From assembly GCA_034434235.1 (NCBI GenBank), contig DAOTZV010000190.1, positions 1 through 41,177 of the forward strand: a DNA stretch of 41,177 nucleotides, read 5' to 3'. The position numbers and the translations under genes were made by a program. Below, one piece after another: positions 1-41,177 of the stretch. This stretch comes from Anaerolineae bacterium (GTDB lineage: Bacteria > Chloroflexota > Anaerolineae > CG2-30-64-16). Below the pieces are notes generated by a model that did no database searches, was not told the origin of the DNA, and saw only the letters and a list, made by a program, of their open reading frames with translations. How positions within the stretch are numbered: position 1 is the first letter of the stretch; every line of letters starts with the position of its first letter.

Positions 1-2
1 CA

Positions 3-35
3 CCCCCTCCCTCCCCTGGTAGGGGAGGGAGGGGG
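3..35 (-). terminator. Perfect GC-rich hairpin (CCCCCTCCCTCCCCT-GGTA-GGGGAGGGAGGGGG) immediately downstream of the minus-strand SBP gene
   Basis: Perfect inverted repeat at 3-35, 16 nt beyond the stop of the 52-2253 gene. Any U-tract would lie outside the window. Confidence 0.3.
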
Positions 36-51
36 AAGGGGGAGGGAGAGG

Positions 52-2253
52 TTAACTCTTAAAGAAAAACGTCGGCGGAAGCGAGCTGCCGGGCGTGCGG
101 CAGTGCTGCGCGTTGATCTGCCGTTCGGGGATGTTGCCCATGTTGTTCTTCACCACGCGCACCCCCATGAACGCCGGCGACTGGCCGACCGTGCCGATGC
201 TCCACTGCTGCTCGACGATGATCTTCCACAGCTCCTTGCCGGTCTTGATCTGATCTTCTTCCTTCATCGTCGGCACCTTGGCCATCAGCTCAAAGGCCCG
301 CAACATCTCCGGGTCGTCGGGCTTTTCGCCTTGCGTGCCGCCCGAGGCGTACCACTTGGCGTAGGCCATGCCCATGTGGCATTCCACCGGGTCCACCGGC
401 AGCGCGTGCCGCGGGAAGAGGAAGAGCATCTCGGAGCCGTCGTTCGCCCAGGTGATGATCTGGTGCTCGTTGTTGGCCGTCTTGCCGAACGCCAGGTTGC
501 GCTCCAGCTCCTTCACGTCCACGTCAATGCCGATCTTCTTCCACTGCTGCTTGATCATCTCGCCCGCGGCCGTGTAGGGCACGAATTGCCCGCCCACCGT
601 GATCATCTCCAGGCGCAGGCGCTGGCCGTTGTCGGTGCGCAGGCGGAAGCCCTCGGCGTCCTTCTTGTCCAGGCCGATCCGATCCAGGATCTCGTTGGCC
701 TGCTTCGGGTCGTAGGTGCACCACTTCTTCCGGTACTCCGGGCCCGGGCTGTAGACCGTGCTCTCGGCCGGCGCGGTGGAGCCGGGGGTGCCCACGCCAA
801 GCCAGAACGTCTCGTTGAGCTGATCGCGATCGATGCCCAACGACAGCGCATGGCGAAAGTCCTTGTTCTTCAGCCACTTGGCGATCTCCGGATCGCCCTT
901 GTACGCGTTGCCGATGTGCAGCGTGATGTCCGAGCCGTTCAGGGCCGGGTCGAGATGAACGGTGTAGTTCCCCTTCTGCTGGTTCTCCAGCAACACCGGC
1001 AGGTTGGCCAGGCTCACATGGCGCTCCTGGATGTCGTATTCGCCCGCCACCGCGCGCAGGTTGAGCACCTGGAGGTTCTCGGCCAGCGTCATGGTGATCT
1101 TGTCAATGTACGGGAGCTGGTTGCCCTCGGTGTCCACGGCCCAGTAATACGGGTTGCGCTCCATGACCCACGTCGGCGTGTTGATCGGGCTGACGGTGCG
1201 CCAGGGGGTCATGACCGGCACATCCACGTTGAGCACCCAGCTATAGCGGTTCTTGAAGTACGCCTTCCAGTCGTCGAAGCCGGCGTCCTTGGCCTTCTTG
1301 TTGACCTCTTCGAGCGAGGAGTACTTGGGCAGGAACTGCTTCAGGTAGTGCTTCGGCGCGTAGCCGCCGCCGAAGGTGCCGAACGCGCCGCGGGTGGCAA
1401 ACCCGGCGCCGATGGCCGTGCTGCCGGCCAGGATGTAGGGGAAGAGATAGTTCGGCTCGGGGAACTCGAAGGCCACGGTGAAGTCGTCTATCTTCTTCAT
1501 CACGCCCGGCTTGCCGTTGACCATCATTTCGGGGAAGGGGGTGGGCACCAGGTCCTTGTTGGAATAGACATCCTCGAACCAGAACATGAAGTCGTCGGCA
1601 GTGAGGGGCGTGCCGTCCGACCACTTGGCGCCCTTGCGGAGCATCACCGTGGTCGTCTTGCCGTCTTCGCTGAGCTTCCAGTCTTTGCAGAGGGCCGGCG
1701 CGATGTTGTTGCCGGTGTAATCCCAGAAGAGGATCTTGTCGGTGGAGACGATGCGGTTGCCGTTTTCATGGTCGGCCGGGCCGGTGAAGCCGCGACGCCA
1801 GTTGCCGCCGTACTTGCCGATCTCGCGCAGCGGCTTGATGACCATGACGTCGGTGGGCTCGGGCAGGCGCTTTTCGACCGGCGGCAGCTTGCCGGCCTTG
1901 ACCAGCTCGGCAAGCATGGGCGCCTCGTTGAACTTCTTCGGGAACTTCGCCACGTCCCGGATGATCTCCGGGCCTTCCAGCTTGCCGATCAGCGATTCGC
2001 CCAGCTTGGGCGCGGCCGCTTTCGCGGCGGTCGGCGCGGCAGTGGGAGCGGCGGTGGGAGCCGGCGCCTTGGTGGCGGCGGGGGCCGCGGTGGGCGCGGC
2101 CGGCGCCGCGGTGGGTGCAGCCGGCGCGGCCGTGGGAGCGGCCGGGGCCGGCGCGGGCGTAGGTTGAGCACATGCGGCCAGGGTGGCCGTGCCGACAGCG
2201 GCGCCGGTGAGCGTGAGGAACTCTCGGCGGGTCAAGTGCTTGCGCTTGGACAT
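52..2253 (-). CDS. ABC transporter substrate-binding lipoprotein, family 5 (DppA/OppA peptide/oligopeptide/nickel type)
   Basis: Start MSKRKHLTRREFLTL has a twin-arginine-like signal and an LAAC lipobox. A long PTAAPAAP linker precedes a family-5 SBP body. AGGAGG RBS sits 6-8 nt before the ATG at 2253. The track ORF (to 2688) is extended only because it reads through the stop-free upstream repeat. Confidence 0.85.
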   Translation of the reverse strand: MSKRKHLTRREFLTLTGAAVGTATLAACAQPTPAPAPAAPTAAPAAPTAAPAAPTAAPAATKAPAPTAAPTAAPTAAKAAAPKLGESLIGKLEGPEIIRDVAKFPKKFNEAPMLAELVKAGKLPPVEKRLPEPTDVMVIKPLREIGKYGGNWRRGFTGPADHENGNRIVSTDKILFWDYTGNNIAPALCKDWKLSEDGKTTTVMLRKGAKWSDGTPLTADDFMFWFEDVYSNKDLVPTPFPEMMVNGKPGVMKKIDDFTVAFEFPEPNYLFPYILAGSTAIGAGFATRGAFGTFGGGYAPKHYLKQFLPKYSSLEEVNKKAKDAGFDDWKAYFKNRYSWVLNVDVPVMTPWRTVSPINTPTWVMERNPYYWAVDTEGNQLPYIDKITMTLAENLQVLNLRAVAGEYDIQERHVSLANLPVLLENQQKGNYTVHLDPALNGSDITLHIGNAYKGDPEIAKWLKNKDFRHALSLGIDRDQLNETFWLGVGTPGSTAPAESTVYSPGPEYRKKWCTYDPKQANEILDRIGLDKKDAEGFRLRTDNGQRLRLEMITVGGQFVPYTAAGEMIKQQWKKIGIDVDVKELERNLAFGKTANNEHQIITWANDGSEMLFLFPRHALPVDPVECHMGMAYAKWYASGGTQGEKPDDPEMLRAFELMAKVPTMKEEDQIKTGKELWKIIVEQQWSIGTVGQSPAFMGVRVVKNNMGNIPERQINAQHCRTPGSSLPPTFFFKS

Positions 2254-2293
2254 CTCAGCCTCCTTAGAATGGATACGAAATGGTACTCTCTCT

Positions 2294-2415
2294 GGGCGAC
2301 CAAGGTCGCGGCTAACGAGCCCCCCGCCGGACGTCGGCCTGCGCCGCCGCGACCGCACCCACGCAGGTGGGTGCCGCGGCGCAACCGCGCCCTCGCGTCG
2401 CGATTTCAATCGCCC
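2294..2415 (-). repeat. Solo copy (inverted orientation) of the ~120-bp mosaic MITE/BIME-like element that forms the arrays at 9361-10383 and 35124-35783
   Basis: The reverse complement reads GGGCGATTGAAATCGCG...GGGCGCGGTTGCGCCGCG...CACCCACCTGCGTGGGTG...GGCGCAGGCCGACG...TTAGCCGCGACCTTGGTCGCC, i.e. the same modules A-B-C-D-E as the arrays. It overlaps the 3' end of the IclR gene. Confidence 0.75.
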
Positions 2416-3218
2416 ACGACGTTGCCACGCCCACGATGGCACACAACCTGAGACAGCTCTGCGCCCAGGTTGACCGAAATGGTCCGGGCGGTCTCCTTGA
2501 CCAGTGCAGCAATCCGCGGAGCATCGGCCAGGGAGAGGCGCGACACCGGCGCAGACAAGCTGATGCTGGCAATCGGCTTGCCGGTGTAGTCGAAGATGGG
2601 AGCCGCCACGCACCGGCCACCCTCTTCGTTCTCTTCGTCGTCTACGGCATACCCCAGCTCGCGCGCTTCCGCCAACTGCCGAAGCCACACCTCTTCATCG
2701 GTGATCGTCTTCGCGGTCACGCGCGGCAACCCGAAGCGCCGAACAAAGGCGCGCGCCTCTGCCTCGGGCCAATGCGCCATGATCGCCTTGCCCAGCGCGG
2801 TGCTGTGCGCCAGGGCGCGCTTGCCGATCTCGGAGCGCATCCCCAAAGCACGAGGGCACAACAACCGCTCGATGTACACGATGTCGGCGCCATCCAGCAC
2901 GGCCAGGTTGACCGTCTCGCCGCACCGGTTGCGCAGCGCCTCCAGATGAGGATAGGCCACCCGCCGGATCTCCAGATGGTGGAGCACGACCGACGACCGC
3001 TCGACCAGCTTCAGCCCTAGGCTGTATTTGCGGGTTTGGGGGTTCTGTGTCAGGTAGCCCTTGGCGGCCAGCGTATGGATCAATCCCGCGGCCGTGCTCT
3101 TATGGAGGCCCACAGCTTCGGCGATCTCGGTCGTGCCCAGTTCGGCCGTGCGCAAGTCGAACAGATTTAAGATATCGAGCGCGCGCTCGACCGAACCGAT
3201 CAGTTTGGGAGGCTGCAT
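2406..3218 (-). CDS. IclR family transcriptional regulator
   Basis: An N-terminal HTH (SVERALDILNLF...LGTTEIAEAVGLHKSTAAGLIHTL) precedes an IclR effector domain. Start MQPPKLIG at 3218. The last codons and stop lie inside the repeat copy. Confidence 0.85.
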   Translation of the reverse strand: MQPPKLIGSVERALDILNLFDLRTAELGTTEIAEAVGLHKSTAAGLIHTLAAKGYLTQNPQTRKYSLGLKLVERSSVVLHHLEIRRVAYPHLEALRNRCGETVNLAVLDGADIVYIERLLCPRALGMRSEIGKRALAHSTALGKAIMAHWPEAEARAFVRRFGLPRVTAKTITDEEVWLRQLAEARELGYAVDDEENEEGGRCVAAPIFDYTGKPIASISLSAPVSRLSLADAPRIAALVKETARTISVNLGAELSQVVCHRGRGNVVGD

Positions 3219-3266
3219 CGTCGCACAGATACCTTTCCTGGAGGGGAAAACGAAAAGCAATGCGAC

Positions 3267-3288
3267 AATATCGTACAACGAACGATAT
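3267..3288. promoter_or_regulatory. AT-rich inverted repeat AATATCGT-N7-ACGATAT in the divergent IclR / DUF2891 promoter region; candidate IclR operator
   Basis: Inverted repeat read directly in a locally AT-rich intergenic region between divergent genes. Confidence 0.3.
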
Positions 3289-3459
3289 GATAGCACAATC
3301 TGGCCGCCTGTCAAGAAACTGGAGGCTGGAAACGAATTGGTATTAGGCGCTGTGCAATGAATGAGGTATACTTACCGGAAAATCGCGCGCGGACGCGCCG
3401 GGCACCCTCCCAGGTGCCTGGCACGTGAAACTCAAAACTGACCACTGACCACACGCTTT

Positions 3460-4500
3460 ATGTCCAAACATCCATACCAACTCACGCCCGAACAGGCTTC
3501 ACGCTTCGCCCATCTGGCCTTGCGCTGCATCCAGCGCGAGTTCCCCTGCAACCCCGGTCATGTGATCGCCGACGCCGCCGACCTGCGCCGGCCGCGCGAG
3601 CTGCATCCGGCATTCTACGGCTGCTTCGACTGGCATTCGGCCGTGCACGGCCACTGGCTGCTGGTCCACGTCCTGCGGCGCTTCCCGGATCTGCCCGAAG
3701 CGGCCGCCATTCGCGCCGCGCTGGCCGACAACCTGACGGAGGCCAACCTGCGGATCGAAGCCGATTACTTCGCGGCGGCCGGCCATCGCGGCTTCGAGCG
3801 CGCCTACGGCTGGGCGTGGCTCCTCAAGCTGGCCGAGGAGCTGGCCACGTGGGACGATCCCGATGGCCGGCGCTGGTCGGCCGGCCTGGCGGCGCTGGCC
3901 GACGTAATCGTGGCCCGCTACCAGGAGTTCCTGCCCAAACAGGTCTATCCGATCCGCACCGGCGTGCACCCCAACACCGCGTTCGGCCTGGCGTTCGCGT
4001 TCGACTACGCGCGAGCCGTCGGCCACGCGGCCCTGCGCGATCTGATCGTCCGCCGTAGCCTGGATTATTATGCGGCCGACCGGGCCTGTCCGGCCGCATG
4101 GGAGCCGGGCGGCAACGACTTCTTCTCGCCCTGCCTGATGGAGGCCGACCTGATGCGCCGCATCCTGCCGCAAGAGGAATTCGCCGCGTGGCTGGAAGAT
4201 TTTCTGCCGGAACTGCGCACGGGTAAACCGGCCAGTCTGTTGCATCCGGCGATCGTGACCGACCGGAGCGACGGCCAGCTCGTGCACCTGGACGGCCTCA
4301 ACCTGAGCCGGGCGTGGTGCATGTGGAACATCGCGGCCGCGCTGCCGCCGGCCGACCCGCGGCGGGAGATCCTGGCCGCCGCGGCCGGCCGCCACGCCGA
4401 CGCCGGACTGACCGGCGTTGCCAGCGGCGATTACATGGGGGAACACTGGCTGGCGACCTTCGCGGTTTACATGCTGGAGTGCGCCGGAGCATACTCATGA
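3460..4500 (+). CDS. DUF2891-like hypothetical protein
   Basis: 346-aa ORF with high-GC codon bias. CFDWHSAVHGHW-type motifs are recalled from the DUF2891 family; the family assignment is from memory. Confidence 0.6.
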   Translation: MSKHPYQLTPEQASRFAHLALRCIQREFPCNPGHVIADAADLRRPRELHPAFYGCFDWHSAVHGHWLLVHVLRRFPDLPEAAAIRAALADNLTEANLRIEADYFAAAGHRGFERAYGWAWLLKLAEELATWDDPDGRRWSAGLAALADVIVARYQEFLPKQVYPIRTGVHPNTAFGLAFAFDYARAVGHAALRDLIVRRSLDYYAADRACPAAWEPGGNDFFSPCLMEADLMRRILPQEEFAAWLEDFLPELRTGKPASLLHPAIVTDRSDGQLVHLDGLNLSRAWCMWNIAAALPPADPRREILAAAAGRHADAGLTGVASGDYMGEHWLATFAVYMLECAGAYS

Positions 4501-5117
4501 GCCCAGAGATACACAAGCTTCACCGCCTGCCCCAACGCGGCCGCTACGACCGCGAAACGATCTACGCCATCCTCGATGCCGCGAAGGTGTGTCACGTCGG
4601 CTTCGCCGAGGGGGACCAGCCGTTCGTGATCCCCATGCTCTACGCCCGCGCCGGCGAGGAGATCCTGTTGCACGGCGCGCCGACGAGCCGGCTGATCGGC
4701 CACATTGCGGCCGGCCGACCTATCTGCATCAGCGTCGCCATCCTGGACGGGTTGGTCCTGGCGAAATCGGCCTTCCACCACTCGGTCAACTACCGGTCGG
4801 TCGTCCTCTTCGGCCGCGGCCGGTTGCTCGAAGACGCACAGGAGAAGCTGGAAGCGCTGCGAACCCTCACCGAGCACCTTGCGCCGGGCCGCTGGGAGGT
4901 CGTGCGGCCGCCGAACGCGGCCGAGCTGCGAGGGACAGCGGTCGTAGCGGTGGCCATCGAGAACGCGTCGGCCAAGGTGCGCAGCGGCCCGCCGGCCGAC
5001 ACGGACGCCGATCGCGCGTTGCCCGTGTGGGCCGGCGTGCTGCCGGTGCGGGAGGCCATCGGCGCGGCGATCCCTGCGGACTATTGCGACGAAGCGCTCC
5101 CCGCGCCGACGCTATGA
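4497..5117 (+). CDS. Pyridoxamine 5'-phosphate oxidase-like FMN-binding family protein
   Basis: ATG overlaps the upstream stop (ATGA), indicating coupling. Length and sequence (HVGFAEGDQPFVIPMLY...LHGA) resemble the PNPOx-like split-barrel family. Confidence 0.7.
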   Translation: MSPEIHKLHRLPQRGRYDRETIYAILDAAKVCHVGFAEGDQPFVIPMLYARAGEEILLHGAPTSRLIGHIAAGRPICISVAILDGLVLAKSAFHHSVNYRSVVLFGRGRLLEDAQEKLEALRTLTEHLAPGRWEVVRPPNAAELRGTAVVAVAIENASAKVRSGPPADTDADRALPVWAGVLPVREAIGAAIPADYCDEALPAPTL

Positions 5118-5453
5118 CCGACGCCGCCGCGGCCGCCTGGCCCGCCGCCGCTGTTCGAGCAGGAGATTCAGGCTCAGGACCTTGTCGTCGAGCTGCTTCC
5201 GGAGCCGGGTCCGTTCGGCATCGCCCGACGCCGCGGTGAGCCGCGCCTTCAGCCCGGCGATCTCTCTGAGCAGCTCGACCTCCTCCGGCATGTAGCCGGC
5301 GCTGCGCAACACCGACCAGGCCATCCGCAGGTCTTCGGGCGCGGCGAAGTAGCTATCCAGGTCGAGCGGCTTGCCCGCGCCGGGGAGATCGTCGAAGTCG
5401 CCGCGGGCCATGGCCTCCTGGATCTTCTCCTCGACCAGCGCGTCGAAGGGCAT
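5112..5453 (-). CDS. DUF1992 (DnaJC28-type conserved domain) protein
   Basis: 113 aa; start KIQEAMARGDFDDLPGAGKPLDLD is typical of DUF1992. Lies directly upstream of gatB on the same strand. Confidence 0.6.
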   Translation of the reverse strand: MPFDALVEEKIQEAMARGDFDDLPGAGKPLDLDSYFAAPEDLRMAWSVLRSAGYMPEEVELLREIAGLKARLTAASGDAERTRLRKQLDDKVLSLNLLLEQRRRARRPRRRRS

Positions 5454-5458
5454 GGCGC

Positions 5459-6901
5459 TTACTCCTTGAGCGCGGCGGCGAGCAGCTCCCGCACTACGGC
5501 CGGATTGCCCTTGCCGCGCGTCTCGCGCATCACCTGGCCCAGGAACCAGTTAAACAGGGTGGCCTTGCCTCCGCGATACTTCGCCACCTCGTCGGGGTAA
5601 CGGGCCACTACCTGCGCGACCGCGGCCGCCAGCGCGTCGGCATCGCTCACCTGCAACAGGCCCAGCTCCTGGACGATTTCGTCGGCCGGCCGGCCCGTCT
5701 CGAACATGATCCCGAAGACGCGCTTGGCGCTGTTCAGGTTGATCTGGCCCGCGGCCACCAGGCGCAACAGCCCCGCAAAGGCATCCGGCGTGATCTTGAC
5801 CGCCTCGATCCCGGTTCCGGCCGCGTTCATCAGCCGGAACAGCTCGCCCGTGATCCAGTTGGCGACCGTCCTGGCGTCGCCGGCTGCGGCGACCACCGCC
5901 TCGAAGTATTCGGCGATGCCCCGCTCTTCCACCAACACGGCGGCGTCGCGCGGATGGAGGCCGAACGCCGAAACATAGCGCGCCGCCTTGGCATCGGGCA
6001 GCTCCGGCAGCCGTTCGGCCAACTCGGCCACCCAGGCCGGCTCGATGACCAGCGGCGGCAGATCGGGCTCTGGAAAGTAACGATAGTCGTGGGCCGATTC
6101 CTTGGTGCGCTGCACCACCGTCCGGCCGTGCTCCTCGTCCCAACCCATCGTCACCTGCACCACCCGGCCGCCGGCCTCCAGCACCTCGATCTGCCGCGCC
6201 ACCTCGTACTCCAGCGCCTGGACGACCGCGCGAAACGAGTTCAGGTTCTTGATCTCGACCTTGGTGCCGAATTGCGCCTGGCCGCGGGGTCGCACGCTGA
6301 CGTTGGCCTCGCAACGCATGGCGCCCTTCTCCATGTCGGCCGTGCTTACGCCCAGGTAGCGGAGGATGCGCTGGAGTTTGGTCAGATAGGCGTATGCCTC
6401 GGCCGGCGAACGCATGTCGGGCTCGGTGACGATCTCGAGCAGCGGCACGCCCGCCCGGTTCAGATCCACCAGGCTGGCGCTGCCGGTGTGGATGAGCTTG
6501 CCCGTGTCCTCTTCCAGGTGGGCGCGCGTAATCCCGATGCGCTTGACCTTAACCTCACCCCCCTCCTCGACCTCAACCTCGATCCAGCCGTTGCGACAGA
6601 GCGGCAGCTCGTACTGGCTGATCTGATAGCCCTTGGGCAGATCGGGGTAGTGATAGTTCTTGCGGGCGAAGACCGCCTCGGGGCCGATGGTGCAGTGGAG
6701 CGCCAGGCCGGCCAGGATCGTCTTCTCCACGGCCGCCCGGTTGATGACCGGCAAGACGCCCGGCAACGCCATGCACACCGGACAGACGTGCGTGTTGGGC
6801 GCGGCCGATGCGTAGTCCGCGCTGCACCCGCAGAACATCTTGGAACGAGTCAGGATCTGGGCGTGAACTTCCAGGCCGATGATAGTTTCGTAGATGCTCA
6901 T
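5459..6901 (-). CDS. gatB: Aspartyl/glutamyl-tRNA(Asn/Gln) amidotransferase subunit B
   Basis: 480 aa. N-terminus [26 protein letters not shown] and C-terminal YqeY-like tail are canonical GatB. Confidence 0.95.
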
Positions 6902-6990
6902 AAATCCTTAGGCGCCTTCCAGGAGGTGGGCAGGGATTCCAAAAAATCAACGACCAATCGAGCGAAACGATCGAAATCGTCCAGGCATCG

Positions 6991-7083
6991 TTATTCGTCA
7001 AATGTCACCCTTTGCAAGGCTCTCAAATCGCTCAAATACTCGGCGAGCATCTTCAAGCGGGTCTCGATGACCTCGGTATCCAT
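6991..7083 (-). pseudogene. HepT/DUF86-like toxin N-terminal remnant (30 codons, MDTEVIETRLKMLAEYLSDLRALQRVTFDE)
   Basis: A short ORF overlaps the 3' end of the MNT gene in another frame. Its start matches the characteristic N-terminus of HepT/DUF86 proteins, but it stops after 30 codons, only ~85 nt before gatB. Confidence 0.3.
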
Positions 7084-7555
7084 TGCCAAGGCCCACCTCC
7101 TTGATCCGACGGACTAAAGCGCGATTCAGCCGGGTCAACATCGGCTGAAAGTCGTAATACGCCTGTCGGCTCCTGACCTCAAAAGCCACCCGTTGTTTGC
7201 GATCTCTCTCGTATATCAGCCGGCCATACCTCAGGATCTGGTTGCACAATACCAGCGTGGCTTGATTGAGGATGACCACGTCAACGGGCCGCCGAACGAG
7301 TGGCTCCAGTTCTACAGCCCGCTCAATGCGATACATGAAATGAGCTTGCAGATCGAATTGAGGGCTGAGCAAGAGCGCGATATCCACGTCGCTCTCCTGC
7401 GTGGCTTTGCCTTTTGTTTGCGACCCAAAGAGATAGACGGCGACAACCTCGTCGCGACCCACAAAGTACTCCCTGACGCGCGCCTCGAGGGCCGCGATAT
7501 CGTCACCCGATTGCGGAAGATGGGATGGCATATGAAACAACGGATTGACTGTCAT
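6998..7555 (-). CDS. Nucleotidyltransferase-domain protein (MNT-type, antitoxin-like)
   Basis: Carries the minimal nucleotidyltransferase motif VYLFGSQTKGKATQESDVDIALLL. Sits in a locally low-GC (~50%) segment with the promoter-like TTGCGA-17-TTATAC upstream. Confidence 0.75.
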   Translation of the reverse strand: MTVNPLFHMPSHLPQSGDDIAALEARVREYFVGRDEVVAVYLFGSQTKGKATQESDVDIALLLSPQFDLQAHFMYRIERAVELEPLVRRPVDVVILNQATLVLCNQILRYGRLIYERDRKQRVAFEVRSRQAYYDFQPMLTRLNRALVRRIKEVGLGNGYRGHRDPLEDARRVFERFESLAKGDI

Positions 7556-7730
7556 AGGTCTGGCTTCCCGATCAGGATATAGTATAATCCTGTTCTACGG
7601 CAAATCGCAAATCGCCCAATCGCCGGCCGCCGATGACGGCCGCGCGATAGAGCGCAGATAGGACTTTGCAGCCCGTTGCGCTATAATATGGCCGTTGACG
7701 ATTTCACATCCTACAAACGGAGGATAAGCC

Positions 7731-8579
7731 ATGGGAGAGATATTCGGATCACTGCTCAATTTGGGATTATTGTTGTTAGCCGTGTTTGCCGTGGCCAGCT
7801 CGGCCATCAAGGTCGTCCAGGAATATGAACGGGGGGTGATCTTCCGGCTCGGCCGCCTGGTCGGCGCAAAGGGGCCGGGCCTGTTCTTCATCATCCCGAT
7901 CATTGACCGGATGGTGAAGGTAGACCTGCGGGTGGTGACGCTGGACGTACCGGCCCAAGAGGTGATCACGAAGGACAACGTCACGATCAAGGTGAACGCC
8001 GTGGCTTACTTCCGCGTGATGAATCCCTCGCAGGCCATCGTGGCCGTCGAAGACTACCGTCGGGCGACGTTCCAGATCTCGCAGACCAGCTTGCGCTCGG
8101 TGTTGGGCCAATCGGAGCTGGACGAGCTGCTCACGCATCGCGACGCGATCAACCAGAAGCTCCAACGCATCATAGACGAGCAGACCGAGCCATGGGGCGT
8201 GAAGGTGAGCATCGTCGAGGTGAAGGATGTGGAGCTGCCCGAGAACATGAAGCGGGCGATGGCGATCCAGGCGCAGGCCGAACGCGAGCGCCGCGCGAAG
8301 ATCATCAACGCCGAGGGCGAGTATGCGGCGTCGCAGCGCCTGACCAGCGCCGCGCAGATCATGAGCCAGGCGCCGGCCGCCCTGCAATTGCGCTACCTGC
8401 AGACGCTCACCGAGATCGCGGCCGATAAGAACTCGACGATCATCTTCCCGCTGCCGATCGAACTGTTGAACGCGTTGACCGGTCGGACGTTCGCCGGCGA
8501 GGCGAAGGCGCCGTTGCCGCCGACGCCGCCGGCCGATGCCGCCGGCCCGGAAGAGGCGCCCGGCGCCGAGGCAAATTAA
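7731..8579 (+). CDS. SPFH/band-7 (stomatin/HflC-like) membrane protein
   Basis: N-terminal TM helix, SPFH core ([19 protein letters not shown]) and a coiled-coil tail ([20 protein letters not shown]). Confidence 0.9.
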
Positions 8580-8625
8580 GCCCATTCTACGGGCCGATTG
8601 AGCTGCCGCGACTTATACCGGAAAA

Positions 8626-9234
8626 ATGGATGCACAAAGAGATCTACGTGGCTATATCGGCCTGTCGTTGATCTGGCTGATCGTCCTGGCCGGCGTGCTG
8701 TTCATCACCCGTCGGCCGAGCGGCGAGCCGATCGAGATCATCCCGCCGCCGACGCCGCCAGCGGCCGCGCCGACGGCCAGCCCCACCAGCAGCCCGTTGC
8801 GCGTGGACGTAGCCGGTGCGGTCAACGCGCCCGGCGTCTACACCATGCCGCACGGCAGCCTGGTGGCCGATGCGATCGCTGCGGCCGGCGGCCCCGCGGC
8901 CGACGCCGACCTGGATCGCATCAACAAGGCGACCGCGCTGTACGACGGCGCCCAGGTCTATGTGCCGCGCGTGGCCCAGCCGATCCCCACGACCGTTACG
9001 CTCCCCACGCCGACTGCGGCAACGCGCTCGATGCAGGTCTCGGCGCCGGGCAAGCTGATCAACCTGAACACGGCCACCCTGGAAGAGCTGGACACCCTGC
9101 CCGGCATCGGCCCCTCCACCGCGCAACGGATCATCGAGGGCCGGCCCTATGCCGCGGTCGAGGATCTGCTGCGGGTCAAGGGGATCGGCCAGGCGACCTT
9201 CGACAAGCTGAAGGACCTGGTGACGGTCAAATAA
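8626..9234 (+). CDS. comEA: ComEA family DNA-binding competence protein (SLBB + tandem helix-hairpin-helix)
   Basis: Membrane anchor, then a Pro/Thr-rich linker. SLBB motif VNINTATLEELDTLPGIGPSTAQRIIEGRPY...LRVKGIG. Confidence 0.85.
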   Translation: MDAQRDLRGYIGLSLIWLIVLAGVLFITRRPSGEPIEIIPPPTPPAAAPTASPTSSPLRVDVAGAVNAPGVYTMPHGSLVADAIAAAGGPAADADLDRINKATALYDGAQVYVPRVAQPIPTTVTLPTPTAATRSMQVSAPGKLINLNTATLEELDTLPGIGPSTAQRIIEGRPYAAVEDLLRVKGIGQATFDKLKDLVTVK

Positions 9235-9313
9235 GACGAAAATAGGAAGCTCGCTCACTTGGCATGCGCCGCGAATTTTAGTATTCTAGACGCAGATTCT
9301 TCCTCCTCCTTTG

Positions 9314-9358
9314 CGCACGAACGCCGGGGGCGCCAGCACCCCCGGCGTTCGTGTTTAA
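9314..9358 (+). terminator. comEA terminator hairpin (CGCACGAACGCCGGGGG-loop-CCCCCGGCGTTCGTG followed by TTTAAG)
   Basis: Perfect ~15-bp stem 80 nt after the comEA stop; the T-tract is short. Confidence 0.5.
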
Positions 9359-9360
9359 GC

Positions 9361-10383
9361 GGCGTGCACGCGTCGGCGCAGGCCGACGCCGCGTGGGGGG
9401 CGATTGAAATCGCGGCTAAGGGGCGCGGTGGCGCCGCGATGCCCACCTCCGTGGGCGTGCACCGTCGGCGCAGGCCGACGCCCAGCGGCGGGGCGATTGA
9501 AATCGCGGCTAATGGGCGCGGTGGCGCCGCGACACCCACCTCCGTGGGCGCGCACGCGTCGGCGCAGGCGGTCGCCGCGTGGTGGGGCGATTGAAATCGC
9601 GGCTAACGGGCGCGGTGGCGCCGCGGCACCCACCTGCGTGGGTGCGGTCGCGTCGGCGCAGGCCGACGCCGCGTGGTGGGGCGATTGAAATCGCGGCTAA
9701 GGGGCGCGCCGGCGCCGCGACACCCACCTGCGTGGGTGCGGTCGCGTCGGCGCAGGCGGTCGCCGCGTGGGGGGGCGATTGAAATCGCGGCTAACGGGCG
9801 CGGTGGCGCCGCGGCACCCACCTGCGTGGGTGCGGTCGCGTCGGCGCAGGCCGACGCCCAGCCGCAGGCTCCTTAGCCGCGACCTCGGTCGCCCAGGACA
9901 TTAACGGGCGCGCCGGCGCCGCAACGCCCACCGCCGTAGGCACCGCCGCGTCGGCGCAGGCCGACGCCGCGTGGTGGGGCGATTGAAATCGCGGCTAATG
10001 GGCGCGGTGGCGCCGCGACACCCACCTGCGTGGGTGCGGTCGCGTCGGCGCAGGCCAACGCCCAGCCGCAGGCTCCTTAGCCGCGACCTCGGTCGCCCCC
10101 AAGCGGCGGGGCGATTGAAATCGCGGCTAATGGGCGCGGTGGCGCCGCGACACCCACCGCCGTGGGCGCGCACGCGTCGGCGCCGCGACACCCACCGCCG
10201 TGGGCGCGCACGCGTCGGCGCAGGCCGACGCCCAGCCGCCGGCTCCTTAGCTGCGACCTCGGTCGCCCAGGACATTAACGGGCGCGCCGGCGCCGCGACA
10301 CCCACCGCCGTGGGCGTGCACGCGTCGGCGCAGGCCGACGCCCAGCGGCAGGCTCCTTAGCCGCGACCTCGGTCGCCCAGGAC
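9361..10383. repeat. Tandem array (~10-11 units, period ~94-125 bp) of a mosaic hairpin-rich MITE/BIME-like repeat
   Basis: Module A GGGGCGATTGAAATCGCGGCTAA occurs 7 times. It is interleaved with module B GGGCGCGGTGGCGCCGCG, module C CACCCACCTGCGTGGGTGCG, module D CGTCGGCGCAGGCCGACGCC and the optional module E CAGGCTCCTTAGCCGCGACCTCGGTCGCCC. Each module is an imperfect palindrome. The segments between modules are homologous variants of one another, not unique spacers. Confidence 0.85.
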
Positions 10384-10401
10384 TGGCCAGGCGGTTGATT
10401 C

Positions 10402-10430
10402 TTGACAGGACGGCGATTGCCGGATAACAT
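10402..10430 (+). promoter_or_regulatory. Sigma70-like promoter TTGACA-17-TAACAT upstream of trxA
   Basis: -35 TTGACA at 10402-10407, 17-nt spacer, TAACAT at 10425-10430, ~38 nt before the trxA ATG. Confidence 0.5.
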
Positions 10431-10468
10431 GACCTGGAACCACGCAGGACAGGAGAACACAAAAACGC

Positions 10469-10792
10469 ATGACTGCTCCGATACCGATCACCGATGCCAC
10501 CTTTGAAGCCGAAGTGCTCCGCGCCAGGGGCCTCGTGATCACCGATTTCTGGGCCGATTGGTGCGTGCCCTGCAAGCGCATCGCGCCGATCCTGGAAGAG
10601 CTGGCGGCCGAATACGCCGGCAAGCTCAAAGTCACCAAGCTCGATGTGGACAGCAACCCGGCCACGCCGGAAAAGTACGGCATCACGGGCATTCCCACCC
10701 TGCTGGTCTTCCGCGATGGCCAGCTCGCCGACTCCATCGTCGGCTTCCTGCCGAAGGAGCGCCTGATCGAGCGCCTGAAGCCGCTCTTCTGA
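10469..10792 (+). CDS. trxA: Thioredoxin
   Basis: 107 aa with WADWCVPCK active-site motif and a thioredoxin fold-sized protein. Confidence 0.9.
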   Translation: MTAPIPITDATFEAEVLRARGLVITDFWADWCVPCKRIAPILEELAAEYAGKLKVTKLDVDSNPATPEKYGITGIPTLLVFRDGQLADSIVGFLPKERLIERLKPLF

Positions 10793-10840
10793 GAGCGACT
10801 GCTCCGGCATTGCGGCCGGTTCGTGGACGGTCGGCCCTGT

Positions 10841-10869
10841 TTGACACGTCGTCCGTCTTGTGCTATATT
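10841..10869 (+). promoter_or_regulatory. Near-consensus sigma70 promoter TTGACA-17-TATATT driving the trpB2 leader
   Basis: Read directly: TTGACA 10841-10846, spacer 17 nt, TATATT 10864-10869, in a locally AT-rich patch. Confidence 0.6.
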
Positions 10870-10877
10870 CTTCTTGC

Positions 10878-11224
10878 AAATCGAATACCGCCACTGAAAA
10901 GCTGTGAACTGGACTAGTAGGCGTTCGTCAAGGGCCCCAGAGAGCCGACCGTTGAGCTGCGAGGTCGGCGCCGCTGCGGACGTTGAATGGACCAGGGAGC
11001 TGCAGGCCGAAAGGTTCGCCGAGTAGGCCGCGCCGGAGACGTCACCGTTATCACGACCGAGGGGATCGGATCTGTCCTGCGCAGCGTTGCGCGGGCCATG
11101 CGCCAGTGCAATGGCGGCCTGTCCCTGCTAATGAGTGAGGCCGTTGCGCAACGGCCTAATCGGGGTGGCACCGCGGGTGGTTTACAAGCCCTCGTCCCCT
11201 TTTCGGGGCGAGGGCTTTTGATTT
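10878..11224 (+). promoter_or_regulatory. T-box riboswitch leader (probable Trp specificity) with intrinsic terminator
   Basis: T-box consensus AAUCGGGGUGGCACCGCGGGUGG at 11158-11183. An AGAGAG motif lies near the 5' end. A candidate specifier GAAUGGA (UGG + A) is present. Terminator AAGCCCTCGTCCCC-TTTTC-GGGGCGAGGGCTTTTGATTT at 11187-11224 overlaps the T-box 3' arm. Leader is ~430 nt from promoter to ATG. Confidence 0.6.
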
Positions 11225-11310
11225 CCGGCGGGCGCAACCCTCTCCCCTCCCAAATACGCCCGCCAGTTTATCATCAGGCCGAACAGCCCATATCACCCAG
11301 GGAGGGAGCT

Positions 11311-12699
11311 ATGTCAAACGAAACGCAACTCAACAATCTGAGCGAGGATTTCCGGCTCGTCTTGCCCCAATCGCGCATTCCAACCCACTGGTACAACATC
11401 CTGGCCGACATGCCGGTGGCGCTGCCGCCGGTGTTGCATCCGGCCACCAAACAGCCCGTCACGCCGGCCGATCTGGCGCCCCTCTTCCCGATGGCGCTGA
11501 TCATGCAGGAGGTCAGCAGCGAACGCTACATCCCCATCCCCGACGCGGTGCGCGACATCTATCGCCTGTGGCGGCCCACGCCCCTGATCCGCGCCGTGCG
11601 CCTGGAGAAGGCGCTGGACACGCCCGCGCACATCTACTATAAGTACGAAGGATCGAGCCCAAGCGGCAGCCACAAGCTCAACACCTCGGTGCCGCAGGCC
11701 TACTACAACAAGATGGAAGGGGTCCAGCGCATCGCCACCGAGACCGGCGCCGGCCAGTGGGGATCGGCCCTGGCGATCGCCGGCGATTTCTTCAAGATCG
11801 CCATCGAAGTGTTCATGGTGAAGATCAGCTATCAGCAGAAGCCGTATCGCCGCTCCATCATGCAGACCTACGGCGCCACCGTCACGCCCAGCCCGTCGGA
11901 CCGCACCCAGGCCGGCCGGACGATCCTGGCGCGCAATCCGGAGAGCAACGGCAGCCTGGGCATCGCCATCTCCGAGGCGGTCGAGGTGGCGGCCACCAGC
12001 GGCGGCACGACCAAGTACTCCCTCGGCTCGGTGTTGAATCACGTCCTGTTACATCAGACGGTGATCGGCCAGGAGGCGCTGGACGGCATGGCCGAGATCG
12101 GCGAGTACCCGGATGTGGTGATCGGCTGCGTAGGCGGCGGCTCCAACTTCGCCGGGCTGGCGTTCCCCTTCCTGCACAAGAACTTGACCGAGGGGAAGCA
12201 GACGCGCTTCATCGCGGTCGAGCCGAGCTCGTGCCCCAGCCTGACGAAGGGCATCTACGCCTACGACTACGGCGACACGGTGGGCCTGACGCCGCTGATC
12301 AAGATGTACACGCTCGGACACGACTTCGAGCCGGCGGCGATCCACGCGGGCGGCCTGCGCTATCACGGCATGGCGCCCACCATCTCCGCGCTGGTGCGGG
12401 CCGGCTACATCGAGCCGCGCGCCTACACCCAAAACGCGTGCTTCGAGGCCGGCGTCTTCTTCGCCCGCCAGGAAGGGATCATCCCCGCGCCGGAGACGAC
12501 GCACGCCATCCGCGCGGCCATTGACGAGGCCCTGGCCGCCCGCGAGAAGGGCGAAAAGAAGGTCATCCTCTTCAACCTCTCCGGGCACGGGCACTTCGAC
12601 ATGGGCGCCTACGACGCGTATCTGGCCGGCCGGTTGGCCGACAACGGCTTCTCGGCCGAGAACATGGAGAAATCGCTGGCCACGTTGCCGCAGGTGTGA
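11311..12699 (+). CDS. trpB: TrpB-like PLP-dependent tryptophan synthase beta subunit, stand-alone TrpB2 type
   Basis: 463 aa, longer than TrpB1. Has the HKLN lysine motif (SGSHKLNT) and a GGGSN glycine loop. GGAGGGAG RBS before the ATG at 11311. No other trp genes are adjacent. Confidence 0.85.
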
Positions 12700-12818
12700 C
12701 TTTCGGTTTCGGCCCGGCCGCAACGTCAGGCCATCTCTGCAACGGCCGGGATCGCGCCTGAAGGCCCGACGGCTGATCGTCGGACGTGCGCCGACGATCA
12801 GCCCCGCGCCCCCCGATT

Positions 12819-12847
12819 TTGACATTCGCCGCTTTTCGCGGATAATA
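12819..12847 (+). promoter_or_regulatory. Sigma70-like promoter TTGACA-16/17-GATAAT upstream of the small Cys-protein gene
   Basis: TTGACA 12819-12824 and GATAAT/ATAATA 12841-12847 read directly. Confidence 0.45.
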
Positions 12848-12864
12848 GGAGTCGTAAACATCCT

Positions 12865-12890
12865 CGGCGCTTTGCGGCGCCGGGTTTTTT
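12865..12890 (+). terminator. Short hairpin CGGCGC-TTTGCG-GCGCCG followed by GGTTTTTT, lying between the promoter and RBS of the small gene
   Basis: 6-bp stem plus six Ts, directly abutting the GGAGGT RBS. It could terminate trpB2 read-through or act as an attenuator for the small gene. Confidence 0.35.
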
Positions 12891-12906
12891 GTCAGGAGGT
12901 GATCGA

Positions 12907-13104
12907 ATGGCTCAAGCAACCAAGATGGGTGCGGATACCGCAACTCTGGAAAAGCGCCGCAAGGCCCTGAGCGGCCATAGCTGTGTCAAGTGCGGACAGG
13001 ATGTGACGTTCGGCGATCTGTTGATGGTGAAGATCACGGAGATCCAGAACGGCCGGCCGCGGTCGCACAGCGTGGCGTATCATCGCAAGTGCTACGCGGT
13101 ATGA
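12907..13104 (+). CDS. Small (66 aa) Cys/His-containing zinc-ribbon-like hypothetical protein
   Basis: GGAGGT RBS 6 nt upstream of the ATG at 12907. CVKC...HRKC arrangement. The track ORF begins earlier at a TTG. Confidence 0.5.
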   Translation: MAQATKMGADTATLEKRRKALSGHSCVKCGQDVTFGDLLMVKITEIQNGRPRSHSVAYHRKCYAV

Positions 13105-13130
13105 GCAGCGCCCGAAACGGCGCGGCAAAC

Positions 13131-13166
13131 AAAAAGAGCAGGGCCATTGTGGCCCTGCTCTTTTTT
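13131..13166. terminator. Bidirectional intrinsic terminator AAAAAGAGCAGGGCC-ATTGT-GGCCCTGCTCTTTTTT between convergent genes
   Basis: Perfect 10-bp stem flanked by an A-tract and a T-tract, between the plus-strand small gene and the minus-strand M50 protease gene. Confidence 0.6.
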
Positions 13167-13177
13167 GTGCTCCCGTC

Positions 13178-13918
13178 CTATCGCCCCGGCCGCACGAGGA
13201 GCGCTTCGGCCAGCCAGAGGAACAACGCGGCGATCACATCCACCGCCAGGGTGAAAAGGAACGCCAGCGTCAACACCTGCACCGCGCCGGCCACGTGATC
13301 GCCCCAGCCCGACGGCAGCAGGGCCAATCCGCCTGACAGATAGGCCACCGCCAACGCCAGGGCCACGTAGATGCCCGCGATCAGCCACGGCCGACGATCG
13401 GACGGGCTCGGCGTCATGGCATTGCTGATCGCGAAGACCAGATAGGCCCACAGCCAGAAATCGGGCACGCGCCAGATGCCGTTGAGCCGGCTCAACACCG
13501 ACGGCCAGCCGCCGGCGTACCACGCCTGGCCCAGGCCGGCCACGTCGAACACGCCGTAGCCGATGGCCAACAGGGCCGCGCTGCCGACCAGAAAAGGTGC
13601 CAGGCCCACCAGGCTTTCGCGCAGCGGATCGCCGCTGCTCACCATCACCGACCCCAGCTCGACCGAATTGCGCCGCGGCCGCGGCCCCAGGCTCAACCGG
13701 CCCACGCGCAGGCCCACGAGCCAGGCCATGACCACATGGCCCAGCTCGTGCAACAGGATGCCCGGGAAGAACAAGAGATAGTAGCCGATCAGCGCCGCGC
13801 CTTCGTTGCGCGTGAGGTGATGCCCCAGTCGCAACACCTGGTGGGTGATCCATCGGCTCAAGACGAGCAGACACACCAGGGTCGCCGCGAAGGCAACGAG
13901 CTGCGGAAGAAGGACCAT
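13178..13918 (-). CDS. M50-family (site-2 protease-like) membrane metalloprotease
   Basis: Polytopic membrane protein with an HExxH motif inside a TM helix (LHELGHVVMAWL). Confidence 0.8.
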   Translation of the reverse strand: MVLLPQLVAFAATLVCLLVLSRWITHQVLRLGHHLTRNEGAALIGYYLLFFPGILLHELGHVVMAWLVGLRVGRLSLGPRPRRNSVELGSVMVSSGDPLRESLVGLAPFLVGSAALLAIGYGVFDVAGLGQAWYAGGWPSVLSRLNGIWRVPDFWLWAYLVFAISNAMTPSPSDRRPWLIAGIYVALALAVAYLSGGLALLPSGWGDHVAGAVQVLTLAFLFTLAVDVIAALFLWLAEALLVRPGR

Positions 13919-13934
13919 GCGTGCGCGCGGCGAA

Positions 13935-14699
13935 TCAGTAAAGCCCGGCCGTGATGCGCACCATCGCGGCGAACACGTCCGCCTTCAGGCTGGCGCCGCC
14001 GATCAGCGCACCGTCAATATCGGGCATGGCCATCAGCTCGCCGATGTTCTTGTCGTTCGTGCTGCCGCCGTATTGAATGCGGATCGCATCGGCCACCGCG
14101 TCGCCGTAGAGCTGGCCGATGGTGGCCCGCACCACCTGGCCGCACACGCGGTTGGCCACCTCGGGCGTGGCGTTGCGGCCCGTGCCGATGGCCCAGATCG
14201 GCTCGTAGGCGATGACGACGCCCGCGGCCTGCTCGGCGCTCAGGCCGGCGAAGGCCGCCCGCACCTGTCCGCTCACCAGCGCGTCGGTGAGGCCGGCCTC
14301 GTTCTGGGCCAGGTCTTCGCCCACGCAGACGATCGGCACCAGGCCGTGGGCCAACGCGGCCTTGATCTTCTTGTTGACCGATTCATCGGTCTCGCCGAAG
14401 TATTGGCGGCGTTCCGAATGTCCGATGATGACGTAGGTCGCCAGCCCCTTCAACATGGCCGCGGAGACCTCGCCCGTATACGCGCCGCTCTCGGCCCAAT
14501 GGCAGTTCTGCGCGCCCACGCCGATCGGCAGGCCGCGCAACGCCTCGGCCACGGCCGGCAACGCCACGAACGGCGGACAAACGACCGTCTCCACCTGGGC
14601 ATACGGCGTCACCAGCGGGCTCACCGCCCGCACGAACTCTACTGCTTCGGCCGGCGTCTTGTTCATCTTCCAGTTGCCGGCAAGGATGGGTTTTCGCAT
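13935..14699 (-). CDS. tpiA: Triosephosphate isomerase
   Basis: Start [15 protein letters not shown] at 14699. Motifs IGHSERR and YGGS. The track ORF is extended upstream. Confidence 0.9.
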
Positions 14700-14713
14700 G
14701 AGTGAAAGGCTCC

Positions 14714-15085
14714 TTAGTGCGTTAGCTCCTCGTATTCCTGAACCGTGAGCAGTTTGCCGCCCACGACGTCGCTTGCGATGACGTGTTCCTTGCGGCGATC
14801 GAACGTCAGGGTCACCTCGACCACCTGAAAACACCGGTTGGCGCCGGTGCCGACCAGGCCCTTGCGGACGACCCAGCCTTCGCCGTCCTCCGTTTCGCTG
14901 AGGTCATTCATCAGGTTGATGCGCGCCTTGAGCGGCTCGCCGCAACGCCGACATTGGGCATAGATCCAATACGTGTTCGGATCGTCGCCGAAGCTGCTGC
15001 GGCCGCCCCCACTGCTTTGGCCGCCCCGACCGCTCAGGGCCCGCCGCAAGGCATCCAGAAACCCCATGTTCGCCTCCTGTTCCAT
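14714..15085 (-). CDS. Hypothetical protein with two Cys pairs (CRRCGE ... NRCF)
   Basis: ORF with compositional bias consistent with coding, wedged between pheT and tpiA on the same strand. No family recognised. Confidence 0.45.
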
Positions 15086-15146
15086 CGGATATTATCGGCG
15101 ATTCGCGCGCGAGTGACCATGACGCGGCGCAGGTTAGAGGGGTCCA

Positions 15147-17672
15147 TCACCCGCGCAGAGCGGCGCCCAGCTCCCGCTCCAGCCGGCCGACGATTTTGGC
15201 CCGCACCTTGCGCGTGTCCTCGTCGGTGAGGGTGCGGTCGGCCGCCTGGAAAGTGAGACTGTAGGCCAACGATTTCTTGCCCGGCGGGATTTGATCCCCG
15301 CGATAGACATCGAACAGCCGCAGGTCCACCAGCAGCCGGCCGGCCGCCTGCCGGATCACTGCGGCGACCTGCGCGGCCGGCGTCGCCTCGTCCACGATCA
15401 CCGCCAGGTCTTCGTACACCGGCGGTTGGCCGGAGATCTCGGCCATCGGCGCGGGAGCGCCCCAACCGGCCAACAGGGCATCCAGGTCCAATTCCATGAT
15501 CGCGACGGGCAGATTGGGCAGGTCGAACGCGGCGCGCACCAGCGGGTGCAGTTCTCCCACGATGCCGATCTCCTGGCCGCCGACGAGCAGCCGCGCGGTG
15601 CGGCCGGGATGACAGGCGGGATGTTGGCCCCGCTCCCATGCGACATCCTTCAGCTCCAGCCGCGCCAACAACGCCTCGACCACCCCCTTCAAGTCGAAGA
15701 AGCCGAGGGGCGATGTGTCGTGCGGCTGCCAGCTCTGCGGCTCGCGCGGACCGACCAGTAGCGCGGCCACGCGGCGCGGCTCGGCCGGGAGCAACTGGTC
15801 GGGCCGGGGATGGAAGACGCGGCCCAGCTCGAAGATGGCCACGCGCTCGGTGAAGCGCAGATTGGCCCGCGCGGTGTTCAACAGCGACGGCAACAGCGTC
15901 CGCCGCAGGTGGGCCCGATCCGCCGCCAGCGGATTCAAGACGACCACGTGCGGCGCCGTCGCGGCCGCCTCATCCCGATAGAACTTCACCTCGTCGCGCA
16001 CGTCTATCATCGAATAGGTGATGACCTCGGTCAACCCACAACCCACCAACACATCGCGCACCTTCTCTTCCCCTTCCAGCGCCAGGTTGCGCCGTTGCGG
16101 CGGCAGCTCATCGCGCAACAGGGTGTGCGGCATCCGGTCATAGCCGTAGACGCGCGCGATCTCCTCCACCAGGTCGGCCGGGATGTTCACGTCCTGGCGG
16201 TGGCTGGGGACGGTGACCCGTAGACAGGACGACGAGGCGACGGGGCGGCCGTCGTCCGCGCGTTGCTCCTTCTGGATGTCCACCGCGACCTCGAACTCCA
16301 ACGCCCGCAGGATGCGCACCATCTCCTCGATCGGCACCTCGATGCCGAGCAGGCGATTGACGTAGGCCGGAGCGAGCTCGATGGTTTGGCGCGGCGCCGG
16401 CTGGGGATACACATCGCCGTAGACCGGCCGCACGCGGCCGCCGGCCAGCTCGGCCATCAGCTGGCCGGCGCGGGCCAGCGCGGCGATGGTCAGCTCGGGA
16501 TCCACGCGCTTGCCGAAGCGATTGCCCGCCTCGCTGGAGAGCTTGAGCATCTGACAGGTGCGCCGAATGCTCAAGAAGTGGAAGTTGGCCGCTTCGAGCA
16601 GCACCGACGTCGTGCCGTCGTTGACCTCGGTGTTGGCGCCGCCCATGACGCCGCCCACCGCGATCGTGCCGGCCGTGTCGGTGATCATGAGCATTTCGGG
16701 ATCGAGCGCCCGGTCCACGCCGTCGAGCGTCACCAGGTGCTCGCCCGGATGGGCGCGACGCATGATGATCGTCGGCCGGCCGCCGGCGCGGGCGCGCAAC
16801 AGGTCGTAATCAAAGGCATGGAGCGGCTGGCCCAGCTCGAGCATCACATAATTGGTGATGTCCACGATGTTGTTGATCGGCCGCATGCCGGCGCGGATGA
16901 GCCGCTGTTGCATCCAGTACGGAGACGGCTTGACCCGCACGCCCTCGATCAGCGCGGCCGAATAGCGCAGGCACAGATCGGGATCCTGGATCACGATGCC
17001 GGCGAAGTCGGCGTCGGTCACCCGCGGCGTGGCCAGATAGTCGGCCGGCGTCGGGTTGCGCAACATCTGGCCGGTCAACGCGGCCACCTCGCGCGCGATC
17101 CCGACCACCGACTGCAGATGGCCGAACGCGCCCTTGATGTCGAACTCCAGGATCGTATCGCCCAGATAATCCACCAGCGGCATGCCGACCGGCGCGTCGT
17201 CGGGCAGGATCAGGATGCCCTCGTGTTCATCGCTCAGGCCCAGCTCCTTTTCCGAGCAAACCATGCCTTGCGAGAGGATGCCGCGGATCTTCCCGGCCTT
17301 CAGGGTAGCGATCTTGGGCTCGGCGCTGTGGCCGTCGTACAGCCGGGCGCCGACGACCGCGAACGCCACCTTCGGCCCGCGGCCGTGGCTCAAGTCCTGG
17401 CCGACGTAGGGATAGAGGTTCGGCGCGCCGGTCACCACCGTCAGCGGCGCGGCCGCGCCGTATTCGACGCGCGCCAGCACCAGCCGGTCGGCGTCGGGGT
17501 GCCGCGTCACCTCCAGCACCTGCCCCACGAACACCTTGTCCCGATCCCACAGCTCGCCGATGGGCGTGAGCGACTCCACTTCCAGGCCCGCCAGCGTCAA
17601 GCGCTCGGCAAGCTGAGGAACGGGCAGGGTGATATCCACGTAATCTTTCAGCCAGCTCAAAGGAACTTTCAT
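15147..17672 (-). CDS. pheT: Phenylalanine--tRNA ligase beta subunit
   Basis: 841 aa with tRNA-binding, B3/B4, B5 and FDX-ACB domain order. MKVPLSWLKDYVDI N-terminus. Confidence 0.95.
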   Translation of the reverse strand: MKVPLSWLKDYVDITLPVPQLAERLTLAGLEVESLTPIGELWDRDKVFVGQVLEVTRHPDADRLVLARVEYGAAAPLTVVTGAPNLYPYVGQDLSHGRGPKVAFAVVGARLYDGHSAEPKIATLKAGKIRGILSQGMVCSEKELGLSDEHEGILILPDDAPVGMPLVDYLGDTILEFDIKGAFGHLQSVVGIAREVAALTGQMLRNPTPADYLATPRVTDADFAGIVIQDPDLCLRYSAALIEGVRVKPSPYWMQQRLIRAGMRPINNIVDITNYVMLELGQPLHAFDYDLLRARAGGRPTIIMRRAHPGEHLVTLDGVDRALDPEMLMITDTAGTIAVGGVMGGANTEVNDGTTSVLLEAANFHFLSIRRTCQMLKLSSEAGNRFGKRVDPELTIAALARAGQLMAELAGGRVRPVYGDVYPQPAPRQTIELAPAYVNRLLGIEVPIEEMVRILRALEFEVAVDIQKEQRADDGRPVASSSCLRVTVPSHRQDVNIPADLVEEIARVYGYDRMPHTLLRDELPPQRRNLALEGEEKVRDVLVGCGLTEVITYSMIDVRDEVKFYRDEAAATAPHVVVLNPLAADRAHLRRTLLPSLLNTARANLRFTERVAIFELGRVFHPRPDQLLPAEPRRVAALLVGPREPQSWQPHDTSPLGFFDLKGVVEALLARLELKDVAWERGQHPACHPGRTARLLVGGQEIGIVGELHPLVRAAFDLPNLPVAIMELDLDALLAGWGAPAPMAEISGQPPVYEDLAVIVDEATPAAQVAAVIRQAAGRLLVDLRLFDVYRGDQIPPGKKSLAYSLTFQAADRTLTDEDTRKVRAKIVGRLERELGAALRG

Positions 17673-17690
17673 CGTGATCTTCTCCCCGGC

Positions 17691-18776
17691 TCAACCGAAC
17701 TGCTCCAGGAAGCGCAGGTCGTTGCCGTAGAAATAGCGGATGTCGTTGATCTTGTACTTCAACATGGCCGGCCGTTCGACCCCCATGCCGAACGCGAAGC
17801 CGCTGTAGATATCGGGGTCATAGCCGCCGTTGCGCAGCACCACCGGATGGACCATGCCCGCGCCGGCGATCTCCAGCCAGCCGGTGTATTTGCAGACGCT
17901 GCATCCCTTGCCGCCGCACAGGATGCAATCCATGTCGGCCTCGATGCTCGGCTCGGTGAAGGGGAAATAGCTGCCCCGCACCCGCAGCCGCCGGCCGGGG
18001 CCGTACATGCGCCGGGCGAACTGCTGCAACGTGCCGATCAGATCCGTCAGGCGGATCCCCTTGCCGACCGCCAGGCCCTCCATCTGATAGAACTGATGCT
18101 CGGAGCGCGCGGTGATCTGCTCGTAGCGATAGCATTTGCCGGGCAGGATCACGCGGATCGGCTCGGGGCACCGCTCGCGCATCACGCGGATCTGGCCGGG
18201 GCTGGTATGCGTGCGCATCACCAGCGTCGTCGCCGACGGAGCCGGGCCGCCGGCCGCGGCGGCGTCGGGGCGCGCCGTTCCCGTCTGGGTGACCCAGAAG
18301 GTATCCCACATGTCGCGCGCGGGATGGTAGGGCGGGATGTTGAGCAGGCCGAAGTTGTATTCGTCCGTCTCCACGTCCGGCGCGTCGTAGACCTGAAAGC
18401 CCATCTCGGCAAAGATGGCATAGAGCTGGCGCAGGCTCTGCGTGGTCAGGTGCAGGTGGCCGATGGACGGTGGCCGGCCGGGCAACGTCACATCCAGCGC
18501 GCCGGCGGCGAGTTCGGCCTCCAGCGCGGCCGCCTTCAGCTCCTCCTGGCGCCTGGCAAAGGCGGATTCGATCGCGTTCTTGACCTCGTTGACCGCCTGG
18601 CCATAGGCTGGCCGCTCTTCGCGCGGCAGCGCGGCCAGTTGCTTGACGGCTTCGTTGAGCGCGCCGCCCTTGCGACTGAGATAGCGGATGCGCCAGGCTT
18701 CCAACGCTTCAGCGTCTTGGGCCTGCGCCAGCTCGGCCAGTGCAGTCGCCTGAAGTCGCTCCAGATTTTCGTACAT
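17691..18776 (-). CDS. pheS: Phenylalanine--tRNA ligase alpha subunit
   Basis: Start MYENLERLQ at 18776. Class II aaRS motifs FRPSYFPFTEPS and GFAFGMGVERPAML. The track ORF is over-extended upstream into the leader. Confidence 0.95.
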   Translation of the reverse strand: MYENLERLQATALAELAQAQDAEALEAWRIRYLSRKGGALNEAVKQLAALPREERPAYGQAVNEVKNAIESAFARRQEELKAAALEAELAAGALDVTLPGRPPSIGHLHLTTQSLRQLYAIFAEMGFQVYDAPDVETDEYNFGLLNIPPYHPARDMWDTFWVTQTGTARPDAAAAGGPAPSATTLVMRTHTSPGQIRVMRERCPEPIRVILPGKCYRYEQITARSEHQFYQMEGLAVGKGIRLTDLIGTLQQFARRMYGPGRRLRVRGSYFPFTEPSIEADMDCILCGGKGCSVCKYTGWLEIAGAGMVHPVVLRNGGYDPDIYSGFAFGMGVERPAMLKYKINDIRYFYGNDLRFLEQFG

Positions 18777-18798
18777 GTTGCCTCCAGTTGACGGCGAT

Positions 18799-19135
18799 AA
18801 AATCAAAAGCGCGCACTTCGTCGTCGGGGACGAAGTGCGCGCATGCGAACTCCGCGGTACCACCCTGCTTCCTCCGCCTGGCGGAGGCTCCTCGGCCCGG
18901 CGGCCCGGTTCGACGGGCTTACCGGCGGCCCTGCTAACGGCGGGCTTCCGGGACGAACTACTTTGCCGAACGCGACGTCCGGTGTTCACCCGTCCGGCTC
19001 GAGAGGGAACTTCGCGCGGGCCGTATGTCGGTCGGGCTTGCAGCCTCGCGCAAGTGCGAGGCCCGACCTCTCTGAAGACCTTTGTCCCGCCTACTTTCCT
19101 CCGTCATCGCCTTTGCGGTACGGTATGTCGTTGTT
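18799..19135 (-). promoter_or_regulatory. T-box riboswitch leader (probable Phe specificity) upstream of pheST, minus strand
   Basis: Minus-strand transcript contains AGGGUGGUACCGCGG (plus strand CGCGGTACCACCCT at 18854-18867). An AGAGAG motif is near its 5' end and a UUC-containing candidate specifier (GAAGUUCC) is present. Terminator GCGCGCACTTCGTC/GACGAAGTGCGCGC followed by TTTTGATTTT (plus-strand 18799-18842) lies just before the pheS RBS. Confidence 0.6.
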
Positions 19136-19142
19136 GGGTCGG

Positions 19143-19172
19143 ATGATACCGCAAGAAGCGGCGCCTGTCAAA
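19143..19172 (-). promoter_or_regulatory. Sigma70 promoter TTGACA-17-TATCAT (minus strand) for the pheST T-box leader
   Basis: Reverse complement of 19143-19172 reads TTGACAGGCGCCGCTTCTTGCGGTATCAT. Only ~22 nt downstream of the purH stop. Confidence 0.55.
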
Positions 19173-19194
19173 TCACCGCAAAAGCGGCCGGATG

Positions 19195-20709
19195 TCAATG
19201 CCGAAAATGGCGTTCACCGGTGAAGATCATGGCCATGCCCGCCCGATCGGCCGCCGCGATGACCTCTTCATCGCGCAACGAGCCGCCCGGCTGGATGCAG
19301 GCCGTCACGCCGGCCGCGGCCGCCGCTTCGATGCCGTCGGCAAAGGGGAAGAACGCGTCCGAGCCCATCACCGCGCCGCGCGCACGTTCGCCGGCCCGCC
19401 GCGCGGCCAGGTAGACGGCATCCACGCGATTCATCTGCCCCGCGCCCACGCCCACCGTCGCCGTGCCCTGCGCGAAGACGATCGCGTTCGACTTGACATG
19501 TTTGACCGCCAGCCAGGCGAACGCCAGGCTGCGGCGCTCGGCCTCGGTCGGCGGCCGCCGGGTGACCACCTTCCAGGTGGATTCGTCCACCCCGCGGTCA
19601 TCGGGGGTTTGCGCCAGGAGCCCGGCCGCCACCGAGCGCAAGACCAGCCCATCGGCCGCGGCCGACCTCGCCTTCATCACCCGGCAGTTCTTCTTGTGGA
19701 CGGCCAGCCAATCCAGCGCCTCGGCCGTGAAGTCGGGCGCGGCCAACACCTCGACGAAAAGCCCGCCGAGCTCCTGGACGAAGCTCAGGTCCACCGGCCG
19801 GTTGGTCGCGATGATCGAACCGAACGCCGACACCGGGTCGCAGGCCAGCGCCAGACGATACGCCTCGACCAACGTCTCGGCGGTCGCCAGTCCGCTCGGG
19901 TTGGTATGCTTGATGATGGCAACGGCCGGCTCGCGAAACTCCTGGGGCATAGCCCAGGCCGCGTCCAGATCCACCAGGTTGTTATAGCTCAGCTCCTTGC
20001 CCTGGAGCTGCTCGAACGCCGGCGCCGCGGCACTCCAACGATAGAGCGCGGCCCGCTGATGCGGGTTCTCGCCGTAGCGGAGCGTCTGGACGCGCTCGGC
20101 CGCCAGGAGGAGGGTGGCGGGGAATTCCTCGTCCTTCCCCAGCCACGTCGCGATCGCGGCGTCGTAGGCGGCGGTATGGCGAAACGCCTTGAGCGCCAGC
20201 CGACGGCGCATGAGCAAAGCGTCGCCGGCATCCGGCCGGCGCAGTGCGTCCAGCACCGCGGGGTAGTCGGCCGGGTCGCACACTGCGAACACCGACTCGA
20301 AGTTCTTGGCCGCGGCGCGCAGGAGCGTCACCCCGCCGATGTCTATTTCCTCCACCGCCTCGGCCTCGGTCACGTCGGGCCGGGCCACGGTGGCCGCGAA
20401 CGGGTAGAGGTTGCACGCCACCAGATCCACCGCCGCGATGCCGTGGTCGGCCAGCTCGGCCAGGTGCTCGGCCGTGCGACGGGCCAGGATGCCGCCGTGG
20501 ATGGCCGGATGCAGCGTCTTCACGCGGCCGCCGAGGATCTCCGGGTGGCCGGTGACCTGTTCGACCGGCATGACCGGCAGGCCCGCGGTGCTCAAGGCCC
20601 GGGCCGTGCCGCCCGAAGCCACCAGCTCGAAGCCCAGCTCGACCAGCCCGCGCGCGAACTCGATCAGGCCGGCCTTGTCGTATACGCTCAGGATAGCTCG
20701 TCGTGTCAT
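19195..20709 (-). CDS. purH: Bifunctional AICAR transformylase / IMP cyclohydrolase
   Basis: 504 aa. MGS-like N-terminus [15 protein letters not shown] and a C-terminal AICARFT domain. Confidence 0.95.
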
Positions 20710-20880
20710 AAAGTGATCCTTTCCTTCTTGATGAATGGGCGACGCTTACGTGCCAGGCATCTTGCAGAGTGCCTGGCACGTGACGGCGATTTGAGGCTCC
20801 CAGCCGGTCTGTGACCGGTGTCGTCGGCATGCCAGCACGGTTTGGACGGCCACACGGGGTCACAGACCACAGGCATCCAG
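20710..20880 (-). promoter_or_regulatory. Structured purH 5' leader; candidate riboswitch (possibly ZTP/pfl-like), unverified
   Basis: Minus-strand leader has a perfect 11-bp helix GGUCUGUGACC...GGUCACAGACC, then GGCUGGGAGCC, then a perfect 11-bp hairpin CGUGCCAGGCA-loop-UGCCUGGCACG ~35 nt before the RBS. purH is the classic ZTP-riboswitch target. The motif match is from imperfect memory of the consensus. Confidence 0.3.
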
Positions 20881-20920
20881 CTAACGGCCAGGAAGCGTCC
20901 GCCGGAGGCTGAAGCCGTCC

Positions 20921-20991
20921 GGCTACGAGGTGGAAGCCCCCTCAAGGGGGCTGCATCCCAGGGCGGTTTACCGCCCTTCCACCTGGTAGCC
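20921..20991. other. Compact three-way-junction RNA-like element (outer helix GGCUAC/GUAGCC, inner helix GAGGUGGAAG/CUUCCACCU, two perfect hairpins)
   Basis: GGCTACGAGGTGGAAGCCCCCTCAAGGGGGCTGCATCCCAGGGCGGTTTACCGCCCTTCCACCTGGTAGCC. Nesting read directly from the sequence; strand and function unknown. Confidence 0.3.
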
Positions 20992-21082
20992 CGCCGCTTT
21001 AGCGACGGGCGGACTGCGACGACGAGCCTTGCCTTGGCCGCTGGGCGTTCGCCCCGGCCGCCTCCGCCGGAGGCTGAAGCTA

Positions 21083-21110
21083 TTGCCGGAATAATTTATT
21101 AATCTACAAT
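21083..21110 (+). promoter_or_regulatory. AT-rich promoter-like TTGCCG-16-TACAAT immediately upstream of the 56-bp tandem repeat
   Basis: Read directly in a sharply AT-rich patch (GGAATAATTTATTAATCTACAAT). Confidence 0.35.
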
Positions 21111-21230
21111 AGCTCGCATCCCACGGACGAGCTGAAGCTCGCCCTACTTCGCGTACTGCGAGCTTTAGCTCGCATCCCACGGACGAGCTGAAGCTCGCCC
21201 TACTTCGCGTACTGCGAGCTTTAGCTCGCA
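21111..21230. repeat. Perfect tandem duplication of a 56-bp hairpin-containing unit (2 full copies + 8-bp partial third)
   Basis: Units at 21111-21166 and 21167-21222 are identical: AGCTCGCATCCCACGGACGAGCTGAAGCTCGCCCTACTTCGCGTACTGCGAGCTTT. Each has terminal inverted arms AGCTCGCA/TGCGAGCT and ends in TTT. Confidence 0.9.
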
Positions 21231-21335
21231 ACCGACGGTAGGAAATTATAGTGCAAAAGGTCGCTGCCAACAACCTGCCGACCCCAGCTTCCAGGGTCCC
21301 ATCCCATTTGCATGGCCGGCCGATGATCGGCTACA

Positions 21336-21929
21336 ATGAGGTTCCGACGAAAAGGAGATCGCTTGAACGCTCACGACTTACCGACCACCCCTGTTTCTGA
21401 CGGTTCGCCGACAGCGGCCGAAGTGCTCTGCCTGGCGTGCGGCTTCTGCTGCGACGGCACGTTGCACACCAATACGATCTTGTTGCCGGCGGAGGTGGAA
21501 GCCACTGCGGCGCTCGGCATGACCATCGAGCATCGCGCAGGCCGGCCTGTCTTCAACCAGCCGTGCGCCATGTTTCGCGACGGCCACTGCACGATCTACG
21601 CGCGGCGGCCGCAGACCTGTCGGCATTACGAGTGCGCCCTGCTGAAGCGCCTGCTGGCGGGCGAGATCGCCCTTCTCCAGGCGCTGCGCGTGGTGCGGAT
21701 CGCGCAGGAACAACTGGCCGTGTGGCGCAGCCGGGTGCCCGCTGCGCGCTCGTTCATGTGCTGGCTGAAGGAACTCGAGGCGAGCGCGGCTTCGAGCGGA
21801 GAGGACGCTTCGCTGGCGCAGGCCGTGCTCGCCGACGCGACCCTGTCCGATCACGCGGCCGCGCTGCTGATCTATCTCACCAAGCACTTCGGCGCGAACG
21901 AGGATGCGAACGAGTCGAATTCGGCTTGA
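21336..21929 (+). CDS. YkgJ-family CxxCxxCC cysteine-cluster (putative Zn/Fe-chelating) protein
   Basis: CLACGFCCDG ... QPCAMFRDGHCTIYARRPQTCRHYEC. The true start is probably the TTG at 21363 (AAGGAG RBS at 21352-21357); the track ORF begins at an upstream ATG. Confidence 0.7.
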   Translation: MRFRRKGDRLNAHDLPTTPVSDGSPTAAEVLCLACGFCCDGTLHTNTILLPAEVEATAALGMTIEHRAGRPVFNQPCAMFRDGHCTIYARRPQTCRHYECALLKRLLAGEIALLQALRVVRIAQEQLAVWRSRVPAARSFMCWLKELEASAASSGEDASLAQAVLADATLSDHAAALLIYLTKHFGANEDANESNSA

Positions 21930-22034
21930 CAATTTGCCGCGGGTGTGATAAAAAGCAAATTGCTGCTACCGGTAGTCTTCGGCCGTTTTCTTTTTTGGTT
22001 CTCCCAAAATCGTTTTTGCGCAGGCAGGCCAGAC

Positions 22035-23060
22035 ATGGTGGTCGGGATCAAAGACATCGCAGCCCATTTGGGACTCTCGACTTCGACGGTTTCGCGGGCA
22101 CTCAACGACTACGACGACGTCGCCCCGGAAACCGTGCGCCGTGTCCGGCAGGCCGCCCAGGAGTTGGGCTATACCCCCAGCGCATCGGCGCGCAATCTGC
22201 GTCGGCAACGCACCGACAAGATCGGCCTGGCCCTGTTATATGGCTCTGCCTATACCACCTTCAACGAGTTTTTCGCCGAGTTGATCCGCCTGGTGGCCGC
22301 GGCAGCCGAAAAGCGCGAGTACAACCTGGTGCTCTACACGGGCATGGGCGAGGACCCGTGTCGGCTGACGCGCATCGCGCAGAGCCGCGAAGTGGATGGC
22401 CTGCTCCTGATGGGCGATGTCCCCGGCCTGGATCGCGCCATCCAGAGCCTCCTCGTCGTCGGGATGCCGCTGGTCGTGCTCGGCCGGCCGGTCAACGATC
22501 CGCAGGTGAACTATGTGACGCCCGACACCCTCCAGGCCGCGCGGCTGGCGATCGGCCACCTGGTCGAACTGGGGCATCGCCGGATCGGCTACATCTCGTT
22601 CGTGCCCGCCTCGCGCTACAGCCAGAATCGTTGCATGGCTTATCGGATCGCGCTGGAAGAGAACGGCCTGGCGTTCGACGAGCGGCTGATCGCCTACGCT
22701 TCGCTGGAGCCGGAAAGCAGCGCTCGCGCCCTGGATGCGCTGTTGGCCCTCGATGAGCCGCCGACCGCGGTCTACATGTTCAACGATCGCATGGCCATCG
22801 AGGTGCTGAGACATCTGGCCCGGCAGGGCATTCGCGTGCCGGATCAGATCTCCGTCGTCGGCTTTGATGATATCCGCTCTGCCAGCATGATCACGCCGGC
22901 GCTGACCACCCTCCGCCATCCGATCCCCGAGGTGGCCGAGCAGGCGGTCGGCATCCTGCTGGCGCACCGGTTCAACCCGACCGCAGCAGCCGTCCATCTC
23001 ACGCTGCCGGTCGAAATGGTGATTCGAGAATCCACCGCAGTTTGCAGGAGCACACGATGA
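22035..23060 (+). CDS. LacI family transcriptional regulator
   Basis: Start MVVGIKDIAAHLGLSTSTVSRALN (HTH) at 22035, followed by a periplasmic-binding-protein-like sugar-binding domain. Confidence 0.85.
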   Translation: MVVGIKDIAAHLGLSTSTVSRALNDYDDVAPETVRRVRQAAQELGYTPSASARNLRRQRTDKIGLALLYGSAYTTFNEFFAELIRLVAAAAEKREYNLVLYTGMGEDPCRLTRIAQSREVDGLLLMGDVPGLDRAIQSLLVVGMPLVVLGRPVNDPQVNYVTPDTLQAARLAIGHLVELGHRRIGYISFVPASRYSQNRCMAYRIALEENGLAFDERLIAYASLEPESSARALDALLALDEPPTAVYMFNDRMAIEVLRHLARQGIRVPDQISVVGFDDIRSASMITPALTTLRHPIPEVAEQAVGILLAHRFNPTAAAVHLTLPVEMVIRESTAVCRSTR

Positions 23061-23272
23061 TTCGCGTCGAAGCCGGTGGTTCGTTGCGCACGTATATCGC
23101 GCCGCAAACCACCCTGGACGGGGTCGCTTCGGTCGGCGAAGCAATCCAGAAACTGCATCTGCCGGCCGACGTGGCCCTCATCATCACGGTCAACGGTCGC
23201 ATTGCCCATTGGACGACCCCCCTCCACGATGGCGATGTGTTGCAGCTTTTCCCGACCATCGGTGGGGGATGA
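23057..23272 (+). CDS. MoaD/ThiS-like small sulfur-carrier-type protein (C-terminal GGG)
   Basis: 71 aa, MIRVEAGG...LFPTIGGG. ATG overlaps the LacI stop (ATGA), GCAGGAG RBS. Sits directly upstream of the AOR gene. Confidence 0.55.
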   Translation: MIRVEAGGSLRTYIAPQTTLDGVASVGEAIQKLHLPADVALIITVNGRIAHWTTPLHDGDVLQLFPTIGGG

Positions 23273-23357
23273 GATGGCCAGCCACCAGCAAGGACAATCC
23301 AAAGCAACAAGCACTCCCACAGTCTAATAGCATCCAAACACAGCAAAGAGGTGAATC

Positions 23358-25271
23358 ATGAGCGTCGGAGCAACCTGGGGCAAGATCCTGCACGTGGATC
23401 TGACCGAACGAAAGACATGGGTCGAGACCCCGCCGGATGAGCTGTATCTCAAACTGGTCGGCGGCCGCGCCCTCGAGGCATATCTTCTCCTGCGCGACCT
23501 GCCGGTCGGCGCCGATCCTCTGGGGCCGGAGAATCTGTTGATCTTCGCGCCGGGCGTCTTTCAGGGCACCAACCTGCCGGGCGCCGGCCGCCACAGCGTG
23601 GGCGCCAAGAGCCCGCTGACGGGTGCCATCGGCAGCTCGGAGGCGGGCGGCTGGTGGGGCCACGAGTTCAAGCGCGCGGGCTGGGACGCGCTGGTCGTCC
23701 ACGGCCGGGCCGATTCGCCCGTCTATCTGTGGATCAACGACGACCAGGTCGAGATCCGGCCGGCCGACCATCTGTGGGGCCGCGACGTGGCCGATGTCGA
23801 AAACGCCATTCGCGCGGAGCTCAACGAGCCCCGGCTGCGGGTGGCCCAATGCGGCATCGCCGGCGAGAACCTGGTCCTGATGGCCAATGTCATCAACGAC
23901 AACAATCGGGCGGCCGGCCGCAACGGCCTGGGCGCGGTGATGGGCAGCAAGAAGCTCAAGGCGGTGGCCGTGCGCGGCACCAAGAACGTGCCGGTCGCCG
24001 ACCGCAAGCGCCTGACCGAGCTGTCCAAGTGGTTGGGCGAGAATTACAAGACCCTGGCGGCCTGGGCGCACGAAAAGGGCACGCCGGGCGGCCTGACGGG
24101 CCTCAACCGGGTCAGCGCGCTGCCCACGCGCAACTTCCAGGATCCCGAGTTTCCCGACGCCGAAAGCATCGGCTGGGAGACGCTGCACACCAGCATCCTC
24201 ATCGGCCGCGATACCTGCCAGGCATGCCCCATCGAATGCAAGCAGGTCGTCTCTTACGACGGCGAGGACTTCCCCGACTCGCCCGCCTTCAAGACCCAGG
24301 TGAAGGACCTGGTCAAGATAGATAAGGTCTACGGCGGCCCGGAGTACGAGACCCTCGGCTCCTACGGCAGCACCTGCGGCGTGAACGACATCGTGGCCGT
24401 CTCCAAGGCCAACGAGTGGTCGGCGCGCTGGGGACTCGACCCGATCAGCACCGGCATGACCATCGCGTTCGTCATGGAGTGCGTGGAGCACGGCCTGTTG
24501 ACCGCCGAGATGACGGGCGGCTTCCTGCCGCGCTGGGGCAACGCCAGGGACATGCTCGAGGCGGTGGACATGATCGCCCATCGCCGCGGCTTCGGCGACA
24601 AGATGGCCATGGGCTCCAAGCGGCTGGCGCAATGGATCGGCAAGGGCGCGGAAGAGCACCTGGTGGAGGTCAAAGGCCAGGAGCTGCCGATGCACGAGCC
24701 GCGCTACAAGGCCGCGCTGGGCATCGGCTACGCAGTCGCACCGGTGGGCGCCGATCACATGATGAACATCCACGACTCGGGCTATGCCACGCCGGGGCGG
24801 AGCCTGGAGCGCGTCAACACCGTGTACAAGGTGGGCCCCATGCCGTCCACCGAGTTGAGCACGGAGAAGATGACCCTCTTCTACTACGAGGTCAACTGGC
24901 AGCACTTCCAGGACTGCGCCATCTGCTGCATGTTCTATCCTTACGACTACATCCAACTGGCCGAAGCGCTCAGCGCCATGACGGGCCACGAATACAAGCC
25001 GCTGGACATCCTGGCGGTCGGCGAGCGCGCGCAGCAATTGTGTCGGCTCTTCAACCTGCGCGAGGGCTTCACCGAGAAGGACGACCGGCTGCCGAAGCGG
25101 GTGATGCAGGCGTTCAAGACGGGGCCGCTGGCCGGCGTCGAGATCACCGAGGAGGCGTTCTACCGCTCGCGCCAGACCTGGTACAGCCTGATGGGCTGGA
25201 CGCCCGAAGGGGTGCCCACCCAGGAACGGCTGGCGCAGTTGGGACTGACGGAACTGCTGGAAACGAAATAG
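23358..25271 (+). CDS. Aldehyde:ferredoxin oxidoreductase family (tungsten/molybdopterin-dependent AOR)
   Basis: 637 aa. AOR N-terminal domain (LHVDLTERKTW...GGRALEAYLL) and the 4Fe-4S cysteine motif DTCQACPIECKQ. Length is typical of the AOR family. Confidence 0.9.
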   Translation: MSVGATWGKILHVDLTERKTWVETPPDELYLKLVGGRALEAYLLLRDLPVGADPLGPENLLIFAPGVFQGTNLPGAGRHSVGAKSPLTGAIGSSEAGGWWGHEFKRAGWDALVVHGRADSPVYLWINDDQVEIRPADHLWGRDVADVENAIRAELNEPRLRVAQCGIAGENLVLMANVINDNNRAAGRNGLGAVMGSKKLKAVAVRGTKNVPVADRKRLTELSKWLGENYKTLAAWAHEKGTPGGLTGLNRVSALPTRNFQDPEFPDAESIGWETLHTSILIGRDTCQACPIECKQVVSYDGEDFPDSPAFKTQVKDLVKIDKVYGGPEYETLGSYGSTCGVNDIVAVSKANEWSARWGLDPISTGMTIAFVMECVEHGLLTAEMTGGFLPRWGNARDMLEAVDMIAHRRGFGDKMAMGSKRLAQWIGKGAEEHLVEVKGQELPMHEPRYKAALGIGYAVAPVGADHMMNIHDSGYATPGRSLERVNTVYKVGPMPSTELSTEKMTLFYYEVNWQHFQDCAICCMFYPYDYIQLAEALSAMTGHEYKPLDILAVGERAQQLCRLFNLREGFTEKDDRLPKRVMQAFKTGPLAGVEITEEAFYRSRQTWYSLMGWTPEGVPTQERLAQLGLTELLETK

Positions 25272-25277
25272 TCGGCC

Positions 25278-26753
25278 ATGCGTATCTTGAACCAGGACGT
25301 GTTGGCGTCGCACGGCAACGTGGCCGGACGCAGGGCCCTCGTCGAGATCCTGGAGGCGGGGCTGGAGGCGGCCGACCCGTATCACAACACCCGCCGCCTC
25401 CTCCGCCGGGAGGGCCACTGGCTGATCGTCGGCGGCCGCGACTTCGAGCCCGCCGGCGATCCGCAGGCCGGCGATGAAATCATCAACCTGGATGAGGTGG
25501 ATCGCATCTTCGTCTTCGGCGCCGGCAAGGGCGTGCAGCGGATCGCCAAAGCCATCGAGGATGTGCTGGGCGAGCGGCTGGCCGGCGGCCACGTGATCGC
25601 CAAGCACGGCGACGAGACGATCTGCGAACGGATCGGGGTGACGCACGGCGCGCATCCCGTGCCCGACGAGGGATGTGTCCTCGGATGTCAGCGCATTTGG
25701 GAGTGGTGCCGCAACCCGGATGGCTCGCCCAGGTTGAGCGACCGCGACCTGGTATTCACGATCAGCACGAACGGCGTCTCGGCCCTGTTGACGTGGCCAT
25801 CCGCGGGCATCAGCATCGAGGATGTGCGCCGGCTCACCTACATGATGCAGATCGAGCGGGGCGTGCCCACCGGCGATCTGAACCCGATCCGCAATCACAT
25901 AGATCGGATGAAGGGAGGACGTCTCACCCGCTACCTTCAGCCGGCGCGGGCGATTCACATCATCGGGATCGATCCGGGCTCGTACCGCCAGTTGATCTAC
26001 CGCAATCTGTGGTTGCACAACCTGCCCGATTGCACCACCTTCGCCGACGCGCAGGCGATGTTGCGCAAATGGGATGCCTACGATGAGGCGCCGCCGGCCA
26101 TCCGGGTGCACATCGAACGGGCCGATCCGGCGGAAGAAACGGTGAAGGCGGCCGAGTTTCTCCGCTGGCGCTCGCGCATCTTCGGGGTCATGCCGCACCA
26201 TCTGAGCATGATCCCCACCGCGCAGCGCAAGGCCGAGGAGTGCGGCTTCAGGGCGCTGTGGCTGGCGCACGACCTGCGGGGCGAGGCGAAGGACGTGGCC
26301 AAAGCCGTGGCCGCGGTGGCCCGATGCATCGAAACGATGGGCCAGCCGGTCGAGCCGCCGGTGGCACTCTTCAGCACCGGCGAGATCGTGGTCACGGTGG
26401 GCCAGGAACGCGGGATGGGCGGTCGCAACCAGGAGTATTGCGTCGCGGCCGCGCTGGAGATCGCCGGCAGCCGCCACATCCTGATGGCCGCGGTGGATTC
26501 CGACGGCACCGATGGCCCCGGCATTCAATTCAGCGAGCCGAAGCTGGACGGGGTCACCTGCCTGGCCGGCGGCATCGTGGACGGCGAGACCGCGCGCGAG
26601 GCCGGCGAGCGCGGGGTGAACCTGGTGGAGGCGCTCAAACATCACGACACGTCGCCGGCGCTCTATCGGCTCGACAGCGGCGTCATTGCAACGCAGAACA
26701 TCAGCATCGGCGATTTCGCGGTGACGCTGGTGACGGGAAGGCGGGAGCCGTGA
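25278..26753 (+). CDS. Glycerate 2-kinase, MOFRL family (DUF4147 + MOFRL domains)
   Basis: 491 aa. Domain order and motifs (FVFGAGKG, DSDGTDGP) are typical of GckA/TtuD-type glycerate-2-kinase and hydroxypyruvate reductase. Starts 6 nt after the AOR stop. Confidence 0.8.
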   Translation: MRILNQDVLASHGNVAGRRALVEILEAGLEAADPYHNTRRLLRREGHWLIVGGRDFEPAGDPQAGDEIINLDEVDRIFVFGAGKGVQRIAKAIEDVLGERLAGGHVIAKHGDETICERIGVTHGAHPVPDEGCVLGCQRIWEWCRNPDGSPRLSDRDLVFTISTNGVSALLTWPSAGISIEDVRRLTYMMQIERGVPTGDLNPIRNHIDRMKGGRLTRYLQPARAIHIIGIDPGSYRQLIYRNLWLHNLPDCTTFADAQAMLRKWDAYDEAPPAIRVHIERADPAEETVKAAEFLRWRSRIFGVMPHHLSMIPTAQRKAEECGFRALWLAHDLRGEAKDVAKAVAAVARCIETMGQPVEPPVALFSTGEIVVTVGQERGMGGRNQEYCVAAALEIAGSRHILMAAVDSDGTDGPGIQFSEPKLDGVTCLAGGIVDGETAREAGERGVNLVEALKHHDTSPALYRLDSGVIATQNISIGDFAVTLVTGRREP

Positions 26754-26802
26754 AGCATGAAACGTCAAACGTCAGGCGTCAGAGGGGAAATGAGGGGGAA
26801 TC

Positions 26803-27588
26803 ATGCGCAGGAATAGGTTTCGGGAGTTGCTGAAGGCCGGGAAACCGACGATCGGCACCCGGACGATCAGCGTGTGGCCGGAGCTGGTAGAGGTGGTCGG
26901 CCATACCGGCATGTTCGACTATGTGGAGTTCGTCGCGGAATACGGCGACTACGACCTGCACGACCTGGAGAACTACGCGCGAGCGGCCGAGCTGTTCGAC
27001 ATGTCGTGCATCATCAAGCCCGATCAGGCGAACCAGGCGTGGGTGGCCCAACGGGCCATCGGCGCCGGCTTCCAGGGCGTCAACTTCGTGGATTGCCGCA
27101 CGGCCGACGACGTGCGGGAGTGCGTGCGCATCGTCCGGCCCGAGACGCCGGACGACGGCGGCATCCACGGCTCGGCCCCGCGCCGCTTTGCGCTGATGGG
27201 CTACGGCGGATCGCCCGCCTATGTCCAGGCGCTGCGCGACGTGATCGTGATGATCATGATCGAAAAGAAACAGGCCGTGGAGCACCTGGAAGAGCTCCTT
27301 TCCGTGCCCGGGATAGATATGGTACAATGGGGGCCTTCGGACTATTCGATGAGCATCGGCCGCGGCGGCGAGCGCAACCATCCCGAAGTGAAGGCCGCGG
27401 AGAAGAAGGTGTTCGAGACGGCCCTGAAGATGGGCATCCCGCCTCGCGCCGAGATCAGCTCGGTGGACGACGCCAAACGCTACCTGGACATGGGCGTCCG
27501 CCATTTCAACCTGAACATGGACATCTACATCCTGTTCAATTACTGGAAGACGAACGGCGAGGCGCTGCGCAAGGCGGTGGAAGGATAA
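26803..27588 (+). CDS. HpcH/HpaI-family 2-keto-3-deoxy sugar-acid aldolase (class II pyruvate aldolase)
   Basis: 261 aa. Similar to YfaU/GarL/HpaI-type aldolases (TIGTRTISVWPELVE...MIMIEKKQAVEHLEELL). Confidence 0.8.
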   Translation: MRRNRFRELLKAGKPTIGTRTISVWPELVEVVGHTGMFDYVEFVAEYGDYDLHDLENYARAAELFDMSCIIKPDQANQAWVAQRAIGAGFQGVNFVDCRTADDVRECVRIVRPETPDDGGIHGSAPRRFALMGYGGSPAYVQALRDVIVMIMIEKKQAVEHLEELLSVPGIDMVQWGPSDYSMSIGRGGERNHPEVKAAEKKVFETALKMGIPPRAEISSVDDAKRYLDMGVRHFNLNMDIYILFNYWKTNGEALRKAVEG

Positions 27589-27651
27589 CATGAGCAGGCT
27601 CGCAGGCGGTCTGCGACCGCCGTCTTCCCGGATTGTTGAGACGATACGCAG

Positions 27652-27681
27652 TTGACAGGGCCGCATCTTGTGTGTTATGGT
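27652..27681 (+). promoter_or_regulatory. Sigma70 promoter TTGACA-17-TTATGG with an extended -10 (TGTTATGGT) for the ABC transporter operon
   Basis: Read directly. A weak hairpin GGCGGTCTGCGACCGCC at 27605-27621 precedes it. Confidence 0.5.
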
Positions 27682-27799
27682 ATGCTCGGCCCACGCGACG
27701 GGATGCGAAGGAAAGGGGGTGGTCACCTTCAGCGATCGCTCTGGTGATCTTGATGGCCGCGTTCCATGACCGTATTATTCATGTACCTGAAAAAGGAGG

Positions 27800-29266
27800 A
27801 TGGCCATGTCCAACAATCATGCGATGAGCCGCCGCACCTTCTTGCAGCGGCTGGCTGTCCTCGGTGCGGTGAGTGCGACCGCAGCGGCGTGCGCCCCGGC
27901 GCCGACCCCTGCGGCCCCGACTCCCGCGCCGAAGGCCACGGAACCCGCCAAACCTGCCGCTCCCACGGCAGCGCCGGCAGCGAAGGTCGAAATCAAGGGA
28001 ACTTTGCAGGTCGTGCAGAAGAAGGACTTCTTTCCGGCCATGAACGATTGGTTCCAGGCCGAGGTCAAGAAGTTCTGCCAGGAAAAGGGATGGCCCGTCG
28101 AGATCAGCTATGAGGCCGGTTACACGGGCGGCACGCCGTTCGTCGAGAAGTTCTCGGCCGCAGCGGCAGCCGGCACGCCGGCCGATCTGCTCATGCACAC
28201 CGATGCGATCACGGACTTCGTGCAACTGAAAGTCGTCGATCCCGTCACCGATATCGTCAACGAAGTGGCGGCGAAGTGGGGCAGTCCGTCGGCCCGCCAG
28301 AAGTTCGACATGGTCAAGGAAGGCCAGTGGTACTACGTGCCCTACTTCCAGCGCAGCGATGGCGGCTGGTTCCAGCGGCCGGCCTTCGAGGCCAAGGGCA
28401 TTGACATCCACAAGATCCGGCACTACAAGGACCTGTGGGAGGCCTGTCTGGAGGTCTCGAACCCGGACAAGGAGCTGTACGGCTGGGGCGTTACCATCAA
28501 CCGCTGCGGCGACGGCGACTGGTTCCGCTATCGGGTCATGCACGGCTGGGGCGCGTATGTCCAGGATGAGACCGGCCAATACGTCACCATTGATTCCCCG
28601 CAGATGGTCGAGGCCATGACCGTCATGACCGACCTCTATCTGAAGGACAAGTGGAAGCCGATGTTGCCGCCCGGCGTGCTGGCGTGGACCGATCCCTCCA
28701 ACAACGAAGCCTACCTGGCCGGCAAGCTGGCGTACACGCAGAACGGCGGCACGGTCTACGGCAAGGCGATCCTGGACAACAACCCGATCAAGGACATCAC
28801 GGGCTTCCATTCGCCGGCCGGCGGCCCGGTGAACCTGGAGTTCAACAGCCTGAGCGCGAACTACTTCGCAATGCTGCGCGGGGCGAAGAACCCGGCGGCC
28901 GCGCGCGAGCTGATCCTGCACTTCCTGCTGCCGCTCGAAAGCATGGATGCGATCTTCTCGAACGCGCCCGGCTTCGCGCTCCCCGCTTACGAGAAGCTGT
29001 GGGATGCCTCCAAGTACATCCCCACCAACAAGGTGGCCATGGAGCAGAAGGCCGTGGCGACCTCGCCGACGGGCAACATCGTGCCGGGCACCTATCCGGG
29101 CCCGTCCATGAACCCGGCAATGGCCGCGGCCGCGCAGGCGGGCATCCAAAACGACATGGTGGCCGACATCCTGCGCGGCACGCCCGTGGCCCAGGCCGTC
29201 AAGACCTGCCACGAGCGCTACGTCAAGGTCTTCAAGGAATTCAACCTGCCGGGCGAGAAGAAGTAA
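27800..29266 (+). CDS. ABC transporter extracellular solute-binding protein, family 1 (carbohydrate type), Tat-lipoprotein-like
   Basis: MSRRTFLQRLAVLGAVSATAAAC has a Tat motif and a lipobox. A Pro/Thr/Ala linker precedes the SBP-1 body. Alternative ATG starts at 27806 and 27824. Confidence 0.85.
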   Translation: MAMSNNHAMSRRTFLQRLAVLGAVSATAAACAPAPTPAAPTPAPKATEPAKPAAPTAAPAAKVEIKGTLQVVQKKDFFPAMNDWFQAEVKKFCQEKGWPVEISYEAGYTGGTPFVEKFSAAAAAGTPADLLMHTDAITDFVQLKVVDPVTDIVNEVAAKWGSPSARQKFDMVKEGQWYYVPYFQRSDGGWFQRPAFEAKGIDIHKIRHYKDLWEACLEVSNPDKELYGWGVTINRCGDGDWFRYRVMHGWGAYVQDETGQYVTIDSPQMVEAMTVMTDLYLKDKWKPMLPPGVLAWTDPSNNEAYLAGKLAYTQNGGTVYGKAILDNNPIKDITGFHSPAGGPVNLEFNSLSANYFAMLRGAKNPAAARELILHFLLPLESMDAIFSNAPGFALPAYEKLWDASKYIPTNKVAMEQKAVATSPTGNIVPGTYPGPSMNPAMAAAAQAGIQNDMVADILRGTPVAQAVKTCHERYVKVFKEFNLPGEKK

Positions 29267-29270
29267 AAGG

Positions 29271-31316
29271 ATGAGTCGCATGGGGGGCGGCGCGCGCCGT
29301 CCCCTATGCGGCCGTCGACGCGATCGAGGAGGCATTGTGGCGCAACTCGCACAGACCACCGCACTTTCCCCGAGCGTTCCGCTGCGGCAGGTCCTCAGCA
29401 AACGCCTGCAGCAAGTCCTGGGCCGAGACTGGTTCGAAGCTTACATCTTCATGGCGCCGGCCATGATCCTGCTTGTCGGCATCATTGCCTATCCGTTCCT
29501 GCGCGCGGTCTACATCAGCTTCACGAATACCACCAGCGTCGAGATCGGCCCATTTGTCGGCCTCAAGAACTACATCGAACTCTGGAACGATATCTTCTTC
29601 CGCCGTTCAGTGCTCATCACGGCCAAGTTCACCATCGCCTCGGTGACGCTTAAGCTCCTGATCGGCATTCTGTCGGCCGTGTTGTTGCACCGCCTGGGCA
29701 ATCGCCTGGCCATCCTCACCGGCCTGGTCCTCTTGCCCTGGATTATGCCCGACATCGTGCGGGCCATCACCTGGAAGAGCCTGCTCGACCCGCTCTACGG
29801 CGGTTTCAGCCGCCTGCTGGTGATCCTGGGCCTGGCGAAACATCCGCCGGCTTACCTGGCCAACGTGGACACCGCCCTGACCGCCCTGGTGATCATCAAC
29901 CTCTGGCAGGGCATTCCGTTTTTTACGATCAACCTGCTCGCCGGGCTGAAGGCGATCGACCAGGAGCTTTACGAGGCGGCCGCCATTGACGGCGCCGGCG
30001 CGTGGCGCCAGTTCCTCCATATCACGTTGCCCGGCCTGCGCTACGTCATCATCGTGGTCACCCTCCTGTCGAGCATCTGGACGTTCAACACTTTTACCCT
30101 GATCTACCTGCTCACCGGCGGCGGGCCGATGGATTCCACCAAGGTCTACTCCATCCTTTCGTATAACTACGCCATCGGCGGCCACCGCTACGGCCCGGGC
30201 ATCGCTGTTTCCCTCTCGATGGCGCCGATCCTGGCCATCGTCATCATGATCCTGGGCCGCTACATGATGAGCGGCCGGCGGCTGTACGAAGAACAGCGGA
30301 CGGCCGAGCCGGGCGTCTTTGCCGATCTACTGGCGGCACTGGCATGGCCTTTCAAGCTGCTGATCCGGGGCGTGCTCGCCATCTTCTGGTTCATCAACGA
30401 CAACGTCGAGCGCCTCATCGAGGCCATCGGTCGGCTGGTGCAAGGCATTGCGGCGCGCGGTCGGACGGGGCCCCGCGTCTATCGCAAATCCACCTGGCGT
30501 TCCCAGATTGCGCCGTCGCTCGCCCTGGCGCTGCTCCTGATCTTCGAATTGTTCCCCTTCTATTGGGTCGTCATCACGGCCTTCAAGACCGAATTGCAGA
30601 TCACCCGTTTCCAGAGCATCTATTGGCCGTCTCCCTGGACGCTCGACCAGTTCGTCCGGCTCCTCGGCCCCACGCGCGACTTCCTGGTATGGCTCCGCAA
30701 CACGTTGACCGTTTCGATCATCACTCCGATTATGTCAACTATTCTCGCGGCCGCCAGCGCCTACGCCCTTACCCGCCTGCGTTGGCGCGGGGCCGGTCCG
30801 GTATCGAGCGGCGTGCTGGTCGCCTATCTCATGCCCGGCATCATGATGCTCATCCCGATCTTCCAGCTCTTCACCCGTTTGAAGCTGACCAATACGCTGG
30901 GCGCGCTGATCCTGTCGTATCCGACCTTCAGCCTGCCGTTTGCCATCTGGCTGATGATGGGCTACTATAGTTCCATCCCTGAAGAGCTGGAGGCGGCCGC
31001 GTTGATAGACGGCTGCAATCGCTTCCAGGCCTTTTTCATGATCATCCTGCCCCTGACGCGGCCCGCGCTGCTGGCGGTGATGCTGTTCGGCGTGACGCAG
31101 GCCTGGAGCGAGTTCCTCTTCGCCTACGTCATGATCCAGAGCGCCAACAAGATGACCGTGCCGGTGGGCCTGGCGCAGATGATCATCGGCGATGTGTTGC
31201 CGTGGGGCGAGCTGTGTGCAGCCGCCTTCCTCATGGCCATCCCGGTGCTGATCCTCTACACCATCGGGAACCGCTTCATGGTGGCCGGCCTGACCGCCGG
31301 CGCGGTCAAGGGCTAA
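29271..31316 (+). CDS. Fused ABC transporter permease (MalF-like + MalG-like domains in one 681-aa polypeptide)
   Basis: Two complete binding-protein-dependent permease domains, each with its own EAA loop (AAIDGAGAWRQF... and AALIDGCNRFQAFF...). There is no stop between them. No ABC ATPase gene is nearby. Confidence 0.8.
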   Translation: MSRMGGGARRPLCGRRRDRGGIVAQLAQTTALSPSVPLRQVLSKRLQQVLGRDWFEAYIFMAPAMILLVGIIAYPFLRAVYISFTNTTSVEIGPFVGLKNYIELWNDIFFRRSVLITAKFTIASVTLKLLIGILSAVLLHRLGNRLAILTGLVLLPWIMPDIVRAITWKSLLDPLYGGFSRLLVILGLAKHPPAYLANVDTALTALVIINLWQGIPFFTINLLAGLKAIDQELYEAAAIDGAGAWRQFLHITLPGLRYVIIVVTLLSSIWTFNTFTLIYLLTGGGPMDSTKVYSILSYNYAIGGHRYGPGIAVSLSMAPILAIVIMILGRYMMSGRRLYEEQRTAEPGVFADLLAALAWPFKLLIRGVLAIFWFINDNVERLIEAIGRLVQGIAARGRTGPRVYRKSTWRSQIAPSLALALLLIFELFPFYWVVITAFKTELQITRFQSIYWPSPWTLDQFVRLLGPTRDFLVWLRNTLTVSIITPIMSTILAAASAYALTRLRWRGAGPVSSGVLVAYLMPGIMMLIPIFQLFTRLKLTNTLGALILSYPTFSLPFAIWLMMGYYSSIPEELEAAALIDGCNRFQAFFMIILPLTRPALLAVMLFGVTQAWSEFLFAYVMIQSANKMTVPVGLAQMIIGDVLPWGELCAAAFLMAIPVLILYTIGNRFMVAGLTAGAVKG

Positions 31317-31374
31317 CGATCAGGTTGATCGGCGGAAGAGATTCCGCATCACATATCTCTCTGGGAGCTTGCTC

Positions 31375-32337
31375 ATGAAAGTCCTGTTTGGCCCCAACAT
31401 GATGGGCCTGGAAAAAGGGATCCCTGCGCTCCAGCAGGCCTATCCCGACATCGAGTTCGTGCATTGCGCCGATCCGAAGGCGCTGGCCGAGGCCATCGCC
31501 GACGCCGACATCTACATGGGCCATCTGAATCGCGACGTCTTCCTGGCCGCGAAGCGGCTCAAGTGGGTGCAATCGCCCAGCACCGGGGTGAACTACTACC
31601 TGGCGATCCCCGAGCTGAAGAACGGCGACGTCATCCTCACCGGCGCGAGGGGCACCCACGCCGCGTGCGTGGCCGAGAGCGCCATGGGCATGATCCTCGC
31701 CTTCACGCGCGGGATCCGCGATAGCATCATCCTGCAACCCCAACACAAATGGGCGATGCGCGACCTGCGCTCGAAGCTGATCGAGCTGACCGGCCTGACG
31801 ATGGGCATCATCGCGCTCGGCTCCATCGGCCAGGCGCTGGCCAAGCGCGCCAAAGCGTTCGAGATGCGCATCATTGTCGTGGACAAATATCCCGGCCAGA
31901 AGCCCGACTACGTGGACGAGCTGTGGGGCATGGACCGCCTCGACGACCTGCTGGCCGAAGCCGACATCGTGGTGGTCACCGCGCCCTGGACCCCCGAAGC
32001 TCAGGGCATGATCGGCGCGGCCCAGATCGCGCGGATGAAGCCGAGCGCCATGCTGGTCGGCATCTCGCGCGGGGGCATCATCGACCAGAAGGCGCTGGCG
32101 CAGGCGCTGCGCGAGAAGAGGATCGCCTGTGCCGCGCTGGACGTGTTCGAGCCGGAGCCGCTGCCGGCCGACAGCGAGCTGTGGGACATCGAGAACCTGC
32201 TCATCACCTCGCACATCGCCGGCGGCACGCAATACGAACGCAAGTATCTGTTGGAACTGTTCCAGGAAAACCTGGGCAAATATCTGCGCGGCGAATTCCC
32301 CTTGCGCAACCAGGTAGACAAGCAAAAAGGATTCTAG
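31375..32337 (+). CDS. D-isomer-specific 2-hydroxyacid dehydrogenase family, NAD(P)-binding (glyoxylate/hydroxypyruvate reductase-like)
   Basis: Rossmann motif GLTMGIIALGSIGQALAKRA. The catalytic His region SHIAGGT. Alternative ATG at 31369. Confidence 0.85.
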   Translation: MKVLFGPNMMGLEKGIPALQQAYPDIEFVHCADPKALAEAIADADIYMGHLNRDVFLAAKRLKWVQSPSTGVNYYLAIPELKNGDVILTGARGTHAACVAESAMGMILAFTRGIRDSIILQPQHKWAMRDLRSKLIELTGLTMGIIALGSIGQALAKRAKAFEMRIIVVDKYPGQKPDYVDELWGMDRLDDLLAEADIVVVTAPWTPEAQGMIGAAQIARMKPSAMLVGISRGGIIDQKALAQALREKRIACAALDVFEPEPLPADSELWDIENLLITSHIAGGTQYERKYLLELFQENLGKYLRGEFPLRNQVDKQKGF

Positions 32338-32339
32338 GC

Positions 32340-34691
32340 ATGGCAGAAGCTACGCAGACCGCGGTGGCCGACCGCCTGGCTCAACTGAAGGCGGTCTTTC
32401 CCCATTGGGAGAAAACCAAAGACCTGGTCGACAACCTGCTCGACATCATGCTGAACTACCGGCAGAGCGGACATCCGGGCGGCTCGCGCTCGAAGGTGCA
32501 CGCGCTGCTCACGCTGCTGCTCAGCGGCGCGATGCGCTGGGACATCCGCGCGCCGGAAAAGCGCTTCGCCGATCGCTTCGTGCTGGTGGCCGGGCATACC
32601 GTCCCGTTGATCTACTGCACGATGGCCGTGCTCGACGAAGCGCTGCGCATCAAGTACGAGCAAACCGGCGATGAAAAATATCGCCTGCGCCCCGAACGGG
32701 CCGTCTTCTGGGAAGACCTGCTGGGCTTTCGGCGCTGGCGCGGCCTTCCCGGCCATGCCGAGATGGCCGGCAAAACCCTCTTCCTGAAGTTCAACACCGG
32801 GCCGTCGGGCCACGGCAGTCCGGCCGCGGCCGGCGAGGCGCTGGCGCTCAAGCGCGCCGGCGCGGGCTGCGTCAAGGTGTTCGCGCTGGAAGGGGAAGGC
32901 GGCCTCAGCGCGGGCGCGGCGCATGAGACCATGAACTCGGCCTGGGGCCTGGGACTCGACAACCTGCACTACTTGCTGGACTGGAACGATTTCGGCATCG
33001 ACGCGCATCCGGTCAGCGCGGTGACCTACGGCACGCCGACCGACTGGTTCGGCAGCCACGGGTGGCGCGTCTACGGCGTCGAGCAGGGGAGCGAGTGGGA
33101 GCCGCTGGCGCAGGCGCTCCTCAGCATGACGACCGAGCAAGACCCGCAGAAGCGCCCCTCGGTGATGTGGTTCAAGACGCGCAAGGGCCGCGGGTACGGC
33201 AAGTACGACTATGCCTCGCACGGCGTGCCGCACCCGCTCAACAGCGAGGCGTTCTGGGCCACCAAGCGCGAGTTCGCCGAGCGCTACGGCGTCGAATTCG
33301 TCAACATGGGCGGCCCCGCGCCGGCCGATCCGGAAGCCCTGCGCGCCGAGTTTCGCGCCAACCTGGAGGCGGTGATCGGCGTCCTGCGCCGCGATCAGGC
33401 GCTGGTGGATTACCTGGCCGACACGCTGGTGGCCATCGGCGATTCGGTGCCGGCCGAGCTGCCGACCTTCCGGCTGGGCAAGAAGGGCAACCCCTTCAAA
33501 GACCCCCGTCTGTTCGACTATCGCAACTATCCGGCCGAGCTCTATCTGCCGCCGGGCAAATCGGCCGCCAACCGCAACGCGCTGGCGAAGTGGAGCGCGT
33601 GGATCAACGCGTTCGGCGCGCGGGAGTATGGCCGGCCGATCTTCATCGCCTCATCGGCCGATCTGGCCGGCTCGACTAACATCAGCGGCTTTGCGGAGGC
33701 GTTCGGCGATTTCAAAGGCTACGGCTGGTACGAGCGGGTCGGCAACGATGAAGGCGCGCTCCTGCCGCAGGAGATCACCGAGTTCACCAACTCCGGCATC
33801 ATGGCCGGCATCGCGACCGTCAACCTGGCCGCCGATCCCGAACGGGAGTTCGACGGCTTTTGGGCCGCCAGCTCGACCTACGGCTCCTTCGCGTATCTCC
33901 TGTACGGCCCGATGCGGCTCTTCAGCCAGCTCAGCCAGGACTGCGACCTGAAGGTGGGCAAGGCGCTGTGGGTGGCGGGCCACTCTGGCCCCGAGACGGC
34001 CGAGGATAGCCGAACGCACTTCGGCATCTTCGCGCCGGGGGTCACCCAGCTCTTCCCCGAAGGGCAGATCATCAACCTGCACCCGTGGGAGTACAACGAG
34101 GTGCCGGTGTTGCTGGGTGCGGCGCTGGCCACCGATGCGCCGATCATCGCGCTGCACCTGACCCGGCCGCCGATCACCATTCCCGATCGCGCGAAGCTGG
34201 GCATCCCGTCGCACTTCGAGGCCGCACGCGGGGCCTACATCATCCGCGACTACAAGCCCGGCCGACCGTGCGACGGGACGTTCATCGTCCAGGGCACCAG
34301 CGCGGTGAACAACATCGTGCAGCTGTTGCCGCAACTGGACGAGTCCGATCTGAACATCAAGATCGTCTGTGCGACGAGCCATGAGCTCTTCGCCATGCAG
34401 CCGGCTCCGTATCGCGAGCGGGTCATCGGCCCGGCCGACCGGGTGAATTCGACCGTGATCTGCACGCAGGCGCGGATCACCATGCGCCAGTGGATCTTCA
34501 ACAAGATGGCCGAGGAATACGCCATGACGGCCGACTGGGACAACCGCTGGCGCACGGGCGGCACGGTAGACGAGGTCATCGAAGAGGCGCACCTTTCGCC
34601 CAGATGGCTGATGGAGGGGATCCGGCGCTTCGTGGCCGACAAAGAGAAGCGGATGGCGGCCATTCGCGCAGAAGTGGATGCCGCATGTTGA
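32340..34691 (+). CDS. Transketolase-family TPP enzyme, atypical long form (783 aa)
   Basis: TPP motifs SGHPGGS and GEGGLSAG (GDG-like) plus TK-like pyrimidine-binding and C-terminal domains. The ATG is 2 nt after the upstream stop. Confidence 0.8.
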   Translation: MAEATQTAVADRLAQLKAVFPHWEKTKDLVDNLLDIMLNYRQSGHPGGSRSKVHALLTLLLSGAMRWDIRAPEKRFADRFVLVAGHTVPLIYCTMAVLDEALRIKYEQTGDEKYRLRPERAVFWEDLLGFRRWRGLPGHAEMAGKTLFLKFNTGPSGHGSPAAAGEALALKRAGAGCVKVFALEGEGGLSAGAAHETMNSAWGLGLDNLHYLLDWNDFGIDAHPVSAVTYGTPTDWFGSHGWRVYGVEQGSEWEPLAQALLSMTTEQDPQKRPSVMWFKTRKGRGYGKYDYASHGVPHPLNSEAFWATKREFAERYGVEFVNMGGPAPADPEALRAEFRANLEAVIGVLRRDQALVDYLADTLVAIGDSVPAELPTFRLGKKGNPFKDPRLFDYRNYPAELYLPPGKSAANRNALAKWSAWINAFGAREYGRPIFIASSADLAGSTNISGFAEAFGDFKGYGWYERVGNDEGALLPQEITEFTNSGIMAGIATVNLAADPEREFDGFWAASSTYGSFAYLLYGPMRLFSQLSQDCDLKVGKALWVAGHSGPETAEDSRTHFGIFAPGVTQLFPEGQIINLHPWEYNEVPVLLGAALATDAPIIALHLTRPPITIPDRAKLGIPSHFEAARGAYIIRDYKPGRPCDGTFIVQGTSAVNNIVQLLPQLDESDLNIKIVCATSHELFAMQPAPYRERVIGPADRVNSTVICTQARITMRQWIFNKMAEEYAMTADWDNRWRTGGTVDEVIEEAHLSPRWLMEGIRRFVADKEKRMAAIRAEVDAAC

Positions 34692-35134
34692 GCCGGACGC
34701 TGTCCGAGAGGGAATGGCCGAAGGAGCCGGGGTCATATGTGCTGCTGCTCCAGGTCGTGTCCCCGCTGACGTTTGAAGCCGGCCGACTGGGCATGATCAC
34801 CCTGCCCGCCGGCCGGTATGCTTACGTCGGCACCGCGCGGGCGACCGGCGGACTGCGCGTCCGGCTGGCGCGCCATGTGCGTTCGCAGAAGCGGCTCTAC
34901 TGGCACATAGATTACCTGGTCCAACGGGCGCCGATCTGGGGCGTTTACTGGCAAGTGACGCCGATTCCCCTGGAGTGTCGGTGGGCACAGGCGCTTCTGC
35001 GCCTCCCCGGCGCCAGCGCGCCTGTGCGCGGCTTCGGCAGCAGCGACTGTCGTCGCGGCTGTCCGGCCCACCTGGTGCGCCTGCCCGATGGCATATCGGC
35101 CGAGGAGGTGGAGGAGGCGCTTGGGGGCGATTGA
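34685..35134 (+). CDS. DUF123-like (GIY-YIG-fold) hypothetical protein
   Basis: 150 aa, HIDYL motif. The ATG overlaps the transketolase stop. Its stop codon (TGA) is supplied by the first repeat module (GGGGCGATTGA). Confidence 0.5.
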   Translation: MLSRTLSEREWPKEPGSYVLLLQVVSPLTFEAGRLGMITLPAGRYAYVGTARATGGLRVRLARHVRSQKRLYWHIDYLVQRAPIWGVYWQVTPIPLECRWAQALLRLPGASAPVRGFGSSDCRRGCPAHLVRLPDGISAEEVEEALGGD

Positions 35135-35783
35135 AATCGCGGCTAACGGGCGCCGCAGCGCCGCGGCACCCACCTGCGTGGGTGCACGCGTCGGCGCAAG
35201 GCCGACGCCCAGCCGCAGGCTCCTTAGCCGCGACCTCGGTCGCCCCAAAAGCACCGAGCGGCGCAGTAGCGCCGCAATCCAAAACGACCTCGGCGCAGGC
35301 CGACGCCCAGCCCAGGTTTGGGGCGATTGAAATCGCGGCTAACGGGCGCCGCCGCGCCGCCACACCCACCGCCGTGGGTGCACGCGTCGGCGCAGGCCGA
35401 CGCCCAGGTTCGGGGCGATTGAAATCGCGGCTAACGGGCGCCCTGGCGCCGCTGCACCCACCTCCGTGGGTGCACGCGTCGGCGCAAGGCCGACGCCCAG
35501 GTTCGGGGCGATTGAAATCGCGGCTAACGGGCGCCACGGCGCCGATGCACCCACCGCCGTGGGTGCCCGCGTCGGCGCAGGCCGACGCCCAGCCGCCGGC
35601 TCCTTAGCCGCGACCTCGGTCGCCCCACCGTTCAATCGCCCCACCATTCGGTCGCTCGCCGCCGCACCCACCTTCGTGGGTGCGGGCCGCGTCGGCGCAG
35701 GCCGACGCCCGGCCGCCGGCCCCTTAGCCGCGACCTCGGTCGCCCACAGGGCCCGCCGGGCCGCGGGTTGGGGCGATTGAAAT
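35124..35783. repeat. Second tandem array (~6 units) of the mosaic MITE/BIME-like repeat, truncated at its right end by the IS
   Basis: Module A GGGGCGATTGAAATCGCGGCTAA at 35124, 35326, 35409 and 35504, with a partial copy at 35771. E modules TTAGCCGCGACCTCGGTCGCCC at 35223, 35603 and 35723. Confidence 0.85.
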
Positions 35784-37461
35784 GGGTGCAGTTGCTCTCT
35801 TTTACCAGGTTCATTCGTGAGTATGTAGAGTTCGTCAGACAAGTCCATAAGAGGGTAGCGGTGCTGGCGTCGTGCATTTCAGGGAGAGATTTTTGTGCTC
35901 ACGTTGGGCCTGCTCTTTGGTTCTCTCATGAACGAATTCGATAAACGCATCCCAGTCGTCGTTCACTTCAATACAGCGCAGTTGCAACAGGTGTTCCGCG
36001 CGTTCCCTGATCCAACGCATGCCTCCGCAGTCAAAGCGCTTGGCGATCACGTAATTCACCGCGCCCTCAACGACTCCCGAAGAGATCTCCAAATCACGTT
36101 CGCGCAGTTGCTTGTAGTTCATCTTATCTACACGCTTGGCAATGTAGTTGCGCACTTGCGCCAAACGTGCGCGGGCACCGGACTTGGCCGGGCCCAACTG
36201 CGCAAGACGTTTGTCCATCTCCGCCACGATCTCCGCCACACGTCCAGCGTACAGGGCTTCTTTCTGGGCCGCCACCCACTGGCGCAACTCGGGACTGCCT
36301 TCCCGATACAGGCATTCACCGGCCTCCCACAGATACTCTGTCACGTGGTAGACGTCAATGGTATGCTCTGCTTTCGGGAAGTATTCGGCGATGTAGCGCT
36401 CCAGGTCGTTGTCGCCATCGGTCACCACCTGGATCAGCTTGTGACTCTCTGGCCCGAAGCCGCGCTTGGTGGCCTCACGGCGGGCGATCGCGACGGCGTG
36501 CCGCTTGGGCGCATAAGAAGCATACACTTTCTTGTTGATCGGCCCCTCCAACTGCCCCTCGGCACTCTGTTTCAGCGTATACATCGTTACTATGGTGGCC
36601 ATTTTCCCGTTCTTGGCCTTGTCGCCCTTCTGGCGCCGCGGCTTGGCCTCGCGGCATTGACGGGCCGCCCGGCCCCGATGCCGTGGCGAGCCAGGCTGGG
36701 GCTGCGCCAGGCGTTGGCCGCGCCGCTTCGCCAACTCCGCCTCCGTAGCGGTCGGGGTGGCCTTGCTATCGATCTGCACAATCAGCACTTCTCCATCCCC
36801 TTCCGGCGCCGGCGCGCTCTCGAACCACGCCCCGGTATGCTGACCCAGTCCCAATACCATGCCCTCAATACTCTCCTGAGCAGGCGACCAATGCAAGAAC
36901 ATGCTCAAGAGCAGGGCGGTCTGCGCATAACTGACCTTGGTCGCCAGCCGAGCCGCATAGCTGCGCAGCACCATGCTGAACCCGTCGTCGGTCAACCCCA
37001 ACTCGACATCCAAGGGATAATAGCCCTTACCCTTGCTGTAGAGGTAAGTGCGCCAATAGCGCACCTTGCCGAAGAACGTCCCCAGCAAGCGCGAATGGGG
37101 GCCAAGTTGCTTATACCCCGCCTCTGCCTCGGTGTGCGCCGCCTGGAATCGTTCGTGGCGCATACACAGGAAAAGCTGGACGAACAGACAACCCAGGGCC
37201 AGAACCCTGGGAATCAGTTGGGTCTCAAAGGCAAAAAAGGTGAGCGCTTGACCACGCAAGACCCAGGTGACCAGTTCTCCCACTTCTTGCTCAATTCTGG
37301 CTTTCACCTCTGCCGTCGTGAGAGGAGTAGCTGCATCGCTCTCCGTCAACACGCTGGACGAACATTTCTCCTCCATAAGGCCTCCTCAAGTACGCTTTTG
37401 AGGCCTATTATGCCATACTTTGTGACCCGGCGATGTGAGGTAAAAAAGAGCGATTACACCC
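35784..37461 (-). mobile_element. Insertion sequence (~1.68 kb) with 23-bp imperfect terminal inverted repeats GGGTGCAGTTGCTCTCTTTTACC / GGGTGTAATCGCTCTTTTTTACC and a single transposase gene
   Basis: The IRs were found by reverse-complementing the right flank. The left end abuts a half module A (GGGGCGATTGAAAT|GGGTGCAG). No direct target duplication is visible. Lower GC than the surrounding core. Confidence 0.75.
35835..37376 (-). CDS. DDE-type IS transposase (513 aa; ISKra4/IS1634-size class, family uncertain)
   Basis: A Lys/Arg-rich linker, a DDE-like arrangement (QIDSK ... VVTDGDNDLERY ... HVTEYLW) and a C-terminal MRWIRERAEHLLQLR motif typical of transposases. Confidence 0.75.
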   Translation of the reverse strand: MEEKCSSSVLTESDAATPLTTAEVKARIEQEVGELVTWVLRGQALTFFAFETQLIPRVLALGCLFVQLFLCMRHERFQAAHTEAEAGYKQLGPHSRLLGTFFGKVRYWRTYLYSKGKGYYPLDVELGLTDDGFSMVLRSYAARLATKVSYAQTALLLSMFLHWSPAQESIEGMVLGLGQHTGAWFESAPAPEGDGEVLIVQIDSKATPTATEAELAKRRGQRLAQPQPGSPRHRGRAARQCREAKPRRQKGDKAKNGKMATIVTMYTLKQSAEGQLEGPINKKVYASYAPKRHAVAIARREATKRGFGPESHKLIQVVTDGDNDLERYIAEYFPKAEHTIDVYHVTEYLWEAGECLYREGSPELRQWVAAQKEALYAGRVAEIVAEMDKRLAQLGPAKSGARARLAQVRNYIAKRVDKMNYKQLRERDLEISSGVVEGAVNYVIAKRFDCGGMRWIRERAEHLLQLRCIEVNDDWDAFIEFVHERTKEQAQREHKNLSLKCTTPAPLPSYGLV

Positions 37462-38813
37462 ATATCAACCAGGACTACTTCCACACCCCAACGCTCCTGC
37501 TGCAAGAACCGATTCATGCGCCCCCAAACAGTCTGCCGAATGATCTTACGTGGCAGAAACTGTCGTTGTGCGAAATCGTAATCGAACATCGCATCCAGAT
37601 CTCTCTCTGCTACTACATCGCGAAGAACATGACCGGCCATCGCTTCGACGCTCGCTTGCCAATTATCAACATTGTAAACCGCGTCAACGATGTCCTCATC
37701 GGCAACAGCAAAATAATCCTTCTGAGATGCTGGCGGCGGTTTTGCGCCGCCAGCGCCCTGCATGGCCATATCAATCAGATCAGGTGAGCCTACAGTCGCA
37801 TCGGCCTCAGACGTCTTATTCTCGGTCGGTGCAGACGCGGCATTCGGCTTGGGCGTCTGAGATGGTATGCCCCCAGACGGCTTCGACTTGTCGGCTACAG
37901 CCAGTGACCAAAGAAAACTTGCCAACCCGGCAAGCACTCGTCGCCACGGTGAAAGGTTTGATGGAAGAGATTGCGGCGGGAACGGCGGCTGAGTAGTATC
38001 TTGAGAAGGTTTCTCGGTTGCGGGAGCGGCTTTGGAACCCGTGTCTTTCTTCCGTCTAATCTGATACCAAAGCCGGAGTTCAATATCAAGAGGAACTCCG
38101 TCACGAGTATAGACCTTGCTTACTTGTAAGGTCTTCTGCTGCCTTCGCAAATCAACGATGGCCCGTGGGCTTTCATAGAGCTCCAGGAATCGGGCTCCGC
38201 CCTTGACCACCCTTGTATATTTCCCACCACATTCCAAGACGGCGGCATAACCATAGTTGACAAAAATCAACCCCGGGCCGCCGACTTTTTGCAAAAACCC
38301 TCCCGGACCTCCTTCTCGAGTGGTTTGCGATTGACCGCCTCCGACGACCATCACGGGATAATTCAACCCAAAGTAAAGGCTCTTCAGGAACTTTAACGCC
38401 TCTTTGCGATCAAGATCGGGGCTCAGAGCAGTTACCCAGTGCAATCGGGCTCGACCGTAAATCTCGGTGAGGGCAAGAACAGGAACGATGCCACAGGGCA
38501 CCGCCATGGCGAAAGAGAAGAAAAGACGAGTTACAGGATCGGGGATGAACTCGGGAAGCAGCCAGTCCAGCAGGTAGCTGACGATCAGGATGATGAAACC
38601 AGCAGGGAGCACGCCCCGGTAGACAAATTTGCGATAGCGCTTATACGGCTTGCCATAAGCCAACACCAAGAACACCAGAAAGGCAGCAACAGCTGCAGCC
38701 CATACCCCCCACTTTATCAGTGCAACAAGGATCAATACCAGCCCCGCGCCTGCTGCGATCTTCCAGCGCTGTGAACGGCCCTCTGCCTTCCGCTCGCCCG
38801 TCTTTTCGGCCAT
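37386..38813 (-). CDS. Membrane protein: 4 TM helices + SPFH/band-7 domain split by a ~90-aa low-complexity insert; C-terminus replaced by IS sequence
   Basis: SPFH motifs GPGLIFVNYGY...YTRDGVPLDIELRLWYQI and ...QASVEAMAGHVLRDVVAERDLDAMF align to the SPFH protein at 7731. The last ~25 codons (37386-37461) lie inside the IS right end. GGAGGTGG RBS. Confidence 0.7.
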   Translation of the reverse strand: MAEKTGERKAEGRSQRWKIAAGAGLVLILVALIKWGVWAAAVAAFLVFLVLAYGKPYKRYRKFVYRGVLPAGFIILIVSYLLDWLLPEFIPDPVTRLFFSFAMAVPCGIVPVLALTEIYGRARLHWVTALSPDLDRKEALKFLKSLYFGLNYPVMVVGGGQSQTTREGGPGGFLQKVGGPGLIFVNYGYAAVLECGGKYTRVVKGGARFLELYESPRAIVDLRRQQKTLQVSKVYTRDGVPLDIELRLWYQIRRKKDTGSKAAPATEKPSQDTTQPPFPPQSLPSNLSPWRRVLAGLASFLWSLAVADKSKPSGGIPSQTPKPNAASAPTENKTSEADATVGSPDLIDMAMQGAGGAKPPPASQKDYFAVADEDIVDAVYNVDNWQASVEAMAGHVLRDVVAERDLDAMFDYDFAQRQFLPRKIIRQTVWGRMNRFLQQERWGVEVVLVDMGVIALFYLTSPGHKVWHNRPQKRT

Positions 38814-38916
38814 TTCGATTCCACCTCCATCAGCTCAATGCGCCAGACCGCGATATGGGGCCGTCTCGACTATCCTTGCTTCCAAGCAGAAGCAGAAAAG
38901 AGTAATTCTCCGAACT

Positions 38917-40458
38917 TCAGGCCAATAGCCCCGCCAGCTTCATCAGTCTGAGACCCTCCAACCGCAGCACCTTGGGAATGATGGCCCTGTAAATGTCACA
39001 ATACGGCGATCTGGTATCATAACGCCCCGTTGCACGATAGGTGACCAGCGGACAACCGCCTGCGCACCAATACTTCCAGGCGCAGTCGCGGCAACCCTCC
39101 TTTGCATCTACGCTGAGGTTTTGCAGGCCCACCCGATCCCGTTGGGCATCGCGCAGCGGATCGTCGCTGGATACGTCCGTAACGGGCCGGTCAATCATCA
39201 TGTGGCACTTGGCGACTCCCCCGTGCGGATCAAAAACCAGGTAGGATTCGCCGACGCCGCAGGTCCGTTCGTGGGGACGATCCATCACACAACGATCTAG
39301 CAGCGCACCGAGCGGACTGTCCACGGGCAATTTCGCTTCCATGACGGCCAACGCCTGTTCCAGCGCGCCGACAACCAGATCTGTCGCCAGACCGAGATCG
39401 TCTGCCCGTGCATGGCTGTTGTCTCGAAACAGATTAAAGTTGAAGGACAATTCCCGATCGAGCAGATAACCCACCAGCGCAGGCAAGCCCCGCGCGCTGC
39501 GTCCGGTCACTGTGATGCTGATGAACGGCTTGAGACTGCACGCCGCCAATCGGTCGAGGGTTTGGTTGACCTCGGCAAAGGACCCTCGCCCATCCGCGCG
39601 CCTCCGCTGTCCATCGTGATCGAGACCGAGCCCATCGAGAGAGACCATGATGCGGATGCCTCGCGACGCGAGTTCTGCCACGGCAGCGTCATCCAGCATC
39701 GTTCCGTTGGTCAGAATGATCGAATCGAGCTCCAGCCCGGCCGAACTCGCGGCGCGAGAAGCATACCCGTGAAGAGCGTAGACCAGATCCAACCTGAGCG
39801 ACGGTTCTCCGCCCGCGAACTTGATCTTGATGCGCTGGAAGCCGCCGCGCACCGCCGACCGGATGAGCGCGTCGATCGCGGCGCGCCCCGCGCTCTCGCT
39901 CATGAAGTCGCCAGATCTGGCAAGATAGCAGTAGTCGCACCGGAGATTACATGCATTCGTGAGATGTAGCCATGCGCCGAGCACGCGGGGAGTTGTGGCC
40001 CGCAACCGGGGCGAAGATGACTCTCCCGCCGGCTCCAAGAGGCCATGCGCCGCCATTTGGGCGACAAGGTTCGCCAGGTTCCGATCGGCGTAGGACGATT
40101 CATCGGGGAACAACTCCGCCCCAGGCGTGCGATGCCGTTCCCATACCTGCCGCGCCGCGGCGTTCAGCACGGCTACCCCCGGAACAGCGCGCGGGTTCGC
40201 CATCAATGTATGGCCCGACGGCAGCGGCTGCGTGAACACATCCGCACATCGCAGAGACGCCCGCAGAGAATCCACACGTTCCGTCGGGATGAGGCCGGCT
40301 TCGGCGCAGGCACAATCACACTGCTCGGCCAGGAACATCCGTCCCTTATGCTGAAGCGTCAAGGTGGAAAGCAAAACAGGCACGATCTCCGGCATCAAAC
40401 CTCTCCCCAGGATATCATCATACCAGGCCAATGATGGACCGACGATTTCTGAAAGCAA
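38917..40458 (-). CDS. Radical SAM / SPASM-domain protein (peptide-maturase-like) with a ~150-aa N-terminal extension
   Basis: CxxxCxxC motif CNLRCDYCY at ~aa 160. C-terminal SPASM-like cysteines CGVGESY...CRDCAWKYWCAGGCP...YCDIY. Lower GC (~55%). Confidence 0.85.
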   Translation of the reverse strand: MLSEIVGPSLAWYDDILGRGLMPEIVPVLLSTLTLQHKGRMFLAEQCDCACAEAGLIPTERVDSLRASLRCADVFTQPLPSGHTLMANPRAVPGVAVLNAAARQVWERHRTPGAELFPDESSYADRNLANLVAQMAAHGLLEPAGESSSPRLRATTPRVLGAWLHLTNACNLRCDYCYLARSGDFMSESAGRAAIDALIRSAVRGGFQRIKIKFAGGEPSLRLDLVYALHGYASRAASSAGLELDSIILTNGTMLDDAAVAELASRGIRIMVSLDGLGLDHDGQRRRADGRGSFAEVNQTLDRLAACSLKPFISITVTGRSARGLPALVGYLLDRELSFNFNLFRDNSHARADDLGLATDLVVGALEQALAVMEAKLPVDSPLGALLDRCVMDRPHERTCGVGESYLVFDPHGGVAKCHMMIDRPVTDVSSDDPLRDAQRDRVGLQNLSVDAKEGCRDCAWKYWCAGGCPLVTYRATGRYDTRSPYCDIYRAIIPKVLRLEGLRLMKLAGLLA

Positions 40459-41177
40459 CCACGAAATCGGGATGCGCCTCAGCGATCGTCCTGTCCTGGC
40501 GCAACATCTTGTCGGTTTCGAGTTTTTCGATGAACAGGTCGCACCATCTTCTCGCCAAGTCAGGCCCCGAGATCTTGGAAAGCTTGGTGATGTTGTCGAG
40601 CAAATGGCCGATGTGCTGTCTGTAACGCGCTGAGCCGTAGCCCGGGTCAGATGCCAGCCCCGCGTATCCCGTCAGATAGTGTCGCAGCGATTCATCGAAG
40701 TCGCGCAATACGAAATAATAGGCGCCCAGCTCGATCTCCAGCAGATTCTCGAACACACCGAACTGAAAGATCAGCGGTCTGCCGTTGCCCGATTGCTTCT
40801 TGCGCTTCTCCTCCAGAGCAGAACGCAATCGCTCAATGAGGCCGCGCTCTCGCTCCAGAAGATGCGGATCCGAACATCCGTCAGGGAACCGTGCGCTTGC
40901 CATATCATCGGCCAGGAAGGCGATCTCGGTCAAGTTTTCAAGCTCCTCCAGCATGTCATGGCACTCGATCGCAAAAGCCAGCCCCTCCTCGAAGTGCGCA
41001 AGGGCCTGCTCCAACAGTTGAAGGCGCTTTCCGCGATCGTTGGTCCGCAATGCCTGGTCATGATACAGGCGTCCCCGACGGCGGTGTGCAGTGGAGCTGA
41101 TCTGAACCAGCCCATATTGCCGACACAGATCCAGGCTACGATCCATGTCTTGTCTGGCGCGCTTTTCGCGCTTCTTG
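40418..41177 (-). CDS. Helical (TPR-like?) hypothetical protein, 5' end beyond window; 41-nt overlap with the rSAM gene start
   Basis: The reading frame stays open to the window edge (KKREKRARQDMDRSL...). The overlap implies translational coupling with the rSAM gene. Confidence 0.5.
   Translation of the reverse strand, partial: KKREKRARQDMDRSLDLCRQYGLVQISSTAHRRRGRLYHDQALRTNDRGKRLQLLEQALAHFEEGLAFAIECHDMLEELENLTEIAFLADDMASARFPDGCSDPHLLERERGLIERLRSALEEKRKKQSGNGRPLIFQFGVFENLLEIELGAYYFVLRDFDESLRHYLTGYAGLASDPGYGSARYRQHIGHLLDNITKLSKISGPDLARRWCDLFIEKLETDKMLRQDRTIAEAHPDFVVAFRNRRSIIGLV

Follow-up and report, generated by a model that had tools for sequence, protein, structure and literature searches.

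A dispersed family of hairpin-ended repeat units forms fast-changing arrays in an Anaerolineae bacterium and is associated with IS200-like Y1 transposase genes in relatives

Repeat arrays and their gene neighbours

The stretch of DNA analysed here, a 41,177-nucleotide contig of an Anaerolineae bacterium (DAOTZV010000190.1; hereafter the window), carries a family of hairpin-rich repeat units at three places. Array 1 (9361..10383, plus strand) consists of about 10 head-to-tail units and is bordered on its left by a ComEA-like gene with a terminator-like hairpin (9320-9356) and on its right by a thioredoxin promoter-like site (10402-10430). Array 2 (35124..35783, plus strand; about 6-7 units) lies between a DUF123 gene (34490-35134, plus strand) and an IS-like insertion, and a solo full-length copy (2294..2416, minus strand), inverted relative to the arrays, sits between an IclR gene (2406-3314, minus strand) and an SBP_bac_5 gene (52 to ~2253, minus strand). 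All three loci follow a co-directional gene. The DUF123 ORF stops at the TGA in the A loop of the first unit of array 2 (35132..35134, plus strand) and the IclR ORF at the TGA in the A loop of the solo copy (2406..2408, minus strand), each time within the string GGC GAT TGA. Such a donation of stop codons had been proposed in the initial annotation of this DNA, as had an artificial extension of the upstream SBP ORF, which we also find: the ORF at 52-2688 (minus strand) crosses the solo copy, and its likely start is at ~2253.

Modules A (GGGCGATTGAAATCGCGGCTAA), E (TTAGCCGCGACCTCGGTCGCCC) and D (CGTCGGCGCAGGCCGACGCC) have 11, 8 and 15 matches in the window at up to 3 mismatches, every one of them inside 2294-2416, 9361-10383 or 35124-35783, compared with 0.00-0.08 matches in dinucleotide-preserving shuffles. 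Tandem Repeats Finder gives periods of 94 bp (ABCD), 110 bp (x-BCDE) and 188/204 bp for array 1 and of 92 bp for array 2. Together with the mismatch search, these periods place two tandem arrays and an inverted solo copy, built of modules A-E, where the initial annotation had put them, and the ~10 and ~6 copies that it estimated agree with the ~10 and ~6-7 units that we read. Reading of the sequence distinguishes three types of unit: ABCD, of 94 bp and closed by the short linker GCGTGGT; ABCDE, of 123 bp; and x-BCDE, of 110 bp, with AGGACATTAAC in place of A.

Array 1 opens with a partial CD unit (before 9397), followed by four ABCD units starting at 9397, 9490, 9584 and 9678 and by the ABCDE unit that serves as our full-length reference (9772-9894, 123 bp; A 9772-9794, B 9796-9813, C 9815-9833, D 9839-9858, E 9869-9894). 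Beyond it lie x-BCD (9895-9975), a further ABCDE unit (9976-10098), an AB-C-C-DE unit with a 38-bp internal duplication (10108-10268) and x-BCDE (10269-10378), all on the plus strand. Array 2, likewise on the plus strand, reads ABCDE (35124-35245), a degenerate unit (35246-35319), two ABCD units (35320-35411 and 35412-35504), ABCDE (35505-35625), a degenerate CDE unit (35626-35745) and an A module (35770-35783) that is cut off at 35783. The A module of the solo copy is degenerate beyond its hairpin.

A DDE-type transposase gene adjoins array 2. The ends of the IS-like element beside the array are unrelated to the array modules; a search for its inverted repeats at the default seed returned none, and imperfect ends were then spotted by eye. 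The IS-like insertion truncates array 2, which provides one anecdote for the suggestion that such arrays are IS-targeting hotspots.

Hairpin structure, genomic position and array turnover

The two ends of the unit, A and E, are inverted partners at 18 of 22 positions and so form the terminal inverted repeat (TIR) of about 22 bp that the initial annotation had described. The four differences between them (ATT..AAT vs ACC..GGT) are compensatory within the end hairpin, such that pairing is kept. Folding module by module, as had been recommended, yields a hairpin of its own for each of A-E, with A, B and E weaker than C and D, whose DNA folding energies are -9.7 and -11.3 kcal/mol (z -2.9 and -3.6). 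When the full unit is folded, A pairs with E and closes a stem that encloses the hairpins of B, C and D (RNA z -4.3, DNA z -4.0).

The pairing in the end hairpin has been maintained as its sequence changed. An alignment of 25 hand-picked modules, drawn from both ends and many loci, has 98.7% of its cells paired, with changes on both sides at 5 of the 6 pairs; 0 of 500 shuffles equalled the observed covariation, and sliding the register lowers pairing to 27-45%. A covariance model of the end hairpin built from this hand-assembled alignment has 20 matches in the window (E <= 0.012), all at the three loci, and finds 180 modules in 447 kb of relatives' loci. The end modules that it selected comprise 73 distinct sequences with 99.8% of cells paired and 47 double-change cells, a set that leans towards the structure because the model itself chose it. 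Among the inner hairpins of 34 distinct elements, stems are mostly GTCNNC and tetraloops are CTNC (29) or the complementary GNAG (23). Since the loops of C (CTNC) and D (GNAG) are complementary, the two modules constitute an inverted hairpin doublet, as in REPINs. In the window's population, the C module likewise shows paired changes (GCAC..GTGC vs ACGC..GCGT). The stem is disrupted in some of the arrays' D copies (the GCGGTC variant), which counts against reading the units as elements of a Y1 transposase.

Position relative to genes was analysed at 47 genome loci using a crude gene caller, which assigned both flanks at 35 of them. The flanking genes are co-directional at 26 of these 35 loci (with the element in the same orientation in 14 and the opposite one in 12), convergent at 5 and divergent at 4, and a gene 3' end lies no more than 30 nt from, or inside, an element end at 26 of the 47. 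The latter count and the 14-to-12 split suggest that the elements prefer gene ends and have no preference for orientation relative to transcription. No T-run follows the hairpins of array 1, which contains 0 terminator-like sites.

The arrays turn over rapidly between strains. Contigs matching the window at 99.4-99.7% identity immediately downstream of array 1 differ from it in the number and kind of units, one near-identical contig has a different left flank at array 1, and most assemblies break in or near this array. Pieces of flank have also been copied within the arrays: AGGAC + ATTAAC stands in front of x-BCDE units, and one unit has the 38-bp internal duplication. These copies point to tandem amplification by recombination or slippage rather than repeated insertion.

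Dispersal of the family and its partner gene

The repeats had been taken for a dispersed, MITE- or REP-like family, with the caveat that the motif might turn out to be confined to the three loci or that the inter-module segments might be unique. The inter-module segments themselves repeat, and the family extends well beyond the window. A fourth array (L082), the single match of a translated array ORF against a protein database, comes from JGI sample 3300005839, which also contains this strain's thioredoxin contig; it has at least 5 window-type ABCD units, and the window lacks its flanking sequence. JGI sample 3300031463 is a further hot-spring or mat sample with the source organism. An exact scan for the 20-nt core of A in one genome per species returned 49 loci, one of which, in Tateyamaria, was rejected as a chance match within a coding region, leaving 48 genuine loci in other genomes. 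One Anaerolineales MAG holds 24 of them, and the others fall in other Chloroflexota (including Ktedonobacterales and Thermomicrobiales), Armatimonadota/Capsulimonas, six cyanobacterial lineages, Longimicrobium and a Methylobacter contig end. The great majority of the 48 follow a common plan, in which A is followed by 1-3 GC-rich hairpins and an inverted end module within ~100-200 nt; the exceptions, with a partial element or no partner, are L031, L041 and copies cut by a contig end. Inner stems vary by lineage (GTCCAC/GTGGAC, GTCGGC/GCCGAC, GTCCGC/GCGGAC). We conclude that this is a real, dispersed, cross-phylum family with covarying end hairpins.

In the Anaerolineales MAG, A is paired either with the E module TTAGCCGCGACCTCGGTCGCC, identical to that of the window, or with an alternative end, CCCCGAATTCATTCGGCGG. 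The alternative end is itself an A-like hairpin with a covarying stem, in keeping with the mosaic character remarked on in the initial annotation.

Searches for an existing description of the family gave little. Rfam at gathering scores matched only an unrelated T-box in the whole window and, at permissive E-values, gave only sub-threshold noise on array 1; the A 20-mer had 0 matches in viral contigs; and literature searches with the raw sequences of A, E and the cyanobacterial hairpins returned only chance primer-type matches. These repeats are unmentioned in an RNA-structure screen of cyanobacteria (PMC12873609).

A search for a REP-associated tyrosine transposase (RAYT) had also been advised, and a Y1 transposase gene flanked by the modules is indeed present in relatives, but it is IS200-like, scores below the RAYT cut-off and is absent from the window. 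At locus L038, A and a hairpin stand ~200 nt upstream of a 147-aa ORF that matches Pfam Y1_Tnp (PF01797) at 85.6 bits, NCBIfam IS200 at 74.7 bits (cut-off 55) and NCBIfam REP_Tyr_transpos (RAYT) at 28.9 bits, below the cut-off of 80. Searching with tblastn gave no Y1 gene in the 41-kb window and only L038 itself among the first 55 relatives' loci, so the link between arrays and transposase is drawn from relatives. Database annotations place homologues in cyanobacteria, Chloroflexi, Anaerolineae and Armatimonadetes, phyla that also hold the A module. An exhaustive homologue search gave 74 representative clusters at E <= 1e-30, and most of the Y1 proteins were found on 1-6 contigs. The proteins are 137-155 aa long with the motifs DHVH, KWQG and YIxxQxxHH (read in 30 sequences); their best PDB relatives are the ISDra2 and IS608 TnpA proteins (E ~1e-5), with no REP-associated transposase among the PDB matches.

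Ten loci were picked by protein homology alone (L056, L057, L060, L075, L076, L078, L079, L081, L083 and L089; L091, a second copy of the L089 protein, is not counted). An A-type end module lies within ~150 nt upstream of tnpA at all ten, and an inverted partner module lies downstream at nine. The layout at L078, L081, L060 and L057 is end module, hairpin, tnpA, hairpin, inverted end module, and the simplest form is found in L078 (Acaryochloris thomasi) and L081, where the exact GCGATTGAAATCGCGGCTA and its inverse are TIRs around tnpA alone; the TIR of L081 is perfect over ~31 nt. Modules of the window recur at these loci as well: the D core GTCGGCGCAGGCCGAC stands directly against the stop codon of tnpA in L060 and ~20 nt beyond that codon in L056, and the E stem GCGACCGAGGTCGC flanks tnpA in L083.

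Metagenomes were queried with a pattern consisting of A, then 81-141 nt, then codons for WxTWDR, so that the upstream A is present by construction in the 13 loci retrieved (GC 0.44-0.65). Past WxTWDR, the ORFs all read on into a Y1 gene of this clade, truncated or frameshifted in L064, L068 and L073, and partner modules lie downstream of tnpA in at least 10 of the 13. Tandem arrays of half or whole units stand beside tnpA in L062, L065, L069 and L071. Physically, the modules are consistently linked to a single clade of Y1 transposase genes, a clustering that could alternatively arise if the elements insert near each other. Several tnpA ORFs end ...PGD* within an A module (GGC GAY TGA), which is the same fusion as that of IclR and DUF123 in the window.

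Origin of the units and relation to known systems

The reading that we favour, to which we assign a probability of roughly two in three, is that the units are non-autonomous REPIN/MITE-type elements of the Y1 transposase that have been amplified into fast-changing arrays. According to this proposal, the element consists of A and E arms, each a small hairpin, that enclose the GC-rich B, C and D hairpins, and its coding partner would be the small IS200-like Y1 (HUH) transposase with "subclass 1.2" motifs. The transposase would recognise the hairpins in single-stranded DNA and cut and rejoin at the ends, much as is done by the TnpA proteins of IS608 and ISDra2 and by REP-associated transposases, and units without a gene would be moved or copied in trans. 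Arrays would arise afterwards through tandem amplification, by unequal recombination or slippage between units, which fits both the flank bits duplicated with the units and the quick change from strain to strain. Insertions would probably be retained at sites of low cost to the host, as a rule the very 3' ends of genes, whose stop codon can come from the A loop, and any effect on mRNA would be secondary. Counting against this scheme, inspection of solitary copies by eye revealed no target-site duplication, and their left flanks showed no conserved target.

The elements might instead be RNA elements selected by the host, that is, 3' UTR hairpins that stabilise or terminate transcripts, a role that has been proposed for REPs and that the initial annotation had suggested here, with an incidental or historical link to the transposase. 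The stable, covarying hairpins and the position of the elements, mostly after genes (26 of 35 loci co-directional, 5 convergent and only 4 divergent; 26 of 47 abutting a gene 3' end; all three window loci behind a co-directional gene), are what such a role would lead one to expect. However, no hairpin of array 1 is followed by a T-run, leaving 0 terminator-like sites, the array is already preceded by a terminator-like hairpin, orientation relative to transcription is unbiased (14 vs 12), and no Rfam family matches. The difference in array content between near-identical strains is also a poor fit to a tuned function. We therefore think it unlikely that host selection explains the family, but a role in RNA is compatible with the favoured reading as a secondary function on top of it. 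Less probable still, in our view, is an ordinary MITE of a DDE-type IS (e.g. IS630- or ISL3-like) that has these TIRs and the Y1 gene as a frequent neighbour. Long TIRs are a usual feature of DDE elements but not of IS200/IS605, and a DDE-type transposase gene adjoins array 2. Nevertheless, target-site duplications are not seen at solitary copies, the neighbouring IS-like element has unrelated ends, and Y1 is the only gene found enclosed by modules (23 loci in at least 3 phyla), with the TIRs of L078 and L081 bracketing the Y1 gene alone.

We give hardly any credence to a purely local minisatellite or duplication, or to a CRISPR-like array. Its support comes from the head-to-tail periodicity of 92-110 bp and from weak matches of module C to Rfam CRISPR-DR28, which at 22 bits stay below the gathering score of 35. 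A local origin is contradicted by the four unlinked loci of the population and the 48 found in other phyla. The inter-module segments all recur, hence there are no unique spacers of a CRISPR-like array, and no cas family is found among the Pfam matches of array-flanking ORFs; on these grounds and the low CRISPR-DR28 score, a CRISPR array was rejected. An integron attC array, in which RYYYAAC/GTTRRRY core sites bracket gene cassettes, was discarded as well: the base after GGCTAA varies (C, G, T), and there are no ORF cassettes between units.

By analogy, the family would appear to work like a REP/REPIN-RAYT or "TIRtron" system while looking like a foldback MITE. The resemblance to REP/BIME/REPIN sequences and their RAYTs ("REPtrons") is considerable: these too are short, GC-rich palindromes that occur in many extragenic copies, usually behind genes, and form inverted hairpin doublets and tandem clusters carrying flank bits, and their low-copy Y1 HUH gene is flanked by repeats (PMC3733652, PMC3116915). 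The B, C and D hairpins are 18-25 nt long, where REP palindromes measure 20-40 nt, and are intergenic at four loci here and 48 elsewhere. The interpretation given in the initial annotation is supported as regards a dispersed, array-forming family of hairpin modules with TIRs, but the family is not a REP/BIME in the strict sense: the units are head-to-tail, lack the unpaired GT[AG]G (or CGTC) tag and have a partner below the RAYT cut-off. GTAG/CTAC occurs only as loops in cyanobacterial copies, and the window's D does start with CGTC, which is base-paired, with GGTC or AGTC elsewhere. In contrast to REP/BIME, the units also have two additional end modules, which are TIRs that fold into hairpins. 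The REPs of a BIME alternate regularly in orientation; here C and D behave as an inverted doublet, and whole units run head-to-tail. The partner differs from a RAYT in being IS200-like, without the YIxxNP motif (28.9 bits vs the RAYT cut-off of 80).

The closest match for the partner protein is subclass 1.2 of the TnpA_Y1 proteins, which Quentin et al. (2018, PMC6006769) described as IS200 relatives without IS-like ends and with the table entry "REP: no". Proteins of this subclass (~148 aa, DH[IV]H, WQ, Y---Q--HH, low copy; PMC6006769) agree with the partner in motifs and length, as read from the sequences, which is the basis of our assignment, and they are common in Cyanobacteria. Unlike the subclass as reported, every gene examined here is flanked by hairpin/TIR modules, which occur in dispersed gene-less copies as well, and the clade extends to Chloroflexota and Armatimonadota. 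With neither IS ends nor REPs reported, the substrate and role of the subclass were open, and our literature search found nothing new in later work on it. What is new here is a candidate link between the end modules and subclass-1.2 Y1 transposases; the reported lack of REPs and of IS-like ends in that subclass (PMC6006769) counts against it. A wider proposal, which we regard as evenly poised between right and wrong, is that the A/E modules and inner doublets are the missing cognate DNA of these transposases and form with them an unrecognised REPIN-RAYT-like partnership of one low-copy gene and many gene-less units. Such a partnership, with its 20-nt end identical across phyla, would probably have been shared horizontally among Cyanobacteria, Chloroflexota, Armatimonadota and Gemmatimonadota and would be prone to form fast-changing tandem arrays. 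If the modules are the substrate of subclass 1.2, this could be tested with hairpin oligonucleotides of 20-25 nt and the 140-aa protein. The pairing of small palindromic repeats with tyrosine transposases has long been studied and is mechanistically unsettled.

In the TIRYT systems or "TIRtrons" (Di Nocera et al. 2013, PMC3733652), Y1 genes lie between long TIRs, some of them self-complementary, and the TIRs are moderately abundant repeat families that occur as dimers or clusters, as the modules do here. Many of those TIRs, however, share GGGGWSAS, whereas the ends described here begin (G)GGCGATTG. The TIRYTs described so far are assigned to class 2 and chiefly to its subclass 2.1, which has HTH tails (PMC6006769), and the partner protein here is class 1-like. 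Elements of the IS200/IS605 type (IS608, ISDra2) share with the family hairpins at both ends, the lack of a target duplication and a single small tnpA, but their canonical ends are not inverted repeats, in contrast to the TIRs of 22 to ~31 nt found here, a difference that counts against the involvement of Y1. Canonical elements are moreover multi-copy, whereas here a low-copy gene accompanies many gene-less units. IS200/IS605 elements insert 3' of a fixed tetra- or pentanucleotide, and the left flanks of the units showed no such conserved target. The GTAG-23 REPs of Thermomicrobium roseum/Roseiflexus are described as clustered blocks in a Chloroflexi genome (Di Nocera 2013, PMC3733652).

The 123-bp non-coding unit with TIRs matching at 18 of 22 positions, together with a coding element with the same ends in relatives, has the features of a MITE, apart from target-site duplications: inspection by eye showed no direct repeats beside the solitary copies examined. 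BOX elements have the architecture boxA-(boxB)n-boxC. Together with the Correia, ERIC and RUP elements, they resemble the units in their length of ~100-160 bp, foldback terminal complementarity and repeated internal boxes, and in being intergenic and sometimes fused to ORF ends (PMC3184786). Their sequences are unrelated to those described here, however, and each of these families is limited to one genus or family, whereas the present one keeps the same 20-nt end module in different phyla, and a Y1 partner can be identified for it.

The arrays also have practical consequences, in that they break metagenome assemblies and create spurious or extended ORFs in high-GC genomes. Their variation among near-identical strains could make them useful as strain markers in hot-spring/mat Chloroflexota.

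Possible rearrangements at the arrays

The second array of the repeat family (35124-35783) ends in a truncated A module at 35770-35783, and directly adjoining this module is an IS-like insertion (35784-37461) whose left end, GGGTGCAGTTGCTCTCTTTTACC, and right end, GGTAAAAAAGAGCGATTACACCC, form an imperfect inverted pair recognized by eye. Within it lies a minus-strand ORF of 513 aa (35835-37376) with weak matches to DDE_Tnp_ISL3 (27.4 bits) and UPF0236. No target duplication is visible at the insertion, and the remainder of the cut A module is absent beyond its far end. Because the A module has no continuation on that side, we infer that a deletion or rearrangement came with the insertion.

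The right end of the window (37000-41177) has a GC content of 0.54-0.62, compared with about 0.65 elsewhere, and may be a recent acquisition. It carries a second Band_7/SPFH-domain ORF (37386-38813) and a radical SAM ORF (38917-40458), both on the minus strand.

At the first array (9361-10383), the near-identical contig L051 (1-215 compared with the window) matches the window at 99.7% identity beginning at 10173. Its array holds no more than two units, both x-BCDE, in which the A module is replaced, and its left flank matches nothing anywhere in the window. This layout reflects either recombination at the array or an assembly that is chimeric at the repeat.

Element structure in related loci

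Extra sequence is found in the hairpin loops of otherwise normal elements at five loci. At L020 and L046, both detected through an exact A 20-mer, the GTCCA..TGGAC hairpin is split by an insert of 25-30 nt; L007, detected in the same way, has another palindrome in place of that insert, again within the element hairpin loop. In the metagenome loci L066 and L068, it is the end-module loop that holds an insert. These loop inserts look like nested insertions that kept the host hairpin intact.

Many relatives of the associated Y1 transposase are 270-315 aa long and have two tandem Y1 domains (P0130, P0133, P0134 and P0136, among others). Metagenome contig L062 (Ga0272446_1008016, GC 0.64) is exceptional in its density of the A/E repeat family, with about 20 end-module matches in 10 kb, located around the Y1 gene and 2-3 kb away from it. 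Its module subtypes differ from those of the window. The contig name, Ga0272446, is close to the Ga0272448 of L051, which bears the thioredoxin gene of the window.

Other features of the window

Shortly after thioredoxin comes a T-box leader (10895-11202, plus strand; Rfam RF00230 at 101 bits and E = 2.5e-21), which precedes the gene for a PLP-dependent (PALP) enzyme. At 21110-21238 lies an unrelated tandem repeat of 56 bp (TAGCTCGCATCCCACGGACGAGCTGAAGCTCGCCCTACTTCGCGTACTGCGAGCTT), present in 2.3 copies that are 97% identical; a 31-bp periodicity overlaps it. Short GC-rich repeats at 2024-2150, arranged in tandem at 12-, 21- and 39-bp periods, fall just within the 5' end of the minus-strand SBP_bac_5 gene, and probably encode a low-complexity N-terminal linker of its product.

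Follow-up and report, generated by a model that had tools for sequence, protein, structure and literature searches.

A gene cluster in an uncultured Anaerolineae bacterium (Chloroflexota; CG2-30-64-16) most likely serves to cleave a sugar acid and to bring the fragments to pyruvate and 2-phosphoglycerate, in the manner of some archaea. The window, that is the whole stretch of DNA that was analysed, comprises 41,177 nt (GCA_034434235.1, contig DAOTZV010000190.1, positions 1-41,177), and the features discussed here are collected in Table 1. Taken as a whole, the explanation of this region as a LacI-controlled carbohydrate or sugar-acid catabolic locus with a ferredoxin-linked, archaeal-like lower Entner-Doudoroff (ED) branch has about an even chance of being correct.

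Table 1. Features of the cluster and its immediate surroundings; positions are those of the window.
Feature	Length (aa)	Position	Strand	Match or remark
YkgJ-type CxxCxxCC putative Zn/Fe-chelating protein	197	21336..21929	+	Pfam PF03692, 34.5 bits
LacI-family repressor	341	22035..23060	+	Pfam LacI HTH, 51 bits; Peripla_BP_1; Peripla_BP_3, 117 bits
MoaD/ThiS-like beta-grasp protein ("WorX")	71	23057..23272	+	Pfam ThiS, 37.8 bits
Single-subunit (Class I) tungsten-type aldehyde:ferredoxin oxidoreductase (AOR)	637	23358..25271	+	AFOR_N, 259 bits; AFOR_C, 362 bits
Class II (MOFRL) glycerate kinase homologue	491	25278..26753	+	Pfam DUF4147, 125 bits; MOFRL, 67 bits
HpcH/HpaI-fold metal-dependent lyase, "K-type" subfamily	261	26803..27588	+	Pfam HpcH_HpaI, 63 bits
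Hairpin (27605-27621), then sigma-70-like promoter match TTGACA-18-TATGGT (27652-27681)		27603..27681	+	In the 211-bp gap after the HpcH-like gene
CUT1-type extracellular solute-binding protein	488	27800..29266	+	Pfam SBP_bac_8, 45.7 bits
Fused MalF/MalG-like ABC permease	681	29271..31316	+	Two BPD_transp_1 domains
D-2-hydroxyacid dehydrogenase, glyoxylate/hydroxypyruvate reductase-like	~320	31375..32337	+	Pfam 2-Hacid_dh_C, 187 bits
Transketolase-like ThDP enzyme	783	32340..34691	+	Pfam Transketolase_N, 61 bits

The five genes from LacI to the HpcH-like lyase, which an earlier note on this DNA had recognised, lie on the plus strand at the positions it gave and have strong Pfam family matches, and the sugar ABC importer that it had placed downstream is present as a binding protein and a fused double permease. 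Its end of the cluster at 27588 is too early, as the genes for the 2-hydroxyacid dehydrogenase and the transketolase-like protein are packed behind the permease and are co-conserved, to 34691. The genes probably form two adjoining transcription units (22035-27588 and 27800-34691), the first with intergenic gaps of 85 bp (MoaD-like/AOR), 6 bp (AOR/MOFRL) and 49 bp (MOFRL/HpcH-like); the hairpin and promoter in the 211-bp gap, which are consensus matches only, may mark the start of the second. It is uncertain whether the CxxCxxCC gene upstream of LacI, which has a homologue of 55-74% identity at the same position in L003-L005, is part of the unit. All NCBIfam equivalog scores of the LacI protein are far under their cut-offs, and copies with 64-91% identity occupy the same position in L001 and L003-L005.

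L001-L005 stem from five other Anaerolineae species-level genomes, and the order LacI, MoaD-like, AOR, MOFRL kinase, HpcH-like lyase, ABC transporter, 2-hydroxyacid dehydrogenase and transketolase-like gene is kept in L001-L003 and L005, L004 being cut off after the MOFRL gene. AOR identity is 84-98% across these loci, and the dehydrogenase is 77-98% identical in L001-L003 and L005. The order persists despite an exchange of the transporter in L002 and L003, where the solute-binding protein, for which no informative solved relative was found, is swapped for an unrelated one (25-29% identity); the permease fusion is also found in L001, L005 and L086. The sister cluster L086 has an enolase in the same operon (identities: transketolase-like 79%, HpcH-like 89%, MOFRL 74%, dehydrogenase 82%). 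In L012 (Ktedonobacterales), the AOR of which has 68% identity and comes out as the sister of this clade in a quick NJ tree, the MoaD-like, AOR and MOFRL genes are followed by a DHDPS-family 2-keto-3-deoxy-acid enzyme instead of the HpcH-like gene, and a divergent LacI and a CUT1 transporter are present. In L088/L089, the stop codon of an AOR only 39% identical to the one here is overlapped by an orthologous HpcH-like gene of 69% identity, and GH116, a CUT1 transporter, LacI and an FGGY kinase are encoded there as well. In L094/L095, genes for a Mo-hydroxylase-type aldehyde oxidoreductase, ThiS and a nitroreductase precede an HpcH-like gene of 66% identity. The functional linkage of AOR, MOFRL kinase and lyase proposed earlier is supported by the conserved order, by the pairings in L012, L088 and L094 and by the enolase of L086; what has been observed directly is the identity of the genes, their order and the repeated occurrence of lyase and aldehyde oxidoreductase genes side by side. 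The related loci support a coupling from aldehyde via acid to 2-phosphoglycerate.

The closest solved relative of the AOR is that of Pyrococcus furiosus (1aor, 376 bits), and the CxxCxxxC motif with the fourth Cys and the equivalents of Glu313 and His448 are kept. The enzyme is nearest to the broad-specificity P. furiosus AOR and is not a GAPOR (45 bits with the GAPOR model against a cut-off of 1300). In common with WorX-associated tungsten oxidoreductases of Class I (P. furiosus AOR, CsWOR87), it consists of one subunit, of the WorL type, in which the cysteines of the [4Fe-4S] cluster and the Glu and His of the active site are present, and the locus has no WorS or WorN neighbour (PMC13328260). 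Unlike those enzymes, the AOR here lies within a carbohydrate operon directly before a glycerate kinase and carries an insertion of ~21 aa after the cluster-binding motif; tungsten and ferredoxin are its presumed metal and electron acceptor. The ATG of the MoaD-like gene overlaps the LacI TGA as ATGA and its product ends in ...TIGGG, as the earlier note had seen, and an adjacent ThiS/MoaD-like gene is also found in the MoaD-AOR pair of Iyer, Burroughs and Aravind 2006 (PMC1779556). Such a gene is not confined to this cluster, however: it precedes most AOR orthologues of 65-79% identity regardless of context, and homologues with the conserved GG lie directly 5' of the AOR in 41 of the 80 related loci. 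The MoaD-AOR module is known and widespread, not peculiar to this cluster, and its gene adjacency has been described before (PMC1779556), the MoaD-like partner also as WorX (PMC13328260) and as aorD/E (PMC6365974).

The MOFRL kinase gives full-length matches to P. horikoshii PH0495 (1x3l, 190 bits) and to the Thermotoga maritima glycerate kinase (2b8n, 140 bits), and all characterised MOFRL kinases produce 2-phosphoglycerate from glycerate (PMC2063504). The lyase belongs, judging by its sequence, to a deep, uncharacterised HpcH/HpaI subfamily with an altered active site. It shares with the class II pyruvate aldolases HpaI, GarL and RhmA (YfaU) the TIM-barrel HpcH_HpaI domain, a similar length and the Glu/Asp metal ligands (E154 and D180), whereas Arg70, His45 and Asp42 of HpaI are replaced by K72, Y47 and V44. 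K72 and Y47 are invariant in 120 close homologues, with Leu or Val at position 44, and the same signature is kept in most representatives of 31-57% identity. Its best solved relative is HpaI (79 bits) and its best NCBIfam match GarL (90 bits, far under cut-off), all equivalog scores being 4-8 times below their cut-offs. Because the catalytic Arg70 and His45 are replaced by Lys and Tyr, the lyase cannot be filed as a standard class II aldolase of the HpaI/GarL/RhmA type, as had been assumed, and with Val in place of Asp42 as well, it may catalyse a reaction other than the cleavage of a pyruvate aldol. The neighbours of the subfamily are carbohydrate-related, not aromatic-catabolic; neither an HpaI enzyme with aromatic-catabolic neighbours nor an AOR of a clade specific for sugar-unrelated acids, either of which the earlier note had named as refuting its reading, was found. 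KDGal is among the compounds that enzymes of the HpaI family can split, with pyruvate and glyceraldehyde as products (PMC8560999).

We infer every substrate and the direction of flux as follows. The CUT1 ABC importer would take up the substrate, which would be converted to a 4-hydroxy-2-oxo acid by enzymes encoded outside the window, the D-2-hydroxyacid dehydrogenase possibly giving the 2-oxo group. From its fold and retained metal ligands, the metal-dependent lyase is predicted to split this acid into pyruvate and a short aldehyde. The AOR would oxidise the aldehyde to the acid, with electrons passing to a ferredoxin encoded elsewhere, and WorX presumably acts in making the pterin cofactor of the AOR. 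The aldehyde would most economically be glyceraldehyde, yielding glycerate, which the MOFRL kinase would convert to 2-phosphoglycerate and enolase then to PEP. It counts against this scheme that genes for a sugar dehydrogenase, a lactonase or a dehydratase leading to a 2-keto-3-deoxy acid are absent from the 41-kb window, as are a ferredoxin gene and a tungstate transporter; the earlier note had named the dehydratase and tungstate transport as things to look for in the neighbourhood and the genome.

The KD(P)G aldolases of archaea belong to class I and are of the DHDPS/NAL type, whereas here the lyase combines the HpcH/HpaI fold with a changed active site and a DHDPS-family gene occurs only in L012. 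The Thermoproteus tenax type of the archaeal branch consists of KD(P)G aldolase, ferredoxin-dependent glyceraldehyde oxidoreductase, MOFRL glycerate 2-kinase and enolase, the last with a counterpart in L086. Common to the archaeal branch and the cluster is the succession of a C-C lyase, a pterin-dependent, ferredoxin-linked aldehyde oxidation and a class II (MOFRL) glycerate kinase (PMC2063504). In Picrophilus and Thermoplasma, an NADP glyceraldehyde dehydrogenase takes the place of the AOR (PMC2063504). The likeness claimed earlier is loose with respect to the aldolase class and to Picrophilus. Here, the host is bacterial, the operon has a LacI/ABC organisation, and linked genes for glucose dehydrogenase and gluconate dehydratase are lacking. 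The additional conserved 2-hydroxyacid dehydrogenase and transketolase-like protein were left unexplained by the earlier scheme; a simple non-phosphorylative ED lower branch has no place for them, which counts against it as a full account.

These two genes are at the centre of a rather unlikely alternative, in which the K-type lyase splits a 2-keto-aldonate (3,4-dihydroxy-2-oxo acid) to hydroxypyruvate and an aldehyde, the dehydrogenase reduces the hydroxypyruvate to D-glycerate for the MOFRL kinase, the AOR oxidises the other fragment (glycolaldehyde or glyceraldehyde) and a ketol intermediate falls to the transketolase-like enzyme. Hydroxypyruvate can be the donor for some aldolases of the HpcH family, and the Lys/Tyr active site would suit a different nucleophile. 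The co-conserved dehydrogenase has glyoxylate reductases and D-2-hydroxyacid dehydrogenases as its best solved relatives, and such genes recur beside the lyase subfamily or the transketolase-like gene in L085, L086 and L096, yet the three of other loci are only 27-34% identical to the one here, so that orthology is doubtful. Routes through hydroxypyruvate, among them the serine cycle and the use of tartrate, are the classical setting of MOFRL kinases (PMC2063504), and hydroxypyruvate would be a putative intermediate here. The role of the transketolase-like protein is speculative. It reaches at most 70 bits against solved transketolases and has >4700 homologues (the best-scoring ~70% identical), in contexts that repeatedly include AOR/ThiS, aldehyde dehydrogenase, 2-Hacid_dh and AP_endonuc_2.

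It is more doubtful still that the MoaD-AOR pair is a mobile, general-purpose scavenging module that detoxifies any reactive aldehyde, with no dedicated step and with glycerate coming from elsewhere. The pair has been described as probably mobile (PMC1779556), the Class I WORs characterised so far have a broad specificity (PMC13328260), and at 56-79% identity the pair occurs beside CUT1 transporters, Fe-ADH and CoA-transferase, URO-D and DUF1638, and genes of the MttB-like, thiolase and enolase-superfamily kinds. It counts against the preferred reading that the AOR clade is not tied to one pathway: among the 80 related loci fetched, the HpcH-like lyase is found only in L001-L003 and L005 and the kinase only in L001-L005 and L012, the closest outgroup (L006 and L037) having neither. 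Likewise, an aldehyde oxidoreductase is present in only 3 of ~9 contexts sampled for the lyase subfamily. Against a general scavenging module, the AOR-MOFRL adjacency extends to L012, and two other, unrelated aldehyde oxidoreductases have been recruited beside the same lyase subfamily, once with gene overlap. In addition, an NAD-type aldehyde dehydrogenase lies two genes 5' of the transketolase-like gene in L085, where L081 has AOR and ThiS. A similar exchange is known from the phenylalanine pathway of Aromatoleum aromaticum (ThDP decarboxylase, aldehyde, AOR or aldehyde dehydrogenase), in which W-AOR and an NAD aldehyde dehydrogenase are interchangeable on the pathway aldehyde (PMC6365974), although AORAa is a three-subunit, NAD-linked enzyme of aromatic amino-acid catabolism and the AOR here a single subunit in a sugar-type operon.

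A Weimberg- or glucarate-like variant, in which the lyase or a DHDPS-family enzyme yields a semialdehyde (2-oxoglutarate or tartronate semialdehyde) and the AOR replaces the NAD(P) semialdehyde dehydrogenase, is improbable. The solved relatives closest to the DHDPS-family protein of L012 are L-2-keto-3-deoxyarabonate dehydratase, in keeping with this variant, and the YagE aldolase, and GarL heads the NCBIfam matches of the lyase; yet the glycerate kinase and the L086 enolase would be superfluous in a Weimberg route, tartronate semialdehyde is reduced, not oxidised, towards glycerate in the glucarate route, and pentonate or glucarate dehydratases are absent from the window. A reductive, biosynthetic direction, in which the AOR would draw on reduced ferredoxin to turn an acid into the aldehyde that the lyase condenses with pyruvate, is very improbable. 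AORs are reversible in vitro (PMC9295118; acetate reduction, PMC12727526), but the setting is that of a LacI repressor and an ABC importer, the kinase and the L086 enolase point to central metabolism, and downstream biosynthetic genes are absent. Under the preferred reading, a catabolic route to pyruvate and 2-phosphoglycerate, the cluster would in effect be a bacterial, ferredoxin-linked analogue of the archaeal non-phosphorylative ED lower branch, built from partly different parts.

The centre of the window is occupied by five forward-strand genes, encoding a LacI regulator, a ThiS/MoaD-like protein, an aldehyde:ferredoxin oxidoreductase (AOR), a putative MOFRL-type glycerate 2-kinase and an HpcH-like protein (hereafter the lyase). 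All five lie where the earlier note had placed them, with Pfam E-values ranging from 3e-9 (ThiS) to 6e-108 (AFOR_C), so that chance is not an issue for the gene identities. The sugar ABC importer described downstream is likewise present, as a CUT1-type binding protein and a fused permease, whereas the extent of the cluster had been drawn too short, since a D-2-hydroxyacid dehydrogenase (2-Hacid_dh) and a transketolase-like (TK-like) protein belong to the same tightly packed series. We give roughly an even chance to the reading that this is a LacI-controlled carbohydrate or sugar-acid locus, and a bacterial counterpart of the lower branch of the non-phosphorylative ED pathway. In this scheme, for which we infer all substrates, the lyase would split a 4-hydroxy-2-oxo acid, the AOR would oxidise the aldehyde fragment, most economically glyceraldehyde, and the kinase would then make 2-phosphoglycerate.

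Genes of the AOR-kinase-lyase series and of the transporter and enzyme genes that follow it
Feature	Position	Strand	Remark
LacI	22035-23060	+	
ThiS/MoaD-like gene, 71 aa	23057-23272	+	Pfam ThiS
AOR, 637 aa	23358-25271	+	AFOR_N + AFOR_C
DUF4147+MOFRL protein, 491 aa	25278-26753	+	
HpcH_HpaI-domain protein (lyase), 261 aa	26803-27588	+	
CUT1-type binding protein, then fused double permease	downstream of lyase	+	
D-2-hydroxyacid dehydrogenase	31375-32337	+	in same tightly packed series
TK-like gene, 783 aa	32340-34691	+	2-bp gap after the dehydrogenase gene

The logic of the locus is that of the T. tenax-type non-phosphorylative ED branch (PMC2063504), as had been proposed, but the parallel drawn with Picrophilus is inexact, because an NADP glyceraldehyde dehydrogenase is used there (PMC2063504). 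In contrast to the T. tenax-type branch, the window locus has a lyase of different fold and active site, has no linked upper-pathway genes, adds the dehydrogenase and TK-like genes, and is organised as a bacterial operon. The linked sugar dehydrogenase and aldonate dehydratase that mark a complete non-phosphorylative ED pathway are absent from the 41-kb window, which holds no dehydratase or sugar dehydrogenase gene at all; the search of the neighbourhood suggested in the earlier note, for a sugar-acid dehydratase, a tungstate transporter (tup/wtp) and MoeA/MoaB genes, gave none within the same 41 kb.

The lyase has an HpcH_HpaI domain (63 bits, cut-off 25) and retains the metal ligands E154 and D180 (E149 and D175 in EcHpaI), which are invariant in 120 homologues. 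When aligned to E. coli HpaI and 3qz6, it has Lys72, Tyr47 and Val44 in place of HpaI Arg70, His45 and Asp42, and among the 120 homologues (66-98% identity) Lys72 and Tyr47 are invariant, with Leu or Val at position 44. An exhaustive search of 1.84 billion representatives returned 129 clusters of the subfamily at E<=1e-30; K72 is found in 42 of the 46 full-length distant representatives (about 28-57% identity), most of which keep the E-x-E-Y, E-K and D pattern. In HpaI, both Arg70 and His45 are reported to matter for cleaving the C-C bond and stabilising the enolate, with the Arg in contact with the C4-OH (PMC8560999). Because both residues are replaced, the protein is assigned by sequence to the HpcH/HpaI fold, outside the HpaI, GarL and RhmA aldolases, and its scores against the NCBIfam equivalogs for GarL, HpaI and RhmA (90 vs 407, 86 vs 369 and 56 vs 441 bits) are 4-8 times under the cut-offs. 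The class II HpcH/HpaI aldolase of the earlier note thus stands as regards fold and metal ligands, but not as regards the HpaI-type active site. HpaI-type aromatic catabolism, with aromatic neighbours, had been named as the outcome that would count against the pathway; it was rejected on account of the altered active site and the carbohydrate-related neighbours. The chemistry is most likely that of a metal-dependent 2-oxo-acid lyase, with pyruvate and hydroxypyruvate as the candidate nucleophiles. The 2-Hacid_dh is similar to glyoxylate/hydroxypyruvate reductases, and a hydroxypyruvate/C2 variant of the pathway employing this enzyme can be conceived; we consider it unlikely.

The neighbourhoods of lyase orthologues bear on whether lyase and AOR work together; about nine such contexts were sampled, and the lyase and TK-like contexts form a small, uneven set from 12 contig look-ups. 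At L088/L089, in a GH116/LacI/CUT1/FGGY-kinase cluster, a lyase orthologue and an AOR overlap at the stop codon of the latter, and this AOR shares just 39% identity with the one in the window. At L094/L095 a Mo-hydroxylase-type aldehyde oxidoreductase, accompanied by a ThiS gene of its own, precedes the orthologue by two genes (lyase identity 66-69% in these contexts). No oxidoreductase is present in the contexts at L087, L090, L091, L096 and L097; there the lyase either stands by itself or is accompanied by CUT1 transporters, by DHDPS or 2-Hacid_dh genes, by a lactonase or by a DUF1537 acid-sugar kinase. As one lyase subfamily has been joined by three different aldehyde oxidoreductases of the pterin type, we read the functional coupling of AOR and lyase as real. 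The coupling of AOR, kinase and lyase, which was the core of the earlier note, is backed both by these recruitments and by the block order in four related Anaerolineae loci (L001-L003 and L005). The literature search turned up no paper in which the terms 'HpcH' and 'aldehyde ferredoxin oxidoreductase' occur together. URO-D-family (uroporphyrinogen decarboxylase/methyltransferase-like) genes recur near HpcH-like, TK-like and AOR genes (L082, L084, L087, L017/L019, L088); one is fused to a LacI repressor (LacI::URO-D, 740 aa, L088) and one adjoins DUF1638. Neighbours of the lyase or TK-like genes without assigned function in L082, L086, L090, L091 and L096 showed no kinship to each other or to the window.

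The AOR carries AFOR_N (259 bits) and AFOR_C (362 bits) in a single protein, and its best solved relative is P. furiosus AOR (1aor; 376 bits, full-length alignment). Two further aldehyde:ferredoxin oxidoreductase entries score 360 (9mqx) and 317 bits (9g7j), A. aromaticum AorB (8c0z) 325 bits, FOR 288 bits, and WOR83, BamB and WOR5 about 180-200 bits. In the phmmer alignment to 1aor, the [4Fe-4S] ligands (CxxCxxxC and the distal Cys) and the equivalents of the PfAOR active-site residues Glu313 and His448 are conserved, and there is an insertion of ~21 residues relative to 1aor. The placement asked for in the earlier note thus falls nearest P. furiosus AOR, but not with GAPOR, an identity that was rejected (NF040818, 45 bits over 80 residues vs a cut-off of 1300). 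Because no WorS (4x[4Fe-4S]) or WorN (FAD) gene is adjacent, the neighbours being the MoaD-like and MOFRL genes, the sequence is classed as a Class I tungsten oxidoreductase as defined in PMC13328260. There is no poly-ferredoxin motif anywhere in the window, nor a CxxCxxCxxxC[PAG] ferredoxin motif in any of its frames. A CxxCxxCC (YkgJ-type) putative metal-chelating protein is encoded just 5' of the LacI gene (21336-21929), a position kept in L003-L005; it may act as a redox partner, or have no connection with the locus.

The MoaD-like gene begins with an ATG that overlaps the LacI TGA as ATGA, and its product ends in TIGGG and matches Pfam ThiS at 37.8 bits (cut-off 22.5). The Gly-Gly is kept in all 41 aligned AOR-linked homologues, and a MoaD-like gene with this conserved motif lies directly 5' of the AOR in the majority of loci whose AOR is 65-79% identical, whatever the context. 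MoeB, MoaE and ThiF genes are absent from the window. That a dedicated MoaD sits before the AOR is accurate as an observation, but since it does so regardless of the neighbourhood it belongs to the AOR module and not to the pathway, and the arrangement has been described before: a probably mobile MoaD-AOR cluster, making pterin for the W cofactor (Iyer et al. 2006, PMC1779556), the related adjacency of aorD/aorE in Aromatoleum (PMC6365974) and the AOR-adjacent MoaD-like protein named 'WorX' (PMC13328260). About half of the AOR-linked MoaD-like proteins have tails of 1-20 residues beyond the conserved Gly-Gly (L003, L004, L010, L011, L017, L018, L022, L023, L031-L035, L038 and others); these could resemble ubiquitin-type precursors needing C-terminal processing, and some tails could be gene-calling artefacts.

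Among the 80 genome loci fetched around AOR relatives (56-98% identity), the neighbours of the other MoaD-AOR orthologues (56-79% identity) vary widely, and include CUT1 binding proteins and permeases, Fe-ADH with CoA-transferase III, URO-D with DUF1638, LacI with an amidohydrolase, and MttB-like, enolase-superfamily, thiolase and Zn-ADH genes. The AOR clade is tied to no single pathway, and the enzyme is most readily viewed as a versatile module for aldehyde oxidation that has entered many catabolic operons. This versatility would suit an AOR that is a mere general scavenger; with the repeated recruitment of such enzymes beside the lyase on the other side of the balance, we hold that view to be quite improbable.

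The closest AORs come from Anaerolineae/Chloroflexota MAGs, and the best genome locus is L005 (AOR protein 98% identical). When the window proteins were compared with the 80 AOR loci by tblastn, L001-L003 and L005 were found to share the order LacI-MoaD-AOR-MOFRL-HpcH-[ABC]-HADH-TK, where HADH is the 2-Hacid_dh, while L004 ends with its contig after MOFRL (AOR identity 84-98% across L001-L005). L002 and L003 retain the enzymes but have unrelated proteins (25-41% identity) in place of the binding protein and permeases. In a neighbour-joining tree the window-type AORs group with L006 and L037, both of which have no block, and then with L012, a Ktedonobacterales MAG (AOR 68% identical) in which MoaD-AOR-MOFRL is also present (kinase 64% identical), hence the AOR-kinase adjacency is taken, from these sequences, to predate the present cluster. 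L012 also carries a divergent LacI and a CUT1 transporter, and its gene 3' of MOFRL, cut by the contig end, encodes a DHDPS-family protein with L-2-keto-3-deoxyarabonate dehydratase and the YagE 2-keto-3-deoxy-acid aldolase as best solved relatives. The 2-oxo-acid enzyme beside the AOR-kinase pair has thus apparently been exchanged between two unrelated folds, both predicted to act on 2-keto-3-deoxy sugar acids. A semialdehyde variant, Weimberg- or glucarate-like, could be set beside the dehydratase relative in L012; we judge it very unlikely. Operation in the reductive, biosynthetic direction we regard as scarcely credible.

The glyceraldehyde route ends at the kinase, which has DUF4147 (125 bits) and MOFRL (67 bits) domains and aligns over its full length with 1x3l from P. 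horikoshii (190 bits, residues 29-489) and with 2b8n from T. maritima (140 bits). P. horikoshii PH0495 was characterised as a 2-PG-forming glycerate kinase. The kinase of the window falls short of the NCBIfam equivalog cut-offs (85 vs 550 and 78 vs 670 bits), both of which belong to archaeal, lineage-specific models, and for this reason the predicted class II (MOFRL) glycerate 2-kinase is assigned at family level only; every characterised MOFRL protein is a glycerate 2-kinase (PMC2063504). In L086 (TK-like 79%, lyase 89%, kinase 74% identity), where coverage starts at MOFRL, the order is MOFRL-HpcH-SBP-permease-enolase-HADH-RraA-unknown-TK (SBP, solute-binding protein), and the enolase fits a kinase that would make 2-phosphoglycerate.

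The TK-like protein is a conserved partner that is unexplained by a simple non-phosphorylative ED reading. Its family is very large (>4700 matches, the best-scoring ~70% identical), it matches solved transketolases at 70 bits or less, and it has GEG where the GDG metal motif is expected; the phosphate-binding motifs are presumably retained. Alignment to the split transketolase from L084 gave no information on substrate residues. The gene follows an AOR (41% identity) and ThiS in tandem in L081, closes the series Aldedh-2-Hacid_dh-AP_endonuc_2-TK in L085, lies in Zn-ADH-AP_endonuc_2-TK-split TK-...-CUT1 in L084, and stands alone in L082; an NAD aldehyde dehydrogenase is found two genes 5' of it in L085, where L081 has AOR and ThiS. 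Across these loci the TK-like gene recurs beside AP_endonuc_2 isomerase-like genes, 2-Hacid_dh, AOR with ThiS, or NAD aldehyde dehydrogenase. The sole solved relative of the SBP in the window is maltose-binding protein at 27 bits, so it gives no clue to the ligand, and no ABC ATPase gene is present in the cluster. The MalF-like and MalG-like CUT1 permease halves are fused (681 aa, 29271-31316), and the fusion is kept in L001, L005 and L086.

A hairpin and a good sigma-70-like match, both consensus matches only, lie in the 211-bp gap 3' of the lyase gene and suggest two adjacent transcription units split at this point. The sole operator candidate is a perfect 8-bp inverted repeat, CAATTTGC-17 nt-GCAAATTG, 5' of LacI (21930-21962); its spacing is atypical of LacI operators, the 8-mer is not enriched in the window, and the repeat was not found again before the transporter genes. 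No Moco/Wco riboswitch or other RNA was matched in Rfam up to E=1 in 20800-35800. The window has ~65% G+C, and its flanks hold housekeeping genes (PurH, PheS/T, TIM, GatB). Towards its end, at 35835-41146, G+C falls from about 0.66 to 0.58, and the minus strand carries a 513-aa ORF with a weak ISL3 transposase match, a 475-aa SPFH-domain protein, a 513-aa radical SAM protein and a 242-aa ORF without a match; this segment may be acquired. Elsewhere, a 570-aa PALP-domain protein (10987-12699) has an unmatched N-terminal extension of ~190 aa, and a very long ORF of 878 aa with an SBP_bac_5 domain (52-2688) possibly has an over-called start.

The MoaD-AOR pair had been described before. Two features seem to be new: a predicted Class I tungsten enzyme of a bacterium encoded ahead of a glycerate kinase within a sugar-type operon, and a Lys-type HpcH-like lyase subfamily that recurs beside pterin aldehyde oxidoreductases. 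More tentatively, it is possible that the Lys/Tyr-type lyases, as a large subfamily, habitually pass an aldehyde to a pterin oxidoreductase (either a W-AOR, from at least two distant lineages, or a Mo-hydroxylase, in every case with a ThiS/MoaD-like gene of its own), and that with MOFRL, 2-Hacid_dh and TK-like proteins they constitute a non-phosphorylative pathway for carbohydrates or sugar acids in Chloroflexota that yields reduced ferredoxin and has so far gone undescribed. If this is true, a defined physiological role would be found for one of the numerous bacterial tungsten-oxidoreductase clades that are still orphans. A defined physiological role exists for only 5 of the 92 tungsten oxidoreductase clades in a 2026 survey (PMC13328260), and the bacterial enzymes are mostly discussed as aldehyde detoxifiers, whereas the present locus offers a concrete and testable pathway role, namely oxidation of the aldehyde released when a sugar acid is split, with the product supplied to a glycerate kinase. 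Through such a role, carbohydrate oxidation would provide uncultured but abundant Chloroflexota with ferredoxin electrons of low potential. Two widespread enzyme groups without assigned function, the Lys-type HpcH-like lyases and the 783-aa TK-like proteins, are flagged in this way, and their gene neighbourhoods make them tractable targets.

Follow-up and report, generated by a model that had tools for sequence, protein, structure and literature searches.

A predicted peptide-modifying radical-SAM/SPASM enzyme in a putatively immune-like, multi-ATPase cassette of Chloroflexota

The evidence tips towards reading segment 37462-41177 of the window (the whole stretch of DNA analysed here, 41,177 nucleotides) as the 3'-terminal part of an immune-like cassette with several ATPases that is conserved in Chloroflexota, in a copy that the window edge truncates and an insertion sequence (IS) interrupts. 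It is also reasonably probable that the radical-SAM (rSAM) enzyme encoded in this segment serves a STAND conflict system as its peptide-modifying module, and possibly modifies itself. In the mechanism that we propose, the cassette would be a biological-conflict (immune-like) system whose rSAM enzyme would cross-link a cysteine-containing peptide, and the modified product, or the enzyme itself, would act jointly with a TPR-STAND partner. The transmembrane (TM) SPFH protein would be one among several membrane or effector modules that can replace one another. While the gene identities, domain architecture, synteny and IS disruption are established, each of these functional steps is one that we infer.

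Three genes lie in 37462-41177, all on the minus strand: a STAND fragment, the rSAM gene and an SPFH gene. They are listed here with the adjacent IS; the residue numbers of the rSAM motifs, here and below, follow a 513-aa open reading frame (ORF) beginning at a TTG codon.

40418..41177, minus strand: C-terminal ~252 codons, with the TGA stop, of a gene for a large, probable STAND NTPase (AAA_16 + TPR), from the frame open to the edge and 72% identity to the L001 protein
38917..40395, minus strand: predicted rSAM/SPASM peptide-modifying enzyme, 492 aa, from Pfam, NCBIfam, public contigs, AF2 and fold matches
40258..40395, minus strand: N-terminal extension before the RRE, a short beta-strand (LLS, 40374..40366) and then a flexible loop, from alignments and AF2
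40306..40320, minus strand: CDCAC motif (C47, C49, C51), from the alignment, translation verified
40030..40257, minus strand: RRE (PqqD-like leader-recognition) domain, from a CteB profile match and Foldseek of the N-domain model
39928..39951, minus strand: CNLRCDYC, the radical-SAM cluster motif CxxxCxxC, from invariant columns C170, C174 and C177, translation verified
38998..39261, minus strand: SPASM region, in which cysteines 400, 418, 456, 459, 465, 469 and 487 are invariant (seven in all), from the alignment
38814..38916, minus strand: 103-nt intergenic gap with the SPFH ribosome-binding site GGAGGTGG, from an ORF scan
37462..38813, minus strand: first 450 codons of an IS-truncated gene for a four-TM SPFH/Band_7 membrane protein, from Band_7 matches, the intact allele and junction mapping
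35784..37461, minus strand: ISKra4-like IS with 23-bp imperfect terminal inverted repeats, GGGTGCAGTTGCTCTCTTTTACC and GGGTGTAATCGCTCTTTTTTACC, from NCBIfam and the repeats
35835..37376, minus strand: IS transposase gene, from NCBIfam transpos_ISKra4

An earlier note on this DNA had described a three-gene island. The genes are real, but the readings of the upstream gene, of the rSAM start and of the SPFH gene have changed, and the conserved unit is not the trio but a five- to six-gene multi-ATPase cassette lying mostly past 41177. The drop in GC content beyond the IS is likewise real (65.8% to its left, 57.8% in 37462-41177), but it is not the uniform fall from 68% to 55% first reported, the values per gene being 54% for SPFH, 62% for rSAM and 57% for the STAND fragment.

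The upstream reading frame is open as far as the window edge, and the gene runs on past 41177. This open frame matches the C-terminal part of a 1018-aa AAA_16+TPR protein (locus L001, residues 771-1012) at 72% identity. The window therefore shows only a fragment of the gene, and what had been read as a 242-aa helical protein is probably the C-terminal quarter of a ~1000-aa STAND NTPase. The 252 STAND codons in the window gave no Pfam match, the NTPase part lying outside it, and AAA_16 and TPR were found in full-length relatives of ~1000 aa, namely the 72%-identical L001 protein and that of L087. Domain scans of relatives found no DNA-binding domain in the long STAND protein, its C-terminal region is poorly conserved, and its TPR region weakly matches HaaT (NCBIfam NF041717, 40.6 bits against a cut-off of 1125) and AfsR. 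A search of the STAND partner proteins for a conserved cysteine found none, so that what had been proposed as a small helical partner and possible substrate is probably a ~1000-aa NTPase without such a residue.

The rSAM gene most likely starts at ATG 40395 (492 aa) rather than at TTG 40458 (513 aa). The N-termini of homologues align to M22 of the 513-aa ORF, GGGGAGAGG sits 4 nt upstream of ATG 40395, and the exact 492-aa product is on record from four public contigs, the 513-aa form not being the recorded one. This ATG follows the upstream stop after a gap of 22 nt; there is therefore no 41-nt overlap, which arises only with the TTG start, and the translational coupling read from it is not supported. 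The rSAM/SPASM assignment itself was upheld. Pfam Radical_SAM (PF04055) scored 57 bits against a cut-off of 29.5, and CNLRCDYC, at 170-177 of the TTG ORF, is invariant in 32 aligned homologues, which places the protein in the radical SAM superfamily. The Pfam SPASM model gave no match at E<0.01; the seven invariant cysteines (400-487) follow the SPASM pattern of two auxiliary 4Fe-4S clusters (C..G....C, CxxCxxxxxCxxxC, C), and the fold matches CteB and anSME. An RRE-type domain, suspected earlier in the N-terminal ~150 aa, was found: a PqqD-like winged helix of three strands and three helices, N-terminal to the core, fits the AF2 secondary structure, a CteB profile match (E = 4e-33) spans CteB 20-237 including the RRE, and the best Foldseek matches of the AF2 N-domain were RRE domains (TbiB1, PbtF, TigE).

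The AF2 model of the whole protein (pLDDT 84) had CteB, TigE, ChlB and anSME as top fold matches, with SuiB also matched, and the sactisynthase CteB is the closest solved relative. The best NCBIfam matches were all peptide maturases, and the protein reached the cut-off of no curated maturase family (score/cut-off in bits: nif11 rSAM TIGR04064 139/519; PapB NF047865 132/340; QhpD TIGR03906 103/453; SCIFF TIGR03974 100/425; FxsB TIGR04269 69/370). Like the CteB-type sactisynthases, PapB, QhpD and the nif11/SCIFF maturases, which are its best sequence, profile and fold matches, it has an N-terminal RRE, a CxxxCxxC core and a seven-Cys SPASM in the same order. It differs from them in sharing only 15-20% identity and in adding ~45 N-terminal residues with CxCAC; in its genomic setting it also departs from CteB-type systems, having no precursor gene beside it and, in place of a protease or transporter, a STAND NTPase as partner. 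Because these maturases are its nearest relatives, the cross-link would most likely be a thioether, a guess made across that identity of 15-20%.

The CxCAC motif is nearly invariant in the 32 aligned homologues, although its copy number varies from one to three; once it is placed between RRE and core, and it is retained in a variant that lost the RRE. It is the only conserved cysteine motif outside the Fe-S ligands in the cassette, and a search of 90 related loci turned it up in no other ORF. The motif-bearing stretch is predicted to be flexible (pLDDT ~50-60 in AF2). The leading beta-strand persists, paired, in the AF2 model of the N-domain alone, with a pLDDT of 86 for the first ten residues, and it may be docked on the RRE in the manner of a leader peptide. 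A CxCxC run could bind a metal or an Fe-S cluster instead.

In agreement with the earlier note, the 103-nt gap between the rSAM and SPFH genes (38814-38916) held no plausible peptide ORF. Nor did the 90 loci reveal a precursor or a conserved or motif-bearing small ORF near the rSAM gene, and a search of 1.84 billion representatives gave no convincing match to the N-terminal extension as a separate protein. The gap and these loci thus lack the precursor gene near a maturase that marks a RiPP biosynthetic gene cluster. Since no separate precursor is conserved and CxCAC is the only conserved non-cluster cysteine motif, the substrate would most likely be the enzyme's own N-terminal extension, modified in cis or between enzyme copies.

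The cassette was found mainly in Chloroflexota. Its order is two P-loop ATPases with swappable N-terminal heads, a short AAA_16 ATPase, the ~1000-aa AAA_16-TPR STAND protein, the RRE-rSAM-SPASM enzyme and a variable last slot; a ~750-aa protein of no assigned function sometimes precedes the two head-bearing ATPases. There are four P-loop ATPases per cassette, with TIR, Schlafen, wHTH and EAD11 among their heads. Synteny was counted over 67 non-redundant rSAM relatives, and the 90 related loci were those scanned for ORFs and the motif. The STAND-TPR gene (cluster c1, to which the window's fragment belongs) adjoins the rSAM gene in 54 of the 67, lying upstream and co-directional in 47 and convergent in 7, with 9 not evaluable and 4 absent. 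An SPFH gene occupies the slot downstream of the rSAM gene in 7 of 50 evaluable loci (14%). Synteny with the "helical" (STAND) gene, on which the earlier reading depended, is thus the rule, and synteny with SPFH genes occurs in a minority. SPFH, TIR, HD, NYN, SIR2+PNP, KAP and NB-ARC were all found in that slot, and EAD11-trypsin and EAD1 genes are present among the neighbours. The c2 ATPases carry Trans_reg_C, TIR, SLFN_AlbA_2 or EAD11 heads, the first a wHTH as in SARP/AfsR regulators and present on 8 of 31 c2 proteins.

The earlier argument that a SPASM enzyme speaks against defence is not supported. The neighbours are typical conflict parts (TIR, Schlafen, EAD11-trypsin, SIR2, NYN), and an rSAM/SPASM module with AP-ATPase-TPR conflict systems has already been described (PMC7159879). 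In that case an FxSxx-COOH/FxsB module that processes peptides accompanies vWA-MoxR (VMAP) conflict systems, which have AP-ATPase-TPR proteins as effectors (Kaur et al. 2020, PMC7159879). The likeness lies in a predicted rSAM+SPASM peptide modifier coupled to a TPR STAND ATPase, within conflict systems that use EADs and occur in multicellular bacteria, Chloroflexi among them (PMC7159879). Here, unlike there, FxsB scored 69 against 370 bits, the ATPases are AAA_16 and Sll1717/DS-41-like, and the enzyme carries the candidate substrate on its own chain. No FxSxx-COOH peptide, HExxH/zincin metallopeptidase or vWA-MoxR pair was seen among the Pfam-scanned, clustered neighbours, and only the theme of an rSAM enzyme plus a TPR ATPase is common to the two. 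The c2 ATPases are distantly related to DS-41, a validated anti-phage ATPase (DefensePredictor, 10.1101/2025.01.08.631726), with 60-112 bits for NCBIfam DS41_1_antiphage against a cut-off of 370. Avs/NACHT-type STAND NTPases and DS-41 resemble the cassette in their P-loop ATPases, swappable heads (TIR, Schlafen, protease adaptor) and divergent repeat sensors; they differ in this sequence distance and in layout, several ATPases with an rSAM enzyme matching no known Avs or DS-41 arrangement. None of the PADLOC-DB 2.0 models recognised the system, the matches being weak and generic.

That the cassette is an ordinary RiPP cluster, with a precursor elsewhere or too small or divergent to be recognised and with the AAA_16-TPR protein and wHTH-ATPases as LAL/SARP-type regulators or HaaT-like accessories, is an unlikely but serious alternative. 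A regulated natural-product cluster is kept in view because of the wHTH on 8 of 31 c2 proteins and the weak likeness of the TPR region to HaaT and AfsR, and the RRE-rSAM-SPASM build is like that of CteB. HaaT, from cyclophane rSAM RiPP clusters, is also a large TPR protein beside an rSAM/SPASM maturase, and the ATPases here weakly match it at the P-loop, but the 40.6-bit match covers the TPR region only. The haa system has a separate precursor. Against an ordinary cluster, precursor, leader protease and exporter are not conserved in the 90 loci, TIR, Schlafen, EAD11-trypsin, SIR2, NYN and KAP, which are non-biosynthetic, take the same positions, and a DNA-binding domain is missing from the long STAND protein.

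It is rather improbable that the rSAM enzyme modifies a protein partner (STAND, effector or SPFH) and that CxCAC is an extra metal or Fe-S, redox or cluster-delivery site. In its favour, the STAND gene is a close and almost constant neighbour, three cysteines at i, i+2 and i+4 would point to the same side of an extended strand and could coordinate a metal, and QhpD and anSME, weaker family matches, are precedents for protein substrates. [quoted passage not shown] A maturase of known type (anSME, QhpD, PqqE, mycofactocin) or a viperin-like nucleotide-modifying defence enzyme is effectively refuted by the neighbourhood data and has next to no probability. Generic similarity of the rSAM core gives anSME 74 bits (TIGR03942), QhpD 103 and pVip 57 (in both PADLOC and NCBIfam, at the level of the core only), far under the cut-offs of 349, 453 and 180; no sulfatase, qhp, pqq or mft genes were seen among the Pfam-annotated, scanned or clustered neighbours in the 90 loci, and none of the relatives was seen to have a sulfatase beside it. 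Viperins are not known to have a SPASM or RRE domain and consist of a compact rSAM core with a nucleotide-binding C-terminal extension, whereas both domains are present here. An RRE-bearing rSAM/SPASM enzyme of the peptide-maturase type, neither anSME nor viperin, is what the earlier note had proposed, and it stands.

More tentatively, as a possible extension of the self-modifying conflict module, the protein may be a self-contained RiPP-like enzyme whose N-terminus combines a leader (the strand on the RRE) and a core (the CxCAC units), the cross-linked product, tethered or released, being read by the TPR-STAND protein as a signal, toxin or licensing factor. In borosins (OphMA) the core peptide is fused to the modifying enzyme, a SAM methyltransferase with a C-terminal core, and there is no separate precursor gene. 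An enzyme polypeptide bearing its own substrate peptide would be the likeness to our hypothesis; the differences are the radical-SAM/SPASM enzyme, the N-terminal motif and the hypothetical status of self-modification here. If true, both a radical-SAM enzyme fused to its substrate and the coupling of thioether-type RiPP chemistry to a STAND immune pathway would be firsts.

The SPFH protein belongs to the SPFH/Band 7 family, as Band_7 scored above its cut-off of 23.6 bits both in the window copy (42.8) and in the intact allele (57.9). Its four N-terminal hydrophobic TM segments, the Band_7 domain and the insert that splits this domain (~115 aa, 33% P/S/T, lineage-specific and disordered) agree with the earlier description, but the ORF is not intact. 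Like HflK/C-stomatin scaffolds, it is a membrane-anchored Band_7 protein, with HflK-like similarity at its C-terminus; unlike them, it has four N-terminal TM helices, the disordered insert and a linkage to an rSAM gene. The loci examined showed neither an HflC nor an NfeD partner. Band7-like domains are superstructure-forming modules that take the effector position of VMAP systems (PMC7159879).

An IS-free, 99.9%-identical contig (L011) carries an intact 588-aa SPFH gene. The last 25 codons of the window's ORF (hybrid codon 451 and 24 IS-derived codons) are non-native, because the window departs from this allele at 37461/37462, and the window copy is without the last 138 residues of the intact protein. 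Since the IS interrupts the SPFH gene, the system in the window is probably inactive. No target-site duplication was seen at the ends of the IS, whose imperfect inverted repeats lie at 35784 and 37461 and whose transposase scored 203.5 bits against transpos_ISKra4, just under the cut-off of 205. The same IS junction is crossed by an independent contig (L092).

ORF calling in the window showed that 37386-41177 is filled by three collinear ORFs, all on the minus strand: the upstream frame, the radical-SAM (rSAM) gene and a membrane SPFH gene. The first two are as follows.

40418..41177, minus strand: C-terminal part of a STAND-type gene (AAA_16 + TPR NTPase in relatives)
38917..40395, minus strand: RRE-rSAM-SPASM enzyme, 492 aa

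The frame upstream of the rSAM gene runs for 252 codons to the window edge without a stop. Its product matches residues 771-1012 of the 1018-aa AAA_16-TPR protein of L001, the closest related locus, with 72% identity. The open frame and the L001 match indicate that this is the final quarter of a STAND-type NTPase, the rest of which lies beyond 41177; what the earlier note had read as a 242-aa helical protein is therefore a fragment. The middle gene gave a Pfam Radical_SAM match of 57 bits, with CNLRCDYC at 39951..39928 and seven invariant cysteines in the SPASM part of the enzyme (residues 400-487). Homologue N-termini align at Met22 of the ORF starting from TTG 40458, GGGGAGAGG lies directly 5' of ATG 40395, and exact-sequence look-up found the 492-aa ATG product on record in public assemblies (four contigs) and no match for the 513-aa TTG product. 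On the basis of the alignment, GGGGAGAGG and the recorded product, the rSAM start was placed 22 nt past the upstream TGA, which leaves the 41-nt overlap and the translational coupling proposed previously without support.

The best NCBIfam matches of the enzyme were all to peptide maturases (nif11 rSAM, 139 bits; PapB, 132; QhpD, 103; then geopeptide, SCIFF and DynA), each score being well under its cut-off. Those to anSME (74 bits) and viperin (57 bits) were weaker than the top maturase matches. The refuting case named in the earlier note, an anaerobic sulfatase-maturating enzyme, does not apply. A 32-homologue profile matched the sactisynthase CteB (E = 4e-33), including the CteB RRE. The structures nearest to an AF2 model (pLDDT 84) were CteB, TigE, ChlB, anSME, SkfB and SuiB, and the N-domain modelled alone was closest to the RRE domains of TbiB1, PbtF and TigE. 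The CteB match spanning the RRE and the N-domain model bear out the RRE-bearing, SuiB/AlbA-like maturase proposed from the sequence. The family reaches no curated cut-off in NCBIfam or PADLOC.

Ninety related loci were gathered and their ORFs were called and then clustered; a single-protein scan of species genomes had yielded no more than six loci, including two with unrelated rSAM genes, and a metagenome profile scan was needed. A long AAA_16-TPR gene adjoins the rSAM gene in 54 of the 67 non-redundant groups (directly upstream on the same strand in 47, convergent in 7); it is missing in 4 groups, and 9 were not evaluable. The STAND stop abuts the rSAM start in most loci. The recurrent gene order, in which c2 and c3 denote clusters of neighbouring proteins, was c3 (~750 aa, without Pfam match; in some loci), c2, c2, a short AAA_16 ATPase, the long AAA_16-TPR gene and the rSAM gene. 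The c2 proteins, P-loop ATPases with a GxGKT motif, carry exchangeable heads at the N-terminus (Trans_reg_C in 8 of 31, TIR, SLFN_AlbA_2, EAD11). They are distant kin of Sll1717-family proteins and of DS-41, a validated anti-phage protein, and EAD11-trypsin and EAD1 genes lie within the same operons. The slot after the rSAM gene varies: a TM-SPFH gene of one of two subfamilies was found there in 7 of the 50 evaluable loci, the other occupants being a second Band_7, TIR, HD, NYN, KAP NTPase, EAD11-trypsin, NB-ARC-TPR, or SIR2+PNP followed by WD40. Thus, of the helical-rSAM-SPFH trio put forward earlier, the pairing of the first two genes is retained, in its STAND form, whereas SPFH is one occupant of a variable position. 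The observation and the interpretation in the earlier note both hold in part: rather than that trio, the unit is the end of a multi-STAND cassette that the window edge truncates and an insertion sequence (IS) disrupts. No PADLOC model recognised the cassette from its proteins. A candidate rSAM-docking domain or tail in the C-terminal 260 aa of the STAND protein was rejected, as family identity there is only 10-20% with nothing conserved. At one locus (L066, 11685-17083), the gene downstream of rSAM encodes a SIR2_2 + PNP_UDP_1 fusion and is followed by that of a 1208-aa WD40 protein, a pair resembling NAD-depleting defence effectors.

The cassette is composed on the pattern of the NTPase-centred conflict systems that Kaur et al. 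(PMC7159879) described from multicellular bacteria; that paper had already linked one rSAM+SPASM peptide module, FxSxx-COOH/FxsB, with AP-ATPase-TPR proteins. With 69 bits (cut-off 370), the enzyme studied here is not FxsB. None of the 90 loci showed the FxSxx-COOH peptide, and the scanned neighbours included neither a zincin peptidase nor a vWA-MoxR core. Four things set the cassette apart from that known theme: the enzyme belongs to a separate family, it carries a fused Cys-motif extension, the ATPases are different, and the effector slot is variable, with SPFH among its contents. No description of the family was found in the searchable literature, the coverage of which is incomplete, so that an earlier description is possible; nor was anything found on nSTAND with radical SAM, SPASM with anti-phage, Sll1717, or fused or self-modifying rSAM precursors.

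The 103-nt gap between the rSAM and SPFH genes contains no ORF, in agreement with the earlier note, which saw no precursor there, and the clustered ORFs of the 90 loci include no conserved small-ORF family. All members of the enzyme family carry ~45 extra residues ahead of the RRE, consisting of a PxIL..S strand and then a Cys motif, [EDQ]-C-[DN]-C-A-C-[PAS]-[DE], that is nearly invariant in family alignments; in the enzyme of the window its cysteines are C47, C49 and C51 (513-aa numbering). Its copy number varies (e.g. DCDCDCDCAC, ETDCFxPPETDCAC), with three copies in the family member P0100 and in the L073 enzyme; in the latter (10016-11641) they are [DN]CACA units, one of which lies between the RRE and the core. 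In the L008 enzyme (9857-11116) the RRE has been lost, and two GQCDCAF units immediately precede the catalytic core. No further ORF in the 90 loci contains the Cys motif, and the partner ATPases lack a conserved cysteine. AF2 predicts the motif region to be flexible (pLDDT 50-60). The strand preceding it (residues 29-31) stays beta-paired in the N-domain-only model, so that its pairing partner must be inside the N-domain, with the RRE sheet as the candidate. An exhaustive profile search of 1.84 billion representatives found the N-terminal domain in about 284 clusters at 50% identity, with no convincing stand-alone N-domain among them; a word-based search, with the first 129 aa as query, gave no match. 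The short profile matches turned out to be fragments from contig ends or frameshifts, and a further match, in a eukaryotic fibronectin-repeat protein, was spurious. Nothing therefore points to a split or stand-alone precursor. The nearest characterised families all make Cys thioethers, and PapB and QhpD join Cys to Asp/Glu. Together, the Cys-motif data and this chemistry suggest that the substrate is most likely the enzyme's own fused N-terminal peptide.

Two other readings are possible: the Cys motif may be a metal or Fe-S site, or the substrate may be an unlinked precursor encoded elsewhere.

The rSAM family, which lacks a precursor gene and nearly always occurs with a STAND NTPase, joins RiPP enzymology with the field of prokaryotic STAND immunity. 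Were the fused Cys motif the substrate, the system would serve as a compact model for enzyme-tethered peptide cross-linking that can be tested directly, and would show a route of a modified peptide into a NOD-like-receptor-type switch. Should the cassette instead be a regulated natural-product cluster, it would represent an unexplored product class in Chloroflexota. Either way, the family is well defined and within reach of simple expression and mass-spectrometry experiments.

The downstream side of the unit was compared with L011 (Ga0068707_1012565), a related contig that is 99.9% identical to window positions 41152..37454, after which the sequences diverge. On L011 the membrane SPFH gene is intact (588 aa); the window leaves this allele at 37461/37462, within codon 451, and the missing 3' part of the gene is absent from the entire window. 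The junction coincides with the end of an IS.

35784-37461: ISKra4-like element, transposase 35835..37376, 23-bp imperfect inverted repeats

The insertion is real, since the junction is also crossed by an independent assembly (L092). The IS lacks a target-site duplication, and a search of it against a plasmid collection gave no match. GC content is 65.8% left of the IS and 57.8% right of it, while the IS-free L011 allele carries on at 50% and related cassettes have 56-59%. The GC drop described earlier is thus present, but the boundary of the supposed lower-GC island is an IS-mediated join. The ~35-kb left part and the cassette may have been joined by a rearrangement that the IS mediated, or by chimeric assembly at a repeated IS; independent contigs back the right IS flank only.

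Besides four hydrophobic segments, the SPFH protein contains a Band_7 domain that is interrupted by a ~115-aa insert (33% P/S/T) limited to this lineage and L001. On L011, a co-directional TPR + Peptidase_S24 (LexA/signal-peptidase-like) gene (4152-5255) starts 46 nt after the intact SPFH gene; its candidacy as a conserved processing protease was rejected, since it occurs in none of the other 89 loci. At two other loci (L012, 13520-14392; L041, 13768-15162), a gene for a shorter second Band_7 protein follows the TM-SPFH gene, suggesting a paired SPFH arrangement like HflK/HflC; L012 (contig FWPU01000985.1) carries a complete cassette.

The other IS end adjoins a truncated ~92-nt repeat unit, cut after ...GATTGAAAT, of a region (35100-35783) in which a GC-rich, palindrome-containing unit of ~92-98 nt (GGGGCGATTGAAATCGCGGCTAACGGGC...) is repeated in tandem 4-5 times at 80-93% mutual identity. 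A CRISPR array was rejected here, as whole ~92-nt units repeat without unique spacers. A plus-strand ORF with a DUF123 domain (34490-35134, E = 2e-22) extends into the repeats, and its long Arg/Gly-rich N-terminal part looks like an over-extended start. Farther left, a 1192-aa minus-strand ORF (23190-26768) has no Pfam match at E<0.001 and is overlapped by long ORFs on the opposite strand, so that the real gene may lie in either frame. A second lower-GC patch (6500-8500, 55-60%) lies inside the ~66% GC left part. A plus-strand T-box leader (10895-11202; Rfam RF00230, 101 bits) was found directly 5' of a PALP-domain PLP-dependent enzyme ORF (10987..12699), the called start of which it overlaps.
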